Shown here: positions 1 through 64,000 of the stretch, one piece after another | Numbering within the stretch: the stretch's first letter is position 1 | Layout of the letters: each line of letters begins with the position of its first letter | From: Promethearchaeota archaeon | GTDB taxonomy: Archaea > Asgardarchaeota > Lokiarchaeia > Sigyniarchaeales > SOKP01 | Assembly (NCBI GenBank): GCA_048941285.1 | Contig: JBHLNS010000005.1 | Location: 1-64,000, forward strand | Direction of reading: 5' to 3' | Length of the DNA: 64,000 bases | Made by a program: the position numbers and the translations under genes | The notes under the pieces: generated by a model | The model's input: the letters and a program-made list of their open reading frames with translations, nothing else | Told to the model about the DNA's origin: nothing | Databases searched by the model: none

Positions 1-354
1 ACTCATTCTACAACCAGAAGTACAACAGGAAAACCAATTAGGAGGAGTCAAAGCAGAATAAAGCAAATAAATTTAAAATTATATCGGCCGAGAGCAGCAA
101 ACTTGACAATTGAGGATTTTAAATGTATTTTTTGTTTTCGACTACCAGAATCTCCTAAAGATAATGGCAGAGGAATCATTTTATGCCCAAATTGTAGATA
201 TCCTGCCCATGCAGATGAGTTTAAAGATTGGCTTAGAACTTCTGGTCTCTGTTCTCGATGTAATGCTCCTATTCCATTAAATTTTAAGAGAAATCCTAAA
301 ATTATTAGTATAAAAAATTATATGATTATTTACAAAGAATTTATGAAGAAATAA
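1..354 (+). CDS. C-terminal part of a protein with a RING-like zinc finger (5' truncated by the window edge)
   Basis: Frame is open from base 1 (THSTTRSTTGK...). Contains CIFC-x15-CPNC-x3-H-x2-E..W-x6-CSRC. Confidence 0.7.
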   Translation, partial: THSTTRSTTGKPIRRSQSRIKQINLKLYRPRAANLTIEDFKCIFCFRLPESPKDNGRGIILCPNCRYPAHADEFKDWLRTSGLCSRCNAPIPLNFKRNPKIISIKNYMIIYKEFMKK

Positions 355-366
355 TAGTAAGTTAAG

Positions 367-1329
367 TCATTCATTTTTAATTGTTACCTTTTTTTTTAAT
401 TCTCCTATTGACGTTTTCAATTCAGCATATACATTATGCGGGTGAATCGACTCAAAGCTTTCAATCTTAAATTTAATTTCAAAATTATCTTCCAAGTTGG
501 GAAAATCTCTTAAAATAAAGTTTTTTGCCATTTCTCGAATAACGTCTTCCGAAAAGAGAGGTTTTAAATGGGCACTTCTTACCAATTCTGCTTCTTCTGG
601 TCTTTTTAAAACGGATTGAATTTTACCACTCATAGATTCCTCTATTATACTTATTATGTCTAAAACGTCTATCTTATGATTATCTAAATCCTTAATTTGT
701 ACAATAATAGTACCTATAGATCTTTGATTATGGGAAGAAAATGGAAGAATATTTAATAGTTTATTAAGATCTTCTTCAGATATGTTAATGTCTTCCCTTG
801 ATTTAACTACTTCCTCTGCATATTCAATGGAAAGTTCTTTAGCACAGGGACATACTGTCATACCAACTGCGCTACCACCAATATAGTAATTAAAGTCGAT
901 ACGTCCGGAATCTAATCGCTCTGCTTTTACAAAAGAGCTTATATTATATGATTTCTGGATAATTCGCTCATCATTTTCTCTCACTTGAACAATTATTTTT
1001 CCATCTAATTTAACTTCAGCTTTAGAAGTATACGGATGCCGCTCCATTAGCTTCTTTACAATTTGATCTCCAACAAGTTCAATGGTTGGAGTTGGTTTAA
1101 AAATTACCTCATTAATAACCTCTTCTATAGTTTCTGAAGTACGAGACATATGAATTCCACGCTGCTCAGCAGGAAGATTAATTAATGCTGATATTTTTGG
1201 ATAAAATGAATATCTTTTATTCTCTTGGACTATTTCAACTTTTTTTTCTAATTCTACAATACCTACTTTATCAATAGGGATATCTATCCTCGAATCAGAA
1301 TCCTGCAAATCTGTTTTGAATTCGTGAAT
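367..1329 (-). CDS. mptA: GTP cyclohydrolase MptA (FolE2/GCH-IB family)
   Basis: RGIHMSR, MTVCPC, SHNQRS, F-S-EDVIR and ESIHPHN motifs. The ORF track starts at TTG 1308; an in-frame ATT at 1329 follows GGTG and is a possible true start. Confidence 0.9.
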   Translation of the reverse strand: MHEFKTDLQDSDSRIDIPIDKVGIVELEKKVEIVQENKRYSFYPKISALINLPAEQRGIHMSRTSETIEEVINEVIFKPTPTIELVGDQIVKKLMERHPYTSKAEVKLDGKIIVQVRENDERIIQKSYNISSFVKAERLDSGRIDFNYYIGGSAVGMTVCPCAKELSIEYAEEVVKSREDINISEEDLNKLLNILPFSSHNQRSIGTIIVQIKDLDNHKIDVLDIISIIEESMSGKIQSVLKRPEEAELVRSAHLKPLFSEDVIREMAKNFILRDFPNLEDNFEIKFKIESFESIHPHNVYAELKTSIGELKKKVTIKNE

Positions 1330-1435
1330 TTTAAGACACCAGGATCGAATAATAATTTTTTTTGTTCTATTCTTTAAAAGGATTGGAATAATATAAAATA
1401 TTAATTTCAGATAAATTTAGGTTGTCTAAGATTTA

Positions 1436-2605
1436 ATGGTAAATAAATATTTATTTTATGAATTTGCATTATTAGGAGAGGATTTAGATTTAAAACAGAA
1501 TGTAAATCTAGAAATCGATTCTAGTGGAAAAATTATAGAAATATCTTATGATAATATACAGAAACATATAAAAATTTTACCAGATTGCCAATCTTCCATA
1601 TTAATTCCAGGATTTATAAACTCTCATATCCATATTGGAGATAGTTTTGCTAAAGAATTAGGCTTTAATAAAGAATTAGGAGAAATTGTTGCTCCACCAT
1701 TTGGTCTTAAGCATAAACTATTAAGAGTGACACCAGAAGCCATTAAAGTTAAAGGAATTCAAAATGCTGTTCAAGAGATGCTTTCAAATGGAATTACATT
1801 CTTTATCGATTTTAGGGAGGAAGGAGTAAAAGGGATAAAACTCTTAAAAGAAGCACTTTCTAAAATTTCAATTAATTATTTATCCTTTGGTAGATTTATG
1901 GATGAAAGTGAGATTGGCTCTATTTTTGATTTAGCAGATGGAATTGGGTTACCTAGTTATGACCAAGTAAATTCATCAAATAGATCATTTATTTTATCTT
2001 CTAAACAAAAATTTAAAAAACTCATTGCTTGTCACTGCGCTGAAAATACTCGAAATGTTAATTTAATAAATAACATGTTTAAAGATAATCTTGTTGATAT
2101 AATCATCCATGGGACAAAATTTATTAAAGATGACTTAGAGAGGATAATTAGAAATAGGAAATCACTTATATTATGTCCTCGATGTAATGGATATTTTGGG
2201 GTTGGTTTTCCGCCAGTTAACGAGATTTTGCATTTAAAAATCCCCATATCATTAGGAACTGACAATTTAATGGTAAATAATACTGATCTATTTGAAGAAA
2301 TGCGATACTTTTATCGAATTTTTAGAGTCTTATCTAGTCATAATAAACATCTTCAGTTGACCTCAAAAGCCTTATTGAAGATGGTTACCATAAATGCCGC
2401 TAGAAATTTCTCTCTTGAAAAAGAATATGGATCTATTTCAAAAGGAAAATTTGCTGACTATTTTTTGATTAATCTTTGCGATCCAAATCTTTTTTCTGCA
2501 AAAATCGATTCTAATAATATATATGATTTAATTACTCAAAGGGTAAAATCTGAAAATATAAAAAAAACATATATTAAAGGAGAGCTAGTATTTGAAAGGA
2601 ATTGA
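1436..2605 (+). CDS. Metal-dependent amidohydrolase/deaminase (cytosine/5'-deoxyadenosine deaminase-like)
   Basis: PGFINSHIHIGD (HxH), HCAE, IIHG, LGTDN, TINAA and GKFAD motifs. Confidence 0.85.
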   Translation: MVNKYLFYEFALLGEDLDLKQNVNLEIDSSGKIIEISYDNIQKHIKILPDCQSSILIPGFINSHIHIGDSFAKELGFNKELGEIVAPPFGLKHKLLRVTPEAIKVKGIQNAVQEMLSNGITFFIDFREEGVKGIKLLKEALSKISINYLSFGRFMDESEIGSIFDLADGIGLPSYDQVNSSNRSFILSSKQKFKKLIACHCAENTRNVNLINNMFKDNLVDIIIHGTKFIKDDLERIIRNRKSLILCPRCNGYFGVGFPPVNEILHLKIPISLGTDNLMVNNTDLFEEMRYFYRIFRVLSSHNKHLQLTSKALLKMVTINAARNFSLEKEYGSISKGKFADYFLINLCDPNLFSAKIDSNNIYDLITQRVKSENIKKTYIKGELVFERN

Positions 2606-3260
2606 ACGCCCTTATATAATTTTGAGTGCAGCAATGACTATAGATGGGAAAATCGCATCAAAAACAGGAGATCCTGATTTATCTGATGAGCAGGATTGGA
2701 AAGAAGTCCATAAACTTAGGTCCGAAGTGGACGGGATAATTGTTGGGAAAAATACTATATTAAAGGACAACCCTAAACTACATATAAAATTCTATGAAAA
2801 TAAGGGTTATTATAGGATTATAGTTGATAGTAATCTTTCTATACCTATTGATTCTAATGTAATTATTTTTCAGCCAAATAGATATCCAACAATACTTTGT
2901 ACTACGGAAAATGCTCCTTTAGAGAAGATTAAAGAATTTGAGTCAAAAAATATAATAATATTAAAGGTTGGGAAAGGCACCAAGGTAAATATCATGGAGC
3001 TTATGTCACACCTTCATAATTTAGGTATTCACAGACTCTTATTGGAAGGAGGAGGCACGCTAAATTGGAGCTTTATTAAGAATAATTTAATTGATGAAAT
3101 AAGGTTAAGTATTGCCCCTTGGATGATTGGTGGGAAAGATGCAATTAGCCTTGTTGAAGGTAAAGGTTTTAAAACAATGGTTCAAGCACCAAGGTTTAAG
3201 TTGCTTGAAACTTTGAATAGGAATAACTATGTGGTTTTAAAATACAAAAAGACTGAATAA
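2592..3260 (+). CDS. arfC: 2,5-diamino-6-ribosylamino-4(3H)-pyrimidinone 5'-phosphate reductase (archaeal RibD-C/Rib7 type)
   Basis: AAMTIDGKIA, VHKLR..DGIIVG.NT..DNP.L and LLLEGGGTLN motifs. No deaminase domain. Confidence 0.88.
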   Translation: MKGIERPYIILSAAMTIDGKIASKTGDPDLSDEQDWKEVHKLRSEVDGIIVGKNTILKDNPKLHIKFYENKGYYRIIVDSNLSIPIDSNVIIFQPNRYPTILCTTENAPLEKIKEFESKNIIILKVGKGTKVNIMELMSHLHNLGIHRLLLEGGGTLNWSFIKNNLIDEIRLSIAPWMIGGKDAISLVEGKGFKTMVQAPRFKLLETLNRNNYVVLKYKKTE

Positions 3261-4369
3261 TGGATAATAAAAGTGAAATTAAAAGCTTAAAGAAGCTCTC
3301 ATTGAAAAAACTTCGAGAAAAGGTAAACTTAGTAAGAGATCAATTACCAATAGATAAGAAAAAGGTAATTACTTATTCTAAGAATTTTACACTTTCAATT
3401 TCAAATTACTGTGTAAATCAGTGTGGTTATTGTCATTATAATTACAGAATTCCCAAATTTAATGGGGAATGTAATGTAATGCTACTTAATAATGAAAAGA
3501 TTGTTAAGATAACTCAAAAAGGGCTTAAATCCAATTGTAAAGAAGCTCTTATAATGTCAGGAGAACGTCCTGGAAGTTTTCTTGAGATTAAACAGGAATT
3601 AGAGAAATTAAATTATTCTAATTTTACTGAATTTGTAAAAGATATTTGTATTTATTTACTCGATCTTAACCTTTTACCTCATATCAACTTAGGTTATTTA
3701 ACTTTTGATGAAATGAAGGAATTAAAGAAATTTACTGCTAGTATGGGCCTAATGCTTGAAAGTACTAGTTTAAATCTATTTAATAAAGGGAGGGTACATG
3801 AATATTCGAACGGAAAATTACCAGAAAAACGATTGGAGCATATTAATAATGCTGGAAAATTGAAGATCCCATTTACTACAGGTTTATTGCTCGGCATAGG
3901 AGAATCTATTGAAGATGTTATAAAAGACATCCAAACAATCAAACAAATCAATACAAAATATAAGCATATTCAAGAAGTAATAATTCAGAATTTTGTAAAA
4001 AAAAAATTTATACCATACCAACCTAAAAAGACAATTTCTTTTAAAGAAATGCTTAAAATAACAGGATTAGCCCGAATTATTTTTCAAAATGATATTGCTA
4101 TCCAAATTCCTCCAAATCTTATCGTTGGTTTTGAAAAAGAGTTTATTGAGATGGGTATCGATGATTTTGGGGGAATTTCTCCTTTTACATTAGATTATAT
4201 AAATCCTGAAAACAAATGGCCTCAAATAGATAAATTATATAAAATTTGCAAGGATAATGGTTTTATTCTAAAAGAAAGACTCCCTATATATTATAATTTT
4301 ATAAGAAAAGAAGGATTTTGTTCAGAAAGTATTAAAAAAGTAATTGATAATATAAATTTAGATGATTAG
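3260..4369 (+). CDS. cofG: FO synthase subunit 1 (radical SAM)
   Basis: ITYSKN, CVNQCGYC, LLPHIN.G, SMGLMLE, IPFTTGLL.GIGE, EVIIQNF, QIPPNL and D.INPE..WP motifs. Confidence 0.92.
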   Translation: MDNKSEIKSLKKLSLKKLREKVNLVRDQLPIDKKKVITYSKNFTLSISNYCVNQCGYCHYNYRIPKFNGECNVMLLNNEKIVKITQKGLKSNCKEALIMSGERPGSFLEIKQELEKLNYSNFTEFVKDICIYLLDLNLLPHINLGYLTFDEMKELKKFTASMGLMLESTSLNLFNKGRVHEYSNGKLPEKRLEHINNAGKLKIPFTTGLLLGIGESIEDVIKDIQTIKQINTKYKHIQEVIIQNFVKKKFIPYQPKKTISFKEMLKITGLARIIFQNDIAIQIPPNLIVGFEKEFIEMGIDDFGGISPFTLDYINPENKWPQIDKLYKICKDNGFILKERLPIYYNFIRKEGFCSESIKKVIDNINLDD

Positions 4370-5492
4370 TCCTCAAATTTTTGAAAATATCAATCAAGAA
4401 GTTAAAAACATTTTGAAAAAGTCTTTAGATTTTGAAGAACTCAGCCCACAAGAAGCCTTAAAATTATTAAAAGTAAGGGGAAAAGAATTTTTTGCTTTAC
4501 AATATGTAGCTGATCGGGTATGTTTTGAAAAAAAGGATAATTTTGTTACTTTTATTATAAATAGAAATATAAATTTTACAAATATATGTTATCAAAGATG
4601 TAAATTCTGTTCTTTCAGTTTACCAGCTACACATCCCAAGGCTTTTTTACTCAATATTGAACAGGTTAGAGAAAAAGTGATCCAAGCAAAAGTATTTGGA
4701 TGTACAGAAGTTTGTATTCAAGGTGGTATAAACCCCAATTTAAAGTTTGATTTTTATTTAGATATTCTTAAATGTGTTAAAGAAATTGCTCCAAATATGC
4801 ATACTCATGCTTTTTCCCCCCAAGAAATATATTATATGTCGAAATTGTATGACAGTTCCATAGAAGATACTTTAAAGGAATTACAAAAAGTGGGCTTAGA
4901 TTCAATACCTGGGACTGCAGCAGAAATATTAGTAGATAAAATACGAGATATAATCTGTCCTAATAAAATCAATACTTCCCAATGGTGTGAAATCATAACT
5001 ATTGCTCATAAATTAGGAATTCCTACGACTTCTACCATAATGTATGGACATATTGAGACATTGCATGATAGAATTAGGCATCTAGAAATTTTAAAAGATA
5101 TTCAAAAAGAGTCTTACGGGTTTACCGAATTTGTTCCATTACCTTTTGTAAAAGAAAACCCAATTTTATCTCAACTCGAAAATTTTCCTTTAAATTATAG
5201 TTATGGGATGGATGACTTAAAACTATTCTGTGTTGCTAGATTATTCTTGAATAATTTCATTGAAAATATTCAATGTAGTTGGGTGAAATTAGGTCCAAAG
5301 TTTGCACAAATTACGTTAAATTATGGTGTTAATGACTTCTCAGGTACTTTAATGGAAGAAAATATATCAAAAAGTGCCGGTGCAGAATTTGGAGAATATC
5401 TATCTCCTGAGGAAATAATAACTATAATAACTGGAGCAGGAAAGAAACCAGCTCAAAGAGATACCATATATAATATTCTAAAATATTATTAG
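4362..5492 (+). CDS. cofH: FO synthase subunit 2 (radical SAM)
   Basis: NRNINFTNICYQRCKFC, PGTAAEIL, TIMYGHIE, IQCSWVKLG and GTLMEENIS motifs. Overlaps cofG. Confidence 0.92.
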   Translation: MISPQIFENINQEVKNILKKSLDFEELSPQEALKLLKVRGKEFFALQYVADRVCFEKKDNFVTFIINRNINFTNICYQRCKFCSFSLPATHPKAFLLNIEQVREKVIQAKVFGCTEVCIQGGINPNLKFDFYLDILKCVKEIAPNMHTHAFSPQEIYYMSKLYDSSIEDTLKELQKVGLDSIPGTAAEILVDKIRDIICPNKINTSQWCEIITIAHKLGIPTTSTIMYGHIETLHDRIRHLEILKDIQKESYGFTEFVPLPFVKENPILSQLENFPLNYSYGMDDLKLFCVARLFLNNFIENIQCSWVKLGPKFAQITLNYGVNDFSGTLMEENISKSAGAEFGEYLSPEEIITIITGAGKKPAQRDTIYNILKYY

Positions 5493-5537
5493 TTAAGTTT
5501 TTTTAGAAAATTCTATTGAATAGATTTTTAATATTTA

Positions 5538-7403
5538 TTAATGTGGTTCACTCGACTGTAATAAATCTAATACATAACTTTGAGCGATTAAATCTGAGTC
5601 AACCTTTCCCAAAACAATACCTTCTTCAACCACTGGCATCGCTGAAATTTTATATTGCTCTAATTCACGTACGATATCTAAGATTGTAAAATTTGGTTTA
5701 GCCGTGATAACTTCCTTTGTCATTATTTTATCAAGTTTAGCATCCATATTACCTTCAGCTATGGCTTTAGTAATATCCCAATCTGTGACAACTCCCACTA
5801 ATTTATCCTCTGATAGAACAGCAATGATATCACTCAATTCTTCAATTATTAAAGACGCTGCTTCTTGAATTGTACTACTAACATCTATGGTTGGTATTGG
5901 AATCATAATATCTTTTGCCGTTCGTTCTCTTTCTTTAGCTGTAAGGCGTTGTAGGCTTATTTGTTCAGCAGCAGTACATGGTAACATATCTGGATGACCT
6001 GAAAGCAAATCTACAAGTTCAACCATATTTTTACGAATAACTTTCTCTCGATATTCCTCGCCTGCTTTTAAACGTTGCTTTGATAATTCAGAAAAATCAT
6101 GTGCATGATCTTTTAACCAATTTTCTACTGCATTACGATCACCTAGTATTTCTTGTGGAAATTGTAAACGATCTGGTGTTCTCAAAATGTGTTCTTGAGC
6201 AGCAAATATGACTCCTCCTGAATTAACTAAATAATCATTTGCAATCATTACTCCTTTTTCCCTATACACAATTTGTTCCATCCGGATTCTAGCGGCTTTT
6301 CTATTTGGATCAGGAGAGTAAGTATTGGCACCTTCTATAATAACTGCCCATTTTCCCATTCGATCGACAGTCATAGAGGGATTTTCAGATTTTCTAACGC
6401 ACAAATAATTAAAAACTGGAGCTGCTGGGATCATACAAAATGCGTTTTCTAGGAGTAAATTATCTGCTTTTGTAGAAAATTTAGTTGGATGTTTATATCC
6501 TTCTGAAATTATTTGATTTTTAAAATAGGGATTAGTTACTAATTTTTTTTCCTTCCATAAGTTAAATAACTCCATGATAGGCAATCCAGATTCATTATAT
6601 AAATAACCCTCCAAATCACTAATTCCAATAATTTTAGCATCAGGTAACCTTTCTCTTAATATTCGAGCAGCATGTGCGCCAACTGCTCCAAATCCTTGAA
6701 TTATTACTGTAAGATTATTTATATTAGGAATCTCCAAATTAACGAATTGTGTTAATATTCTTAATCTCGGCATAATTTCTAATAGCGTTTGCAAAGCAAT
6801 TACAACACCACCAGCAGCAGCACCAAGTTCATCAATACGATTTCCTCCCATATCAGCAGGTTTTGACAGCGCATTATCTAACCCATTTTCAATAGCAATA
6901 GTCTTCATATCAGCATCATTAGTTCCTACATCTGGTCCTGGGAGATAAATATCATTATACCTCCGTATCAATCGAGCAAAACCACGTACAATTTCAGTAT
7001 GTTCTTCATGAGAAAGTTCTCTTTCTGCAACTATTCCAGCTTTTCCACCACCATAGGGAAGATTAGCAGCTGCATTTTTCAAGGTCATTCCTCGAGCTAA
7101 ATTATATATATCAGAGGGAGTTATATCTGGTAGCATTCTTATTCCTCCCATAGAAGGCCGTCCCCCAGCGAGAGAATCGACTACTACATATCCACCAATT
7201 TCTAGCGTTGAGTTCTCATCCCATATGCAAGCAACTAAGTATGGACCAACATTATCCCTGATTATCCCTAAATGTGTTAAAAGATGCACATCTAAATTTC
7301 CAAATTCTAAATAGCATTTTCCATTATCTTTTTTTAACCGAGCTTTAAAAGTAGCTCTAGGGAGATTTTCATTAAGAAATGCTTCCATTTTTTTAGGGAT
7401 CAT
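5538..7403 (-). CDS. Glu/Leu/Phe/Val dehydrogenase with a C-terminal CBS pair
   Basis: GGIRM, MTLK, GGGKAG, GPDVGT, GFGAVG, EGAN and NSGGV motifs. C-terminal CBS repeats (LVGVVTDWDI, ISAMPVV). Confidence 0.88.
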   Translation of the reverse strand: MIPKKMEAFLNENLPRATFKARLKKDNGKCYLEFGNLDVHLLTHLGIIRDNVGPYLVACIWDENSTLEIGGYVVVDSLAGGRPSMGGIRMLPDITPSDIYNLARGMTLKNAAANLPYGGGKAGIVAERELSHEEHTEIVRGFARLIRRYNDIYLPGPDVGTNDADMKTIAIENGLDNALSKPADMGGNRIDELGAAAGGVVIALQTLLEIMPRLRILTQFVNLEIPNINNLTVIIQGFGAVGAHAARILRERLPDAKIIGISDLEGYLYNESGLPIMELFNLWKEKKLVTNPYFKNQIISEGYKHPTKFSTKADNLLLENAFCMIPAAPVFNYLCVRKSENPSMTVDRMGKWAVIIEGANTYSPDPNRKAARIRMEQIVYREKGVMIANDYLVNSGGVIFAAQEHILRTPDRLQFPQEILGDRNAVENWLKDHAHDFSELSKQRLKAGEEYREKVIRKNMVELVDLLSGHPDMLPCTAAEQISLQRLTAKERERTAKDIMIPIPTIDVSSTIQEAASLIIEELSDIIAVLSEDKLVGVVTDWDITKAIAEGNMDAKLDKIMTKEVITAKPNFTILDIVRELEQYKISAMPVVEEGIVLGKVDSDLIAQSYVLDLLQSSEPH

Positions 7404-7483
7404 AATTTCAATCTATTTTAAAAAGTTTAGTTCATAGGAGTATGCTATATAAGTTTAATAATTATTTAAATTTCTACTCTATA

Positions 7484-9055
7484 CTATTCATCTTGAATAT
7501 ACGGTTTACCAAAAATTAAATGCATTTCTGCCTTTTTTAATTCTCTCCCTAAATAATTCAAGTGATAGATATCCTTTGTTAAATTGTATTGAATTATTTT
7601 TTTGCTTAGAGCCTCAGCATTATCTCCTATAAACGTATGAATTAATAAGTCATCAATTGAGTAAAAAAGAACATAAATTTTTTTCAAATAATGATTCACA
7701 TAAATTCTAAAGTAGCCAGATTCATCAGGGATATAATCATGGGCATTTACATCTACTTCAATAATTTTTTCTTCATTTATTTCCGCCATCTCTTGGTTAA
7801 TTTTTCCTTTGGCTTTAAAGACTTTAATTCCTTGATTGATGGGCGGAGTATTTTTATATTTTGCTATATAATTTAATTTAACACTTTCTTTTAATTCTCT
7901 TACCCCTCCCATTAATTTAGCACTATGTTCAACTGTAAAAAGAATACCCATATCTAATTCTATTGAAATACTCGCTAAAAGGCCATTTATTCCTACTGAA
8001 TCAATATCCATAAGTTCCACTACGTTTGAAATTCCAAAAAATAATGGTAATTCATATTCTTTATATTTATTTTCAGCAACTTTCTTTTTATATAAAAAAT
8101 AAGCTTCTAAGGAATTAGTAATTCCGGGATTTATAGGGGTCTCTAATAATGGATCAGCAATTAATTTGGTATATCCCTTACTAATTAATTCTCTGGTTAA
8201 TTTAAATAAATTTTGGACTCTTGTTTCTGCATCTTTTGGAAAATATGCTTCCTTGATATTAGTAGGGAGTATAACAATAGGTATATTCTTAGGTATGTCC
8301 ATTAATTCCTTATAATTTCCAAGATCTAGACTTAAAATGAGATCCACATTTTCTTCTACAGCAGCATTTATTTCTTCTGGGATCATTGAATCGATGCTTA
8401 TTAACACGTCATAATTCTCCCTGATTAATTTAATTATTTTTTTAATTCTTTCGGGTTTCGGTTTATTAGATATACACCCAATATCAATAATATCTGCTCC
8501 AGAATTGATATAATGCTTTACTTTTTTTAGAATATTTTCATTGCTTTTATCTGGACAATTTACTATTTCAGCAATTATAGGAGGTGGTAAATTCCTTCCA
8601 ATCATTATATTAGATTTTTCTTGATTAATATAATACGTATGAATCCCTAAATCATTAACTGCTGAGTTTAATTGTTCTCTCACTATTTTTTTAAATTCAT
8701 TTTCTCCCGAGATTTCTAATAATATATTTGCGGGTATTATATTAGATAACTCGAGCTTTTCCAAATTATTTAGAGTGTAAGGTAAATCAGATGCGAATTC
8801 TGGCCCCTTCCTAATTTTTATTGAATATCTCTCTTCTAACTCACTAGAATCCCACTGTATAAAACCGGGCAATAATACTAAATCATATTTAGAGGTTTTA
8901 ACTTTTTCTAAAATATTAGAAACGCTCATTTCTGTGAGAAATGCTGATATTGATATTGGAGCTTTTATTATATCTATTGTATGCTTCTTGATAGGAATTA
9001 CAACTTTTTCAATTGTATTATAACTTTGTTGACCAGTAATTATAAGAATTTTAAT
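7484..9055 (-). CDS. Dihydropteroate synthase-like protein (methanopterin pathway, MJ0107/MptH type) with a C-terminal DUF4346-like domain
   Basis: GADIIDIG, ISIDS, ADPLL, NVVEL.D.DSVGIN and HLNYLGREL.KAE motifs. The frame extends from ATG 8929 to ATT 9055, adding the family-like N-terminus (M)KILIITG...ISAFLT. Confidence 0.85.
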   Translation of the reverse strand: MKILIITGQQSYNTIEKVVIPIKKHTIDIIKAPISISAFLTEMSVSNILEKVKTSKYDLVLLPGFIQWDSSELEERYSIKIRKGPEFASDLPYTLNNLEKLELSNIIPANILLEISGENEFKKIVREQLNSAVNDLGIHTYYINQEKSNIMIGRNLPPPIIAEIVNCPDKSNENILKKVKHYINSGADIIDIGCISNKPKPERIKKIIKLIRENYDVLISIDSMIPEEINAAVEENVDLILSLDLGNYKELMDIPKNIPIVILPTNIKEAYFPKDAETRVQNLFKLTRELISKGYTKLIADPLLETPINPGITNSLEAYFLYKKKVAENKYKEYELPLFFGISNVVELMDIDSVGINGLLASISIELDMGILFTVEHSAKLMGGVRELKESVKLNYIAKYKNTPPINQGIKVFKAKGKINQEMAEINEEKIIEVDVNAHDYIPDESGYFRIYVNHYLKKIYVLFYSIDDLLIHTFIGDNAEALSKKIIQYNLTKDIYHLNYLGRELKKAEMHLIFGKPYIQDE

Positions 9056-10142
9056 CTAAATCACTTATCAGCTTTTCTTTTTCAAATGGGATAAATATGT
9101 CATCTAATATTGACCCTGTAGCATCTTTGATTTTTAAGTTTTTAATAATCGGTTCGAATCTTCCTCCTAGAATCCCATTAGCAATGAAAGCAGCTCCTTG
9201 AGCGGCTCTTTTTGCTATTTGACTGAAAGATTTCATTACTCTTACAGGAGCAACATTTTGTAACCCATTAATCATTTTTTCTCTTAAATATGCTAAATTT
9301 GCACCCCTACCAGCTAATAATATCTCTTTAATATTATTTTTATTTGAATATGAAGATGAAATTCCAAAAACGGCTTTTGTTACACTTGATAAATAAGCTT
9401 TTAGCGCAATTTCAGTCTGTTCATCTTTCTCTGCTAAAAGTGTTATCTCTTTTAAACTCATATCAGAGTATCCAGAGATATATGCTACACCACCTTTATA
9501 GATGTTTCTCTTGTGAATATTTTTAATTAAGTAAGCTAATTCTCCATCAAGGCTACCGCATGCACGAAAGCCCATTATATTCGATCCACCAATACCATCA
9601 ATGATTTGACCATTTTCAATTGCTAAGACTGCTGTGAAACCATAACCGATCTCAACCAAAATAAAATTTGTTTCTTGAGGAGTTATATTAAATCTTTCCA
9701 TTTGATCCCTAATTCCTGTAACTGCCGTACAAAGTTTATCAGCGGTTCCCATATCAATTTTATTTATTTTTCGATATTTAGGGACGGTGGATAGATGCTT
9801 AACTCCGGGAACAATAATTCCTGGAATATTTTGAGCTTTTATTAACCTTAAAACCTCCCCAAGCCCAACTAATTTGTCTTTTTCCTTTTGATCAAATTTT
9901 AATAAAGTAAAAAAGATATCTTGTTCTGTCAATTCTTGAACATTTTTTAAAGGAAGCCCAAATCCGCTTGGAGCAACCATTAGATCAATATCCTTTACAG
10001 TTGTAATTATTGTAATAGCTTTTTGTGGATCTTTAATGAGCTCTTTAGTGGATAAAGATGTGTCTAAAATTATTTTATTATCTTCTAAACCAAAGAAATC
10101 CCAACTTTTTGATCCTGGGTCAATACCAAGAACTCTATACAA
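9051..10142 (-). CDS. DUF1464 family ASKHA-fold (butyrate kinase-related) protein
   Basis: GIDPGSKSWD, APSGFGLP, KINKIDMGTADK, GQIIDGIGG, LDGELAY and AAQGAA motifs. Confidence 0.8.
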   Translation of the reverse strand: MYRVLGIDPGSKSWDFFGLEDNKIILDTSLSTKELIKDPQKAITIITTVKDIDLMVAPSGFGLPLKNVQELTEQDIFFTLLKFDQKEKDKLVGLGEVLRLIKAQNIPGIIVPGVKHLSTVPKYRKINKIDMGTADKLCTAVTGIRDQMERFNITPQETNFILVEIGYGFTAVLAIENGQIIDGIGGSNIMGFRACGSLDGELAYLIKNIHKRNIYKGGVAYISGYSDMSLKEITLLAEKDEQTEIALKAYLSSVTKAVFGISSSYSNKNNIKEILLAGRGANLAYLREKMINGLQNVAPVRVMKSFSQIAKRAAQGAAFIANGILGGRFEPIIKNLKIKDATGSILDDIFIPFEKEKLISDLD

Positions 10143-10370
10143 CGATAATCAAATTAAATCTATTAATACATTTTAAAAGATGCTATAATTCTTTTTATAT
10201 TCTATTTTTTTTTAATAATTGCATTTAACTGATTCAATTTTTAGAATTTAACTTAAAACTATAAAAATTGTGTTAATTTTTAATAATTTAATCTAAATTT
10301 GAAATCTTATACTTAAAAGTTTAAAAAGTGAATATGAAAAATTATTAAAAAAAGGTGAAAGGAAATATTT

Positions 10371-10895
10371 GTTAAAGTTTATGTGTGTAAAATATGTGGG
10401 GAAGCTTATATTGGAGAAGAGGCACCTAGTCGATGTCCCTTTTGTGGAGCATATAAAAAATATTTTATAGAATCAACAGAATATGATGATACTGGTGCTT
10501 GGGATGTTGAATTAAATAAAAAAGATAAAGAAAATGCTGAGAAAGCTTTAGAAGTTGAGATATCTAACAATATTTTTTATAAATGTGCCAGTAATAAGAC
10601 TCCAGAATTAGATGGTCAGAAGATATTCAAGATTCTTGCGAAGGTAGAAGCTGAACATGCAGCTGTTTGGAAGAAAATATTAAAGTTAGATCAGTTAGAT
10701 TTCCCTAAATATGATAAATGTGCAGCAGAATACAAACCTAATCTAGAAGAATCACATAGTAGAGAGGATAGAGCTATAAAGTTCTATGGGAAAGCTGCTG
10801 CTGAAGCTAAAAATCCACGTGTAAAGGAGATATTTGAAGCCTTTGTAGAGGTCGAGACAGACCATCTTCATCTCTCTGAAGCAAGGCTTAAATAA
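10371..10895 (+). CDS. Reverse rubrerythrin (N-terminal rubredoxin, C-terminal ferritin-like domain)
   Basis: CKICG...CPFCGA followed by ExxH diiron motifs (EAEH, ETDH). Start uncertain (GTT 10371 or GTG 10383). Confidence 0.85.
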   Translation, partial: VKVYVCKICGEAYIGEEAPSRCPFCGAYKKYFIESTEYDDTGAWDVELNKKDKENAEKALEVEISNNIFYKCASNKTPELDGQKIFKILAKVEAEHAAVWKKILKLDQLDFPKYDKCAAEYKPNLEESHSREDRAIKFYGKAAAEAKNPRVKEIFEAFVEVETDHLHLSEARLK

Positions 10896-10900
10896 ATTAG

Positions 10901-10927
10901 TATTTTTTATTTTTCTTTTTTTTTTTT
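10901..10927 (+). terminator. Poly-T archaeal terminator
   Basis: Long T-tracts directly after the rubrerythrin stop codon. Confidence 0.55.
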
Positions 10928-11065
10928 AATTAGGGAAATTTGTTGCAAAGGGATTTTTATATTCAAACATCTCTTGTTTCACATCTTACAGATAAGAAAT
11001 AAAAATTGAAAAACTTATTACAAATTTAATTTTTACTATATTAATTTAATTTAGAGCTATTTAAT

Positions 11066-12574
11066 ATGAACCAAAGACCAAACATCATTTATATCCTGAA
11101 TGATCACCAAGCTTTTTATGGCCATGGTAAAATGGTTGGAGGTCCAAAAATTCATAGACCAAACTTCGGAAAATTAGCAAAAGAAGGTATAGAATTTACC
11201 CAAGCATATACTGCTTGTCCATTATGTGGACCAGCAAGGAGAACTATGCTTACAGGGTTATTTCCTCATAATCATGGTGAAATTCATAATGAGACAAACC
11301 ATAAATACGATAAGGAAGTATATTTAAATATTCTTGCAGATGCAGGATATAAAAATTATTATTTTGGAAAATGGCATGCAGGAAGGGGTAGTGCCCTAGA
11401 ATTTCAATGTGAAGGATATAGTAGCGGTTCTAGATATGGAAATCCATATGTTTCACGTGAATATAGAAATTATTTAAAAAAGTATAATCTTCCCTTTATC
11501 CAAGTAAAAATTGAAAAGAATTTTTTAGGTTCTGATCATCCCTATACAAAAGCTCTTGGAATACAAGAAGGTGAACTTCACAATCCTAAATTTCCTATAT
11601 TATCACAAGAAACTACAGGGATAATGACTACGCCTAAAGAAACTCATGAAGCTTTTTTTTTAGCTTCGCTAGCCTGCAAAAAGCTACAAGAAATTGCAAA
11701 AAGCAAAAAATCAAAACCATTCCATTTACGCTTAGATTTTTGGGGACCTCATTTCCCATATTTTGCAACTCAAGAATATTTAGATTTATATAATCCAAAA
11801 GATATCCCAGAACTTCCTAGTTTTAGGAATAGTTTACAAGATAAGCCAAATATATATAAATTAAGCCATCATTATCCCATAAGTGAAAATGGTAAATTAT
11901 TATATCCAAATCCACTACCTTGGACAGAATGGCAAAAAGTATTAGCACTAAATTATGCTCAACAAACTCTAATTGATGAAGCCGGTGGAATGGTTCTTAA
12001 TACATTAGAAGAGTTAGGTTTATTGGACAACACAATCATTATTTGGGCTAGTGATCACGGTGATGCGGTTGGATGTCATGGTGGTCATTTTGATAAAGAT
12101 AGTTTTATGCCTCAAGAAATGATACGTATAGCAATGGTTATTAGTTATCCTGATCACATTCCTAAGAGTGAAAATTGTGATAAACTTGTTAGCAATCTTG
12201 ATTTAGCTCCCACATTTCTGGATGCTGCGGGATTGAATTTTAATGAGAATATTGATGGGGAAAGTTTAATACCAATATGTACAGAAAAAGATGTTCTATG
12301 GCGTGATGATTTAATGTGTGAAACCCATGGCCATTGGACTAATCATATAGGACGGTTAGTTGTAACAAATAGATATAAATACATTTTTAATGATGAGGAT
12401 ATGGACGAATTATATGATTTGAAAGAAGATCCATTTGAGTTAAAGAATCTGATTAATATTAAAGAATATAAAGATGTATCTAATGATATGAACCGACGTC
12501 TAAAGAACTGGCGTCAAAAAACGGGAGATAATATAGGAAAAAATTTGATAAAAGGCAAAAAACTGATGAAATAG
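11066..12574 (+). CDS. Cys-type (formylglycine-dependent) sulfatase
   Basis: PNII.ILND, CGPARRTMLTG (CxPxR), GKWH, PH.PY, SDHGD and ELYDLKEDP.E motifs. No obvious signal peptide. Confidence 0.92.
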   Translation: MNQRPNIIYILNDHQAFYGHGKMVGGPKIHRPNFGKLAKEGIEFTQAYTACPLCGPARRTMLTGLFPHNHGEIHNETNHKYDKEVYLNILADAGYKNYYFGKWHAGRGSALEFQCEGYSSGSRYGNPYVSREYRNYLKKYNLPFIQVKIEKNFLGSDHPYTKALGIQEGELHNPKFPILSQETTGIMTTPKETHEAFFLASLACKKLQEIAKSKKSKPFHLRLDFWGPHFPYFATQEYLDLYNPKDIPELPSFRNSLQDKPNIYKLSHHYPISENGKLLYPNPLPWTEWQKVLALNYAQQTLIDEAGGMVLNTLEELGLLDNTIIIWASDHGDAVGCHGGHFDKDSFMPQEMIRIAMVISYPDHIPKSENCDKLVSNLDLAPTFLDAAGLNFNENIDGESLIPICTEKDVLWRDDLMCETHGHWTNHIGRLVVTNRYKYIFNDEDMDELYDLKEDPFELKNLINIKEYKDVSNDMNRRLKNWRQKTGDNIGKNLIKGKKLMK

Positions 12575-12920
12575 GTTTTTTTTCATAAGATTTCTTAGAT
12601 AATCCAATATTCCTACATTTTAACTAGTATTAAAGATAGACGAAAACCGTCTAATCCTCTATAATTTTATGAGTTGCATGGTAAAAAGTTGAAAAAAATG
12701 AGAGAAAAAGATAAAAAATATTTAGAAAGGTATTAAACCTAATTTTTAATATTTTCTTTTATTTTATTAATTTATATTTTCATTTTAAAAGAAATTATTA
12801 TTAAGAATAAGTTAAAATTATAAAGCTTTAATTGTTTTAAATAAAATTAAAAGAAGAGCTCTTGAATTAATAAGAGATCTAATATTATATAATATTAATA
12901 ACATTGTATGGTATATAAGA

Positions 12921-15428
12921 ATGAGTAAAATTAATGGAAACATTAGTGATCATAAAAGAGGACCTAAATTTCCTATTGCTAAACCTCACAACCTTTCTCC
13001 TCGTTCTCAATGGCTTAGAGATTATTACTTTAAAGGAGTAGAGCGAGAATGGAATAATCAATATATGCCATTTACTACTGGGACAGACTGGGATCTAATT
13101 TTTGAGGAAGGCAATATGTATATTGTTCCTGAATCTTATTTATATTTGGGAATAAAGGGTAAGGGAACAATAGAAAGCTCAATGAGATCTATGGCTCTGA
13201 CTATCGAATTACCTGAGGGGTTTTGGGAATTATCCCTTCCAGAACGTAGAATTATTTTTTTTGAAAGAGCGATATTAGATTATATTCCACAAGAGATTAT
13301 TTCTGAGAATGATCTAATAGCAGGTGGAAGATTTCAAACACAATTAAGTAAATGTTTTACTGAAAAAGAAGCTAAGAAATTTTGGAAAGAAAATTTAAAG
13401 ATTCGAAGAGCTATCTTTAAATTCCATAACTCTGGTTTCGGAAATTTAGGCGCTGTTGGTGGACATCTCATTCCTGATTATGAGACAATAATAAAAAAAG
13501 GGTTTAAATTTGTACATGAAAAAGCTAAAAAAACATACGAACAACTAAGCCAAAAAGAAAAAAGAAGTCTTAAAGGTCAAGAACTCAGAGCAATGATGAG
13601 AGCAGCAGAAATCCCTAAAAAATTAGCACAAAAATATGCTGAAGAATGCAGAAATTTGATAGGAGAAGCATCATCTCCGGAAAGAGTAAAGGAGCTTCAA
13701 CAAATGGCTCAAAACTTGGAACGTGTTCCTTGGGAGCCAGCTGAAACATTTTGGCAAGGAGTTCAATCATTATGGTTGATTCATATGTTAACTATTTCAG
13801 AAGAGTCATATCCGGGTGCAGGAACATCCTTTGGTAGAACTGATCAATATTTATGGCCTTTATATAAAAAAGATGTTATTGAGGAGAACAATATTACAAA
13901 GGATTTTGCAAAAGATATTTTGGGCTGTTTTTGGTTTCATTGTAATACTATTTATGATGCTCAAATAATGGTTGGAAGGCAAGGGATCACATCTGGTTTT
14001 GGTCAATTAATGACTTTATCTGGTTGTGGTCTGCATGGAGAAGATCTTACAAACGAATTAACGTATACAATTTTAGAAGTTATTGATGAATGGTCTCCGA
14101 TTCTAGAACCTAAGCCAAATGTTCGTTTGCATAGAAATTCTCCTGAAAAGCTCTTAAATATAATAATAGAAATGATATCGAGGTCTCAAGGTGCTCCATT
14201 TTTAATTAATTTTGATGAAAGAGCTATAGCGGGATTACTTAGAGAAGGTATTCCAAAAGAGGATGCTTGGAATTATGCCTGTGTTGGGTGTTTAGAAAAT
14301 ACAATGCAGGGAAACGATCGTTCAGGTACAGTAAATTGTAATCCAAACTTAGCCAAGAGTATTGAACTGACATTGTGGAATGGGAAAAATATGCCTGGGA
14401 ACTTTAAGAAACCATGGACAAAGAAGGGAGAACAGATAGGCCCCAAATTTGGAGATCCTGAAACCTTTGCATCATGGGATGAGTTCTGGAATGCTTGGAA
14501 AACCCAAATTAAACATATTATAAAATATACAGTATCCATATACAATATGTCTGAAAATTTTCGCTCAAATTACATTCCAACTCCATATGTATCGACTTTG
14601 GTTCAAGGATGTATTGAAAAGGGTTTGGATGTAAGAAATGGAGGCCCTGAATTACGTTTTATTACAATTGAAGGCGTTGGATTTGCAACAACAGTAGATT
14701 CATTATTAGCTATTAAAAAATTAGTTTTTGAAGATAAGAAATATAATATTTCACAAATCAAAGATGCCCTTCTCAACAATTTTGAAGGAGATAAATATGC
14801 AGTCATGCAATCAGTATTAAAAAATAAAGCTCCAAAATATGGAAATGATGAAGATGATTCAGATGAGATGGCTAGAAAAGTAATGGAAATATGGGCTGAA
14901 GAAACCTGGAAATACAAAACGCCTACAAATTTTCAATTTCGACCAGGGATGCTATCTTGGAACTATTGGGCTGGAGCTGATGCAGGTCTTACAGTTGCAA
15001 CTCCAAATGGTAGAAAGTCTGGAACATTTTTGTCAAATGCAATTTGTCCTAGTGATGGAGTAGACAAAAAGGGTCCTACAGCTGTTACTAATTCGGTTGG
15101 AATTGCAATTGGTGGAAAAAAAGACCAGGGAGAATATAATAATTATCTTCCAAATGGAGCAAGTCATACTATAACATTTAATCCAAGTATTCTTAGAGAT
15201 CCAGAACATAAAGAGAAATTTAAATCATATTTAAAAGGATATACAGAGAATGGTGGGACTTGTTTACAAGTAAATATGTTAGATGTAGATTTACTTAAAG
15301 ATGCTCAAAAACATCCGGAAAATTATCCAAATTTATTAGTTAGAGTAACAGGTTATAATGCCTACTTTACAGCAATAGGAAAAGAACTTCAAGATGAAAT
15401 AATAGCTCGAGAATCCCATAGAATGTAA
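12921..15428 (+). CDS. Glycyl radical enzyme (PFL2-like) of unknown substrate
   Basis: SFGRTDQYL, Cys loop YACVGCLE, PKYGND, ATPNGRK.G, GPTA and the C-terminal glycyl motif LLVRVTGYNAYF. Confidence 0.92.
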   Translation: MSKINGNISDHKRGPKFPIAKPHNLSPRSQWLRDYYFKGVEREWNNQYMPFTTGTDWDLIFEEGNMYIVPESYLYLGIKGKGTIESSMRSMALTIELPEGFWELSLPERRIIFFERAILDYIPQEIISENDLIAGGRFQTQLSKCFTEKEAKKFWKENLKIRRAIFKFHNSGFGNLGAVGGHLIPDYETIIKKGFKFVHEKAKKTYEQLSQKEKRSLKGQELRAMMRAAEIPKKLAQKYAEECRNLIGEASSPERVKELQQMAQNLERVPWEPAETFWQGVQSLWLIHMLTISEESYPGAGTSFGRTDQYLWPLYKKDVIEENNITKDFAKDILGCFWFHCNTIYDAQIMVGRQGITSGFGQLMTLSGCGLHGEDLTNELTYTILEVIDEWSPILEPKPNVRLHRNSPEKLLNIIIEMISRSQGAPFLINFDERAIAGLLREGIPKEDAWNYACVGCLENTMQGNDRSGTVNCNPNLAKSIELTLWNGKNMPGNFKKPWTKKGEQIGPKFGDPETFASWDEFWNAWKTQIKHIIKYTVSIYNMSENFRSNYIPTPYVSTLVQGCIEKGLDVRNGGPELRFITIEGVGFATTVDSLLAIKKLVFEDKKYNISQIKDALLNNFEGDKYAVMQSVLKNKAPKYGNDEDDSDEMARKVMEIWAEETWKYKTPTNFQFRPGMLSWNYWAGADAGLTVATPNGRKSGTFLSNAICPSDGVDKKGPTAVTNSVGIAIGGKKDQGEYNNYLPNGASHTITFNPSILRDPEHKEKFKSYLKGYTENGGTCLQVNMLDVDLLKDAQKHPENYPNLLVRVTGYNAYFTAIGKELQDEIIARESHRM

Positions 15429-15474
15429 ATTTTATTTTCTTTTCTGAATTTGTTTTATATGGTGACTTAATTTA

Positions 15475-16473
15475 ATGATTGATTCAGTTCGGGGATTTAT
15501 CTTTGAAATTCAAAAGATGTCTACTGAAGATGGTTCAGGTATTAGAACTACAGTATTTTTCAAACAATGTCCTTTAAGATGTAGTTGGTGTCATAACCCA
15601 GAATCAATTTTGAAGGAGCCACAATTAGAATGGCTCAAACATAAATGCATAGGGTGTCGAACTTGTATAGATATTTGCACGCAACATTCATTATCATTTA
15701 ATGAAGAAGGATTACAAATTGATAGAAAAAAATGCAATGGGTGCGGAAGATGTGCTGAAGAGTGTCCTAGTACAGCGTTGCATATGTTTGGAGAGTGGTG
15801 GAATTTAGAAGATTTATTCTATGAGATAAATAAAGATAAAATTTATTATACTGAGTCAAATGGTGGCATTACAGTTTCTGGGGGAGAACCGACAGTTCAA
15901 TCTGATTTTATTGTAGAATTTTTCAAGAAATGTAAAAATAATGGCATTTCAACAGCATTAGATACATGTGGATATGCATCAAGAAAAATATATGAGAATT
16001 TATTACCATTTGTGGATCTAATACTTTTAGATATTAAAGAAATTAACAGTGAAAGACATAAAGAGTTTACTGGTGTCGCAAATGATTTGATTTTAGAGAA
16101 TGCTATTTGGATTTCTAAGGACATAAGAAAAAGGAAGAAGGAGATGTGGATTAGAACTCCAATTATCCCAAATTATACTGGTACAGATGAAAATATAAAA
16201 GGTATTGGGGCTTTTATAGTCAATGAATTAGAAAATATTCCTGATCGTTGGGATTTATTAGCTTTCAATAATTTATGTATCACGAAATATGAGAGATTAA
16301 ATATGGTTTGGCCTCTTGAAAATTTCTCATTGATATCCAAGGAAGAAATGGAGCATTTTCTAGAAATTGCAAAATCCACAGGCGTTAGGAACGCAAAGTG
16401 GTCTGGTTTAACAAAAAAAGATAATTATAAGAATAAAGAAAATCATGAAAAATTAAAACCATCAACATGTTAA
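15475..16473 (+). CDS. Glycyl radical enzyme activating enzyme (radical SAM with a ferredoxin insert)
   Basis: DG.GIRTTVF, CPLRCSWCHNPE, two CxxCxxCxxxC motifs, SGGEP and DTCG. Confidence 0.93.
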   Translation: MIDSVRGFIFEIQKMSTEDGSGIRTTVFFKQCPLRCSWCHNPESILKEPQLEWLKHKCIGCRTCIDICTQHSLSFNEEGLQIDRKKCNGCGRCAEECPSTALHMFGEWWNLEDLFYEINKDKIYYTESNGGITVSGGEPTVQSDFIVEFFKKCKNNGISTALDTCGYASRKIYENLLPFVDLILLDIKEINSERHKEFTGVANDLILENAIWISKDIRKRKKEMWIRTPIIPNYTGTDENIKGIGAFIVNELENIPDRWDLLAFNNLCITKYERLNMVWPLENFSLISKEEMEHFLEIAKSTGVRNAKWSGLTKKDNYKNKENHEKLKPSTC

Positions 16474-16519
16474 AACAATTATTATGATATTTATTTAATC
16501 CAAAAAATAGTGTACAAAT

Positions 16520-17404
16520 ATGAGTAGAAAAAAAAATATTGATGATTGGTCATCTGAAGCTTCAGAAGCAGCTATTGAATTCACTCAACCTGGAATGATG
16601 TTGAAATTAATCGGTACTATAGATAACCGAGGATGGCCCCACATTACATTTATTGCTATGAATCGAATCATCAACAAAAAAGAAGTAGTATGGGGTGCTT
16701 TCACTGAAGGAACTAGTAAGAAAAATATTAAGGATAACCCTAAACAAGGAATATTATACATGACCGCGAATATACCGTTTAAATTTCTACAACTTAAAGC
16801 AGATTTCAATCACACTTCAACTGAAGGAGAAGAATTAGAGTTTTTTAACAATTCTGATTTATTTCGATATTTTACATATTATAGGGTTCACACTGCATAT
16901 TATAATAATATTATTGCTTCTTCTCCCGTTAAAGATTTGCCTCTATTTGGTATAGTAAAAGGAATTATAAAAAATATTATAGGAAAAGGTGCTGCAAAGA
17001 CTAAACTTAATGAAAAACGATTAAATGTAATAGGATATGATTTATTTACTGCTACTATTGGTGTACGTGCAATTAGTTATATTGATCCTTCAGATGGCTA
17101 CCCAATTATAATTCCTTGTATTCAACTTCAAGCCGCAGATCATAATAGATTAGTATTCCCTCCTTCAATACTAAAAAATGATTTGTACAAGATTCCGACA
17201 GATTCTAAAGTTGCAGTGTTTGGAATGAATTTTGATTTTGCGAGCCAAGTAGTGAAGGGAACATTCACAGGTTTCAAAAAGTTTAGAGGAATTAAATTTG
17301 GAATTATTGAAATTGAAGAAATCTATAATAGTTCTCCTTTGATTGTAGGTAAAATTTATCCTGAAATTGAGACATTACAAAAGGTAACAAAATTTGATTT
17401 ATAA
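16520..17404 (+). CDS. Pyridoxamine 5'-phosphate oxidase-like (split-barrel) protein, probably two tandem domains
   Basis: Two repeats of a T/Y-I-D-x-x-G-W/Y-P motif, SKKNIKDNPK, and repeated YNN/YNS ends. Confidence 0.6.
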   Translation: MSRKKNIDDWSSEASEAAIEFTQPGMMLKLIGTIDNRGWPHITFIAMNRIINKKEVVWGAFTEGTSKKNIKDNPKQGILYMTANIPFKFLQLKADFNHTSTEGEELEFFNNSDLFRYFTYYRVHTAYYNNIIASSPVKDLPLFGIVKGIIKNIIGKGAAKTKLNEKRLNVIGYDLFTATIGVRAISYIDPSDGYPIIIPCIQLQAADHNRLVFPPSILKNDLYKIPTDSKVAVFGMNFDFASQVVKGTFTGFKKFRGIKFGIIEIEEIYNSSPLIVGKIYPEIETLQKVTKFDL

Positions 17405-17443
17405 ATTCAAAAGATAAAAATGGAAAATTAAGCATATATACTT

Positions 17444-18154
17444 TTGACAAATCTTATGTCTTTTATTCCAAAAGATTTTGGTCTGAAGAGAGATTATTTG
17501 TATGAAATTATAGCTACAACGTATTCCATCACTAATGATGGATTAGAAATTAAGCCTAATACTTCTTGTATGGGGATTAGAGTGTTAGAAGGGCAGCAAA
17601 TACAAATGACACCTTTCTATAGCACTACTACTTATAAAAATTTGAGAGAAAATAGTATTATTGCCATTAATTTTGTTGATGATGTGTATTTATACGCGTT
17701 AGCTGCACTAAAAGAAAAAGAATCTCCAATAGGATTAATTGAATTTCCTTCAGAATTTTATGATTTCATACATTTGAAATCTCGTTCGATGGATGTGCCT
17801 TTTATAAAGAAAGCTTGGGGAATTTTAATAGGAGAAGTGTTAAAAGAACTTCAAAAATCTAAAAAAAGTAATTTAGGAGAAATCATTATTCCGATCTTTA
17901 AATTAAACATTATTTTTGCTGAGAAATTTCAAGAATCTCATAAATTATTAAATCGAGCAGAAAATCTAGCTTTAGAAGCTATAATTTTAACAACTCGTTT
18001 AAAGGTTGCAAAAGAAAACAATAATCCTACTTTATTTTCTAAAATCTATGAAAAAATATTAGATTATATAGATATGATTAAACGATTTGGAAAGAATGAA
18101 AATGCATTAAAAGCTATAGAATTAGTTAATAATTATATTCTTCATTTTTCATGA
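17444..18154 (+). CDS. DUF447 family protein
   Basis: YEIIATT, PN...MGI, STTYKNL and NRA.NLALEA.I..TR motifs. Confidence 0.75.
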   Translation: MTNLMSFIPKDFGLKRDYLYEIIATTYSITNDGLEIKPNTSCMGIRVLEGQQIQMTPFYSTTTYKNLRENSIIAINFVDDVYLYALAALKEKESPIGLIEFPSEFYDFIHLKSRSMDVPFIKKAWGILIGEVLKELQKSKKSNLGEIIIPIFKLNIIFAEKFQESHKLLNRAENLALEAIILTTRLKVAKENNNPTLFSKIYEKILDYIDMIKRFGKNENALKAIELVNNYILHFS

Positions 18155-18534
18155 ATCTTTTCAATAAACATAAGTGGATATTCTAATTGATCCACCCATT
18201 CTACTTTGGCTACTACATGTATTGATTTGTATTCAATAACAACCTCAGCTCGGATCATTTTTCCATTTATTTCATCATAATCGTATTCAGATTCTTTAGT
18301 TCCAGAAATTTTTTCCCGATCTAAATGAATTCTAACAGACTTTACATAAGGTTGACAGGAAATGGCGGATTCAATACCTTTTTCTAGAGATGCAATTATT
18401 CTTTCATTATTTCTAATAGGGATTCCGCTAAGAATATGATACAATGCGCCTAATTTAATACCCGTTTCAAAACAAGCTCTTTCTCTTTCGCTTAAATCAG
18501 ATGAAAAATAAATTCTATCATTGGGTGTAGGCAT
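18142..18534 (-). CDS. mptD: Archaeal dihydroneopterin aldolase
   Basis: RERACFETGIKLGALYH, IESAISCQPYV and LEYPLMF motifs. Confidence 0.88.
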   Translation of the reverse strand: MPTPNDRIYFSSDLSERERACFETGIKLGALYHILSGIPIRNNERIIASLEKGIESAISCQPYVKSVRIHLDREKISGTKESEYDYDEINGKMIRAEVVIEYKSIHVVAKVEWVDQLEYPLMFIEKIHEK

Positions 18535-18540
18535 TTATAG

Positions 18541-19551
18541 TCAATCCATATATTCTATTTTGGCTCCAATATTATTAGGTTTGCAAATATAGATATGTCC
18601 TCCTCCATTTTTTTGATTCTTTTGAACTTCTTTTAGTAACATTTCTGCCTCTATGTCTGATTCTACAATGCCAACTACGCTTGGTCCAAAAGATGACATT
18701 CCATAAGCTTTTAGTCCATACTCTTCAAAAAAATGTAGGAGATCTTTAACAATCTGATGTTGTAACTCAATCTCAATTTTTTTAAATCCAATATTCTGAA
18801 TTCTTTTTAAACCTTCACCAAAGCACTTTAAATCATTTTTTATGATACCAGGTAATATTTTCATAATTACTTGATGTGATACTTCATTTACTTCACTTCT
18901 AGGAATCGGTGCATAATTTTGAAATACACTGATCTCCTCGTCCCCAAAAGCACCTTTTTTCACATCAGGTATCACAAGCACAAATCTCCAATTTTCAGGT
19001 ATGTCATGTCTAGATATAGTTAAGGCAGGATTGGCTGAAATTGAGGCAGATGAGGGTAAAAAGGTTTCTTTTTCTTGACCTCTTCCGAAATCATGCCCTC
19101 CATCTAAAATAAATCCGCCAGTTTTAAAACCTTTCCATCCAATTCCAGAAGTTCCCCCTCTTTCAACTAATTTAGTTAGGTCTTCATGTGTTAAATGATC
19201 GACATTCTTTAATTTCGTTATAGCTGTAGATATAGCTAAAGATAATTGGGTTTTTGAGCCTAATCCTACATGTGAGGGAAAGTATCTTTTAAGATTGAAA
19301 TGAAAATTTTTATTACTAATATTAAATCTTTTAAATACTTTTGAAGCTATTTCATTAATAACTTCAATTGATTCTCTATAATATTTATGAGCCTCGATTT
19401 TAAATTCTTTAGCACTATTAGATGCTTCAAACACAACGTTTGGACGGTCTAACATAAGACCAATACCACCGTCAACTCTACCAGTATATCCATTCTCGTC
19501 TATTAAAGAAAGATGGATGCGACATGGAGTTGTTATTTTTAGAGAAGTCAT
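18541..19551 (-). CDS. mptG: Beta-ribofuranosylaminobenzene 5'-phosphate (RFAP) synthase, GHMP fold
   Basis: TPCRIHLSLID..G..GRVDGGIG, HVGLGSKTQ, RGGTSGIG, GGFILDGGH and GMSSFGP motifs. Confidence 0.92.
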   Translation of the reverse strand: MTSLKITTPCRIHLSLIDENGYTGRVDGGIGLMLDRPNVVFEASNSAKEFKIEAHKYYRESIEVINEIASKVFKRFNISNKNFHFNLKRYFPSHVGLGSKTQLSLAISTAITKLKNVDHLTHEDLTKLVERGGTSGIGWKGFKTGGFILDGGHDFGRGQEKETFLPSSASISANPALTISRHDIPENWRFVLVIPDVKKGAFGDEEISVFQNYAPIPRSEVNEVSHQVIMKILPGIIKNDLKCFGEGLKRIQNIGFKKIEIELQHQIVKDLLHFFEEYGLKAYGMSSFGPSVVGIVESDIEAEMLLKEVQKNQKNGGGHIYICKPNNIGAKIEYMD

Positions 19552-19657
19552 ATTTATCTTTTCTTTCTAGAGAACTCTAAACTATAAATAAGAATTTTCA
19601 AAATAATTTAAATGTATTATATACTTTTATTCTTAGCTTTTTATGACTTAAAAGGAT

Positions 19658-21061
19658 TTGAGTAATTTGAGCGATTTAGAAGGTTTAACTCGAAATTTAA
19701 TGAAAAAAGGATATTCTAAACAACAAATTCTTGAGAGATTAGTAAATGAATATAATGATTTTAAAAATATTGATAAGGATTTAGCTTATAAATATGCCGA
19801 AGCAATCTTATTAGAATGCCAAAAAAGTGATATTAGTTCAATTGAAAACCACTTTATCAAAAATTTATTAAATATAAATGAAGCGAATGTCACTGTAGGG
19901 AAACAAGGAGTAGGATGTCGAGGTGCAGGTGACTTTTTTGTTCATAAATTAATTGCTGAATTGTCTGAAACAGTTCAAAAACCATTTTTAGCTCCTAGTT
20001 CTTTAGATGATGCGGGTGCGATAAGAATATCTAGTATAAGGGGATTTAATGGAGAAAGATTTATTTGTGATGACTTAATAATTGCTACTAAAATGGAAGG
20101 AATACATTCCAGATTAAGTGATTTTCCTTTTATTTGTGGATTTCATGTTACTCGTGCCGCATTGAGAGATTTGTATGTTAAGGGCGCTAAACCAATTTCG
20201 ATTATGGTTGATATTCATCTAGGAGATGACGCAGATGTGGGAAAATTATTTGATTTTATGGCAGGAATATCAACAATCGCGGAACTTACAAAAGTCCCTA
20301 TTACCGCAGGTTCAACTTTAAGGATCGGTGGTGATATGGTTATAGGGAACAGACTTGTAGGAGGCGTCGCAGCAGTGGGTATTGCTACAGAAAAATTGTA
20401 TGCTAGAAGGAATATTAAACATGGAGATAAAATTCTGATGACTGAAGGAGCTGGAGGTGGAACAATTACCACCACTGCAATTTATTCTGGGAATCATGAA
20501 GTTGTAAATGAAACTATGAATATCAAATTCCTTAAAGCCTGTGAAATTATTTTAAACTCGGATTACAGGGATGAAATTAGAGCCATGTGTGATGTTACCA
20601 ATGGAGGTTTAAGAGGAGATTTATATGAAATTAATTATGAAGCAAATTGTGGAGTAAACATTTATGAGGAAAAAGTGAAAAATCTTGTAAACACTATAGT
20701 CATAAACATGTTAGAAAACGTAGGAGTGGATTATTTAGGAGTTTCTCTTGATTCTCTTCTAATATATTGTTCTGAATCTGCATCAAAAAAAATTCTTACT
20801 GATCTTATAAAAAATAATATTAAATGTGATGAAATTGGTTATGTAGATGATTCAAACCAAGTTTATATAACTTATAAAGATCAGGAGAAAAAAGAGGTTC
20901 TCCCAAAATTCAGGGAGTCTGCTTACACTAAGATAAAGCAAGAGATTGGAGAGGAGATTCCCGAAAACCTTCATATAATGGAAAAAGAAATCGAAGAAGC
21001 AGCTTCAGAAGCCTTAAAAAAGAGAAAACAGATAATTGAATATATTGAAAATCAAGAATAA
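19658..21061 (+). CDS. AIR synthase-related (PurM/HypE/SelD fold) protein
   Basis: DLEG, GVGCRGAGDFFVH, DDAG, HSRLSDFP, LRD..VKGA and DVTNGG.RGD motifs. Confidence 0.8.
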   Translation: MSNLSDLEGLTRNLMKKGYSKQQILERLVNEYNDFKNIDKDLAYKYAEAILLECQKSDISSIENHFIKNLLNINEANVTVGKQGVGCRGAGDFFVHKLIAELSETVQKPFLAPSSLDDAGAIRISSIRGFNGERFICDDLIIATKMEGIHSRLSDFPFICGFHVTRAALRDLYVKGAKPISIMVDIHLGDDADVGKLFDFMAGISTIAELTKVPITAGSTLRIGGDMVIGNRLVGGVAAVGIATEKLYARRNIKHGDKILMTEGAGGGTITTTAIYSGNHEVVNETMNIKFLKACEIILNSDYRDEIRAMCDVTNGGLRGDLYEINYEANCGVNIYEEKVKNLVNTIVINMLENVGVDYLGVSLDSLLIYCSESASKKILTDLIKNNIKCDEIGYVDDSNQVYITYKDQEKKEVLPKFRESAYTKIKQEIGEEIPENLHIMEKEIEEAASEALKKRKQIIEYIENQE

Positions 21062-21068
21062 TTGAAAA

Positions 21069-21899
21069 TTAATTTAAATTGAAATCTAAAGCTTCATTCA
21101 TTGAGCCAGATCTAAATCCTTCAAGATCAATTGTTATGTAAGTAAAACCAAGCTCTTTAAATCTTTTTTTAATTAAATTTAGATTATTAGTTGTCAAGAT
21201 TTTGGTTAAATCCTCAATCAAAAATTCAATCCGGGCTAGATTAGGTTCATGCAGTCTTACTCTTAATTGTTTTAAATTAAAAGAATTTTTAAGAAATTTT
21301 TCTGCGTCTCTTATCATTATTAATTTATCTTGACTTATTTTTTGACCATAAGGAATTCGAGATGAGAAACATGCCATCGAAGGCTTAGATTGAACATTTA
21401 AATTAAAATGTTTACTTATCTCTCTTATTTCTTTTTTGTTTATTTTATATTCAATATAAGGAGTTAAAATATTTAATTCTTTTAAAGCTTGCATCCCTGG
21501 TCTATAATCCGAAAGATCGTCCATGTTTGAGCCATCTAATATTAAATCAAAATTTTTTGAATTTCTTATAGCAAGAATATCAGTATATAATCCCATTTTG
21601 CAAATATAACATCTATTTGAAGGATTGCATTGGAAATCTGGATCTTGCAAGGGATCTCGTTCAATAATCATATGATTAATACCATATTTTTGAGCAAATT
21701 GGGAAGCTTCTTCAATTTCTTCTTCAGGATAAAGAATTGATGCTTCAGTTATAAGTAATGTATCTTTAGCGTATTTTTTAGAAAGAAATGCTAAAAGTGA
21801 ACTATCTACACCACCTGAAAAAGCTACTATAATCTTTTTATCTTTCAAAAAGGCTGTAAGAGCTTCTAATTTTGAATTTAGATCCTTAGACAATCCCAT
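21069..21899 (-). CDS. larE: LarE-like ATP-dependent sulfur transferase (PP-loop)
   Basis: AFSGGVDSS, RCYICK, DGSN.DD..DYRPG, ACFSSRIPYG and GFRSGSMN motifs. Confidence 0.88.
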   Translation of the reverse strand: MGLSKDLNSKLEALTAFLKDKKIIVAFSGGVDSSLLAFLSKKYAKDTLLITEASILYPEEEIEEASQFAQKYGINHMIIERDPLQDPDFQCNPSNRCYICKMGLYTDILAIRNSKNFDLILDGSNMDDLSDYRPGMQALKELNILTPYIEYKINKKEIREISKHFNLNVQSKPSMACFSSRIPYGQKISQDKLIMIRDAEKFLKNSFNLKQLRVRLHEPNLARIEFLIEDLTKILTTNNLNLIKKRFKELGFTYITIDLEGFRSGSMNEALDFNLN

Positions 21900-21989
21900 T
21901 TTTCTTCTATATATAAATTTAAGAATAATAATTTACACTTTTTTTAAAAAAAAGAAAAAAAAAAATATTTTGTTTATATTTCAAAAGAA

Positions 21990-23279
21990 TTAATAAAAAT
22001 CTGTTTTTAAATTTTGAAGCTTACTTGCTTTATAAAAGTTCCCTATCATAGAACCTAAAATAGCAATTATTATTCCAATTATTACCCAGAAATAAATAAT
22101 ATAAGCTAAATTATTTGTATCAAGGGGAATTATTGTGATAATATTTCCTGTAAAAAGCCCAATGGGAAATATCTCAGGATTATTTAAAAGAATTAAAAGG
22201 AGAGGAATACCTATTAATGAATAAAGCCCTTCAATCACCAGCATTATTTGTTGTCCAGTATAATTTCTTACTCCAATTGCTAATCGAATCAAGTAAATTA
22301 AGCCGCTAATTACTATAATCAATCCGAATAATTTTAACCAATCAAGGAATTCACTAACAAATAAACCGGGAATTCCTGCGAAAGGCTGGATAATTATAAA
22401 TAATCCAAATACAATTCCCGCAATAGCCCCAAATATCAATTCACCAACTGAAACTGGTTGCTTTTTTTTCATTTCTCTTTTCAATTTAGCTTCTTCTTTT
22501 CTTTCTTCTCTACGTTGTTTAGCTCTTTCTAACTTCTCTTCTCTTCTGATTCCAGCAACTAATTGTTTTTGCTCTCTTCTCAATTCTACTGCTTCTAATT
22601 TTTCTTTTGTAATTTCTTTTATCTCGCTTAATTTATCTTTCACGCGTAAACGTGCTTCTGCGATAGTTTCTTTTGCTTTTTGGCTTGCTTCCTCTAATTT
22701 TAATTGAGTATATTCCCTAGTTTCTTGTAATCCCATTTCTGATATATGAAAAGGGAAGATTATTGCTAATCGTGAAGGAATAACTCCAAAATCTTCGGGT
22801 AAGAAGCCCTGCATGGAAAAATAAACAAAAAGAATTGTAATCACAATAGCAGTTATTAAACACCCTATCCACATTCCTGTAAACATGCTCCCTAAAACTT
22901 GCCACCATGGTTGGAAGAAAAATTGAAATATTGATACAATAACGTTTATAGCAATGACAATTATAAAGAAAAAAAGCATGGTTCTTATATAAAAGTCAAA
23001 AAGCTCTTCAGTTATATATAGTTTTGGTGTCCCTCGAAGTTTGTATACCTTAGCAATACTTTCAGGAGTGCTCATTTGCATTAAAGCTTGCTGTATTTCT
23101 AGATCAGATGGCTCTTGAACTCCACCGATATTTTTTGCTTCACTTAGAATTTGAGACTCCAAATCTTTTAAAATTTTATCAACTTCTTCTTTTTTCAGTT
23201 TAAGCCATTCAGGAAGTTTTTTATATACTTGTGCGAGATAGTTATTAATAATTTCATTTTCAGAATAATTCATTTTCAA
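21990..23279 (-). CDS. HAAS-domain multi-pass membrane protein with a coiled-coil insert
   Basis: N-terminal YL..V.KKLP.WL..., RGTPKLYI, transmembrane segments and an E/K/R-rich insert. Paralog of 27592..28647. Confidence 0.7.
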   Translation of the reverse strand: MKMNYSENEIINNYLAQVYKKLPEWLKLKKEEVDKILKDLESQILSEAKNIGGVQEPSDLEIQQALMQMSTPESIAKVYKLRGTPKLYITEELFDFYIRTMLFFFIIVIAINVIVSIFQFFFQPWWQVLGSMFTGMWIGCLITAIVITILFVYFSMQGFLPEDFGVIPSRLAIIFPFHISEMGLQETREYTQLKLEEASQKAKETIAEARLRVKDKLSEIKEITKEKLEAVELRREQKQLVAGIRREEKLERAKQRREERKEEAKLKREMKKKQPVSVGELIFGAIAGIVFGLFIIIQPFAGIPGLFVSEFLDWLKLFGLIIVISGLIYLIRLAIGVRNYTGQQIMLVIEGLYSLIGIPLLLILLNNPEIFPIGLFTGNIITIIPLDTNNLAYIIYFWVIIGIIIAILGSMIGNFYKASKLQNLKTDFY

Positions 23280-23469
23280 TCCTTCATTTATTTGATTTGA
23301 ATGTAAATAATTTTTCTACAAATATAACTAGAAATAAATTTGAAATGGTATTAAAATTAATGGAGTCCATTTTTCAAAGAGGATAATGATATTAGAAAAT
23401 CATGATAAATGAATTTAAATCTTTATATTATTATTTATTAGAAGAAAATCTATGTTATAATCCAAATTT

Positions 23470-24249
23470 TTACCATTTAAAATCGGGATTGAAAAAGAGG
23501 AGCGTATTTAATTTTTGCAGTGTTATGAATACAATTACATAATACCATGCTAGTGAACTAAACATTAAGATCCATTCAAGAAACTGTCTTGTTAATGGTG
23601 CGGGACATAATAAAAATATTATTGAGGCAGTTGATGGACCAAATACCATAAAATAACCAACAATTTTAGGAAATATTCGTTTCCTTAAAATAATTGCCAA
23701 CCCTGTAAAAAAAGCACCAAATGCAAATCCACCAAATGCAGATGTTGAGAAATATAAATGCACGTCAAAAGGAGATCGATCTAAACTAAATACTCCTACG
23801 AAAAACATACCAATTACACCAATTAAAAGAAAAACTACACCGATATATCCAAAGATTCTTCTAAATAAGATAATGTAATGTTCTTTCTTTGAGTTATCTA
23901 ATTTATAGTTTTGATGGGCACTATATAATCGACTTAAATTTAAAATTAATGGAACTATAAAAATTGCGCTTAATATGCATGTTAAATCTAAAATAAAGGG
24001 AGCTGGAGTGTATAAAAGAGAGCCTAAATCACTTATCCAATTATACCAAAGATTATATCCTAGATCACCGAAATTTATCGCAATAATTATTCCTAAGATT
24101 AATCCTGGCAAAAAAGTGACCAAGCTTATATAAATAGATATCTTTACAACTTTAGGTTTTGTGAGACTATCAAATAGGTTTTTTCCATTTTTTTTCAATT
24201 TTATAAAAATTGGATTCATAAATTCCATATACGAATTTTTTTGGCCCAT
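23470..24249 (-). CDS. DUF998-like membrane protein
   Basis: YN...NWISDLG, GVF..D...H and EW motifs, about 6 transmembrane segments. Confidence 0.65.
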   Translation of the reverse strand: MGQKNSYMEFMNPIFIKLKKNGKNLFDSLTKPKVVKISIYISLVTFLPGLILGIIIAINFGDLGYNLWYNWISDLGSLLYTPAPFILDLTCILSAIFIVPLILNLSRLYSAHQNYKLDNSKKEHYIILFRRIFGYIGVVFLLIGVIGMFFVGVFSLDRSPFDVHLYFSTSAFGGFAFGAFFTGLAIILRKRIFPKIVGYFMVFGPSTASIIFLLCPAPLTRQFLEWILMFSSLAWYYVIVFITLQKLNTLLFFNPDFKW

Positions 24250-24464
24250 CTTATATTATCCTTATTATTATTTTATTAACGTTACACTAATATTAAATTT
24301 ATTCTTACCCGGGAACTGAATTCAATTTATTCTTAACCGTCTCCGTTAATAAATTTATAAATTATATCTTTTTATTTTTTTAGTTTTCGATTTATTGATT
24401 ATTTATATTTAAATATATAAAATATAACAAGTTTGAATAAATTAAATAGTCTAAAATTTGTTTT

Positions 24465-25970
24465 TTAGATAAAGAGCTTATTGTGTTTCAATTTAGCATC
24501 GTATTCAACTACAAAAGTTTCTCCTACGAGTTCTTTTTGTTCTAGTCTCAAAAATGTTTCTGAATCTGTTAAAATAAAAGCAAAAGCACGATCACCACTA
24601 TCTAGCAGTCCTATTACAACACCATACTCTGGTGTCCCCTTGCGATCGTAAATAATTGTGTAACCTTCTATTTTGAGATTTCCATTTGCAACTTCTACTG
24701 GTTTTGGTAATGAACGTTTATTAATTGACAGTTGGATCTTTTTGTATTTGTTTTCTTTCCACGGTTTAACAGGAGGTGATTTACCATAAATCCCAAATGA
24801 TTGTACTGTATTATACCCTCCATTCGCTAATACCATAATTTTCATCAAAGGATTTTTTTGAATAAGATTAACAGCAGAAACAATTGAATGCATTGAATAA
24901 CTACTGAATGGTCCTCCAAAAAAGGAAAGTCCTCCTGTTATTGTCAAATCCCGTGGATCATCCTCAGCTATACCAATTTCTCTCTTAGAAATTTCAACCA
25001 TACAAGGAAAGCAACTATATAGATCAAACGCATCAATATCTTCAAGTTTAAGACCTGCTTGGTCTAATACTAGTTTTGAGCCTTCTCTAATAGCAGGTGA
25101 TTCATATAACTTAGGACGTTGAGATAAATAAAAAATATTTTTTAGATCTACACCCCCCATTGGATAGACCCAAAATTTTTGATCAATACCTAACTTATCT
25201 GCGAGTTCTTCAGATGTAATAATTATTGAAGCTGCTTGATCTACATATAGGTTAGCAACCATACGTTTAGTATAAGGGTGGCAAATTTTACGGTTTTCAG
25301 GACCAATTGATGTTATTTCATCTGCTAAAAATAGATTTTTTTCCCAGGCATAAGGATTTTCAGATGCAATTCTCGAAAACACTTCGTATTGTTTACCAAT
25401 ATAATCCATATGTTGTTTCAAATTTCTACCTGATGCAGCTCTTAAAGCAGTCTCAATTAAAGCATATGTATAAGGGGGATTAGTTAGTTTATATTGGTTT
25501 TCAAATTGATTTAAATAAAAAATAATTGCTTTACGAGCTTCGTTTACCGCTCTTTGAGGTGGTTTTGGCCAATTGAGTGTTATTCGCCCTTTTTTCGCAC
25601 GATATTTAGAATATGATGCTTCACCTCCAGCAATGAGGACTGCTTTGCTTTCTCCTAATGAAATCGCTTTAACTGCCTTATTAATTAAAAACTGAGGCAT
25701 ATTACCACTTATTGGAGCAGAACATTTTTTAATTGGTTTGATATCAAGAAGGTTACTGAGTTGAGTTGGAGGGTCATCATAAATCCAACTTGAGATGGTT
25801 GACATAAATAAAGTGTCAATCATGTTTCGCAGATTTTTTACTCCACACATATTAAAAGCATTCTGACATACTTGGACAATTAGACTAAGTGGGTCAAGTG
25901 GGATATCAACATTTTTTTTTTGAGTTATTTGAGCTGCTCCAACAATAACAGGGATTTTTTTGTGAGGCAT
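24465..25970 (-). CDS. Thiolase-like protein (acetyl-CoA acetyltransferase family, TLP1 type)
   Basis: PVIVG..Q, SGNMPQ, GGEA, VDQAA, DLYSCFP, TGGLSFFGGP and ANGG motifs. Confidence 0.8.
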   Translation of the reverse strand: MPHKKIPVIVGAAQITQKKNVDIPLDPLSLIVQVCQNAFNMCGVKNLRNMIDTLFMSTISSWIYDDPPTQLSNLLDIKPIKKCSAPISGNMPQFLINKAVKAISLGESKAVLIAGGEASYSKYRAKKGRITLNWPKPPQRAVNEARKAIIFYLNQFENQYKLTNPPYTYALIETALRAASGRNLKQHMDYIGKQYEVFSRIASENPYAWEKNLFLADEITSIGPENRKICHPYTKRMVANLYVDQAASIIITSEELADKLGIDQKFWVYPMGGVDLKNIFYLSQRPKLYESPAIREGSKLVLDQAGLKLEDIDAFDLYSCFPCMVEISKREIGIAEDDPRDLTITGGLSFFGGPFSSYSMHSIVSAVNLIQKNPLMKIMVLANGGYNTVQSFGIYGKSPPVKPWKENKYKKIQLSINKRSLPKPVEVANGNLKIEGYTIIYDRKGTPEYGVVIGLLDSGDRAFAFILTDSETFLRLEQKELVGETFVVEYDAKLKHNKLFI

Positions 25971-26073
25971 TTCTATTTTTAATTACTAATTCTAAAAATT
26001 GGGGTTTTAATAAGTAAAAGTAGGGGAAATATATATTTTTTAAAAAAAGATTACTTTGAAGAGAATAGTAAAC

Positions 26074-26114
26074 TTTATATACTATGTGTAGTATAGTATT
26101 CATAGAATACTATA
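26074..26114 (+). promoter_or_regulatory. TATA box overlapped by two palindromic operators upstream of the CPBP-padR-HAAS operon
   Basis: TTTATATA at 26074. TATACTA-TGTG-TAGTATA at 26078-26095. TATAGTATTC-ATA-GAATACTATA at 26092-26114. Confidence 0.65.
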
Positions 26115-26139
26115 TTATAAAATATTGTAAAATAAAGAA

Positions 26140-27060
26140 ATGAAGGCTGTAAACTTGAAAAATAAAAAGAATGTATATTTGATGTTGAAATTCTTTTTAA
26201 TGTCGCTTGTTATTAGTTGGTCAATTTGGATACCAATGGCATTGAATCGAATAAATATCATAGAATTTGAAATACCAATCATCATAGGACAATCAATTGG
26301 AGCACTTGGACCATTAATTACATTATTTATACTTAATAAATTATCTCAGGGATCTATGGGTGTAAAAGATATATTTAATAGTATAAGATTGAAAGGAGAG
26401 AGATCAATTTGGTTAGTTCCAGCTGCAATTCTTCTTCCCATATTAACAATTACCGGAAATTTCATTGATTTTATTATGGGTAATGAAACAAATTTCAATA
26501 TTTTGAGATTTGAAAATATTGAATTATTTGGTTATGGTTTGATCGGATTAATTCCATTAGTTTTCTTTACTGGTTTACTTTCAAGCCCATTTTTTGAAGA
26601 ACCATGTTGGAGAGGATATGCATTAGGGGAATTACAAAAGAGATTAGGTAGAGAGATAGGTAGTCTATTGTTAGGAACTTACTGGTGGATATGGCATCAA
26701 CCTATTAATATTGCGAATGGTATAAATGTTTCTCTTTATTCTTATTTACTAATGTTAAGCTATTCTTTTATCATTGATTCGTTTTATAACTTATCAAATA
26801 GAAATTTGTTAAGTGCCATGCTAGCTCATAGTTCTCTAATAGTGATAAGTACTTTTTTTTATCAATCAAATAATCTCTATATTTTATTAACATTTCTTAT
26901 TGGTATATTTACATTGAGAATCGTCGAATCAAAAATCAAAAAAACTGCTTTGAAATTTAAAGAAGAGAAAAATAAACCTCAGCCTAAAAATTCTTTATCT
27001 CAACAATATAAAATAAGTATTGATCATATCAAAATAGAAAAAGGAGTGAAAAAAAAATGA
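26140..27060 (+). CDS. CPBP (CAAX/Abi) family intramembrane metalloprotease
   Basis: EEPCWRGY (EExxxR), WH.P and AH motifs, multiple transmembrane segments. Confidence 0.85.
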   Translation: MKAVNLKNKKNVYLMLKFFLMSLVISWSIWIPMALNRINIIEFEIPIIIGQSIGALGPLITLFILNKLSQGSMGVKDIFNSIRLKGERSIWLVPAAILLPILTITGNFIDFIMGNETNFNILRFENIELFGYGLIGLIPLVFFTGLLSSPFFEEPCWRGYALGELQKRLGREIGSLLLGTYWWIWHQPINIANGINVSLYSYLLMLSYSFIIDSFYNLSNRNLLSAMLAHSSLIVISTFFYQSNNLYILLTFLIGIFTLRIVESKIKKTALKFKEEKNKPQPKNSLSQQYKISIDHIKIEKGVKKK

Positions 27061-27599
27061 TAAAACGCGTTAGAGAATTGGATTCAAAGGCTTTAATAGC
27101 TTCAAAAAATTTCAGGGATTTTGTAGAAAAGCAAGAAACTGAGATTAACAGAGGTATAAGTTCACTGTGTATCTTATCAATAATTATTCAAGCAGGTGAG
27201 GAAGGTTCACATGGCTACCAAATTTTGAAAGATTTAGAGGCAAAAACAAATGATATGTTAATTATTGAAGAAGGTACACTTTACCCCATCTTAAGAAAAT
27301 TAGAAGATGATAACATAATAAAATCTAAAAGAGAGGAATCAGGTAGGAGAAGAAAATTCTACAGTGTTACGGAATATGGAAAGAAAATTTACAATCATCT
27401 AGCAGGTTTTTATAGCAAATTAACCGAAGCTATTGGCCCCTTATTCGATGTAAACGTTAACTTAAAAGCAGAAAAATATTTATTTTGTCCCATGTGTGCT
27501 AACAAAATTGAACTGACAAATATAGAACTACGATTTTGTGACGTATGCGGACATAATATAGAAAAAGAATTAAAAGAAAGAGGTTTGAAAGATGAGTGA
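27057..27599 (+). CDS. PadR family transcriptional regulator with a C-terminal zinc ribbon
   Basis: HGYQI, EEGTLYPIL.KLE and RRKFYSVT.YG motifs, then CPMC...CDVCG. Confidence 0.88.
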   Translation: MIKRVRELDSKALIASKNFRDFVEKQETEINRGISSLCILSIIIQAGEEGSHGYQILKDLEAKTNDMLIIEEGTLYPILRKLEDDNIIKSKREESGRRRKFYSVTEYGKKIYNHLAGFYSKLTEAIGPLFDVNVNLKAEKYLFCPMCANKIELTNIELRFCDVCGHNIEKELKERGLKDE

Positions 27600-28647
27600 G
27601 AAAGAAATGAATTTTTTAATAAAAGAGTATCTAAAAGAAGTCGAAAAGAAGTTACCTGAATGGTTAAAAGATAAGAAGGAACATAAAGAGGTTCTAGCTG
27701 AACTTGAGGATCATATTTGGAGCAAAGCTGAAGAACTTTCTGGAATGGGTCAACCCACAGTAGAAAGTGTTCAAATGGCTATTTCTCATATGGGAAAACC
27801 AGAAACCATTGCGAGGGAATATAAACGCCGTGGAACACCAAAATACTATATCACTCAGGAAATGTGGCCAAGTTATTTAAAAGTTCTAGGAGGAGTGTTT
27901 ACTCTAGTTATTACTATAGTTATTATAACACAAGTTTTGGAAGTTGTTTTTGGAAATGCCAATTTTGGTCAATTTATTGGAGGTATATTTCAAGGAGTAC
28001 AACTAGGATTTCTAATTTCATTTGTTATAATAACAGTAATTTTCGTTGCTTTATCAATGGAGGGTTATTTTCCTGAAGATTTTAAGTCAAAAAAGGAGCT
28101 TGAAAAGTATAGAGAACAACTTGAAATTGCTCGCGAACAAGGTATTCCTGATTCAGAGATAAAGAAAATGCCAACAAAACCATTTATAAAGCCTGTAGGA
28201 GAAATCATCGGTGGAATAATTGGTATTATTTTCGGAGTTTTCTTTATATCACAACCAATTCCCGCTATAACAAGCTTAATTGACCCAGAGTTTCTTTTGT
28301 ACTTACAATTCGCAGGGATGTTTATGTTAGTTGAAGGGATTTTAGATTTAAATCGAGGATTAATAGGAAATCGCCAAATGTTTGCTCAACAGATAATCCA
28401 TGGAATAACTATTGGTGTGAAACTCGCTTCAATTTCCGTTATAATCTTAATGATGAATCGACCGGAGATATTTCCAATTCTTGTCGTTAACCATCCTGGG
28501 GACGCTCTTGTAAATATAGGAATTGCACCAGAATTTTATGGACTTTTTAGAGCAATTGCAGGAGTATTAATAGCCTTAGTGGCTCTTAGTACGATTGAGG
28601 ATTTTTATAAAATCTATAAAGCTGAAAAATATAAAAAAAGGGCTTAA
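27592..28647 (+). CDS. HAAS-domain membrane protein (PadR partner)
   Basis: EYL.EV.KKLP, ELEDHI and MG.PE.IA.EY motifs, about 6 transmembrane segments. Overlaps padR. Confidence 0.75.
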   Translation: MSEKEMNFLIKEYLKEVEKKLPEWLKDKKEHKEVLAELEDHIWSKAEELSGMGQPTVESVQMAISHMGKPETIAREYKRRGTPKYYITQEMWPSYLKVLGGVFTLVITIVIITQVLEVVFGNANFGQFIGGIFQGVQLGFLISFVIITVIFVALSMEGYFPEDFKSKKELEKYREQLEIAREQGIPDSEIKKMPTKPFIKPVGEIIGGIIGIIFGVFFISQPIPAITSLIDPEFLLYLQFAGMFMLVEGILDLNRGLIGNRQMFAQQIIHGITIGVKLASISVIILMMNRPEIFPILVVNHPGDALVNIGIAPEFYGLFRAIAGVLIALVALSTIEDFYKIYKAEKYKKRA

Positions 28648-28668
28648 ATTTTTTTTTTTTTTAATTTT

Positions 28669-30912
28669 TTAATATGAAAGGTGTGTACAGCTCATATTGA
28701 CTAATCTTGGTAATATTATACACGAGGGATAATCTGGGCTAGTAAGTAAAGTATTATTTGCTATATTATATTTTAGATAATTGGTTGCGAGAGGAGCCCC
28801 AGTGTTTGGGTTTGCTGCAAAACGAGCGTAATTTGAACTCGATATGGCTACTCGAATTTTATGTCCGGGAGCAAATACATAGGCAGTAGACCAGCAATCG
28901 ACTAATAATTCATAGACATCTATGATGTTCCCCGACATAAAGACATCAGATGTGTAGTTATATCTTGATCTAGCTGTTAAGGACCCGTCTGTTATTAGCA
29001 TTGAACGCCCATCGGGGTATACATCAGTTAATTTAACTGTGAAATCTGTATCTGTACAGTTTGAAGTTACATATAAATTACCCCAAATTCTTCCTACAAT
29101 TTCCACAGCTTCCAATAATTCGGAAGTTTCAAAAATTAACACATCAGGCCTATTTTCAATAGGTCTTTGATCGTAAGGACCTTCAAGATCAAATGGTTCA
29201 TTTTGGCCACCTCTGTTTGGTACAGGATCTCGCGGATCATAAGAATAGCTAAAATTTTTATTTACAAGTGGAAGTGTACTATTGACTAAACCACCTGCAG
29301 AGGTAAAGTACCACTTATCTTCAACGTAGTCAAGTGGCCAGTCATATGCATATCTCCAGTAATTCCACTCATCTGAAGGTGTATCAACATCACCCATTAA
29401 ATAATAAGCGACTCTTGCTCCATCCCAATTTATAGATCTGCTTAAAAGAGCATAATCAAAAACATCTTGTTCCCACGCAAAAGCTAAATCAAATCCTATC
29501 GAATTTTTTGGATATGTTAATTCTCCTTGTTTAGTTGAATCAAACAAATTAACATGAGTCCATGGTCCCATTATTAGTTTTTGTTTTCCACGAGCATCAG
29601 GAGCACCATAATCATCATATCCAATATAACCATCAATAGTACCTTGAAGAAAGTGGTCGTACCAACCTCCAACATGGATTCCTGCTACAGAAACCTTTGA
29701 ATAATGCGGTCCGATTGGTATTGATAAGGATGTTGAATTATACATTATTTCATTTTTTGGAAATAAACTATATATAGTATTCATATGGTGTTCAAAGTTT
29801 TCAGAAGCTACACCTTCTATCCATGTTTCAACTAAGGATTTATGATAAGATCCTTGATAAATCGCATGATCAAAAAGTTCTGGTGTCCCAAACCATAATT
29901 GTTGCGCTACCAATCCTTTTGGATTCATTCCTGCATAAAAATATTGATTAATACAAAGCGCTGAAGCCCCAGCACTCGCTATTTTACCATTGCACCAACT
30001 TTGATTCATTATCCAATAGATGGTATCAACACCATCTTGATATGATTTAGAAAATATCAAGAAATTGGCACCACCTTCTGAATCATGAGTTCCTCTTAAA
30101 TCTTGCATAACTAAATGATAATCTTGTGTAGAATAGAAAGTTCTATAGATATCCATTCCATTTTTGCCATATGGGGTTCTAATTAGAATAACTGGTCTAG
30201 GTGCACCAAATGAACCGGGAGCAAGATAAACGTCAGTAGCTAATCTTATCCCATCTCTCATTTCTATCATATGAGTCTTTTTATTTGGAGGAGCATAAGT
30301 AGCAGATACAGAAAGAATAGTCGTTGGGGTAGCAACTAATAAAAATATTATTACAATTTGAGCTGCTTTTGGGAATTTATTAAAATATCTTTTGTTATAT
30401 TTTTCTAATAATTTAGAGAGTGAAAGAGTAGAGGTTTTTATCCCATAATGTAAATAAACTAATAAACTAATTCCAACTGCCGCAATTGAATAATAATCGA
30501 CTTCAATTAAGAGAAACCAAATAATTCCAACAAATGGAGCAAGAATATTAATTAATCTTGATAAAAATATAAATATTTTTGACCTTAGATTTTCTCCTAT
30601 TTGTTTAATAAAGTTGCTGCTCACTAATAGCGAATAGAAACATATAAAAATTGTTATTGGGTAGAATATCATTCCAAAAAGTACTATAGAAATTTGTTTA
30701 ATACAAAAATATACTTTCTCTGATTTTGTGAATAATTTTACTCCTTCTTCTAATTCTTTATTATGATCCTTATAATAGTTGAAATAATAAGTGATGACAT
30801 ATAATCCGCGGAATATTACTAATAATAACAAATTTGTAATGAATATTTGTTCGATTTTAAGATACCCTAAAGTATAAAGTTGAAAAAATATCATTATAAT
30901 CCAATTAATCAT
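28669..30912 (-). CDS. CocE/NonD family hydrolase with an N-terminal membrane domain
   Basis: MRDGIRLATDVY, RTPYGK, D.RG...SEG, GASAL, GGWYD, GPWTH and TDFTVKLTDVYPDG motifs. ATG 30912 preferred over TTG 30981, which overlaps the divergent gene. Confidence 0.85.
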   Translation of the reverse strand: MINWIIMIFFQLYTLGYLKIEQIFITNLLLLVIFRGLYVITYYFNYYKDHNKELEEGVKLFTKSEKVYFCIKQISIVLFGMIFYPITIFICFYSLLVSSNFIKQIGENLRSKIFIFLSRLINILAPFVGIIWFLLIEVDYYSIAAVGISLLVYLHYGIKTSTLSLSKLLEKYNKRYFNKFPKAAQIVIIFLLVATPTTILSVSATYAPPNKKTHMIEMRDGIRLATDVYLAPGSFGAPRPVILIRTPYGKNGMDIYRTFYSTQDYHLVMQDLRGTHDSEGGANFLIFSKSYQDGVDTIYWIMNQSWCNGKIASAGASALCINQYFYAGMNPKGLVAQQLWFGTPELFDHAIYQGSYHKSLVETWIEGVASENFEHHMNTIYSLFPKNEIMYNSTSLSIPIGPHYSKVSVAGIHVGGWYDHFLQGTIDGYIGYDDYGAPDARGKQKLIMGPWTHVNLFDSTKQGELTYPKNSIGFDLAFAWEQDVFDYALLSRSINWDGARVAYYLMGDVDTPSDEWNYWRYAYDWPLDYVEDKWYFTSAGGLVNSTLPLVNKNFSYSYDPRDPVPNRGGQNEPFDLEGPYDQRPIENRPDVLIFETSELLEAVEIVGRIWGNLYVTSNCTDTDFTVKLTDVYPDGRSMLITDGSLTARSRYNYTSDVFMSGNIIDVYELLVDCWSTAYVFAPGHKIRVAISSSNYARFAANPNTGAPLATNYLKYNIANNTLLTSPDYPSCIILPRLVNMSCTHLSY

Positions 30913-30975
30913 AAACTTATATTGAGACTTAAATATTAATAAAATTATCTGCAATTTCTTGAGAGTTAAATTCAA

Positions 30976-32415
30976 ATGCAAAAGGAGATTCAGAATTTAA
31001 AAGATAATAAACATCGAAGATCTTTAGGAGCCCATTTAACTTCAAGAGACGTTTTTTTAAAACATATATTTCCCGCAATTAAAACTTTGTTGTGGAAATA
31101 TACTTGGATAGATTTATATGCTGGTGAAGGAAATTTAATTTTACCTATTTTAAACTCAATTCCAGTCGAGAAAAGAATTCCATTTTTCAAAGAGCATATT
31201 TATTTATTTGATATTCAATCTGAAATGGTTCAAAAATGCATCGTTAATGCTAAACATTACAATATCCCTTTAAATATTGCACAAAAAAACATTCAATTAC
31301 GAAATAATTTAAATAACTTTCCTGAGTTTTTGAAAAGTGCACAATTTCCTTTATTTCACATAACTAACCCACCATATTTATATTTAGGATATATTAGAAA
31401 GCATAAAGAGACTCAAAAATACTTAGATTACTTTAAGGGAAAAAATTATGGTTATCAAGATTTGTACCAAATTGCTATGATAAATGACTTGAGAAACAAG
31501 ATCGAGAATCTAATTTACATTATTCCATCAAATTTCTTATATGGTGCATCCGTTTCCAATAAATTTCGTATAGATTTCCTTGAATATTATAAAATTACTA
31601 AAATGATAATATTTGAAATAAAAATATTCAAACATACGGGAACAAACATCTGTATCGGTTTTTTTCAAAGGAAAAATTCTCCCAAGTCTGAAAATGTAGA
31701 ATTTGAAGGCATTAAAATAAGAAAGCAAAACGATATTATAACAAAAAGATACACTCTTAAACCACAATTTAAATATCGTGCTGGATCTGACTTCGATAAA
31801 TTCCTAAATGAATATCATGCTCCAACACCCTTAAATATAAAATATTATTTGTTAAGCAACGATGTATTGAAAAATTCCGGGGATAATGAAGTTCAAGTGG
31901 TTGATGCTAATAATTACCAGAATAATGAATACAAGAAATTAATCATATATATTAATGATTATCTAAAAAATAAGCTTCAATCAAACATTTTATATATTCG
32001 TACAGTAGACACAGGTTCCTTTGAAGGAAGAGTTGGATTAGGAGTGATTAGCGAAGATTTTGAAGTTAATGGGATATATGTTTCAGCCAATACATATCGA
32101 ACTCATCCAATTCAAATATTCTTTGAGCCCAAAATTCCTATCTATGAACAGAAATTATTGAAAAACTATTTTAATTTTATATTAGAGGTTTTTAGAAAGA
32201 AATTGGATAGTGAATTCCTCACAACTTATAAATATTCTGATGCTCAGTACACGAGAAAATATTTAGGTTTAACTCAAGTAAGAAAATTGATCCAAACCTT
32301 CCCTTATCATGAAAGAGATAATAAATTTAGGATTAAATTGAATGATTTAATTGAGAATAAAGATTTCATTGGTCTGTTAGAATTATTAAACGCTAGCCAG
32401 GATAAAAGCAAATAA
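30976..32415 (+). CDS. Orphan N6-adenine DNA methyltransferase
   Basis: Motif I DLYAGEG, motif IV TNPPY, DLYQ and IIPSNFL. Confidence 0.8.
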   Translation: MQKEIQNLKDNKHRRSLGAHLTSRDVFLKHIFPAIKTLLWKYTWIDLYAGEGNLILPILNSIPVEKRIPFFKEHIYLFDIQSEMVQKCIVNAKHYNIPLNIAQKNIQLRNNLNNFPEFLKSAQFPLFHITNPPYLYLGYIRKHKETQKYLDYFKGKNYGYQDLYQIAMINDLRNKIENLIYIIPSNFLYGASVSNKFRIDFLEYYKITKMIIFEIKIFKHTGTNICIGFFQRKNSPKSENVEFEGIKIRKQNDIITKRYTLKPQFKYRAGSDFDKFLNEYHAPTPLNIKYYLLSNDVLKNSGDNEVQVVDANNYQNNEYKKLIIYINDYLKNKLQSNILYIRTVDTGSFEGRVGLGVISEDFEVNGIYVSANTYRTHPIQIFFEPKIPIYEQKLLKNYFNFILEVFRKKLDSEFLTTYKYSDAQYTRKYLGLTQVRKLIQTFPYHERDNKFRIKLNDLIENKDFIGLLELLNASQDKSK

Positions 32416-33258
32416 TCCAAGAAACATGGATACTTTTAATATCAAACTGATTTTTTTAAAGTCTTTTCTTGCTAAATTCCTTTTAAGCATTAATATTACT
32501 GCATATGAAACTACTGCTAACCCAAAAACCATTGAAACTAAAAACAACATATGATTCATAATGTTAGTGAAATATGGTAATATGAAGAAAATTATAGCTA
32601 AAAATGCAAATATCAGAGATAATATTGTCGCTTTTTTAATACCAATCCGAATTGCTAAGGTTTTAACGCCTTCTTTTTTATCTCCTTCAAGATCTTCACA
32701 ACCTTTAATTACTTCTCGAGAAAGCAAAAGGAAAAATGACGTTAAAAAGAAGAAATATATATATGGGGGCACATTTGAATTGTTTAGAACAGCCCCATAA
32801 ATAAGTCCAATTGAAAAGGAAATACTCACAATTATATTTCCAATGAATCCACTTTTTTTACCCCAAGCAGCGTATAACCATCCCATAAAAGCAAAAAAAA
32901 CAGCTATAATAATATTCCAGTATCCAATATTAAATAAGATACTATGAAGTATTGCAAAACTAATCCCGATTAAAGAGGTCGCTATCCATAAAGTGATTGC
33001 TTGTTTTAATGTAATTGAACCTCTAGGTATTGGTCTTTCAGGACGATTTATTTTGTCGATTTCTATATCATAATAATCATTTATAACCATTCCTGAACCC
33101 GCTATAAAAAAGTATGTAATAACACCAAGAATTATATTTAAAATTAGGATTGTTGGATCGATGCCTGTTCTTGTATTTAAAATACCGATAATAACAGTTA
33201 AACTTCCCATAATATCATTAATAGGACGAAGAATTTCAATGGTGTCTTTAAGTTTCAT
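32386..33258 (-). CDS. Digeranylgeranylglyceryl phosphate synthase (UbiA family)
   Basis: RP.N, NDYYD.EIDKINRPERPIPRG and REVIK..ED.EGD...G..TL motifs. Confidence 0.9.
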   Translation of the reverse strand: MKLKDTIEILRPINDIMGSLTVIIGILNTRTGIDPTILILNIILGVITYFFIAGSGMVINDYYDIEIDKINRPERPIPRGSITLKQAITLWIATSLIGISFAILHSILFNIGYWNIIIAVFFAFMGWLYAAWGKKSGFIGNIIVSISFSIGLIYGAVLNNSNVPPYIYFFFLTSFFLLLSREVIKGCEDLEGDKKEGVKTLAIRIGIKKATILSLIFAFLAIIFFILPYFTNIMNHMLFLVSMVFGLAVVSYAVILMLKRNLARKDFKKISLILKVSMFLGLFAFILASV

Positions 33259-33271
33259 GATTATTTCATAT

Positions 33272-34090
33272 TTATTTTATTGAATACTTCTTTTTTTTAG
33301 TTTGACCCGCATCTTTAATCTCATTAATTATATCCTTTAATGTATTTCCATTATCTTTTAGTACGTTATTCTCTATGAAAGTGCCCATAACGACAATATC
33401 AGCCCCTGCTTCAACAAAAGCTCTCGCATCTTCCTCATTTTCAACTCCACCTCCAGCAATTATTGGTATATTTAAGATTGAGGAACATGTTTTAATGTGT
33501 TCGATTGGAATCTTTTCACTACCAGACCCCGCTTCTAAATATAGGAGCTTAAAACCCATCATTTCAGCGGCTAAAGCGTATGCAAGGGTTAATTTAGGTT
33601 TTTTTCTAGGTAATAAATTTGCTTTTCCAATCCAACCTGCCGTTGCTCCAGGTTCAATTATTAAGTAAGCCATTGAAATATATTCTAAATTATAGGATTT
33701 AATTGTATAAGAAGCAAGAGCTTGTTGACCAATAATAAAATATGGATCAGATGAATTTAACAATGACATGAAAAAAATAGCATCAGCATATTGAGATATA
33801 TTACTAATACCCCCGGGAAAAATAATAATAGGTACTTTTACTTGACTTTTTATTGCTAGAATTGTTTTGTCAACGAAATTTTGATCAAACACAGTACTAC
33901 CTCCAATTAAGATCCCATCCGTTCCGGCATCTTCAGCATATTTTGCCATCTTTGCTGCTTTACTTGGACCTTGTCTTAAAGGATCTGGATCTATTAGAGA
34001 AAAATGTAAAGCGCCCTCATTATTGATCTTTTTAATTAGATACTCATATGTACTTCTCTCAATATATTCATCAATTACAATATCAACCAT
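33272..34090 (-). CDS. Geranylgeranylglyceryl phosphate synthase
   Basis: LIDPD, IGGST, IFPG, SLLNS, YLEAGSG and GGG motifs. Confidence 0.92.
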   Translation of the reverse strand: MVDIVIDEYIERSTYEYLIKKINNEGALHFSLIDPDPLRQGPSKAAKMAKYAEDAGTDGILIGGSTVFDQNFVDKTILAIKSQVKVPIIIFPGGISNISQYADAIFFMSLLNSSDPYFIIGQQALASYTIKSYNLEYISMAYLIIEPGATAGWIGKANLLPRKKPKLTLAYALAAEMMGFKLLYLEAGSGSEKIPIEHIKTCSSILNIPIIAGGGVENEEDARAFVEAGADIVVMGTFIENNVLKDNGNTLKDIINEIKDAGQTKKKKYSIK

Positions 34091-34095
34091 TTATT

Positions 34096-35499
34096 TCACA
34101 TATTTATGCTTATTTGTTTTTTTTGTATAGCCAGTTTTTTAATTTTATTATAGATTTCAATTACTTTTTCTTTCCAAACTGGAAATAATTCTAATGTTCG
34201 GGGAAAATTTTTATATAGCTTAGAGATTTCTTTCATTTTTATTCTTAGAAAGTTTAAATCCAATAACAAATTTGGACGAGAAATCCCTTTAAATGCTTTA
34301 ACCGCCATATCAAATATAGACAAATTTAAACCTCCAGTTGAAGAGATTTCTAAAATTTCTTCTCCATTTAATAAATCACGTTCTAAACCAAAATTCAAAT
34401 CTTCATTAGAAAGAGACTGAAGAACAATTCTTAATAAGTCTAATGAGGCAAATTCTGCTCCAAAACTTGACATTACGTTATAGTTATAATCCCATAAATG
34501 GTCTTTTGAATTATTATCAATCTCTATAGCATGAATGGCTGAATTTGCTGCGTGATATCCTGCTCTCATTGAGGGATCTATCCCACCACCATGAAGTGGG
34601 TTAACTTGACATGCCGCATCACCGACAAGTATAAATCCATTATCAATACATGACCATAATGGCCTCCTTACAGGAACAACACCTCCACCTGAAGATAGAA
34701 TATTAAAATTTTGAGTTTTCACAAACTCTTGAAATACATTTTTTTTATAGAGATCTTTTACTTTACCTCGATATTCCATAAAAGTTCCGATTCCGATATT
34801 AATAGCAGACTTACTTTTTGGAAAATACCAAATATATCCTCCCGGGGCTTTCTCTTGATCAAGAATTATTGTTATATATTCAGGATCTTGAACTTGTTGT
34901 TCTTTTGATGAAAATTTTACAATTTCACGATAACATAATATGCTATCTTCCTTCTGAACTTGGTTTTCAATTAAAGAACTTTTTACTTTCTTTCTTAAAG
35001 GAGAATAAAAACCGGTAGCATCAATTAAGATTTTTGCTTTTAGATTTATTTTTTCACCATTTTTCAACTTAGCTCGAAGCCCAATAATATTTCCATTTTT
35101 GTACAATAAATCTAAAGCCATAGTATTATCCAAGAATTGGCTTACTCCAGCATCGAGAGCCTCATTTAATAATCTTTGTCCAAATTCTAATCTATTTACG
35201 ATATACCCTGCTTGTTTTGGGTCTATTAAAGAAATACACTTTTTAAGATTTGGTGAGTATAGTTTCGCTCCTTTTATATGACATGAGAGTTCTTCATTTT
35301 TAGGGTGATTAATCTTTAAAAAATCAAAAATTTCATTTCCTACAGCATCACCACATATTTTATCTCCAATCTTCTCTCTCTGTTTTCCATCAATTAAACA
35401 TACATTTAAACCCTTTTTTGAAGCAAATCTAGCAGCAGTTGTACCACCCGTTCCAGCACCAGCTACTATTACATCAAAGGATTTTTGTATATTTTCCAT
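34096..35499 (-). CDS. Geranylgeranyl reductase (DGGGPL reductase family)
   Basis: GAGTGG, CGDA, PGGY.WYFP and GDAA..VNP.HGGGI motifs. Confidence 0.9.
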   Translation of the reverse strand: MENIQKSFDVIVAGAGTGGTTAARFASKKGLNVCLIDGKQREKIGDKICGDAVGNEIFDFLKINHPKNEELSCHIKGAKLYSPNLKKCISLIDPKQAGYIVNRLEFGQRLLNEALDAGVSQFLDNTMALDLLYKNGNIIGLRAKLKNGEKINLKAKILIDATGFYSPLRKKVKSSLIENQVQKEDSILCYREIVKFSSKEQQVQDPEYITIILDQEKAPGGYIWYFPKSKSAINIGIGTFMEYRGKVKDLYKKNVFQEFVKTQNFNILSSGGGVVPVRRPLWSCIDNGFILVGDAACQVNPLHGGGIDPSMRAGYHAANSAIHAIEIDNNSKDHLWDYNYNVMSSFGAEFASLDLLRIVLQSLSNEDLNFGLERDLLNGEEILEISSTGGLNLSIFDMAVKAFKGISRPNLLLDLNFLRIKMKEISKLYKNFPRTLELFPVWKEKVIEIYNKIKKLAIQKKQISINM

Positions 35500-35545
35500 G
35501 ATTAGTGATTTTGTGATTTTGAATAGTTATTAGGATATAATAATG

Positions 35546-36295
35546 TTAAAGTAAAGTTAGAAGATATATTATAATTGTACTACCTAAAGGAACTGTCAAA
35601 TCATCGTAAGTGCTAGGTGAAAATAGTTCGATTATTGTTGCTATTGCACCTGTAATTAAAGAATAAATTAAAATAGTAGGCAATGGTAAAGGATCTTGAA
35701 AAGTAGGAATTAAAAGACCGAATAAGAAAAACGAAAGGAAACATAACAAAAATGCTGTTACAAAAAAGGTTAACGACCCCTCAAGTGTTCTTTTTGAATT
35801 AGTCCAATGTAAACTTATACTTATCTTTCCCCAACGTTTTCCTATAACTGAAGCTAAAGTATCGGCAACTATCATTAATAATATTCCTGCTATTGGAAAA
35901 TAAAATTGATTTGGAGCAAAAACTCCGAAAATTAATACTAAGGATGTAATAGAAAGACAATAAAAAAATGGACCTTGAAGAAAAGCTCGTTTTAGACTTT
36001 CTTCTTGTTCTTCAGAGATTGCATTGTAAAGATCTTTAAGTTGCTTCACTTTTGATTTTTTTGAACTAAAATATACAAACACAGTTAAAGTGCCTGCTAT
36101 AATTGTTGGCCAAAATGGCCAAAAATAAAAGGGTGAGGTTAAGATCGCTAATCCCGCAAACATATGAATTGCTTTTCGAGCAGCAAACTTAGTGATTTTT
36201 TCTTTCTTATATAAAATCACGGGGATGAATATTGTTAAAAGTACATAAAAGTATGCAATACCGACAATTCCAAGGTCAGTAAAAATATTAACCAT
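35546..36295 (-). CDS. CTP-dependent polyprenol (dolichol/phytol/farnesol) kinase family membrane protein
   Basis: ARKAIH, GP..Y, AD..AS..GKR.G, KRTLEGS and E.......DDLTVP motifs. Confidence 0.85.
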   Translation of the reverse strand: MVNIFTDLGIVGIAYFYVLLTIFIPVILYKKEKITKFAARKAIHMFAGLAILTSPFYFWPFWPTIIAGTLTVFVYFSSKKSKVKQLKDLYNAISEEQEESLKRAFLQGPFFYCLSITSLVLIFGVFAPNQFYFPIAGILLMIVADTLASVIGKRWGKISISLHWTNSKRTLEGSLTFFVTAFLLCFLSFFLFGLLIPTFQDPLPLPTILIYSLITGAIATIIELFSPSTYDDLTVPLGSTIIIYLLTLL

Positions 36296-36470
36296 TTTAG
36301 TATCAATTCCTTTAATTAATAAAGCAAAAAAGTATTCTTACTTTAAAGACTTTATTAACACGTAAGATTTTATTACAAATAAGAATATGAAAATTCTTAT
36401 AATTACGGGATTTAACTATAGAGCTTTTAATAACATTACTTTAAAAAAATTAATTGTCAAAAATCCTTTA

Positions 36471-37679
36471 TTAATTCATACAACAATTTTTATACTTCTT
36501 TCCACTCCCACAGGGACATAAAGAATTACGTCCAATCTTTTTTGTTCTTATTTGGGTTGATATAACTATTCGATTTTGATTTTTTATTTTTTCTGCAATT
36601 ATTTTTAACTGAGGTAAGGCATGTGTAAAAAATTTTTTCCAACCTTTACATAAAACACTGGAACTTTGTGATTTTTGATGGTTTCCAATACGGAATTTCT
36701 GGCAATCTCCATGACACAAATCAGTGAAATTACAAATTCGACAATTTGTATGCCAATCAGATTTATTATGACCAAATTTACGATAAATTGGTGAATTAAG
36801 GATATCTTCCCAATTATCTTCAAGTACATTTCCTAATAATAGATCCTCCTCAACAAAAAAATCGCATGGATAGATATTTCCATCATATTCAATAACAAAA
36901 TATTGACAACAATTTTTTCCCATATGGCAAACGTTATACCTTCCGTAAACTAAATATTCCAAGATTGAATCAAATAGTCTTATTGATATTCGATTTATAT
37001 CTTCTTTTATCCATTCATCAAATAAATTACAAAGAAAAGCGCCCCATTCTTCTCCTTTTATCGAAAAGGATTTAGGATTATTAAACATATCAAATTCTAC
37101 ACAAGGGATATACTGCTGAAAATAAAACCCTTCATCACGGAAATAATGATAAATTTCAGAAGCTTTTCTGACATTCTGATTATTAACTAAGATAAGAATA
37201 TTAAACTCAACATTAGATTCCTTAAGAAGTTCTATACCACGCATTACTAAATTATGAGTTGGTTTTTGATCATATGTTTTCCTATAACAGTCATGGAGAT
37301 AAGGAGGTCCATCTAAGCTAACTCCAAGGAGAAATTTATATTTAGCAAAAAATTTTGCCAAATCAGGTGTTATAAGAGTTCCGTTAGTTTGAAGTCCGTT
37401 ACTTATGATTGCTCCTTTAGGAGCGTACTGTTTCTGAAGATTTATTACTTTTTCCCAAAATTTTAGTCCAAATAAGGTTGGTTCTCCTCCTTGCCATCCA
37501 AAGTTAAATAAATTATTTTGATATGTTTGCATATAACCTGCTATCAAAGCCTCTAAAACTTTATCTGACATTCGAGGCTTCTTCTCAACTCTTTTTAGAT
37601 GATTGATATAAAAACAATAATCGCATCTCAAATTACAGTCCGCAGAAGCAGGTTTTATCAATAATGAAAAAGAATCCAT
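36471..37679 (-). CDS. Anaerobic sulfatase maturase (radical SAM/SPASM) with a C-terminal SEC-C motif
   Basis: KP...CNLRCDYCFY, WQGGEP, QTNG, SLDGP, YPCDF, SPASM cysteines, and GRNSLCPCGSGKKYKNCC. Confidence 0.9.
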   Translation of the reverse strand: MDSFSLLIKPASADCNLRCDYCFYINHLKRVEKKPRMSDKVLEALIAGYMQTYQNNLFNFGWQGGEPTLFGLKFWEKVINLQKQYAPKGAIISNGLQTNGTLITPDLAKFFAKYKFLLGVSLDGPPYLHDCYRKTYDQKPTHNLVMRGIELLKESNVEFNILILVNNQNVRKASEIYHYFRDEGFYFQQYIPCVEFDMFNNPKSFSIKGEEWGAFLCNLFDEWIKEDINRISIRLFDSILEYLVYGRYNVCHMGKNCCQYFVIEYDGNIYPCDFFVEEDLLLGNVLEDNWEDILNSPIYRKFGHNKSDWHTNCRICNFTDLCHGDCQKFRIGNHQKSQSSSVLCKGWKKFFTHALPQLKIIAEKIKNQNRIVISTQIRTKKIGRNSLCPCGSGKKYKNCCMN

Positions 37680-37921
37680 AATAACAATTTTAAATTTATA
37701 CGTTTTACCTTTCTATCTTTAGCAACCATGTCATTTAGTAAGATAATTGATAAAAAGTTTATTCTTACAATAGATTGCGTTTTTTTATGAATAAAATAAA
37801 GGATTTAGATACTAAATCAATTAAAATTATATTTTTGAAAAATAAGTATAAAATCTTATAAAGATTTATAATTCTGAGTCGATTTAATAGAATATTATAT
37901 AAAAATTGTTGATTTTGAATT

Positions 37922-39187
37922 GTGCTTAGAGTTGGATTAATTGGATGTGGGGGTATTGCAAATTTAAATATATTAGGATATCTTCACTCACAAGATGCAG
38001 AAATCGTTGCTGTAACAGATACAAATACTAAAATCGCCGCTGAAAAAATTGAACGTTGGGGATTAAGAACATTAAAAATTTATACAGATTATCGTAAAAT
38101 GATCGATCACGAAGAACTAGATATTGTGGAAATCCTAACTCCTCACCATCTTCATGCAACAATGACAGAATATTGCGCTAAAGCGAGAGTTCCAGGGATT
38201 TCAGTACAAAAACCATTGGCGCATACTATTTCTGATTGTGAAAAAATAATCCAAGTTTGTAAAGAAGAAAGTGTCAAATTGAAGCTTTATGAGAATTTTA
38301 GATTTTACCCGGTATTCATAAAAGCAAAGGAATTATTAGAACAAGGTGTAATAGGACAACTTTTAAATTTTAGATTAATTACGATAGGAACTGGAGGTCC
38401 TAGTATGCCAAGAGATCTCAAAGCCCTTATCTGGCGCCGTAAAACTGACCTATGTGGAGGAGGTCCCTGGATCTATGATGATGGAATCCATAAATTTTCT
38501 ATGGCATTATGGCTAATGGGTGAAGAAAAGGTTGAAACCGTATATTCCTGGATTGATTTCTTTTCTACCGTACAAGATGCACCATGTATCATTTTTTGGA
38601 AATATCCAAGGAAAAACCTGAACGAAGCACCTAAATACGGTTCCATGCAATTCACACTCGCCCCAAATTTATATTATCCAAGCAATTATTATGATTGTGA
38701 TGAATTTATAGAGATTTCAGGAACAAAAGGTATAATGTGGATAAATCAATGCACTTCTGGAGGCAATTTTGTATCTAAAGCACCTCAATTCTCACCAATT
38801 ATAGTAAACACGGGGAATGAAGTTAAAACTTATGGTGAAGATTTACCGCGAGATTGGAGATATTCATTTATTAATTCAACCGAACATTTTATTAAAATTA
38901 TAAAAAATGGAGGAGAACCAATATATACAGGCGAACAAGGTAGAGATTTGTGCATATTTGCTAAAATGCCATATATATCTTATCAACAAAATCGGACTGT
39001 TTTATGGGAAGATATTTCAGTTAAAAGCGAAAAGGATCAATCCTGCATTGTAGAAGACCAAACGGAAGTTGATGGTACTATATACAGGAAATTTTTAAAA
39101 AAAATAAGATTAGATTTCAAAGAAGGCCTGAAACAAGGATTAGAGCACAAAATGTTGAAATATGATAAAGATATATTATTGGAGTGA
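37922..39187 (+). CDS. Gfo/Idh/MocA family oxidoreductase
   Basis: GCGGIA, TPHHLH, QKP, ENFRF and DDGIH motifs. Confidence 0.88.
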   Translation: MLRVGLIGCGGIANLNILGYLHSQDAEIVAVTDTNTKIAAEKIERWGLRTLKIYTDYRKMIDHEELDIVEILTPHHLHATMTEYCAKARVPGISVQKPLAHTISDCEKIIQVCKEESVKLKLYENFRFYPVFIKAKELLEQGVIGQLLNFRLITIGTGGPSMPRDLKALIWRRKTDLCGGGPWIYDDGIHKFSMALWLMGEEKVETVYSWIDFFSTVQDAPCIIFWKYPRKNLNEAPKYGSMQFTLAPNLYYPSNYYDCDEFIEISGTKGIMWINQCTSGGNFVSKAPQFSPIIVNTGNEVKTYGEDLPRDWRYSFINSTEHFIKIIKNGGEPIYTGEQGRDLCIFAKMPYISYQQNRTVLWEDISVKSEKDQSCIVEDQTEVDGTIYRKFLKKIRLDFKEGLKQGLEHKMLKYDKDILLE

Positions 39188-39192
39188 TTTAT

Positions 39193-40299
39193 CTAATCAA
39201 GATATATCTCTTTATTTTGTTCTACAGATTTTATTGCTCCTAAATTAAATTTTAATATATATCTTGCTTGTTCACCAGACAATAATGGTTTTTTATTATT
39301 TCTTATCGCATCAATAAAATAATTTGTTGAATTTATAAAACTGAATTTCCAATCTTTTTCAAAATCCCTATAAGTTTCTACTTTACCATCTCTGATAATG
39401 ACAATAGGAGGAAAAATATCAGAACTTGAGATCTTATTTCCTATCGATGTACCTTGATTTATTTTCATTAGCCCACGACTAGCAATGATTTCAATGAATT
39501 CATCTACGGGATAATACTTTGATTCTGAAAAGTCCATCTCTGGCATTAATGAGAATTCCATATTCCCATATTGTGGAACGATATGTTCTTCACTTTGCTT
39601 GTATTTAAACATTACATAAGCGGGGGCATCTAAGCCTTGATAATTATCTGTCCATGCAAAGACTTTTTCAATTTCTTCATTAAAAAACCAATATGCCAGG
39701 GAAAAAGCATGCCATCCATTATCAAATAGAATTGGTGACCCTTCTTGTGCTCCCCCAAGTTTCTTTGGATCTTTTCTCCATAATTCGGCAGTTTCTGAGA
39801 TTTCCCAACCCCCTCTAGTCCCTATTGCAGTCTTAATTCGAATTGATGAGGGATCACCAATATAATCGTTATCTAGCAATTTTTTAGCTCTCATAATATG
39901 TGGTGCGAATATAAAATTTTCATAAATTGATAATACTGACCCTGATTTTTCACATGCAGTAATCATATTATCTGCTTCTACTAAATTTAATGCCATTGGT
40001 TTTTGAACTGAAATTCCTTTAACACCTTTCTTAGCAGCATAAATAGTTGCATCTGCATGAAGGTGGTGGGGTAAAAGTATTTCTATAAGATCCAAATCCT
40101 CTTTATCTAACATTTCCTTATAATCAGAATAAATCGGAATATTTTCTTTTAAATTAAAATTCTTAACTTTTTGCTGAGCTTTTTCAATAGTCCTATTACA
40201 TAAACAAGTAATTTCCACATCTTCTCTATTTAAATACCCTAATATATTAAGGTCAAAGATAACACCTGTTCCTATAAACCCTGCTTTTAATTTTTCCAT
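39193..40299 (-). CDS. Gfo/Idh/MocA family oxidoreductase (paralog of the convergent neighbour)
   Basis: GTGVI, PHHLH, QKPMA and DNGWH motifs. Shares DEFIEI and SFINST with 37922..39187. Confidence 0.88.
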   Translation of the reverse strand: MEKLKAGFIGTGVIFDLNILGYLNREDVEITCLCNRTIEKAQQKVKNFNLKENIPIYSDYKEMLDKEDLDLIEILLPHHLHADATIYAAKKGVKGISVQKPMALNLVEADNMITACEKSGSVLSIYENFIFAPHIMRAKKLLDNDYIGDPSSIRIKTAIGTRGGWEISETAELWRKDPKKLGGAQEGSPILFDNGWHAFSLAYWFFNEEIEKVFAWTDNYQGLDAPAYVMFKYKQSEEHIVPQYGNMEFSLMPEMDFSESKYYPVDEFIEIIASRGLMKINQGTSIGNKISSSDIFPPIVIIRDGKVETYRDFEKDWKFSFINSTNYFIDAIRNNKKPLLSGEQARYILKFNLGAIKSVEQNKEIYLD

Positions 40300-40351
40300 A
40301 TTTAATCAGTATAATATTATCTTTTCTTGGACTCTAAATTATTAAATAGAC

Positions 40352-41275
40352 TCATGAAATAAAATAGAAAATTAAAGATATCATGCCTAAAATAAAAATT
40401 ACAAGTCCTACTCCCCTTCCCATTGTTTTAGCAGATAATTTCTGTACATATATTGATACTATTATTCCTGTTATAATTGATCCTATTGCTAAGTAAATAG
40501 AAATTTCTAAATCAAAAAAAAATTGACCTTTTATCATAATTCCTAGTATTTGATAAATTATGAATGTACCTAGGCACATTATAATGCTTAAAATTAGAGC
40601 TGTTCCAACACCTTTTTTAATTGGATATCCATAAATTATAACCAAAGCAAGTACAATTATAAATCCCGAATTTGCTCCAAATAAACCAGAATTAATGCCA
40701 ATAATAATTCCAAAAATAAGTGTTAAAATATAGAAAAGTTGTGATCCAATAGGTATAATTCCTTTGATATCTTCCGCGGTAGTGAGATGTTCTTCATTAA
40801 ATTTTAGTAATTCTTCGCTATAGGTTTCCAGATTAGGATTTTTTTTTATATATTTGTGAGATAATTTATACGCAGTTTTTTTTAATGATTCTTTAGTAGG
40901 AAATCCACGATAAAGGAAAATGATACCCAAGATTGTTATAAAAAGAGGAATAAACCATCCATAAATATTTCCTATTGGGGTAGTTAATAATATAAAAACA
41001 CCTATAAGTGAAATTAACATTGCTATAAATATAATTATTAATGTATCTTTCCTAACCTTAAACTGCCCTTTTCTTATATATCCAATACTAACAACAGCAG
41101 AAGTTATCAAGTCATTTAATAAATTTACGGCAATTGCCAGAAAAGCATCCATGGTCAACAGAAGCACGATAGGAAGAACAACACCTTGACCTGTTTGACC
41201 CACAAAACTAATACTTATTCCTACAAGTGCCCCTATTAATAATAAAATGATGATTTGAAAACTTTCTAAACTCAA
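40352..41275 (-). CDS. TauE/SafE (TSUP) family transporter
   Basis: Two Gly-rich repeats (G...G..G..., SGLFGANSG...P.KK.VGT), about 8 transmembrane segments. Confidence 0.7.
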   Translation of the reverse strand: MSLESFQIIILLLIGALVGISISFVGQTGQGVVLPIVLLLTMDAFLAIAVNLLNDLITSAVVSIGYIRKGQFKVRKDTLIIIFIAMLISLIGVFILLTTPIGNIYGWFIPLFITILGIIFLYRGFPTKESLKKTAYKLSHKYIKKNPNLETYSEELLKFNEEHLTTAEDIKGIIPIGSQLFYILTLIFGIIIGINSGLFGANSGFIIVLALVIIYGYPIKKGVGTALILSIIMCLGTFIIYQILGIMIKGQFFFDLEISIYLAIGSIITGIIVSIYVQKLSAKTMGRGVGLVIFILGMISLIFYFIS

Positions 41276-41423
41276 TGAGATTCATTCTCCTAACTTTTTT
41301 ACAGATAATAAAATATTTGTTAGGTGAGCATAAATAGTTAATATTTTTGTCTTAGAGATATATTTATATTTTTTAAGAACAAATCTCATTTAAAAGTTAA
41401 ACATTAAATAGAGAACAACAATA

Positions 41424-42698
41424 ATGGATTTAGAAATTTCAAAAGAACACGCGGATTATATGTATAATTTAGTAGAGAGAATAATTGAGGAAGTTGGCCC
41501 CCGTATACCTTGTAGCTCGCAAGAAGCTGAGGGATCAAAAGCCATAAAAGTCGAGTTTGAGCGAACATGTGATGAAGTATTGGTAGAGTTCTTTTCATGC
41601 CATCCAAAAGCATTTCTTGGATGGATTAAAATAATTATAATCATGACTGTTGTTTCGATGTTGTTTTACTTATTTATGCAGTGGATATCAAATTCTTTAA
41701 TAATAACATTTAGTTTAATCTCTTTTATTTTAACATCACTTTCCTTTTTAATAATTTGGGAGGAATTTTTCAATTATAATGAGTTTATTGACCCGTTATT
41801 CCGTAAAAAAAAATCCCAGAATGTCATTGGAAAGTTTAAAACTAAAGGTGATCTTAAAAAGATAATAATTTTTTCAAGCCATATTGATTCTGCATTTCAA
41901 TTTAATTTACTTAAATTGATTGGTTGGGGTTTTATTCCACTAGCATTTTTGGGAATATTGATAATATTAACATGGTTAATCATCTCATTTATTAATTTGA
42001 TAATTGTATTGATTGGATTCTTGGCCATTAAGGGAATATTTTTTTGGGCAGCAATTTGGTTATTAATTATTGGTAGTCCTTGCTTTGTAGGACTTTTTTT
42101 TTTTGTACCGATGGGTGATAAAGGAAATGTTGTGCCAGGTGCAGTTGATAACTTAAGTAGCTGTTCTGTTGTAGTAGGTTTAAGTAGATATATAAAAGAT
42201 CATAAAGAAATAATTCCTAATAATACTGAAATTAGGCTAATAAGTTTTGGGTGTGAAGAAAGTGGATTACGTGGATCCCGTCACTATTGTTCTGCTCATT
42301 TAGAAGAGTTAAAAAATTATGATACTGTTGTAGTAAATATGGATGGTTTAGAGACTCCAGATGATTTCCATATTATAGAATATGAACCTACAACTCGGAC
42401 AAGACACTCAGAAGTAGTAATCCAAAAACTACTTAAAGCTGCAGGATTAGCTGGGATTCAAGCAAAAAAGTTTGGTGCAGGAAAAGTAGAAAAAACTGTT
42501 GGTAGATTAAGTGGTGGATCAGATGCTGCTTCATTTTCAAAGGTAAATGTTAAGGCAGGGTTCTTAAATTCAGCGGATTGGAAACATCGTTCAAGCTATT
42601 ATCATCAAGATACTGATACACTAGATAAAATTAAACCGGGAACTCTAGAAAATGCTTTAAAAATATGTATTGTATTTCTATTAAATGAAGCAAAATGA
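41424..42698 (+). CDS. M28 family peptidase with membrane-inserted hairpins
   Basis: GPR, HIDS, GAVDNLS, GCEE.GL.GS, SDA and YYH...D motifs. Confidence 0.85.
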   Translation: MDLEISKEHADYMYNLVERIIEEVGPRIPCSSQEAEGSKAIKVEFERTCDEVLVEFFSCHPKAFLGWIKIIIIMTVVSMLFYLFMQWISNSLIITFSLISFILTSLSFLIIWEEFFNYNEFIDPLFRKKKSQNVIGKFKTKGDLKKIIIFSSHIDSAFQFNLLKLIGWGFIPLAFLGILIILTWLIISFINLIIVLIGFLAIKGIFFWAAIWLLIIGSPCFVGLFFFVPMGDKGNVVPGAVDNLSSCSVVVGLSRYIKDHKEIIPNNTEIRLISFGCEESGLRGSRHYCSAHLEELKNYDTVVVNMDGLETPDDFHIIEYEPTTRTRHSEVVIQKLLKAAGLAGIQAKKFGAGKVEKTVGRLSGGSDAASFSKVNVKAGFLNSADWKHRSSYYHQDTDTLDKIKPGTLENALKICIVFLLNEAK

Positions 42699-43623
42699 AA
42701 ATGTTTTAGAATTTACTATGAATGAAGAAATTTCTCAATTTTTACTAAATTTTTTTGAAACAAGTAAACTAAATCGCCTTCCAGATAAATATGGTGGAGA
42801 TATGATATTTTCTTCTCCTTTAATAGGTGTTGCCAGAGGAGATGACCCAATTTTTGACAGGTTCAAACAAATAATAGGATTAGAACACTTAACTCCAATA
42901 GAATTATGGTTATCAGAGGGATACGATACTTTACCAACTTCAAATCTACGAGTTATTTCAATTGTATTTCCATTTGATGATAAGATTCGAAAGGAGAGCA
43001 AGAATGTAGAAAAATTATTACGTGTAACTCTCCCTGCTGAGAAATATTGTATAGGGCGAAATTATGCAAATGCTTTTAAAGAGGAAGTATGTAGGCGAAT
43101 TATTGAATTTTTTAAATTCAAGGGGTATAGGGCAGTTGCTGCCATGCTAAGCAAGTCATTTAGCCTTATTTATAAAGAAAAAATCTATTCAACGTGGTCA
43201 GAACGTCATATAGCGTTTGCGACAGGTTTGGGAAGTTTTAGCTTACATGAAGGATTAATTACTGAGATTGGGTGTAATATAAGATTAGCTTCTGTTGTAA
43301 CCGATGCTTCATTAGAAATCACTCCAAGAAGAAATGAAAATCCTTATGCAAATTGCCTATATTATTCAAAAGGCACTTGTAGAAAATGCGAAGCGAGATG
43401 CCCTGCCAATGCAATTGATGAAAATGGTCATAATAAAATCAAATGTCAAGAATATGGTAAAAGAATAGAAAGAAAAATGATAAATCGTATTGGTTCATTT
43501 TTGAAACCTCATCAGCGTCGTATTAATTGGAAATTAAGACCCCCTAGTTTTCCAGTGGGATGTGCTTTTTGTCAATTTGAAGTACCATGTATGGATAAAA
43601 ATCCAATGGCTGTAAAAAGCTAA
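42685..43623 (+). CDS. QueG/reductive dehalogenase-like cobalamin-binding 4Fe-4S protein
   Basis: WSERHIAFATGLG, G..IRL.SV.T, C.....C..C...CP and C..CQ..VPC motifs. Confidence 0.8.
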   Translation: MKQNENVLEFTMNEEISQFLLNFFETSKLNRLPDKYGGDMIFSSPLIGVARGDDPIFDRFKQIIGLEHLTPIELWLSEGYDTLPTSNLRVISIVFPFDDKIRKESKNVEKLLRVTLPAEKYCIGRNYANAFKEEVCRRIIEFFKFKGYRAVAAMLSKSFSLIYKEKIYSTWSERHIAFATGLGSFSLHEGLITEIGCNIRLASVVTDASLEITPRRNENPYANCLYYSKGTCRKCEARCPANAIDENGHNKIKCQEYGKRIERKMINRIGSFLKPHQRRINWKLRPPSFPVGCAFCQFEVPCMDKNPMAVKS

Positions 43624-43643
43624 AAAAAAAAAAAATTTTGGAA

Positions 43644-44465
43644 TTAAGAATCTCCAAGGAAGTCGTCCATCACTTTAATATATTCATCTTTAGCCTCAAA
43701 ATTTACCATATGACCTATTTTCGGTGAGAATATTACTAACTTAGAATCAGGGATTAATTGATGCATTCTTTTTGATTCTTCAGGAAGGATAAAAATATCT
43801 TTATCACCTGTGAGGATTAGAGTTGGAACATAAATACTGTCGATTTTATCTTCAATATTATAATTATTAACTATAGAATTCATTGTCTTTATACCGACAA
43901 ATTCTTCATTTTCAAGGGTCTTTTCCACAAATTCCTTAATTAATAATGGATTTTTTCTTTGATACTTTCGATTGAAACATAGATTAATGAATATTGTTTC
44001 AATTACCTCACGATCCTTTATCCTCATTTTTCCTGCTCTTAGATCTTCAATGTACTGAACTAAGCCGGGATTTTTAAGTTTTGGTGCTGTAGCCATCAAT
44101 ATTAACTTTTCTAATCTGTTTGATAAACTGGGTGTAGTAGCATAAATTAAAGCAATCATTCCTCCCATACTATGTCCATGTAATATAATTTTTTCATCTC
44201 CTATTATTTTAGAAAGACTTTTTTCAAGATAATTAGCTAAATCTTTTAATTCATAATTTTCAGATTCAGGTTTATCACTTTTGCCATGGCCAAGATGATC
44301 GATTGCGATAACACGATAATTTTTGGAGAAATAATTTATAAGTTCTTCATATATCCATGAACTTCCTAAAAATCCATGTATATAAACAAGAATTTTTCCT
44401 TTTCCTTTATCTATATAATGAATTTTATATCCATTATCAAGTTCTATATAGGGCATAATAATCAT
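43644..44465 (-). CDS. Alpha/beta hydrolase
   Basis: HGF, D..GHG.S, GHSMGG, G..D and GH motifs. Confidence 0.9.
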   Translation of the reverse strand: MIIMPYIELDNGYKIHYIDKGKGKILVYIHGFLGSSWIYEELINYFSKNYRVIAIDHLGHGKSDKPESENYELKDLANYLEKSLSKIIGDEKIILHGHSMGGMIALIYATTPSLSNRLEKLILMATAPKLKNPGLVQYIEDLRAGKMRIKDREVIETIFINLCFNRKYQRKNPLLIKEFVEKTLENEEFVGIKTMNSIVNNYNIEDKIDSIYVPTLILTGDKDIFILPEESKRMHQLIPDSKLVIFSPKIGHMVNFEAKDEYIKVMDDFLGDS

Positions 44466-44630
44466 TTCTGCATATTAGATAAATTCCTTTAATTTTGAAA
44501 TTCAATTATTTGGAACATTATCAAAAGATTGAATATAGTTCAATTATAAACTTTATAAAGATTTAATTAGTTCTTTGGGAATTGATTTATTATAGGAAAT
44601 TTCATTAATTAACTAAATTTATGCAACTCA

Positions 44631-46298
44631 ATGTCAACACACAGAAATGAATTAGATCCCAGAAAAGCATATGAAAGAGCCCTATTTCATGGTTGCGGTT
44701 ATTCTTACGAAGATTTACAGAAACCAAAGATAGCAATTGTTAATTCTTGGAATGAAATTAATCCAGGGCATATACATTTACGTAAATTAGCTGAATTTGC
44801 TAAAGAAGGTGTGATAGAAACTGGTGGTATCCCAATGGAATTTAATACGATTGCTTTATGTGATGGAATCGCTAATTCTGGAAATTATTCAAATTATGTA
44901 TTACCTTCGAGAGAAATAATTGCTGCATCAATAGAATCTTCAATTAAAGCATATGAATTTAAGGGGATGATAATGTTATGTTCCTGTGACAAAATTATAC
45001 CAGGAATGCTATTAGCAGCTGCAAGATGTAATATTCCAACAATTTTTTTAACAGGGGGTATTATGCGTCCTAAAACGTTTCAAGAGGGTTCATTAAAAGG
45101 AAAGACTTATGTTACTTCTGATATAAAAGAATCGATTGGAAAATTTAATGCAGGATTAATTACAAAAGAAGAATTGTATCTTATTGAATCAGAAACTTGT
45201 TGTTCTCCCGGAGCGTGTAATATGATGGGAACTGCAAATACAATGGCCTGTATTGTAGAAGCCATGGGACTTTCTTTGCCAAATTGTGCCACATTAAGCG
45301 CGGTAGCTAAGGAACGAGAAATAATTTGCAAAGAATCTGGAAAAATTATAATGAATTTAATTGAAAAGGATGTAAAAGCTTTAGATTTAATCACACACGA
45401 TTCAATAGAAAATGCTATTAAAGTTGCACTTTCTTTTGGTGGGTCAACTAATATGATACTTCATCTATGTGCATTATCGCATGAAATAGGTGGTAATTTA
45501 ACTCATTTTGATTTTGATAGAATTAGTAAGTCTGTACCATTATTAGCCAAATTCAAACCTAGTTCGGAGTATAATATCACAGAATTTCACGAAGCTGGTG
45601 GTGTTAAGGTTCTAATGAAAAAATTATTAAAATTGCTGAACTTATCTACTAAAACAGTCTTGGGTTTAACTCTTAAGGAATATCTTAAGGATATTGAATA
45701 TAATGATTACCAGATTATAAGGGAAATAAAAGATCCGATCTCAAATGAAGGATGTATTGCTGTTTTAAAAGGAAATTTGGCACCTGAGGGGGCTGTAGTT
45801 AAGCAGAGTGCTGTTAATCCAAAAATGAGATATCATAAAGGCCCCGCTAAAGTATTTGAATGCGAAGAAGATGTAGCTGGTGCTTTATTATCAAAAAAGA
45901 TTGAAGAAGGAGATGTTTTAGTTATAAGATACGAAGGTCCGAAAGGATCTCCAGGTATGAGAGAGTTATCAATTCCTGTAGCTATTTTAGTTGGTATGGG
46001 TTTAGGAGATTCAGTGGCAATGATAACTGATGGAAGATATTCTGGAGCTACAAGAGGTACTTGCATTGGTCATGTCTGTCCTGAAGCTATAGATGGAGGA
46101 CCTATAGCAATCATTCAAGATGGAGATTTAATCGAAATTGATATTAATAATCGACAATTAAACGTATTAATCTCTAATATTGAAATAGAAAGAAGATTAA
46201 AAGAATGGAAAAAACCTGAAGGAAAGATTGGGAAAGGTTTTTTAAATGCTTATAGGAAATTAGTAAGCTCTGCGAAATATGGAGCGTATTTACAATAA
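44631..46298 (+). CDS. ilvD: Dihydroxy-acid dehydratase (IlvD/Edd family)
   Basis: PGH.HL, CDGIA, CDKIIPG, GAC..MGTANTM, GGSTN, YEGP.G.PGM, TDGRYSG and GH..PE motifs. Confidence 0.9.
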
Positions 46299-46309
46299 AT
46301 TTTTAAATT

Positions 46310-47482
46310 ATGATTGATAAACATCGAATATTGGAAAATTTAAATGAACTTTCTTTTCCAAGATTATCTGGAACCAAATTTGAGAAGAAGATATTCCTTA
46401 TTGTAAAGAAAAAAATAGAAGACCTAGATCTTCAACCAAGTTTTCAAGAATTCTCTTTTAGTACTTTTTTTTCAAGAATTTATCCAAAATTAGCTTTATC
46501 CTTATTAAGTTGGCTGCTTTTCATGCTATTTTTAAATTTAAATGTTATTTTTAACTTAGCAAACTTAAGTTTGATCTTGATGTTTATTTTAATATTGATC
46601 AAACTTACAAGGAATCCAGAGAAAATAAAAATAGGACACATATATCACTCTCAGAATTTATTTATAAAATTATCATCAAATAATAATACGAAGACCTCTG
46701 AAAACAATATTTTACTCTTTTCACACTTAGATTCAAAAGGACAAACATTCTCAATTAAATTCCGTATCCGAATTTATTACCTGTGGGTAAGCACTTTTCC
46801 TTTAGGGCTTTCAATTGCAATCTTGAATTTAATTTTATTACCCAATAATTACTTATTATTACAAATTTTGGGAAATTTGATTATATATTTGAATATTATA
46901 GCTACAATTATGCTTTGGACAAATAGAACTAATAATAAATCAAAGGGAGCAATAGATAATGCTTCTGGAATATGTTGCCTTTTAGAATTGCTAAACTATT
47001 TTTCTGATCAAAATAACATGCCAAAGAATTATAATTTGTGGTTTGTATTTACTGGTGCTGAAGAATCTGGTACTATGGGCGTAAGAAATTTCTATCAATA
47101 TATAAGAGATTTTGACAGAAACACAACGTTTATATCTAATTTCGATTCATTTGCTAATAAAATAAATTTATGGGATCATGGTCTTCTTAATAATAAAAAT
47201 TATAAAGCTCTCAATTATATCTTAGAAAATGAAGATATAATGATTTTGGAGAATAAAACTCATCGATTTTATATTGGTTTATATAGTGATGGATTATTTC
47301 TTTACAATAAAAACTTCAAAGGACTAGGTACTGGCGATAGAAGCGTTCATAGTTATGTACATTCTATTCATGATGATGTAGATAAAATAGATATTAAAAT
47401 TCTGAAAAAATTGTGTGAGTTTTATACGATTTTATTAACTGAAGTTGATAGTAATATAAAAAATGCTGAGAGTGTGGATTAA
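46310..47482 (+). CDS. M28 family peptidase with membrane-inserted hairpins
   Basis: FPRL.GT, HLDSK.Q, GAIDNASG, GAEE.G..G, SD and H...D motifs. Confidence 0.82.
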   Translation: MIDKHRILENLNELSFPRLSGTKFEKKIFLIVKKKIEDLDLQPSFQEFSFSTFFSRIYPKLALSLLSWLLFMLFLNLNVIFNLANLSLILMFILILIKLTRNPEKIKIGHIYHSQNLFIKLSSNNNTKTSENNILLFSHLDSKGQTFSIKFRIRIYYLWVSTFPLGLSIAILNLILLPNNYLLLQILGNLIIYLNIIATIMLWTNRTNNKSKGAIDNASGICCLLELLNYFSDQNNMPKNYNLWFVFTGAEESGTMGVRNFYQYIRDFDRNTTFISNFDSFANKINLWDHGLLNNKNYKALNYILENEDIMILENKTHRFYIGLYSDGLFLYNKNFKGLGTGDRSVHSYVHSIHDDVDKIDIKILKKLCEFYTILLTEVDSNIKNAESVD

Positions 47483-47484
47483 AA

Positions 47485-49023
47485 ATTGAATTCAAGAATA
47501 AGGACTTAGGGGTAGTTCTAACACCTCCAAAAACAGTAGAATATATAATATCAAGATTAGGGGAGATCAAAGAGGGACAAATTATTTTAGATCCATGTGT
47601 TGGGCCAGGTATCTTCATTAAAAAACTACTAGAAACCGGAATTGATAAAAATCAAATTTTTGCTTATGATATAAATCCAAGTTTCTTAAGTGACATTGAA
47701 AAGTTGGGAATCTCAACTAAATTACAGGACACTTTGATATCAATATACCCAGATTCTTATAATAAATTTGATTTTATTGTAGGAAATCCGCCATATCTAA
47801 ATAAAGCTAGTGCTTATGTTCGAAAAAACAAAATAAAATTAAGAAAAATCTATGGTAGGATAAATGCTCATGAAACATATGCTATGTTTATTATAAATAG
47901 CATTTGGAGATTAAAGGAAGGAGGAAAATTAGGTTTTATAACAAGCGATTCCTTCTTAACGTTAAGTACTCATAAAAAGCTAAGGAAATTTATCCTTAAT
48001 AATTGTAAAATAAATGAAATTCTATTCGCGCCCAAAAATTTGTTTTCTAATCAAAATGTAAGTACAAGTCCAGTCATTATTATTTTAACGAAATGCCCAG
48101 GACAGAAAAATGTAAAGATGAGAGAAAATACTATAATGAGAATAATTCCTAGAATAGAAAGTGAAGATGATTATAATTCTCCTAAGATTATTAATAAAAT
48201 AATTCAAAAAAAATATAATTCTTTACCTTATAACATATTTTATATTGATGTTGAGGAAGAAGTCATTAATTTATTCGAAGAAGGGGTTAAATTGGAAAAA
48301 TTCTTGAAGGGTTTTATAGGAATGCATACCCATAATAACAGAAAATATGTAGCTGCTATTGAAGGTACCGAACTTGCCGAAATTTTTAAAAAAAGAAATA
48401 CAAAAGTTAGTGATTCAAACAAAAAACACAAGATAATTAAAGAAGAAAATTTAAAATCAGGTAATTGGTGCCCCTATTTAAAACGTGGTGGTGCGGATCA
48501 ATATTATCGCCCCATTATGGAAGCGTTAGATTGGAATAAAGAATCAATATCTAATTATGATATTCCGAAAAATGTCCCATTTAAGGAAGAAGGGATAGTT
48601 ATAAGTGGTGTTAGTTCAAATTTGGCAGCACGCTATATGCCAAGAGGGTGTTATTGGGATTCAAACAAAGCAATTGGTTTTATAACTAAAAATGATTCAA
48701 TCTCAATTCTCTACATGTTAGGCCTATTAAATAGTTCTTTATATAACTACCTCGCTAAAGGAATTATTAATAATACTAATAGTATTCAGATTACTGGAAT
48801 TCATGCTTTGCCTTTTATTGAGCCAGAAAAAGAAATTAAAGAAGAAATAGAAAACTTAGTTTTTTCAATTATTAAAAATAAAAAGAAAAATTTAGAGTAT
48901 AATTATATTAAAGAACAAAAAATGATTGATGATATAATATTTCGCTATTATGCTGAAAGATTTAAACTATCTAGTGATTTAAAGAAAAAATTAAATAATA
49001 AATATTCAATTTATCGAAATTAA
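47485..49023 (+). CDS. Orphan N6-adenine DNA methyltransferase (TaqI/Eco57I-like gamma class)
   Basis: The frame extends upstream of TTG 47704 to include LG...TP and motif I LDPCVGPGIF. Also GNPPY, LKEGG.LGFIT and LLNSSL. No ATG/GTG/TTG precedes motif I, so the start is likely ATT 47485. Confidence 0.85.
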   Translation: MEFKNKDLGVVLTPPKTVEYIISRLGEIKEGQIILDPCVGPGIFIKKLLETGIDKNQIFAYDINPSFLSDIEKLGISTKLQDTLISIYPDSYNKFDFIVGNPPYLNKASAYVRKNKIKLRKIYGRINAHETYAMFIINSIWRLKEGGKLGFITSDSFLTLSTHKKLRKFILNNCKINEILFAPKNLFSNQNVSTSPVIIILTKCPGQKNVKMRENTIMRIIPRIESEDDYNSPKIINKIIQKKYNSLPYNIFYIDVEEEVINLFEEGVKLEKFLKGFIGMHTHNNRKYVAAIEGTELAEIFKKRNTKVSDSNKKHKIIKEENLKSGNWCPYLKRGGADQYYRPIMEALDWNKESISNYDIPKNVPFKEEGIVISGVSSNLAARYMPRGCYWDSNKAIGFITKNDSISILYMLGLLNSSLYNYLAKGIINNTNSIQITGIHALPFIEPEKEIKEEIENLVFSIIKNKKKNLEYNYIKEQKMIDDIIFRYYAERFKLSSDLKKKLNNKYSIYRN

Positions 49024-50837
49024 ATTTTTTCTCCCTTAATTTCTTCCTCATATTTTTTCCTTTTACTTGTTAGATAATCTGGAATGGGAACATCCCACCA
49101 TCCCATTGCTGGGGATCCAGTGTAAGGATATTCCCTTTGAACTTTTATTTCTATGACTGCTGGCTTTTTCGATTTTGCAGCTTTTTCTAAAGCAGGAATA
49201 ATTTCTTCTTTTTTGGAAATTTGTTCAGCATAACACCCAAATGCTTCTCCAATTCGAGCAAAATCAGGAGAGTAACTTTTACCATATTGATCTTCAAAAG
49301 TAGTTCCATACCCTCGATCTTCTCCAAAAGCAGCTTGTTGTAAATCCTTAATCGCAATCCACCCATGATTGTTAAGCACAATAAAGAAAATATTTTTCAA
49401 TCCAAGTTGTACTGCCATAGATAATTCGGAAATGGTCATCATGAAATCTCCATCTCCAACAAGAGCAACCACTTGTTGATTTGGATTACCAATATCAATA
49501 ACACCTAACTTAGCCCCGATGGCCGCGGGAACACTATATCCCATGGTTGAAAAACCACCTGCGGTAAGACATGTTTTAGGTTTAAAAAATTCTAATTCCT
49601 GGAGCATCTGAGCTTGTACATTTCCAGAACTAGTAACAATAATTGTATCTTTTTCAAAAAACTTTCTAATTTCTTTTAATACAGTAGAAATCATTACTGG
49701 AACTTTAGTATCATCCCGATAATCTTCAAGAAATTTAAACCATTTATTTTTCTCTTCTTGAATTTCTTTAAAATAATCAGAGCTCTTATAATCCCTTGAA
49801 TAATCGGATAATTCTTCTAAAATTTGAATTAAACAAGCTTTAGCATCTCCAACGATACCTACACTAATGGGGTAATTTTTTCCAATTTCGTGAGGGTCTA
49901 TATCTATATGAATCAATTTCGTTGGCGGAATCGAAAAACTAACTCCTTCTTTATATGAACTCGCAGTTTCATCTGCAAATCTACAACCAACTGCGATAAT
50001 AACATCAGCATTAGAGGTCATTTTCAATCCTACTGTCGTACCTTTCGAACCCGCTGACCAGCAATAAAGCGGATGAGTATTATCTATAATATCCTTTCCC
50101 ATCATAGTAACCACTACAGCTGCCCCGACTTTTTCAGCTAATTCTTTAACTTCTTCACTAGCATTTGACGTGATTGCGCCTCCACCAATAAATAAAACTG
50201 GTCTTTTGGAATCCTTAATTAACTGTGCTGCTTTCTTTATAATCTCAGGATCTCCCCTTATACGTCCAATTGATCTTCTTTCTAAGGGTTCTGGAATTTG
50301 TATTTCGATAGCTTTCGCTTGGACATCCATAGGAAGATCGATATGAACAGGTCCTCTTCTTCCGGTTAACATTATATTAAAAGCTCTTTGGATAATTGTT
50401 GGTAATTGCTCTACAGTATCGACTTCGAAACTGCGTTTTACAATGGGTTCTAGAATTTTAGGCATACTAGAATCCTTTTTTCTTTCAATTTCTTGTAATA
50501 CACCCTTCCCTCTCATATGAACATGTGTATCTCCAGTTATGACAAGACAAGGAAAAGAATCTACAAAGGCATCGGCAACACCGATTGCTGTATTAATTGC
50601 GCCAGGTCCGATTGATGTAAAAACGCATTGAGGTTGTCCGGTAATTCTATAATACCCCACAGCTAGATGAACCCCGGACATTTCTTGTTTAGGTTGGATT
50701 AATTGAATTTTATCTTTGTCTCTGAAGAATGCATCTACGAGAGGCAGATTTCCGTGGCCAGGAATTCCAATCACATATTTTACTCCTTCCTTTATTAAAT
50801 ATTTGGAGATTATCTCCCCACCAGTATATTTAGGCAT
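49020..50837 (-). CDS. Thiamine diphosphate enzyme, acetolactate synthase large subunit/IolD-like
   Basis: GIPGHGN, E..., TSIGPG..N, GPVH..LP.D, MGY..PAA.G and GDGDF...NN motifs. Confidence 0.85.
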   Translation of the reverse strand: MPKYTGGEIISKYLIKEGVKYVIGIPGHGNLPLVDAFFRDKDKIQLIQPKQEMSGVHLAVGYYRITGQPQCVFTSIGPGAINTAIGVADAFVDSFPCLVITGDTHVHMRGKGVLQEIERKKDSSMPKILEPIVKRSFEVDTVEQLPTIIQRAFNIMLTGRRGPVHIDLPMDVQAKAIEIQIPEPLERRSIGRIRGDPEIIKKAAQLIKDSKRPVLFIGGGAITSNASEEVKELAEKVGAAVVVTMMGKDIIDNTHPLYCWSAGSKGTTVGLKMTSNADVIIAVGCRFADETASSYKEGVSFSIPPTKLIHIDIDPHEIGKNYPISVGIVGDAKACLIQILEELSDYSRDYKSSDYFKEIQEEKNKWFKFLEDYRDDTKVPVMISTVLKEIRKFFEKDTIIVTSSGNVQAQMLQELEFFKPKTCLTAGGFSTMGYSVPAAIGAKLGVIDIGNPNQQVVALVGDGDFMMTISELSMAVQLGLKNIFFIVLNNHGWIAIKDLQQAAFGEDRGYGTTFEDQYGKSYSPDFARIGEAFGCYAEQISKKEEIIPALEKAAKSKKPAVIEIKVQREYPYTGSPAMGWWDVPIPDYLTSKRKKYEEEIKGEKI

Positions 50838-51044
50838 TTTAGATTCTTTTAAATTTGTTTATTTTTATTAAATATAATCTGATAAAATAAAAATAGATTT
50901 AAGTTTGTTTATAAGTGGGATTTTTGATTAGATTATTTATTATGCATATAGAATTATTTTAAAAATTCTATATCCCCCTCCTTTTATAAGTTAAATATCA
51001 AGATTTAAACTTATATACCTAATTAGGTATTTTATTATACTTAG

Positions 51045-52346
51045 TTGATGGGTAAAGTGCCTTCTGTTTTAGAAAAGATACGTATTTTAGGAGAAAATTC
51101 AAAATATGATATATGTGCTAGCACAGCATCCAGTCGTACCGATAAATACCCAAAACTTTTTGAAGAATCAAAAAAATGGATTGGGGCTACTGAAAGCGGG
51201 GGTATTTGTCATAGCTATACTCCTGATGGGCGATGTATGAGTCTTTTTAAAACTCTTTATACAAATAAATGTATATATAATTGTAAATACTGTTTTTCTC
51301 ATAATTGCAAGAAAAAATTGAGCTTTACACCAGAAGAATATGCACGTACATTTATGAAACTCTATTCAATGAATGTAGCTGAGGGTGTATTCATATCATC
51401 AGGAGTGTGTGGTAGCGCGGATGCAACAACAGAAGAAATGTTGGAAGCAATTCGGCTTCTTCGATTCAAATATAAATTTCAAGGGTATGTACATTTTAAG
51501 TGTCTACCAGGTGTAAGTCAATCTCTCCTTAAAGAGGCGGTTACTCTTTCTGATCGCATTTCAATAAATATGGAAGCTTCTTCTAAAACCCATCTCGCTG
51601 AGATTGCTGATCAAAAAGATTTTTATAATGATATAATAACTCGTCAGAGGTGGCTAAAGCAGATTCGGACTACACATAATGAAGAAACAATTAAACTCAT
51701 GAAAGATTTAAAGCAAGATAAAAAGCTAAAATTCCAAGAGAAAATGATTAAAGATCGACGAGAAAATGGGTATAAAAAATTTAGGTGGGATGGAGCACCT
51801 ATACTTAATAGTGGGCAAACAACTCAATTTGTATTAGGAGCTGCTGAAAATGAAACTGATTATGAACTACTTAAACGGATAGACTGGGGATATAAACAGA
51901 TTGATCTAAGAAGAGCATACTTCTCATCATTTATACCTATTGAGGGGACTCCTTTAAGCAGTAAACAAGCAGCACCGTTAGCCAGAGAACATCAACTATA
52001 TCAAAGCGATTGGTTATTACGAATTTATCATTATAGACTACAGGATCTTAAGGATATATTAAACGATGAAGGAAATTTACCATATGGTGATCCAAAAATG
52101 CACTTAGCGCGCAAATATTTTAAGGAACATAATCGTGTAAATCCTAATGAAGCATCTTATCATGAATTGTTAAAAGTTCCAGGAATTGGTCCAATTTCAG
52201 CAAAACGAATAATAAACTTAAGAGCTAAAAAATTTGTATTTAGGAAAAGAAAGGATCTTCAATCTGTTGGTGTTATATTAAAACGAGCAGACCCTTTTCT
52301 TAAAATTAACGGGAATTTACAAACAACGCTTCAAAAATTTTCATAA
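51045..52346 (+). CDS. Putative DNA modification/repair radical SAM protein (TIGR03916-like) with a HhH domain
   Basis: KYD..CAS, GICHS.TPDGRC.SL.K, CIYNCKYC, GQTTQ, REH.LYQ.DWL.R.Y and LL.VPGIG..SA.RI motifs. Confidence 0.9.
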   Translation: MMGKVPSVLEKIRILGENSKYDICASTASSRTDKYPKLFEESKKWIGATESGGICHSYTPDGRCMSLFKTLYTNKCIYNCKYCFSHNCKKKLSFTPEEYARTFMKLYSMNVAEGVFISSGVCGSADATTEEMLEAIRLLRFKYKFQGYVHFKCLPGVSQSLLKEAVTLSDRISINMEASSKTHLAEIADQKDFYNDIITRQRWLKQIRTTHNEETIKLMKDLKQDKKLKFQEKMIKDRRENGYKKFRWDGAPILNSGQTTQFVLGAAENETDYELLKRIDWGYKQIDLRRAYFSSFIPIEGTPLSSKQAAPLAREHQLYQSDWLLRIYHYRLQDLKDILNDEGNLPYGDPKMHLARKYFKEHNRVNPNEASYHELLKVPGIGPISAKRIINLRAKKFVFRKRKDLQSVGVILKRADPFLKINGNLQTTLQKFS

Positions 52347-52374
52347 TTATATCTATAACATTAAGCTAAAAGCC

Positions 52375-53034
52375 ATGAAAAATAATTGTAAAAAAGATCC
52401 AATGGAAGTTATAGGAAGAGCTAAAGGATTTTCTCACGAAGAAATAATTCAAAATTTATCACGTCATAAAGATTTTTCTCCTTATCTTATTTCACAGGTA
52501 AAAAAAATACCAGAAGTAATTTTTCGTAATTCAGGATCATTATTTGCTAAAAAAATTAATCGAATGATGCGAGAAATCGGAACTGAAGCTTATCGTGCAA
52601 AACAATTCACTCGTACTGGAATTAATAATCGTGGCGTGTTGCATGGTGTGGTTTTACTTAGACATAGAGTCATGGATAGAGTTTTACACTACTTTCATGA
52701 AAGATGGCCACAATGTATAATATGTTTATATAATGAACATGATAAAAAGACTAGTATTATCAATGAAAGAGGAAAAATACATGAAATGGAATTATCACTA
52801 AAAGAAGTAGTTAGAAAAGTAAGCAAAAATAGGCCAATAGTTCCATATTTCGAAGATATCCAATTTTCTGGCGAAAAAATATTTGAAACTTTATATAATT
52901 CTCAGTTCATTTCTGAAAGAGAAAATCGTGAATTCTTCAAAAATATGATTCCAGATAAGTGTTTTGAACTACCAGGGATGAGAGGTGGTGTAGAAAAGCG
53001 TTTTCGAAATAAAAAAATTAATGATTATCTATAG
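52375..53034 (+). CDS. DUF4130/TIGR03915-like partner protein
   Basis: EAYRAKQFTR, H.V......HYFHER and Y.SQFI.ER.N....MIP resemble DUF4130 motifs. Directly downstream of the TIGR03916-like gene. Confidence 0.7.
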   Translation: MKNNCKKDPMEVIGRAKGFSHEEIIQNLSRHKDFSPYLISQVKKIPEVIFRNSGSLFAKKINRMMREIGTEAYRAKQFTRTGINNRGVLHGVVLLRHRVMDRVLHYFHERWPQCIICLYNEHDKKTSIINERGKIHEMELSLKEVVRKVSKNRPIVPYFEDIQFSGEKIFETLYNSQFISERENREFFKNMIPDKCFELPGMRGGVEKRFRNKKINDYL

Positions 53035-53140
53035 AATCATAAGATTTCAATGAGTAGTTATTTTATGGATTAATAAGTTTTGCTTTGCTAAGTCAAATCT
53101 AAGAGATTTGTCCTAGATTAATTTTATAAATTTTTACTAA

Positions 53141-53617
53141 TTAGGTAGGTTTTCTTTCCCAAATTTTTATCGATTCAAAAATAAATACAAAAGTGCTAAA
53201 AATCAGGAAAAATAATAAAAGTAAACTCCCTGGATTGGTAATAAACACATCACCATATATAAAAGCTAGAAATACGTATCCTACAACCCCCAGAATATTA
53301 ACAATTAAGTATAAAGAATATCGGGGGATCATAAAAGGTCCTAAGCGAAAAAAGAAACCTAATACACCTTTTTTTACATCTTCTTTCACATAATATTTAC
53401 CATCTTCATCATTTTTGGAAATTATCCCTGCCTTCATCAATTTATTTAATTGATAAGCTACCGTTCCAGAAGACAGTATTTTTAATGCCTTCTGAATTTC
53501 CCTAACTCCCGCGCGATTATGTGTCATAATATACCAATATACTTGGAGACTCCTACCTTGCAATACTTTTTTCCGATTACCTTCAATATTATTTGTTTCC
53601 ATATCAGGATCTGACAT
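53141..53617 (-). CDS. Winged-helix regulator with two C-terminal transmembrane helices
   Basis: LQVYWY, GVREIQKAL..SS...AYQL.KL...G and G.Y motifs, then two hydrophobic segments. Confidence 0.75.
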   Translation of the reverse strand: MSDPDMETNNIEGNRKKVLQGRSLQVYWYIMTHNRAGVREIQKALKILSSGTVAYQLNKLMKAGIISKNDEDGKYYVKEDVKKGVLGFFFRLGPFMIPRYSLYLIVNILGVVGYVFLAFIYGDVFITNPGSLLLLFFLIFSTFVFIFESIKIWERKPT

Positions 53618-53702
53618 TGTAAAGTAAAGTTCTATTTTTTTGATTTCGAGGACCTATATATAATTGTAAGTCCTTGCTTTTTATACTTTCTTCCTCTTCG
53701 TG

Positions 53703-54890
53703 TCATAAGAAATCTAAATCCTCTTGAGGTCTTTTAAATTTTTTAGCATTTTGATGTATCATAAATACAGAAACTCCAATGATGGTGATACTTATAATGA
53801 GAATAATTGAAAAGTAATTCAATGATGGCGCAAGTGTACAATCATTATCGTGAATTACGTTTCCTTGGCAATCTATTTCAATGATGCATTCATCATTTCC
53901 TATTACTTTATTTCCTGAAACGACGTTATTATAGCTATTATAAAGAATTATCCCCCACCGGTTATAATTTACAGTGTTTACTAAAATTGTGTTATAATTG
54001 CTATGGAAAAGGACTATCCCACATTCTCCATTATAAGTTGCTGTGTTTCCCGAGATGATATTATAACTACTATCTATTAGGCATATACCACTGAAATTAT
54101 TGTTATTCATAATATTTCCCGAGATGGTATTGTTAAAACTTTCATCCATCCATAATCCTTGCATGTTATTATCGCTAATAATGTTTCCCGAGACGATAAG
54201 GTTATTATAACCACCACCTATATTTATCCCACACATTTTATTATGTTTCATAGTGTTTCCCGAGACGATGGTGTAATTACTGGCTATTAAATAGATCCCA
54301 CTCCATGTATTGTTATTTGCAGTGTTACCCGAGAGGGTATTATTATAGCTATCTAATAAATATATCCCACCCCTATTGTTATTTACGATATTTCCAGTTA
54401 TTGTGTTGTTATTACAACCCCCACTATAATCCCTAACATCACCTAATACTATCCCCAACTGACTATATGAACAATCATTACCAATCAATTGGGAATTATT
54501 AACATTCAGTAGTCGGATTCCAGCATCTGCTCCCCATTCCACATTGTAGATGGAACAATTTTCGATTTTAAAATACACATTGGAATTTTCAATCGATATA
54601 CCATATCCAGAACATCCACCATCTATTATCAAATCTTCTATAATATAAGGATCTGAATAAGTACCACTTCCTGTGCAATTTCCCGCATATCTAAAATCAA
54701 CCCACCCAGAATTATTTATTATACGAATTTTTCCCGATAATGTTGCGATTTTTAGTTTTTTAACATCAAAATTAATTACATTATTGGTTCCCTTATTCAG
54801 ACTTGAGTAAATGGTCATCATTGGGTCTAGAACGAAAAGGATTCCTAAAGTGATTAAAATTATTATTTGTAATTTTACATTTGATTTAAT
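53703..54890 (-). CDS. Secreted/anchored NosD/CASH right-handed beta-helix protein
   Basis: GSGT..DPYIIE, repeated GI.L..S.NN.ISGN and a C-terminal transmembrane helix. The frame extends to ATT 54890 after GGTGA, adding the signal peptide (M)KSNVKLQIIILITLGILFVL. Confidence 0.82.
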   Translation of the reverse strand: MKSNVKLQIIILITLGILFVLDPMMTIYSSLNKGTNNVINFDVKKLKIATLSGKIRIINNSGWVDFRYAGNCTGSGTYSDPYIIEDLIIDGGCSGYGISIENSNVYFKIENCSIYNVEWGADAGIRLLNVNNSQLIGNDCSYSQLGIVLGDVRDYSGGCNNNTITGNIVNNNRGGIYLLDSYNNTLSGNTANNNTWSGIYLIASNYTIVSGNTMKHNKMCGINIGGGYNNLIVSGNIISDNNMQGLWMDESFNNTISGNIMNNNNFSGICLIDSSYNIISGNTATYNGECGIVLFHSNYNTILVNTVNYNRWGIILYNSYNNVVSGNKVIGNDECIIEIDCQGNVIHDNDCTLAPSLNYFSIILIISITIIGVSVFMIHQNAKKFKRPQEDLDFL

Positions 54891-54982
54891 ATTGGTTTCA
54901 CCATTATAGGCAAAATTTAAAATTTGATTTGTAATACATATTTGTCAAATAATCAATTATTTCGATATCTTAAATAAGTATT

Positions 54983-55020
54983 TTTTGAACACTTTGTTCA
55001 GAGATCTGAACAATTCAAAA
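54983..55020. promoter_or_regulatory. Palindromic operator next to the BRE/TATA of the beta-helix/HTH operon
   Basis: TTGTTCAGA-GA-TCTGAACAA at 54994-55013 and TGAACA-CTT-TGTTCA at 54986-55000. The minus-strand AAAAAATACTTATTTAA lies immediately downstream. Confidence 0.6.
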
Positions 55021-55104
55021 TTATCTTATGATTTTTTATAAGAGCGGGTGCTTTCAAGCAAAGAAAGTTAAATTCCTTTTTCCTCAATAAAACTACAAGA
55101 AGAA

Positions 55105-55344
55105 AAATACCATAGAGTATACGAAGACCTAGTAGACCAGCAGGAAAGTGACAGAGTAAAATCGGAATTGTGTTATAAAATCAATTTTACCCTAATTTTT
55201 GTTCCATATACGATAGATTATGATGAGTTTTAGAATTATATCGTGGAAGAGTATGAAAAGTTTACAGGGAAGGAAATAAGAATCAGCCATAAATATGATT
55301 GGAAAACATTTAAGAAAGAAAACTTAGGTTTATCTGAGTTCTGA
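55105..55344 (+). pseudogene. C-terminal remnant of a PD-(D/E)XK/DUF2726-like endonuclease
   Basis: Translates KYHRVYEDLVDQQESDRVKSELCYKINFTLIFVPYTIDYDEF*NYIVEEYEKFTGK... No start codon or N-terminal catalytic part. In-frame TAG at 55231. Confidence 0.6.
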
Positions 55345-55362
55345 TAGTATTTCTTATAAATC

Positions 55363-56142
55363 CTAAACAATAGAAGAAAATAATTGCTTTGCAGTTTTAT
55401 ATGCTTTAGTCTCTGTAGGTAGTTGCAGCAAATTTTCCCCCACAATATTCATTCTACTAATTTCATCACTGTTATCAATAAACCCAAGAAGCTTTACATG
55501 ATCTTCTTTGATTGATAAAACTTCTTTTTGTAAAATGTCTCTTATGGAATTTTCTGGGAACCTGTTACCGAGTATCCAGATATTTTCAAATTGTAAATCA
55601 ACTTCTTTAGTTATTTCTAATATGCGTTTCATAGTATGTATGCCCATCTTACTCGGATCAGATACTATTACTAAATCCGTTACCTTTTGGCCCGTTTTCC
55701 GAGAAAAATATTCAAGCCCCGCTGGAGCATCAATGAGAACGAAGTTATAGTTTTTCGCTAATATGTCAATAATATGTTTCAAATAATTGTTAATACTGCA
55801 ATAGCATCCCTCTCCTTCCGCTCGACCCATTTCTAAAATATCAAAGTGATCCATTTCGATTAATGAATCAAAAACCTCGGATTCAACGATTTGATCCTTA
55901 GATACGTCGAGAGGTATTAATCTTTTTTGGATTTTATGCTTAAACTCAGCCATTTTTCCGCCAATGGTTTCTTTAAAGTGGATTTCTTTGCCGATTATAT
56001 CCCCAATATTCGCATCAGGATCGGCATCTATTACGAGAATGTCGAGATTTTTTGATTTTTCAAGGAGATATTTCAGCATTAAGACGAGGAGTGTAGATTT
56101 CCCTACCCCACCTTTACCAGAAAAAGATATTATTTTTTTCAT
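55363..56142 (-). CDS. cooC: CooC/AcsF-type nickel-insertion ATPase
   Basis: GKGGVGKST, DADPD.N, MGR.EGEGCYC and D..AGLE..SR motifs. Confidence 0.88.
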   Translation of the reverse strand: MKKIISFSGKGGVGKSTLLVLMLKYLLEKSKNLDILVIDADPDANIGDIIGKEIHFKETIGGKMAEFKHKIQKRLIPLDVSKDQIVESEVFDSLIEMDHFDILEMGRAEGEGCYCSINNYLKHIIDILAKNYNFVLIDAPAGLEYFSRKTGQKVTDLVIVSDPSKMGIHTMKRILEITKEVDLQFENIWILGNRFPENSIRDILQKEVLSIKEDHVKLLGFIDNSDEISRMNIVGENLLQLPTETKAYKTAKQLFSSIV

Positions 56143-56420
56143 TAGAATAGATTTAAATTAATGTTTTATCCTCAAGTAATGAAAATTGAATTAAGAATAA
56201 AAATTTATTATAAATAATTCAAAAGGCAAAGGAGGTTTCTTTTAAAATGTTGAAATCTTATTGCGAAAGAAATTAATATTTAATAATCTATTAAAAGTAA
56301 TGGTGAATTCTATCAAGATTAAGGGACTGATTAAATCATATAAAAGGGGGAAAATAAATGGAGAAAACCAATCTTATTAAAATTAAATCTTCAAGATCTC
56401 ATGGAATTTAGAAAATAAAA

Positions 56421-56888
56421 GTGATAATTTTGAAAGAGGAATATATAACAAAATTAAAGAGATTCATTCCTTTTCTAATTTTAGACAGTTTGATTGCGAC
56501 TGGAAGTTTTTTGATGGCTTTTTTTGTAATTATAAATAAAATCTATATAATTAACATAATATTCATTGTTATTTTTATCGCTTCTTCTTTTGGTTTCGGA
56601 TTGATTATTACCGCTGATGCTGTTATTATTAAAGGAAAAATAGGAAATTGGTATAAAAATGTGCTTTTTGGTTTCATGTTAATTGGTGGAATCTTCTTTT
56701 TTGTTTTGCTTTTAGAAATTTTCGCGCCAAATTTTATATTTGAATTTCCATATGGAGGGGCCTTCTCTCTAGAATACATATATTTTGATTTCATGGGATT
56801 TATCTCTGTTTTGATAGTATTTGGAGTAGGAACTTTATCAATTTGTTTAGGTAAACTTATACAAATGAAATTTATTAAAAAAAATTGA
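56421..56888 (+). CDS. Hypothetical 4-TM membrane protein
   Basis: Four hydrophobic segments. An upstream in-frame ATG at 56358 is separated from it by a TAG. Confidence 0.55.
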   Translation: MIILKEEYITKLKRFIPFLILDSLIATGSFLMAFFVIINKIYIINIIFIVIFIASSFGFGLIITADAVIIKGKIGNWYKNVLFGFMLIGGIFFFVLLLEIFAPNFIFEFPYGGAFSLEYIYFDFMGFISVLIVFGVGTLSICLGKLIQMKFIKKN

Positions 56889-57054
56889 TTTTTTAAAAAA
56901 TTGATAAATAAAAGAACAATTAAAGAAAGAAATTACATCTATGAGGAATTTTCTATAAATATTTCTTATAAAAAAGTTCTAAGAGCACTCATCCTACCTA
57001 AGAGAGAGAATAATTAATAGACTTTAATTAGGTAAATATTTTAATTCGATATAA

Positions 57055-57864
57055 TTATTGGTCTTGCCGATATACAGGAACAATATTAGAAGTAAATTCG
57101 TCTAACGTATATGGAAATTCTTCTTCGCTCGATATTTTACCCAGATCTAACATTATCTGTCTTGCTAAAAGCCAAAATGCTAAACCTAATGCTTTTTTGC
57201 CTCGATTATTTGCTGGAACTGCAAGATCAATTCCATCAAGTGTATCATCAGTATCAAATAAAGACACAACAGGGATTCGAGCTAATTTCGCTTCTCGTAA
57301 AATGACTTTATCAGCATGAGGATCTACAATTAAAACTACACTTGCATCTTTAATATAAGTATCAATTATAGGATTTGTAAGGGAGCCCGGTATAAATCTC
57401 GAAGTGACTGCTCTACATCCTAATACTTCACAAAATTTTTTTACAGGTTCTTTCCCATATCGTCGAACCGAAGTAACAATGACTCTATCACTTCCTTCTT
57501 CAACATATTTACTCAAAAATTTTGCTGCAATCTTAAGTCGATCATCTGTTTGAGTTAAATCAATAACGTATAGTCCATAATTGGTTTGTCTATAAATAAA
57601 TCGTCTTGCATCACCAGTTAATAATTTTGTGCCTATATGAATACCACAGCTTAAGTAAAGTTGTTTTCTTTCTTCATCTTTATCAATTAATTTATCCTTT
57701 AATTCAAGCCCCGCTTCAATATCTTCTGTATCTAATAGGTCAAGTTCTTCTTCCAAATCAAGATCTTCTTCAAAATCAATATCAAGATCTTCGGGAAAGT
57801 CCTCTAAATCCTCGAGTTTTTTGTTGTCTTCCGCTTCTTCGGTCTTCTTTTTCTTTCGAGCCAA
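57055..57864 (-). CDS. rps2: 30S ribosomal protein uS2 (archaeal type) with an acidic N-terminal extension
   Basis: G.HIGT, GLYVID...TD.RL..AAKF, RFIPGSLTNP, DP..D...EA and PANN.GKKAL...FWLLAR motifs. Confidence 0.95.
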   Translation of the reverse strand: MARKKKKTEEAEDNKKLEDLEDFPEDLDIDFEEDLDLEEELDLLDTEDIEAGLELKDKLIDKDEERKQLYLSCGIHIGTKLLTGDARRFIYRQTNYGLYVIDLTQTDDRLKIAAKFLSKYVEEGSDRVIVTSVRRYGKEPVKKFCEVLGCRAVTSRFIPGSLTNPIIDTYIKDASVVLIVDPHADKVILREAKLARIPVVSLFDTDDTLDGIDLAVPANNRGKKALGLAFWLLARQIMLDLGKISSEEEFPYTLDEFTSNIVPVYRQDQ

Positions 57865-58088
57865 TATTGTAGCCTTATTTTTTATTCTGACGTAGATATA
57901 ATTAAAATATTTTAGAATTCAAAGAATTCAAGAATATAATATTGAATACATGATAACTTTAATATTTTATTGAGTGGATTTTTGTAAAACCTTAAGAACT
58001 AAAGTATTAATATAGCAAAATAATTTTTATTATTAATAAAAAGCGTAGACTATAATTATTAAATATTAATTATAAAGTGGCTTAGATA

Positions 58089-58577
58089 ATGGCTTCTTAT
58101 CGATTAGTTATTAGCATTATTGTAGGGGTTATATTAAGTTTTTTTACTGTATTTTTCTTTAATATGATGGTTATTTTAAATCAAATTGAATTAGAGGCTG
58201 GAAGTAATTTACTAAGAATAGCTTCTTTACTAGTTGGTGCAAATTTCGATTTTGATATGATTTCGTTTATTATTGGTTCGCCTTCAGTACTTGGTTTTTT
58301 TGCCCCAGAGATCTTAGCTTGGGTTTTTATTAGCTATATTTCTGGTACAATAGCAAAGGGTTTCAGAAGAGGTGTAATCGCCAGTATACTAGTTGTTGTA
58401 ATAGTTTTATTAATTTGGATTCTATTAAGCATATTTTCTGGAGAGGATTTAATGGCGTTATTTCAAGGAAATCAATTAATTGAGACATTAGGGGGTATAA
58501 TTAGTGCATTTGTAGGGGGATTGATAGGTGGAACAATTGGTGGCCTAATAAGTGGCCCTTATGAGGAATTCTATTAA
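58089..58577 (+). CDS. Hypothetical membrane protein
   Basis: Four hydrophobic, Gly-rich helices. Confidence 0.65.
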   Translation: MASYRLVISIIVGVILSFFTVFFFNMMVILNQIELEAGSNLLRIASLLVGANFDFDMISFIIGSPSVLGFFAPEILAWVFISYISGTIAKGFRRGVIASILVVVIVLLIWILLSIFSGEDLMALFQGNQLIETLGGIISAFVGGLIGGTIGGLISGPYEEFY

Positions 58578-58709
58578 TATACTTCCTTCTTTTCTTTTCA
58601 ATTTATATTTTTTTAGCCTTAATTATTGTAGAGCTCTCGATAAGATTTGCTTTACAATAATTATACTAATATCTAAAACTTAAAGTTAATTGGTTAATTA
58701 TAAAAACTA

Positions 58710-59246
58710 ATGGCTAATAAAGAAGAATTTTTACCCGATCGAGAGTTTGCATTAGATCTATTAAAGAAAATGAAAATTCCGCTTTCGATTAGACGGCATT
58801 CAGAAAAAGTTGCTGAAAAAGCTCTAGAGATAGCACATAAAATAAAAAAAGCTAAAGTAGATATGAATTTAATTGAAATCGGTGCTTTATTGCATGATAT
58901 TGGACGAACTAGAACACATGATTTTAAACATGCATTAATAGGAGGTAAAATCTTAAAACAAAGAGGTTTTTCAGATAAGCTTGCTAGAATATGTGAAACC
59001 CATATATTGGGTGGTTTAGATAATGAAGATGCAAAAAAAGTTGGTCTACCTGAAAAGGATTATTTGCCATTAACTTTAGAAGAAAAAATTATTTGTCTAG
59101 CAGATAAATGTATGGCTGGTACAAGAGAAGTTTCAATTCAAGAAAGATTTAATAGATGGTTTCGTAAATATGGTAAGAGTAAAATCTTATTAAAATCTAA
59201 GATAAGAATTGAAAGAATTCAAAAAGAAATCGAAGACTTAATGTAA
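58710..59246 (+). CDS. HD domain phosphohydrolase (HDIG/TIGR00295-like)
   Basis: HS..VA, LLHDIGR, HA..G, HI.GG and P.TLEEKII..AD motifs. Confidence 0.88.
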   Translation: MANKEEFLPDREFALDLLKKMKIPLSIRRHSEKVAEKALEIAHKIKKAKVDMNLIEIGALLHDIGRTRTHDFKHALIGGKILKQRGFSDKLARICETHILGGLDNEDAKKVGLPEKDYLPLTLEEKIICLADKCMAGTREVSIQERFNRWFRKYGKSKILLKSKIRIERIQKEIEDLM

Positions 59247-59274
59247 AATCTAAGATTAATATATCCTTGATTAA

Positions 59275-60564
59275 TTAACTAATCTCACAAATTAGTTCTT
59301 GATTTTTACATAATATTTCATAATCCGTATCCAAGGAAACTACGACCCTGTAAATTATTAAACAAGCTTCTAAAAGTACTTGAGGATCAACTTTATCAGG
59401 TTTATCAATCTTATTATGTGAAAATTTAGCTCCTGCTCTTGTTACAATATCAACAGAATCATAACCCCTTAAATGAAATGGAACAGAGTCAGTATGAGCT
59501 CCCGTTGATAAATGAAATCCTTTGATTTTCACATTTTCTTCAATTGCAGCCTTTTCTAAGTATTTACTAAGGAGTGGAGCAATTTTTTTCCGAGGTAGAA
59601 TCCCATATGATTTTAGATATTCTACCTGATTTCTAGATTGATTTTTACAGGAAATCATATCTAAATTAATTTGAAATACTCTACCCTTGATAAATTCTTG
59701 TTCATGATCATTTACAAAGAATCTAGAACCCATTGTTCCTAATTCTTCAGCTGAAAATTGACAGATCCAGACATTAAAGTTATCAAGCGGCTTTTTTCTT
59801 AAGATTTCACTTAATTCAAAAACTATGGACATACCAGAAGCATTATCTAACGCTCCCGGAGAAAAATTATGAGTATTTAAAAATATTAGAAATAAATTTG
59901 AAATTGATATTATTATAGTAAAAATCCATATACCAAGCCCTAATATCAAGAGATCGATGTTTATTATAGTATAAGTATGAATAAATAGAGTAATCAAAAG
60001 CCCTGCTAAAAAAACTCCACTATATAGCCACATTTTATAAAAGAACACTCTCCAATAAGTTTTAAAAGTTTGTGATTTAGAATCTAAATGTGCTGAAATT
60101 ATAATATTTCCTGCATTATCAGTCTTTAGTTTCTTTGCGGGTATCTTAACACAGACATTGGTAGCTGAAATAACCTTTCCATAATATTCTCCCCAAAAAC
60201 CAGGAATTTCAGGATGTTTTAGCCCCTTAACTAATAAAAAAATGAAGATAAGCATTATTATACCTATAAAGATCGTAAGAAATAAATTTATATACACAAA
60301 CATCAAGATAAATAAGGAAAAAGTTAAGTTAATGACCATTATTAACTTTATAAGAGTGGTAGAATAAAAATCAGAAAATTTAAAAGGTTGTTTTACAATT
60401 TGTTGCTCATTGAAACCAAGATCTTTAAACGTTTTTATAGTTAAATCAACAGCTTTTTCTTCTCCACTTGTCCCAACTAGGCGAGGAAAGCTAAAATTTT
60501 TGACATAATTATACAGTCTATCAACATTAAAAGAGTGATCTTGTGGGGAAATTTCAGTTCTCAA
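59275..60564 (-). CDS. M28 family peptidase with membrane-inserted hairpins
   Basis: FPRL.GT, AHLDSK.Q, GALDNASG, AEE.G..GS, TD and H...D motifs. Confidence 0.85.
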   Translation of the reverse strand: MRTEISPQDHSFNVDRLYNYVKNFSFPRLVGTSGEEKAVDLTIKTFKDLGFNEQQIVKQPFKFSDFYSTTLIKLIMVINLTFSLFILMFVYINLFLTIFIGIIMLIFIFLLVKGLKHPEIPGFWGEYYGKVISATNVCVKIPAKKLKTDNAGNIIISAHLDSKSQTFKTYWRVFFYKMWLYSGVFLAGLLITLFIHTYTIINIDLLILGLGIWIFTIIISISNLFLIFLNTHNFSPGALDNASGMSIVFELSEILRKKPLDNFNVWICQFSAEELGTMGSRFFVNDHEQEFIKGRVFQINLDMISCKNQSRNQVEYLKSYGILPRKKIAPLLSKYLEKAAIEENVKIKGFHLSTGAHTDSVPFHLRGYDSVDIVTRAGAKFSHNKIDKPDKVDPQVLLEACLIIYRVVVSLDTDYEILCKNQELICEIS

Positions 60565-60661
60565 TGTTGTAATAAAAAATATATGATTTCTGTTTAAATT
60601 TACTATATTTCAGTTATAGAATTAGTAATATAATGTTTTAAGATTTAAATCTATAATTAAC

Positions 60662-61261
60662 CTATTTTTTTAATTTGGACATAATAATTTCTTGAATTCT
60701 CTCTTGAACAATTTCAATAATATCATCAGAGTTAATTATATAATAACCTTCTTCTTCAGCACGTTTAAGATAAAGATTCCTTACTTTATCTAAGAATGTA
60801 ATATGCTCAAATTTTTCTAAATTTTCATTCTTTTTTCTAGCCAGCGCGATTTTTGGGTCAATGTCTAATATAATTGTTATATCAGGCAATTCTACAAACT
60901 TATTTATTTCTTTAACCCATTCAACTGAAATATCCTCTGATTGGGCTGATTGATATACTATTGAAGATTCTATGTATCTATCAGAAATAACTATAAAACC
61001 TTCCTCAAGTTTTTTTTTAATTTCATTGTTATAATGGAGGTTTCTATCAGCAGCGAATAATAAAGCATCTGTACTAGGTGGAATATCTTTATTTTTTAAA
61101 AACTCTCTTATGAGTTTTCCAATTTTGCTTTGTGAAGGTTCTTGAGTTAAATAGACTTTGAAACTTTTGCTTTCTAGAAAATCTTTAAGAAGAAGGCTAT
61201 GAGTTGTTGTCCCTGCCGCATCTCCGCCTTCCAAAACAATAAAAAAAGGTTTTTGCATCAA
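60662..61261 (-). CDS. tmk: Thymidylate kinase
   Basis: FIVLEG.D.AG.TT, T.EP, LLFAADR..H, SDRY..SS..YQ and PD...LD motifs. Confidence 0.92.
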   Translation of the reverse strand: MMQKPFFIVLEGGDAAGTTTHSLLLKDFLESKSFKVYLTQEPSQSKIGKLIREFLKNKDIPPSTDALLFAADRNLHYNNEIKKKLEEGFIVISDRYIESSIVYQSAQSEDISVEWVKEINKFVELPDITIILDIDPKIALARKKNENLEKFEHITFLDKVRNLYLKRAEEEGYYIINSDDIIEIVQERIQEIIMSKLKK

Positions 61262-61470
61262 ATTAATCTTAAAATAAGATTTTTTATTAAAAAAATTACA
61301 ACTTAAATTTATTAATAATTATCAATAAGGACTTATTTTTTTTATTTTTAATTAGTTTAAGTTATTAAATTTTTAACAAAATAAAGTAAAATGCAATATA
61401 TTTATAAAAAATGATAAATACTTATCAGAAAATTTAAATTGACTAAATTATCTTATTTAAAATTAGAGGT

Positions 61471-61848
61471 ATGAAGAAAAAATTCTTTTACTGTGAGAAT
61501 TGCGAAAAGGAAATATTAAAGCCAAAGAGAAAGCCTATAGATAGTATGTATTATAACGTTTGGATTCTTACTATCATTTCTTCATTAGGTTTTGCATTAA
61601 TTCCTTTTTTGATTTACCATTATTTAATCTTAAAAAGGAATCTTTGTCCTATTTGTCAACATAGATTAGAATTTTATAATTCCCGAGAGGAATTTCCAGA
61701 ACCAAGAGCCCAAATAGCCCGAATCCTTCAATCAATTGAAGATGAGAAAGCTCGAGAAGAATTAAGAATAATTTGCCCTTATTGTCGAGAAGATGTAAAT
61801 ACCCAAGAATCTATATGCCCTAATTGTGGATCTACTATCAAAGAATAG
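61471..61848 (+). CDS. LITAF-like zinc ribbon membrane protein with a C-terminal zinc ribbon
   Basis: CENC - hydrophobic stretch - CPIC, then CPYC...CPNCG. Confidence 0.65.
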   Translation: MKKKFFYCENCEKEILKPKRKPIDSMYYNVWILTIISSLGFALIPFLIYHYLILKRNLCPICQHRLEFYNSREEFPEPRAQIARILQSIEDEKAREELRIICPYCREDVNTQESICPNCGSTIKE

Positions 61849-61908
61849 AAAGATATAATAATTAATTTTAATTATTAATAGAAATAAATTAAGCTGTAGG
61901 AAATTTAA

Positions 61909-62277
61909 ATGAATGATACTGCCTATTGCCCACGTTGTCAACAAAAAGTATTATTAACTCGTGAAAGGATTGACACTTGTCTAGCAATAATATTGTTAAT
62001 TTTTACAGGAGGAATTGGGTTGATAATATATCTCGCTCTTCACTATAATAAACCTAAACAACACTGTGTTCATTGTGGGACTAAAATAACTACATTACAA
62101 ACTTCAACGCCCTATGCTTATAATTCTCACCTTATGACACAAAATGCTTCAAATATTGCACCAATAAATACAACCGAAGAAGTAATGGGAATTATGCCTA
62201 ATTATTGCGCATTTTGTGGGGAAAAAATAGAAGCTGGTACAAAATTTTGTCAGAACTGTGGAATTAAGGTAATTTAA
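61909..62277 (+). CDS. LITAF-like zinc ribbon membrane protein with a C-terminal zinc ribbon
   Basis: CPRC - LAIILLIFTGGIGLIIY - HCVHC, then CAFC...FCQNCG. Confidence 0.7.
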   Translation: MNDTAYCPRCQQKVLLTRERIDTCLAIILLIFTGGIGLIIYLALHYNKPKQHCVHCGTKITTLQTSTPYAYNSHLMTQNASNIAPINTTEEVMGIMPNYCAFCGEKIEAGTKFCQNCGIKVI

Positions 62278-62399
62278 TTGCAAACTTTTTTTTTTCAATT
62301 TACCGAAATAGCACTAAAATTCATCGATTTTAAAAATCGGACTCCACATTTTTTTAATTCATGTAAAATCTTCTTATATTTAAATAAAAATTAAATAAT

Positions 62400-62783
62400 T
62401 TGGAGTGTAATAAAATGTATTGTCCTACATGTAATATGAATGTGTATACGAAACCTAACGATTTCAATATTGGTTTAGCAATTATTCTAGCTATTTTCAC
62501 TGGTGGTATCGGATTATTAATTTATGTTGCTATTTATTTAGATAAATCACAAAAACCACGTTGCATTCACTGTAATTCAATTTGTTATAGTCAGAAGGAA
62601 GATAAGGAATCTATTTCAAAATATCAAATAATTGATGCTATAAATCAACCACAGAGTAAAGAAATTAGTAGAAAACAACAACAGATTGAAGAAAAGCCAC
62701 TATTTTGTTTTAATTGTGGATCTGAATTAGATAATAGTGCAAATGCTAAATTTTGCGCACTTTGTGGAACTTCAATTCAATAA
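62400..62783 (+). CDS. LITAF-like zinc ribbon membrane protein with a C-terminal zinc ribbon
   Basis: CPTC - LAIILAIFTGGIGLLIY - CIHC, then CFNC...FCALCG. The true start may be ATG 62415. Confidence 0.7.
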   Translation: MECNKMYCPTCNMNVYTKPNDFNIGLAIILAIFTGGIGLLIYVAIYLDKSQKPRCIHCNSICYSQKEDKESISKYQIIDAINQPQSKEISRKQQQIEEKPLFCFNCGSELDNSANAKFCALCGTSIQ

Positions 62784-62814
62784 TATATTAATTGCTTTTA
62801 TTTTTTTTAAAAAA

Positions 62815-63690
62815 CTAATATTTTTTCTTACTTAGAAATTCGATAATTTTGTTCTTCATTAAATTCACATTTGGTTTTTTATTAGTCCACCACTCAAATG
62901 CATAAGCACCTTGATTAACTAGCATATCTAGTCCACCTAATGTTTTACATCCTTTTTTAGTGGCATCTTTAATTAATTTAGTCTCTAGTGGGTTATAGAC
63001 TACATCAAAAACGAATAAGTCTTCGTGCAAAAATTCTCCAGGTATTGGTGATTTATCAATATTGGGAAACATACCTATAGGAGTTGTATTGATTAACATA
63101 TCAGCTTTCTTTGATTCTTCTTTTAAGATGTTTTTACTAAATATCTTCGGCTCAGCTTTTATTCCAAAGCTTTGTTTCAAATCATTTATAAGCTTTTCTG
63201 CTTTTTTTTCAGTTCTACTTGCTAGTACAATTTTACTTGCATCATTAGCGATGCTGTAACTTAATGCTCTTGCTGCGCCACCAGCTCCTAATAATAAGAC
63301 ATTCTTTCCAGAAATGTCATAACCTGCATTCATTATTGCTTTTTTCGCCCCTTCTGCATCTGTATTTCTACCAATTAAGCATCCATTATCATTTTTTATA
63401 GTATTTATTGCGCCGATTTTCTGTGCAACTTTGTCAATTTCATCTAAGTATTTCATAATTTCTTGCTTGAAAGGGATAGTTACATTGATTCCTTTAAAAT
63501 TTAATGCTCTAAATGCTTTTACTGCAACTTCCAAATTTTCAGGAATGATTTTGAATGCTAAATAAATAAAATTAAGCTTTAAGTCTTTGATAGCAGCATT
63601 GTGCATTATTGGACTTACAGAATGCCCAATAGGATAACCAATAATACATAAGATTTTTGTATGAGCGGTGACAAAATTGATATTATTCAT
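62815..63690 (-). CDS. aroE: Shikimate dehydrogenase
   Basis: G.PI.HS.SP.MHN, NVTIP.K, GA.NT, NTD, GAGGAARA, N.TP.GM, D.VY.P and ML..QG motifs. Confidence 0.95.
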   Translation of the reverse strand: MNNINFVTAHTKILCIIGYPIGHSVSPIMHNAAIKDLKLNFIYLAFKIIPENLEVAVKAFRALNFKGINVTIPFKQEIMKYLDEIDKVAQKIGAINTIKNDNGCLIGRNTDAEGAKKAIMNAGYDISGKNVLLLGAGGAARALSYSIANDASKIVLASRTEKKAEKLINDLKQSFGIKAEPKIFSKNILKEESKKADMLINTTPIGMFPNIDKSPIPGEFLHEDLFVFDVVYNPLETKLIKDATKKGCKTLGGLDMLVNQGAYAFEWWTNKKPNVNLMKNKIIEFLSKKKY

Positions 63691-63716
63691 TTTAGCAAAT
63701 AAGATTTTTATTTGTC

Positions 63717-63998
63717 TTAACCTATTATCTCATCATTAAAATGGCTCTCAAATTCTTTTGATCTTACCTTTGTAGCTTGTCTATACCTTTCAAAGCGATT
63801 TTCCCAATTTGCATCAATATTAAATGCCACTTTCGCAAATTCAAGTGATTTAATTGCTTTAGCTAATGCTTCTTGATCTTTTGGACGATATATTTTGATA
63901 GGATCTCCAAGAGCAATGTTATTCGGAGGAATAAAAGAATTTGCTGGAACAATTGTATTTGCATGGACAAATGCTCCGACTGCAACTGCAGCACCAGA
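63717..63998 (-). CDS. C-terminal part of a gamma-carbonic anhydrase-like (hexapeptide repeat) protein, truncated by the window edge
   Basis: Translates SGAAVAVGAFVHANTIVPANSFIPPNNIALGDPIKI... to the TAA at 63717. Confidence 0.7.
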   Translation of the reverse strand, partial: SGAAVAVGAFVHANTIVPANSFIPPNNIALGDPIKIYRPKDQEALAKAIKSLEFAKVAFNIDANWENRFERYRQATKVRSKEFESHFNDEIIG

Positions 63999-64000
63999 TT

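Follow-up and report, generated by a model that had tools for sequence, protein, structure and literature searches.

A three-gene glycyl radical enzyme module with a tandem split-barrel protein in Asgard archaea and on bacterial-type contigs

Which reaction is catalyzed by the oxygen-sensitive glycyl radical enzyme (GRE) encoded in a 64,000-nucleotide stretch of a Promethearchaeota contig (JBHLNS010000005.1; the whole stretch is called the window here), and what is the role of the two-domain split-barrel gene that accompanies it? Four genes on the (+) strand are at issue, coding for a sulfatase, the GRE, its activase and the split-barrel protein (the partner), and separated by 346, 46 and 46 nt, respectively (Table 1).

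Table 1. Features of the window discussed in the text, with the models or methods that support their assignment
Feature	Position	Strand	Length	Support
CofG	3260-4366			384.5 bits (cut-off 209)
CofH	4362-5489			459.5 bits (cut-off 426)
Cys-type S1 sulfatase	11066..12574	+		Pfam Sulfatase, SGSH_C
GRE, unassigned family	12921..15428	+	835 aa	Pfam PFL-like, Gly_radical
GRE activating enzyme, radical SAM	15475..16473	+	332 aa	TIGR02494
Tandem split-barrel partner, PNPOx/HupZ/FMN-binding-protein-like	16520..17404	+	294 aa	AF2 fold, hhalign
Anaerobic sulfatase-maturating radical SAM/SPASM enzyme	36471..37676	-		TIGR03942, 401.3 bits (cut-off 349.45)

The GRE is recognized by the Pfam models PFL-like (433.7 bits) and Gly_radical (81.7 bits), but reaches none of the NCBIfam equivalog cut-offs, the best score being that for HpsG (391 bits versus 1000), with 383.8 versus 1100 for HypD and 355.5 versus 1050 for CutC; the PFL2-3 subfamily model gives 440.3 versus 678.2. 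An earlier note on this DNA had placed the enzyme outside the characterized classes, and these scores, all far under the equivalog cut-offs, bear this out. Six GREs are encoded in this genome, against two activases and a single partner gene. One of the GRE paralogues, which has no activase of its own, does pass as HypD (1312.7 bits); the window GRE is thus a different enzyme. Its relatives are 71–89% identical in Asgard MAGs and 48–60% on bacterial-type contigs.

The Cys loop (ACVGCLE, residues 453–459; VGC457-L-E459) is present as described in the earlier note, without the CC of pyruvate formate-lyase (PFL), and the RVTGY glycine motif starts at residue 808, with G811 as the radical glycine. 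H182, C457, E459 and G811 are kept in 29/29 members of the family, from both Asgard and bacterial-type contigs. The extra cysteine of the loop, C454, which the earlier note had pointed out, is found in just 16 of the 29 aligned members and replaced by Pro in 10, and judging from this alignment it is not a family feature. The N-terminal ~180 residues are peculiar to the family and do not align with glycerol or propanediol dehydratases.

Over residues 181–835, the best sequence match among solved structures is the glycerol dehydratase of the Clostridium butyricum DhaB1/DhaB2 system (1r8w; 324.1 bits), and the best fold matches are glycerol and GRE 1,2-propanediol dehydratases (1r8w, 5i2a/5i2g, 9rco-9rcr; TM 0.73–0.78). 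The Cys-X-Glu motif, a His at the place of His164 and a ferredoxin-like activase insert are shared with these systems, from which the window GRE differs by its low identity (~26%) and by a split-barrel partner that they lack. In the HMMER alignment H182 corresponds to glycerol dehydratase His164 and E459 to Glu435, whereas Ser282 and Asp447, which we take to be substrate-binding positions in the glycerol and propanediol dehydratases, are changed to Gly301 and Val471. The only dehydratase-type residues retained are therefore the Cys-X-Glu motif and the His, and the analogy is limited to H182 and E459. In glycerol dehydratase, the counterparts of these two residues deprotonate the C1-OH (Glu435) and protonate the leaving C2-OH (His164), as described in an excerpt of a 2026 GRE review (PMC13450708), where the CXE motif is common to GRE 1,2-eliminases and isomerases.

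Other Cys-X-Glu enzymes, namely the eliminases HypD, CutC, IslA/IseG and HpsG/HpfG and the isomerases YbiW, PflD and HplG, have the same fold and match the window GRE almost as well as the dehydratases do (TM 0.69–0.78); in CutC, the Asp of the GGD loop corresponds to H182. By analogy, a common mechanism up to H abstraction would be expected for all of them. The Archaeoglobus fulgidus enzyme PFL2 (2f3o; 310.1 bits, ~27% identity) is likewise an archaeal PFL-like GRE, but its Cys loop reads DGCVE, and we know of no split-barrel partner for it. Its function is described as debated in the same excerpt (PMC13450708).

The activase scores 318.4 bits with TIGR02494 (cut-off 174.35) and carries a CX3CX2C motif at residue 32 and a C-terminal tail of ~30 residues. 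The ferredoxin insert that had been reported for it is real, with two CX2CX2CX3C motifs, at residues 58 and 87, for two clusters.

The partner matches no Pfam or NCBIfam model at E<=0.001, and among the matches listed, precomputed PF01243 assignments occur on only 5 of 120 homologues. In its AlphaFold2 model (pLDDT 84), residues 9 to 142 or so score Z 12.2–10 in VIA against FMN-, F420- and heme-binding split-barrel proteins, with 3in6 (Z 12.2) and HupZ (Z 11.6) on top, and hhalign pairs the N- and C-terminal halves with each other (90.5%, E 1.4e-6, 80 columns). Foldseek matches support the assignment as well. The view of this gene as two-domain and PNPOx-like is thus correct at the level of the predicted fold. 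The family alignments place the conserved motifs (PH, GxFxxGxSK, RY) in the N-terminal half, and we infer a pseudo-dimer that arose by fusion of two split-barrel domains and has a single conserved site, located in the N lobe. A C-terminal tail (YNSxP...IYP) is also conserved, and residues 272–288 are modelled at pLDDT under 50. With its single Cys the protein has no Fe-S cluster; among split-barrel proteins some bind heme and some bind nothing. The N-lobe fold is shared with Swol_0183 (3in6), HupZ (5esc, 7kpz), the Desulfovibrio vulgaris FMN-binding protein (1axj) and MSMEG_3380 (3f7e), with Z 12.2–10.8, 115–132 aligned residues and 11–17% identity, and the partner profile matches HupZ weakly (E 0.002). 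All four are homodimers of single domains of 120–150 residues, whereas the partner would have a fused, diverged second lobe and a conserved tail.

In Asgard loci with room, an activase lies 5' of the partner in 39/39 cases, directly in 36 and within 2 kb in three, and this is the tightest link in these genomes. A GRE of the family is found upstream of the partner in 26 of 33 such loci; it is missing within 6–9 kb upstream of the activase-partner pair in seven, and in eight further loci other genes are inserted between GRE and pair. On bacterial-type metagenome contigs (80 loci, partner 29–36% identical) a family GRE is upstream in 59; in the remaining 21 the sequence ends less than 2.5 kb upstream, which is not enough to judge. 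In most of these loci the partner is the last operon gene, and in eight it comes immediately after the GRE, without an intervening activase; the activase is found further downstream in at least three.

Co-occurrence was tallied by hand from listings for 201 genomes of the phylum. A close GRE (>=66% identity) is present in 36 of them and a close partner (>=45%) in 36, with both in 34; a distant GRE (41–51%) is present in 41 and a distant partner-like ORF in 25; 24 genomes have the two together, 21 of them on one contig at a distance of ~1 kb. Families of the phylum that have only other GREs show no partner match (GRE matches in 7/10 genomes of f22 and 8/19 of f12, partner in 0/10 and 0/19), and the second activase of this genome has no partner either. 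The partner tracks the GRE family of the window, and not GREs or activases in general. It is not obligatory across the widest GRE family, since G012 and G023, both closed genomes from a different family and with GREs that are 45–47% identical, have only a single-domain barrel gene 20–24 kb away; in G012 the GRE is followed by a GHMP kinase and preceded, 1 kb upstream, by a flavodoxin gene. In G083 (100% complete) the GRE is present and no partner was found by protein or profile search. GRE, activase and partner form a self-contained three-gene module, found in many archaea and bacteria. The split-barrel gene is thus a conserved neighbour, from Asgard archaea to distant bacterial-type contigs, and the GRE falls in no characterized class; the earlier proposal is therefore not refuted on these grounds.

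Small proteins encoded and inherited with a GRE are known as HPAD gamma, BSS beta/gamma and MASS beta/gamma/delta; these are HiPIP-like [4Fe-4S] or rubredoxin-like, whereas the partner is predicted to be a 294-residue double split barrel. Only Fe-S or rubredoxin-like accessory subunits, with roles 'enigmatic at present', are named in the excerpt of the 2026 review (PMC13450708), in agreement with the earlier remark that no characterized GRE is known to have such a partner. The literature searched describes no split-barrel partner of this kind for a GRE, its one comparable mention being LssP, a putative pyridoxamine 5'-phosphate oxidase of the limonenylsuccinate synthase operon that is expressed but 'without clear function' (PMC12583861). 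LssP, which is likened to the partner by description only, comes with a fumarate-adding GRE of the succinate-synthase type, one that has Fe-S small subunits.

The gene just upstream of the module does encode, as the earlier note stated, a Cys-type sulfatase (Pfam Sulfatase, 142.2 bits; CGPAR at residues 54–58), which is probably cytoplasmic because the domain match begins at residue 5 and leaves no room for a signal peptide. Its best solved relatives are carbohydrate sulfatases. A sulfatase directly adjoins the unit in 26/42 Asgard loci versus 1/56 metagenome loci with room; it is missing in 16 Asgard loci, and where present takes two positions and belongs to two paralogues, 27–29% identical. 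It is therefore a lineage-specific neighbour outside the conserved core, and desulfation followed by elimination, which had been suggested as the chemistry of the unit, does not hold as core chemistry; the sulfatase is probably a feeder enzyme. O2-free formylglycine formation in Cys-type sulfatases needs an anaerobic maturase, and the maturase of the window would thus serve the sulfatase and not the GRE.

It is possible, if doubtful, that the partner is no subunit but a free-standing flavin or F420H2 enzyme acting on the GRE product, for instance by reducing an enone, an imine or an aldehyde-derived species, much as pyrroline-5-carboxylate reductase acts after HypD. F420-dependent reductases are among its fold matches (3f7e, Z 11.0; Rv2074/5jab, Z 9.7), the F0 synthase genes CofG and CofH lie in the window, and the operon-final place is usual for a downstream pathway enzyme. 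However, a pseudo-dimer fusion with one conserved lobe is unusual among such reductases, as is the strongly conserved tail, whose segment modelled as unstructured would rather resemble a docking element, and there is no evidence for F420 production by the bacterial hosts. F420 synthesis genes are indeed nearby, as the earlier note had pointed out, but CofG and CofH belong with methanopterin genes to a cofactor-biosynthesis neighbourhood that is left behind where the unit sits elsewhere, and their nearness is therefore no evidence for an F420 link.

We regard as unlikely a second role, in which the partner would work for the activase and not for the GRE, supplying the activase [4Fe-4S] clusters with electrons as a dedicated flavin carrier, the part played by flavodoxin with the PFL activase of E. 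coli. The Asgard activase-partner adjacency, which holds even with the GRE 1–7 kb off or not within 6–9 kb (15 loci), is in its favour, as are the small D. vulgaris FMN-binding protein among the closest folds (Z 10.8), the flavodoxin gene of the partner-less G012, and the number of activases, since with two for six GREs the window activase may serve several. Yet the partner follows the GRE family and not activases, it directly follows the GRE in the eight metagenome loci mentioned above, and it has no domain that would accept electrons from NAD(P)H or ferredoxin.

That the unit acts in methanopterin biosynthesis is very improbable: by hand count, the trio lies between DHPS-like/DUF1464 and DUF447/MptD-like aldolase/RFAP synthase genes in 18/43 Asgard loci, including the window, but elsewhere in Asgard it sits beside a sulfatase, an NMO-like protein and an H+-pyrophosphatase without methanopterin genes, none of the 80 bacterial-type loci has genes of this type, and where insertions follow the partner DUF447 keeps with the aldolase gene and not with the trio. 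Equally hard to credit is an alkyl-/benzylsuccinate synthase, which would activate hydrocarbons, or PFL, despite database names of close relatives ('pyruvate formate lyase family protein', 'formate C-acetyltransferase'; most say PFL) and the naming of single-Cys Asgard GREs with 29–33% identity to AssA/BssA as 'Ass/Bss' in a Hermodarchaeota paper (PMC8163825), given a TIGR01255 (PFL) score of 87.3 versus 994.2 bits, the missing Cys-Cys pair, an activase far under the BssD cut-off (180.3 versus 496.45), a Cys-X-Glu motif that marks eliminases and isomerases in the review excerpt (PMC13450708), solved-structure scores for MasD (219.6 bits) and TutD (177) below those of all eliminases (324 for glycerol dehydratase), and 46-nt gaps that hold no small Fe-S subunit gene.

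As a whole, we favour, with modest confidence, a three-gene GRE module with a flavin-type partner specific to the GRE family and a sulfatase add-on. The gene of a GRE that has the radical glycine G811 and the catalytic C457 lies next to that of a GRE-AE-family radical-SAM activase, which according to the established GRE mechanism would set a glycyl radical on G811, from which a thiyl radical at C457 would form and abstract a H atom from the substrate. With H182 and E459, a C-O (or C-N) bond beside a hydroxyl would then be cleaved in the manner of a 1,2-eliminase/dehydratase or an isomerase, which by analogy is the most likely chemistry of this enzyme. As substrate we would expect some small hydroxylated molecule other than the known GRE substrates; the variable neighbours, among them carbohydrate-type sulfatases, GPH/MFS transporters and, in one lineage, a galactokinase-like kinase, suggest an imported compound that is sugar-derived or otherwise polar. 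The partner would work specifically with this GRE family, most likely as an accessory or redox partner carrying a putative flavin-type cofactor; that it is a bound GRE subunit is a tentative proposal, on which we stand just short of evenly divided. Here, as in many of the Asgard relatives, a cytoplasmic sulfatase, matured in this genome by the anaerobic enzyme of the same window, would probably provide the alcohol used as substrate by cleaving a sulfate ester, as a lineage-specific addition to the module.

The glycyl radical enzyme (GRE), its radical SAM activating enzyme (activase) and a tandem split-barrel protein (the partner) lie side by side in a stretch of about 30% G+C, whose proteins are most closely related to those of MAGs labelled Promethearchaeota, Lokiarchaeota and other Asgard archaea.

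Positions of the trio and of neighbouring features in the window
Feature	Position	Strand	Remarks
MptA (GTP cyclohydrolase)	367-1305		methanopterin biosynthesis neighbourhood
Archaeal riboflavin-pathway pyrimidine reductase	2592-3257	+	directly before CofG/CofH
CofG and CofH (F0 synthase)	3260-5489	+	both above NCBIfam cut-offs
DHPS-like protein, DUF1464, DUF447, MptD-like aldolase, RFAP synthase	within 7484-19551 (7484-10142 and 17444-19551)		methanopterin neighbourhood
Rubrerythrin	10383-10895	+	upstream of GRE unit
Sulfatase	11066-12574	+	ORF; 346-nt gap to GRE
GRE	12921-15428	+	ORF, 835 aa; 46-nt gap to activase
Activase	15475-16473	+	ORF, 332 aa; 46-nt gap to partner
Partner	16520-17404	+	ORF, 294 aa
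DUF447	17444-18154		just 3' of trio
AIR-synthase-related protein and LarE-type sacrificial sulfur transferase	19658-21899		467 aa (AIR-synthase-related protein)
Anaerobic sulfatase maturase	36471-37676	-	TIGR03942, 401.3 bits vs 349.45
Two GFO/IDH/MocA sugar-type oxidoreductases and TauE/SafE sulfite-exporter-like permease	37922-40296, 40352-41272	- (40352-41272)	beside maturase

Matches to the Pfam models PFL-like (PF02901, 433.7 bits) and Gly_radical (PF01228, 81.7 bits) place the GRE in the PFL-like superfamily, as does its predicted fold (TM 0.73-0.78 against solved GREs). The Cys loop ACVGCLE described in the earlier note was confirmed at residues 453-459, and the glycine motif RVTGYNAYF starts at residue 808. 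When compared strictly to the fingerprint RVxG[FWY]x6-8[FL]x4Qx2[IV]x2R, as it is given in PMC13450708, the GRE shows one departure, Ile819 at the [FL] position (RVTGYNAYFTAIGKELQDEIIAR from residue 808), a site occupied by Ile in 27 and by Val in 2 of the 29 aligned family members. H182, C457, E459 and G811 are invariant in all 29, and the same holds for the Cys-X-Glu motif (C457-L-E459), which PMC13450708 describes as retained by GRE 1,2-eliminases and isomerases. The extra Cys three residues before C457, to which the earlier note had drawn attention, proved not to be a family feature: C454 is present in only 16 of the 29 members, with Pro in 10, and a role as second catalytic Cys was rejected because it is not conserved. 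The family has its own invariant continuation of the Cys loop, ENTMQGNDRSGTVNCN, and a PGMLSWNYW strand.

The Pfam match begins only at residue 179, and residues 1-180 are specific to the family and highly conserved within it, bacterial-type members included (W31, L32, R33, Y35, W44, N46 and others are invariant across the 29 sequences), with a layout unlike that of the five paralogues in the same genome. An 'extra' N-terminal domain was rejected, since the region is about as long as that of glycerol dehydratase and differs in sequence only. N-terminal helices make up the dimer interface of GREs in the description of PMC13450708.

Judged by its sequence, the GRE is outside every characterised class, as had been proposed. 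All NCBIfam equivalogs score far below their cut-offs: the models NF048011 and NF048009 for sulfonate-cleaving GREs (HpsG, HpfG; IslA by analogy) give 391 and 359.9 bits against 1000, HypD (NF043068) 383.8 against 1100, CutC (TIGR04394) 355.5 against 1050, with His182 aligned to the Asp of the GGD loop, and pyruvate formate-lyase (PFL; TIGR01255), whose adjacent Cys-Cys the window GRE lacks, 87.3 against 994.2; the PFL2-3 subfamily model TIGR01774 is not reached either (440.3 against 678.2). Compared by sequence with solved structures, the GRE matches B12-independent glycerol dehydratase best (324.1 bits, ~26% identity), with CutC, A. fulgidus PFL2 and a propanediol dehydratase close behind. 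HMMER alignment pairs His164 and Glu435 of glycerol dehydratase with H182 and E459, but Ser282 and Asp447, which we take to be its diol-binding positions, are replaced by Gly301 and Val471, so that of the glycerol/1,2-propanediol dehydratase signature the His is present and these other positions differ. In fold, the GRE matches all eliminases and isomerases alike (TM 0.69-0.78); its AlphaFold2 model has pLDDT 79, falling below 50 at five active-site loops, the Cys and Gly loops among them.

The features of X-succinate synthases (Bss/Ass/Mas) are lacking as well: the activase reaches 180.3 against 496.45 for the BssD-type model TIGR04003, the 46-nt gaps hold no ORF that could encode small Fe-S subunits, and the solved alpha subunits score lowest against the window GRE among non-PFL GREs. 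The Cys-X-Glu motif and the model scores led us to reject a PFL or Ass/Bss identity, and they argue against the Ass/Bss reading for this GRE family. That reading is the only treatment of Asgard or Lokiarchaeota GREs that our literature search returned; in the text available, the Hermodarchaeota paper in question (PMC8163825) assigns Asgard GREs with a single Cys to Ass/Bss on the basis of 29-33% identity.

The activase scores 318.4 bits against a cut-off of 174.35 for TIGR02494 and carries CX3CX2C at 32 and ferredoxin-type CX2CX2CX3C motifs at 58 and 87 (two Cys clusters), which bears out its description as a ferredoxin-insert enzyme. The window's genome encodes six PFL-like GREs, two full-length activases and one partner gene. 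The other five GREs lie on contigs C82, C32, C65, C29 and C42 (loci L130-L134). The C82 enzyme is a bona fide trans-4-hydroxy-L-proline dehydratase HypD (1312.7 bits against 1100) with no activase adjoining, that of C29 has the Cys loop GCVG without Glu, and that of C42 has NNCM and its own activase.

No Pfam or NCBIfam model matches the partner. Its AlphaFold2 model (27 homologues, pLDDT 84) displays a split-barrel fold over residues ~9-142, which superpose on more than 50 entries with Z scores of 12.2 to 8. The closest is Swol_0183 (3in6; VIA Z 12.2), and the N lobe also superposes on HupZ (VIA Z 11.6; weak family-profile match, E 0.002), the F420 reductase MSMEG_3380 (Z 11.0) and a Desulfovibrio FMN-binding protein (Z 10.8); the proteins that superpose bind FMN, F420 or heme. 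Profiles of the N- and C-terminal halves align to each other in hhalign (90.5%, E 1.4e-6, 80 columns), and the partner is therefore a fused pseudo-dimer; fold and related halves together agree with the two-domain PNPOx-like gene initially recognised. Motifs kept even in partners of about 30% identity are mostly in the N lobe (PH 40-41, GxFxxGxSK ~59-67, RY 116-117); the C lobe contributes DGYP, and the C terminus the tail YNSxP...IYP. This tail is modelled at pLDDT <50, and for that reason could be a docking element. The partner has a single Cys and is therefore no Fe-S subunit. Co-folding of GRE residues 136-835 (the family-specific N-terminal 135 residues having been removed) with partner residues 8-294, using alignments for both proteins, gave a score of 0.00 in two runs performed without controls, which speaks neither for nor against docking.

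When species-representative genomes were scanned for the partner, 43 loci emerged, every one from an Asgard MAG. By our own tally, the activase is directly upstream of the partner in 36 of them and 0.5-2 kb away in 3, the remaining 4 having no room. A family GRE directly precedes the activase in 18 loci and is separated from it by 1-7 kb of inserted genes in 8 (including thiolase, hydroxyacyl-CoA dehydrogenase, enoyl-CoA hydratase, molybdopterin oxidoreductase, NMO-like protein, GPH/MFS_2 transporter and amidohydrolase); it was not found within the available 6-9 kb upstream in 7 loci, and 10 more have no room. Across MAGs labelled Loki-, Hod-, Hermod- and Heimdallarchaeota, the GRE is 71-89% and the partner 69-87% identical. 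In four Asgard loci (L004:8103-8858, L022:8136-8894, L010 and L018), a 251-aa ORF without Pfam match lies between GRE and activase or just upstream of the activase, and a 42% identical copy of it is found elsewhere in the window's genome (C94).

The same arrangement occurs outside Asgard archaea. An exhaustive search of 1.84 billion cluster representatives assigned 239 clusters to the partner family (E<=0.001), most of about 280 aa and 21-37% identical, and an alignment of 14 distant members retrieved 80 metagenome loci, whose G+C is 44-67% and whose neighbours, Lgt, RecJ and GntR regulators among them, are bacterial. Taxon names of the distant clusters are based on Atlas labels, one of which reads Chloroflexota, and on the bacterial character of the genes around them. 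A GRE 48-60% identical to that of the window is upstream in 59 of the 80 loci, beside the activase in 48, directly beside the partner in 8 and with an insert in 3; the other 21 have less than 2.5 kb of upstream DNA. The split-barrel gene is thus the conserved neighbour that the earlier note had surmised. GRE, activase and partner alone form the usual bacterial operon; genes occasionally found ahead of it encode an MFS transporter (7 loci), a regulator of the GntR/FCD type (5) or an aminotransferase of class III (5). Two metagenome loci, L047 and L053, carry tandem GRE-activase pairs, in which the family trio is immediately preceded by a paralogous GRE (31-32% identical) with its own activase.

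Co-distribution was followed in 201 sampled genomes of the phylum, with a tally of the GRE matches listed (161 weaker GRE matches are outside this listing). Among the matches listed, a close GRE (>=66% identity, N-terminus included) is present in 36 genomes; a close partner (>=45% identity) is found in 36 of the 201, in 34 of them with a close GRE among the matches listed. The partner is present in 31 of the 40 sampled genomes of the window's own family. As for the genomes with one gene only, the contig of G049 ends 157 nt past the GRE, no partner was found in G083, profile search included, and in the partner-only genomes G135 and G183 the gene lies 2.5 kb and 22 nt from the contig start. A distant GRE (41-51% identity) occurs in 41 genomes among the matches listed and a partner-like ORF of 20-30% identity (E<=1e-10) in 25; among these matches the two are found together in 24 genomes, in 21 on one contig about 1 kb apart, and closer inspection added G038 and G103, each with a partner-like ORF, and G194 with a fragment. 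In families with other GREs only, no partner match was seen among the matches listed (0/10 genomes of f22, 0/19 of f12). The partner goes with the window's GRE family. The closed genomes G012 and G023, which have a distant GRE and only a single-domain barrel gene 20-24 kb off, count against an obligatory role. In G012 (L129, G012:C1:2494000-2507000), genes for a galactokinase-like GHMP kinase and an alpha/beta hydrolase come after the 45% identical GRE and a flavodoxin gene lies upstream of it, with neither activase nor tandem partner nearby.

The nearby F420 synthesis genes were correctly noted: CofG and CofH are both present, and since both pass their cut-offs, the genome can probably make the deazaflavin chromophore. 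The beta-RFAP synthase also exceeds its cut-off (340.7 bits against 328). The trio sits in the midst of this methanopterin neighbourhood in 18 of the 43 Asgard loci and in none of the bacterial-type loci, on which grounds a role in methanopterin synthesis was rejected; we read the cofactor-gene context as inherited gene order rather than function. DUF447, itself a split-barrel-type family, was rejected as a fourth member of the unit, as it remains with the methanopterin genes. The rubrerythrin, directly upstream of the GRE unit and co-oriented with it, has its rubredoxin-like domain at the N-terminus (reversed domain order); the gene is kept at this place in several related loci. The AIR-synthase-related protein (no equivalog reached) and the LarE-type protein (274 bits against a cut-off of 150) are kept beside the methanopterin genes in 9 Asgard loci.

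The upstream gene encodes an S1 sulfatase (PF00884, 142.2 bits) with a CGPAR formylglycine motif at 54-58, and the genome has a maturase; the enzyme is predicted to be cytoplasmic because its domain match starts at residue 5. The genome holds only three full-length sulfatase-domain genes, plus five weak or partial matches. In 21 Asgard loci a sulfatase immediately follows the partner (one on the opposite strand), in 3 it immediately precedes the GRE, as in the window, and in 2 it lies further downstream; 16 loci have none, and 1 more has no room. The upstream and downstream types are only 27-29% identical and no closer copy of the latter was found in the window's genome, which points to at least two separate juxtapositions. 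Both are closest to carbohydrate sulfatases among solved structures, with low scores. The window enzyme matches best GlcNAc-6-sulfatase (153.5 bits) and a structure entered as choline-sulfatase (142.1 bits), followed at lower rank by exo-2S-iota-carrageenan sulfatase; the downstream type scores best with an unassigned member of the sulfatase family (147.4 bits). The downstream type heads a co-oriented block that continues with an NMO-like protein, H+-pyrophosphatase, MFS and GNAT genes. At L022:10978-16679 and in 20 similar Asgard loci, this conserved block comprises the sulfatase, an NMO-like FMN protein whose gene overlaps the end of the sulfatase gene by ~10 nt, a YdjM-like membrane protein and the H+-pyrophosphatase, often followed by MFS, GNAT and aldo/keto reductase genes.

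In metagenome loci, a sulfatase is present in only 1 of the 56 with room, distant and on the opposite strand, from which we conclude that desulfation is outside the core chemistry of the unit. Of the earlier proposal that desulfation forms part of this chemistry, the association in Asgard loci stands: the sulfatase is a real, lineage-specific companion that probably feeds the unit. The group formed by the maturase, which carries a C-terminal SEC-C motif, and the adjoining GFO/IDH/MocA and TauE/SafE genes may be a second piece of sulfated-sugar metabolism. Three metatranscriptome contig sets, searched at 80% likeness, returned nothing beyond four pieces, all short and spurious.

Gene content, motifs, fold and co-inheritance of the trio are direct observations, and GRE enzymology suggests how it would work. 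The activase would generate a radical at G811, a thiyl radical at C457 would abstract hydrogen from the substrate, and E459 as base and H182 as acid would help to break a C-O (or C-N) bond beside a hydroxyl; in the account of PMC13450708, His164 and Glu435 of glycerol dehydratase are the acid and base in water elimination. For the partner we tentatively favour, at somewhat below an even chance, a subunit or close redox partner of the GRE. That it is a free enzyme converting the GRE product is unlikely, if a serious candidate. An electron donor to the activase, a role to which the very close pairing of activase and partner in Asgard loci and the six GREs and two activases of the genome lend some weight, is rather improbable, given that the partner is restricted to the window's GRE family and directly follows the GRE in some bacterial loci; any other role is very improbable. 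Within the favoured reading of a GRE subunit or redox partner, a flavin or deazaflavin subunit docked on the GRE could exchange electrons with the substrate radical and, in Asgard archaea, close a cytoplasmic route that begins with desulfation of imported sulfated sugars. We consider this fuller scheme rather unlikely; if true, it would be the first flavin-coupled GRE, with net redox chemistry instead of plain elimination.

In the literature searched, the split-barrel is a partner type undescribed for the GRE superfamily. No paper was found that joins a glycyl radical enzyme with a split barrel, or pyruvate formate lyase with Lokiarchaeota and sulfatase, and titles and abstracts on GREs and sulfatases gave no such locus. 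The accessory subunits in the available part of PMC13450708 are HiPIP-like and rubredoxin-like, with no flavoprotein among them, and GREs appear in PMC12747264 in the reference list only. The limonenylsuccinate synthase operon includes LssP, a PNPOx-like protein whose role is given as unknown in the accessible text of PMC12583861. As stated in the part of the 2026 review at hand (PMC13450708), characterised PFL-like GREs are to date all bacterial and whole clades lack validation.

The trio is a genuine GRE system, well defined and inherited widely, whose GRE family is highly conserved, common in the window's Asgard family and recurrent in sediment bacteria. To our knowledge, every newly assigned GRE so far has brought to light an anaerobic reaction that matters ecologically or medically, as with choline, hydroxyproline, isethionate and anhydro-sugars. 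The sulfatase link offers a concrete means to narrow the hunt for the GRE substrate, which would close a gap in Asgard metabolic models, where these genes are now read as pyruvate formate-lyase or hydrocarbon-activating enzymes.
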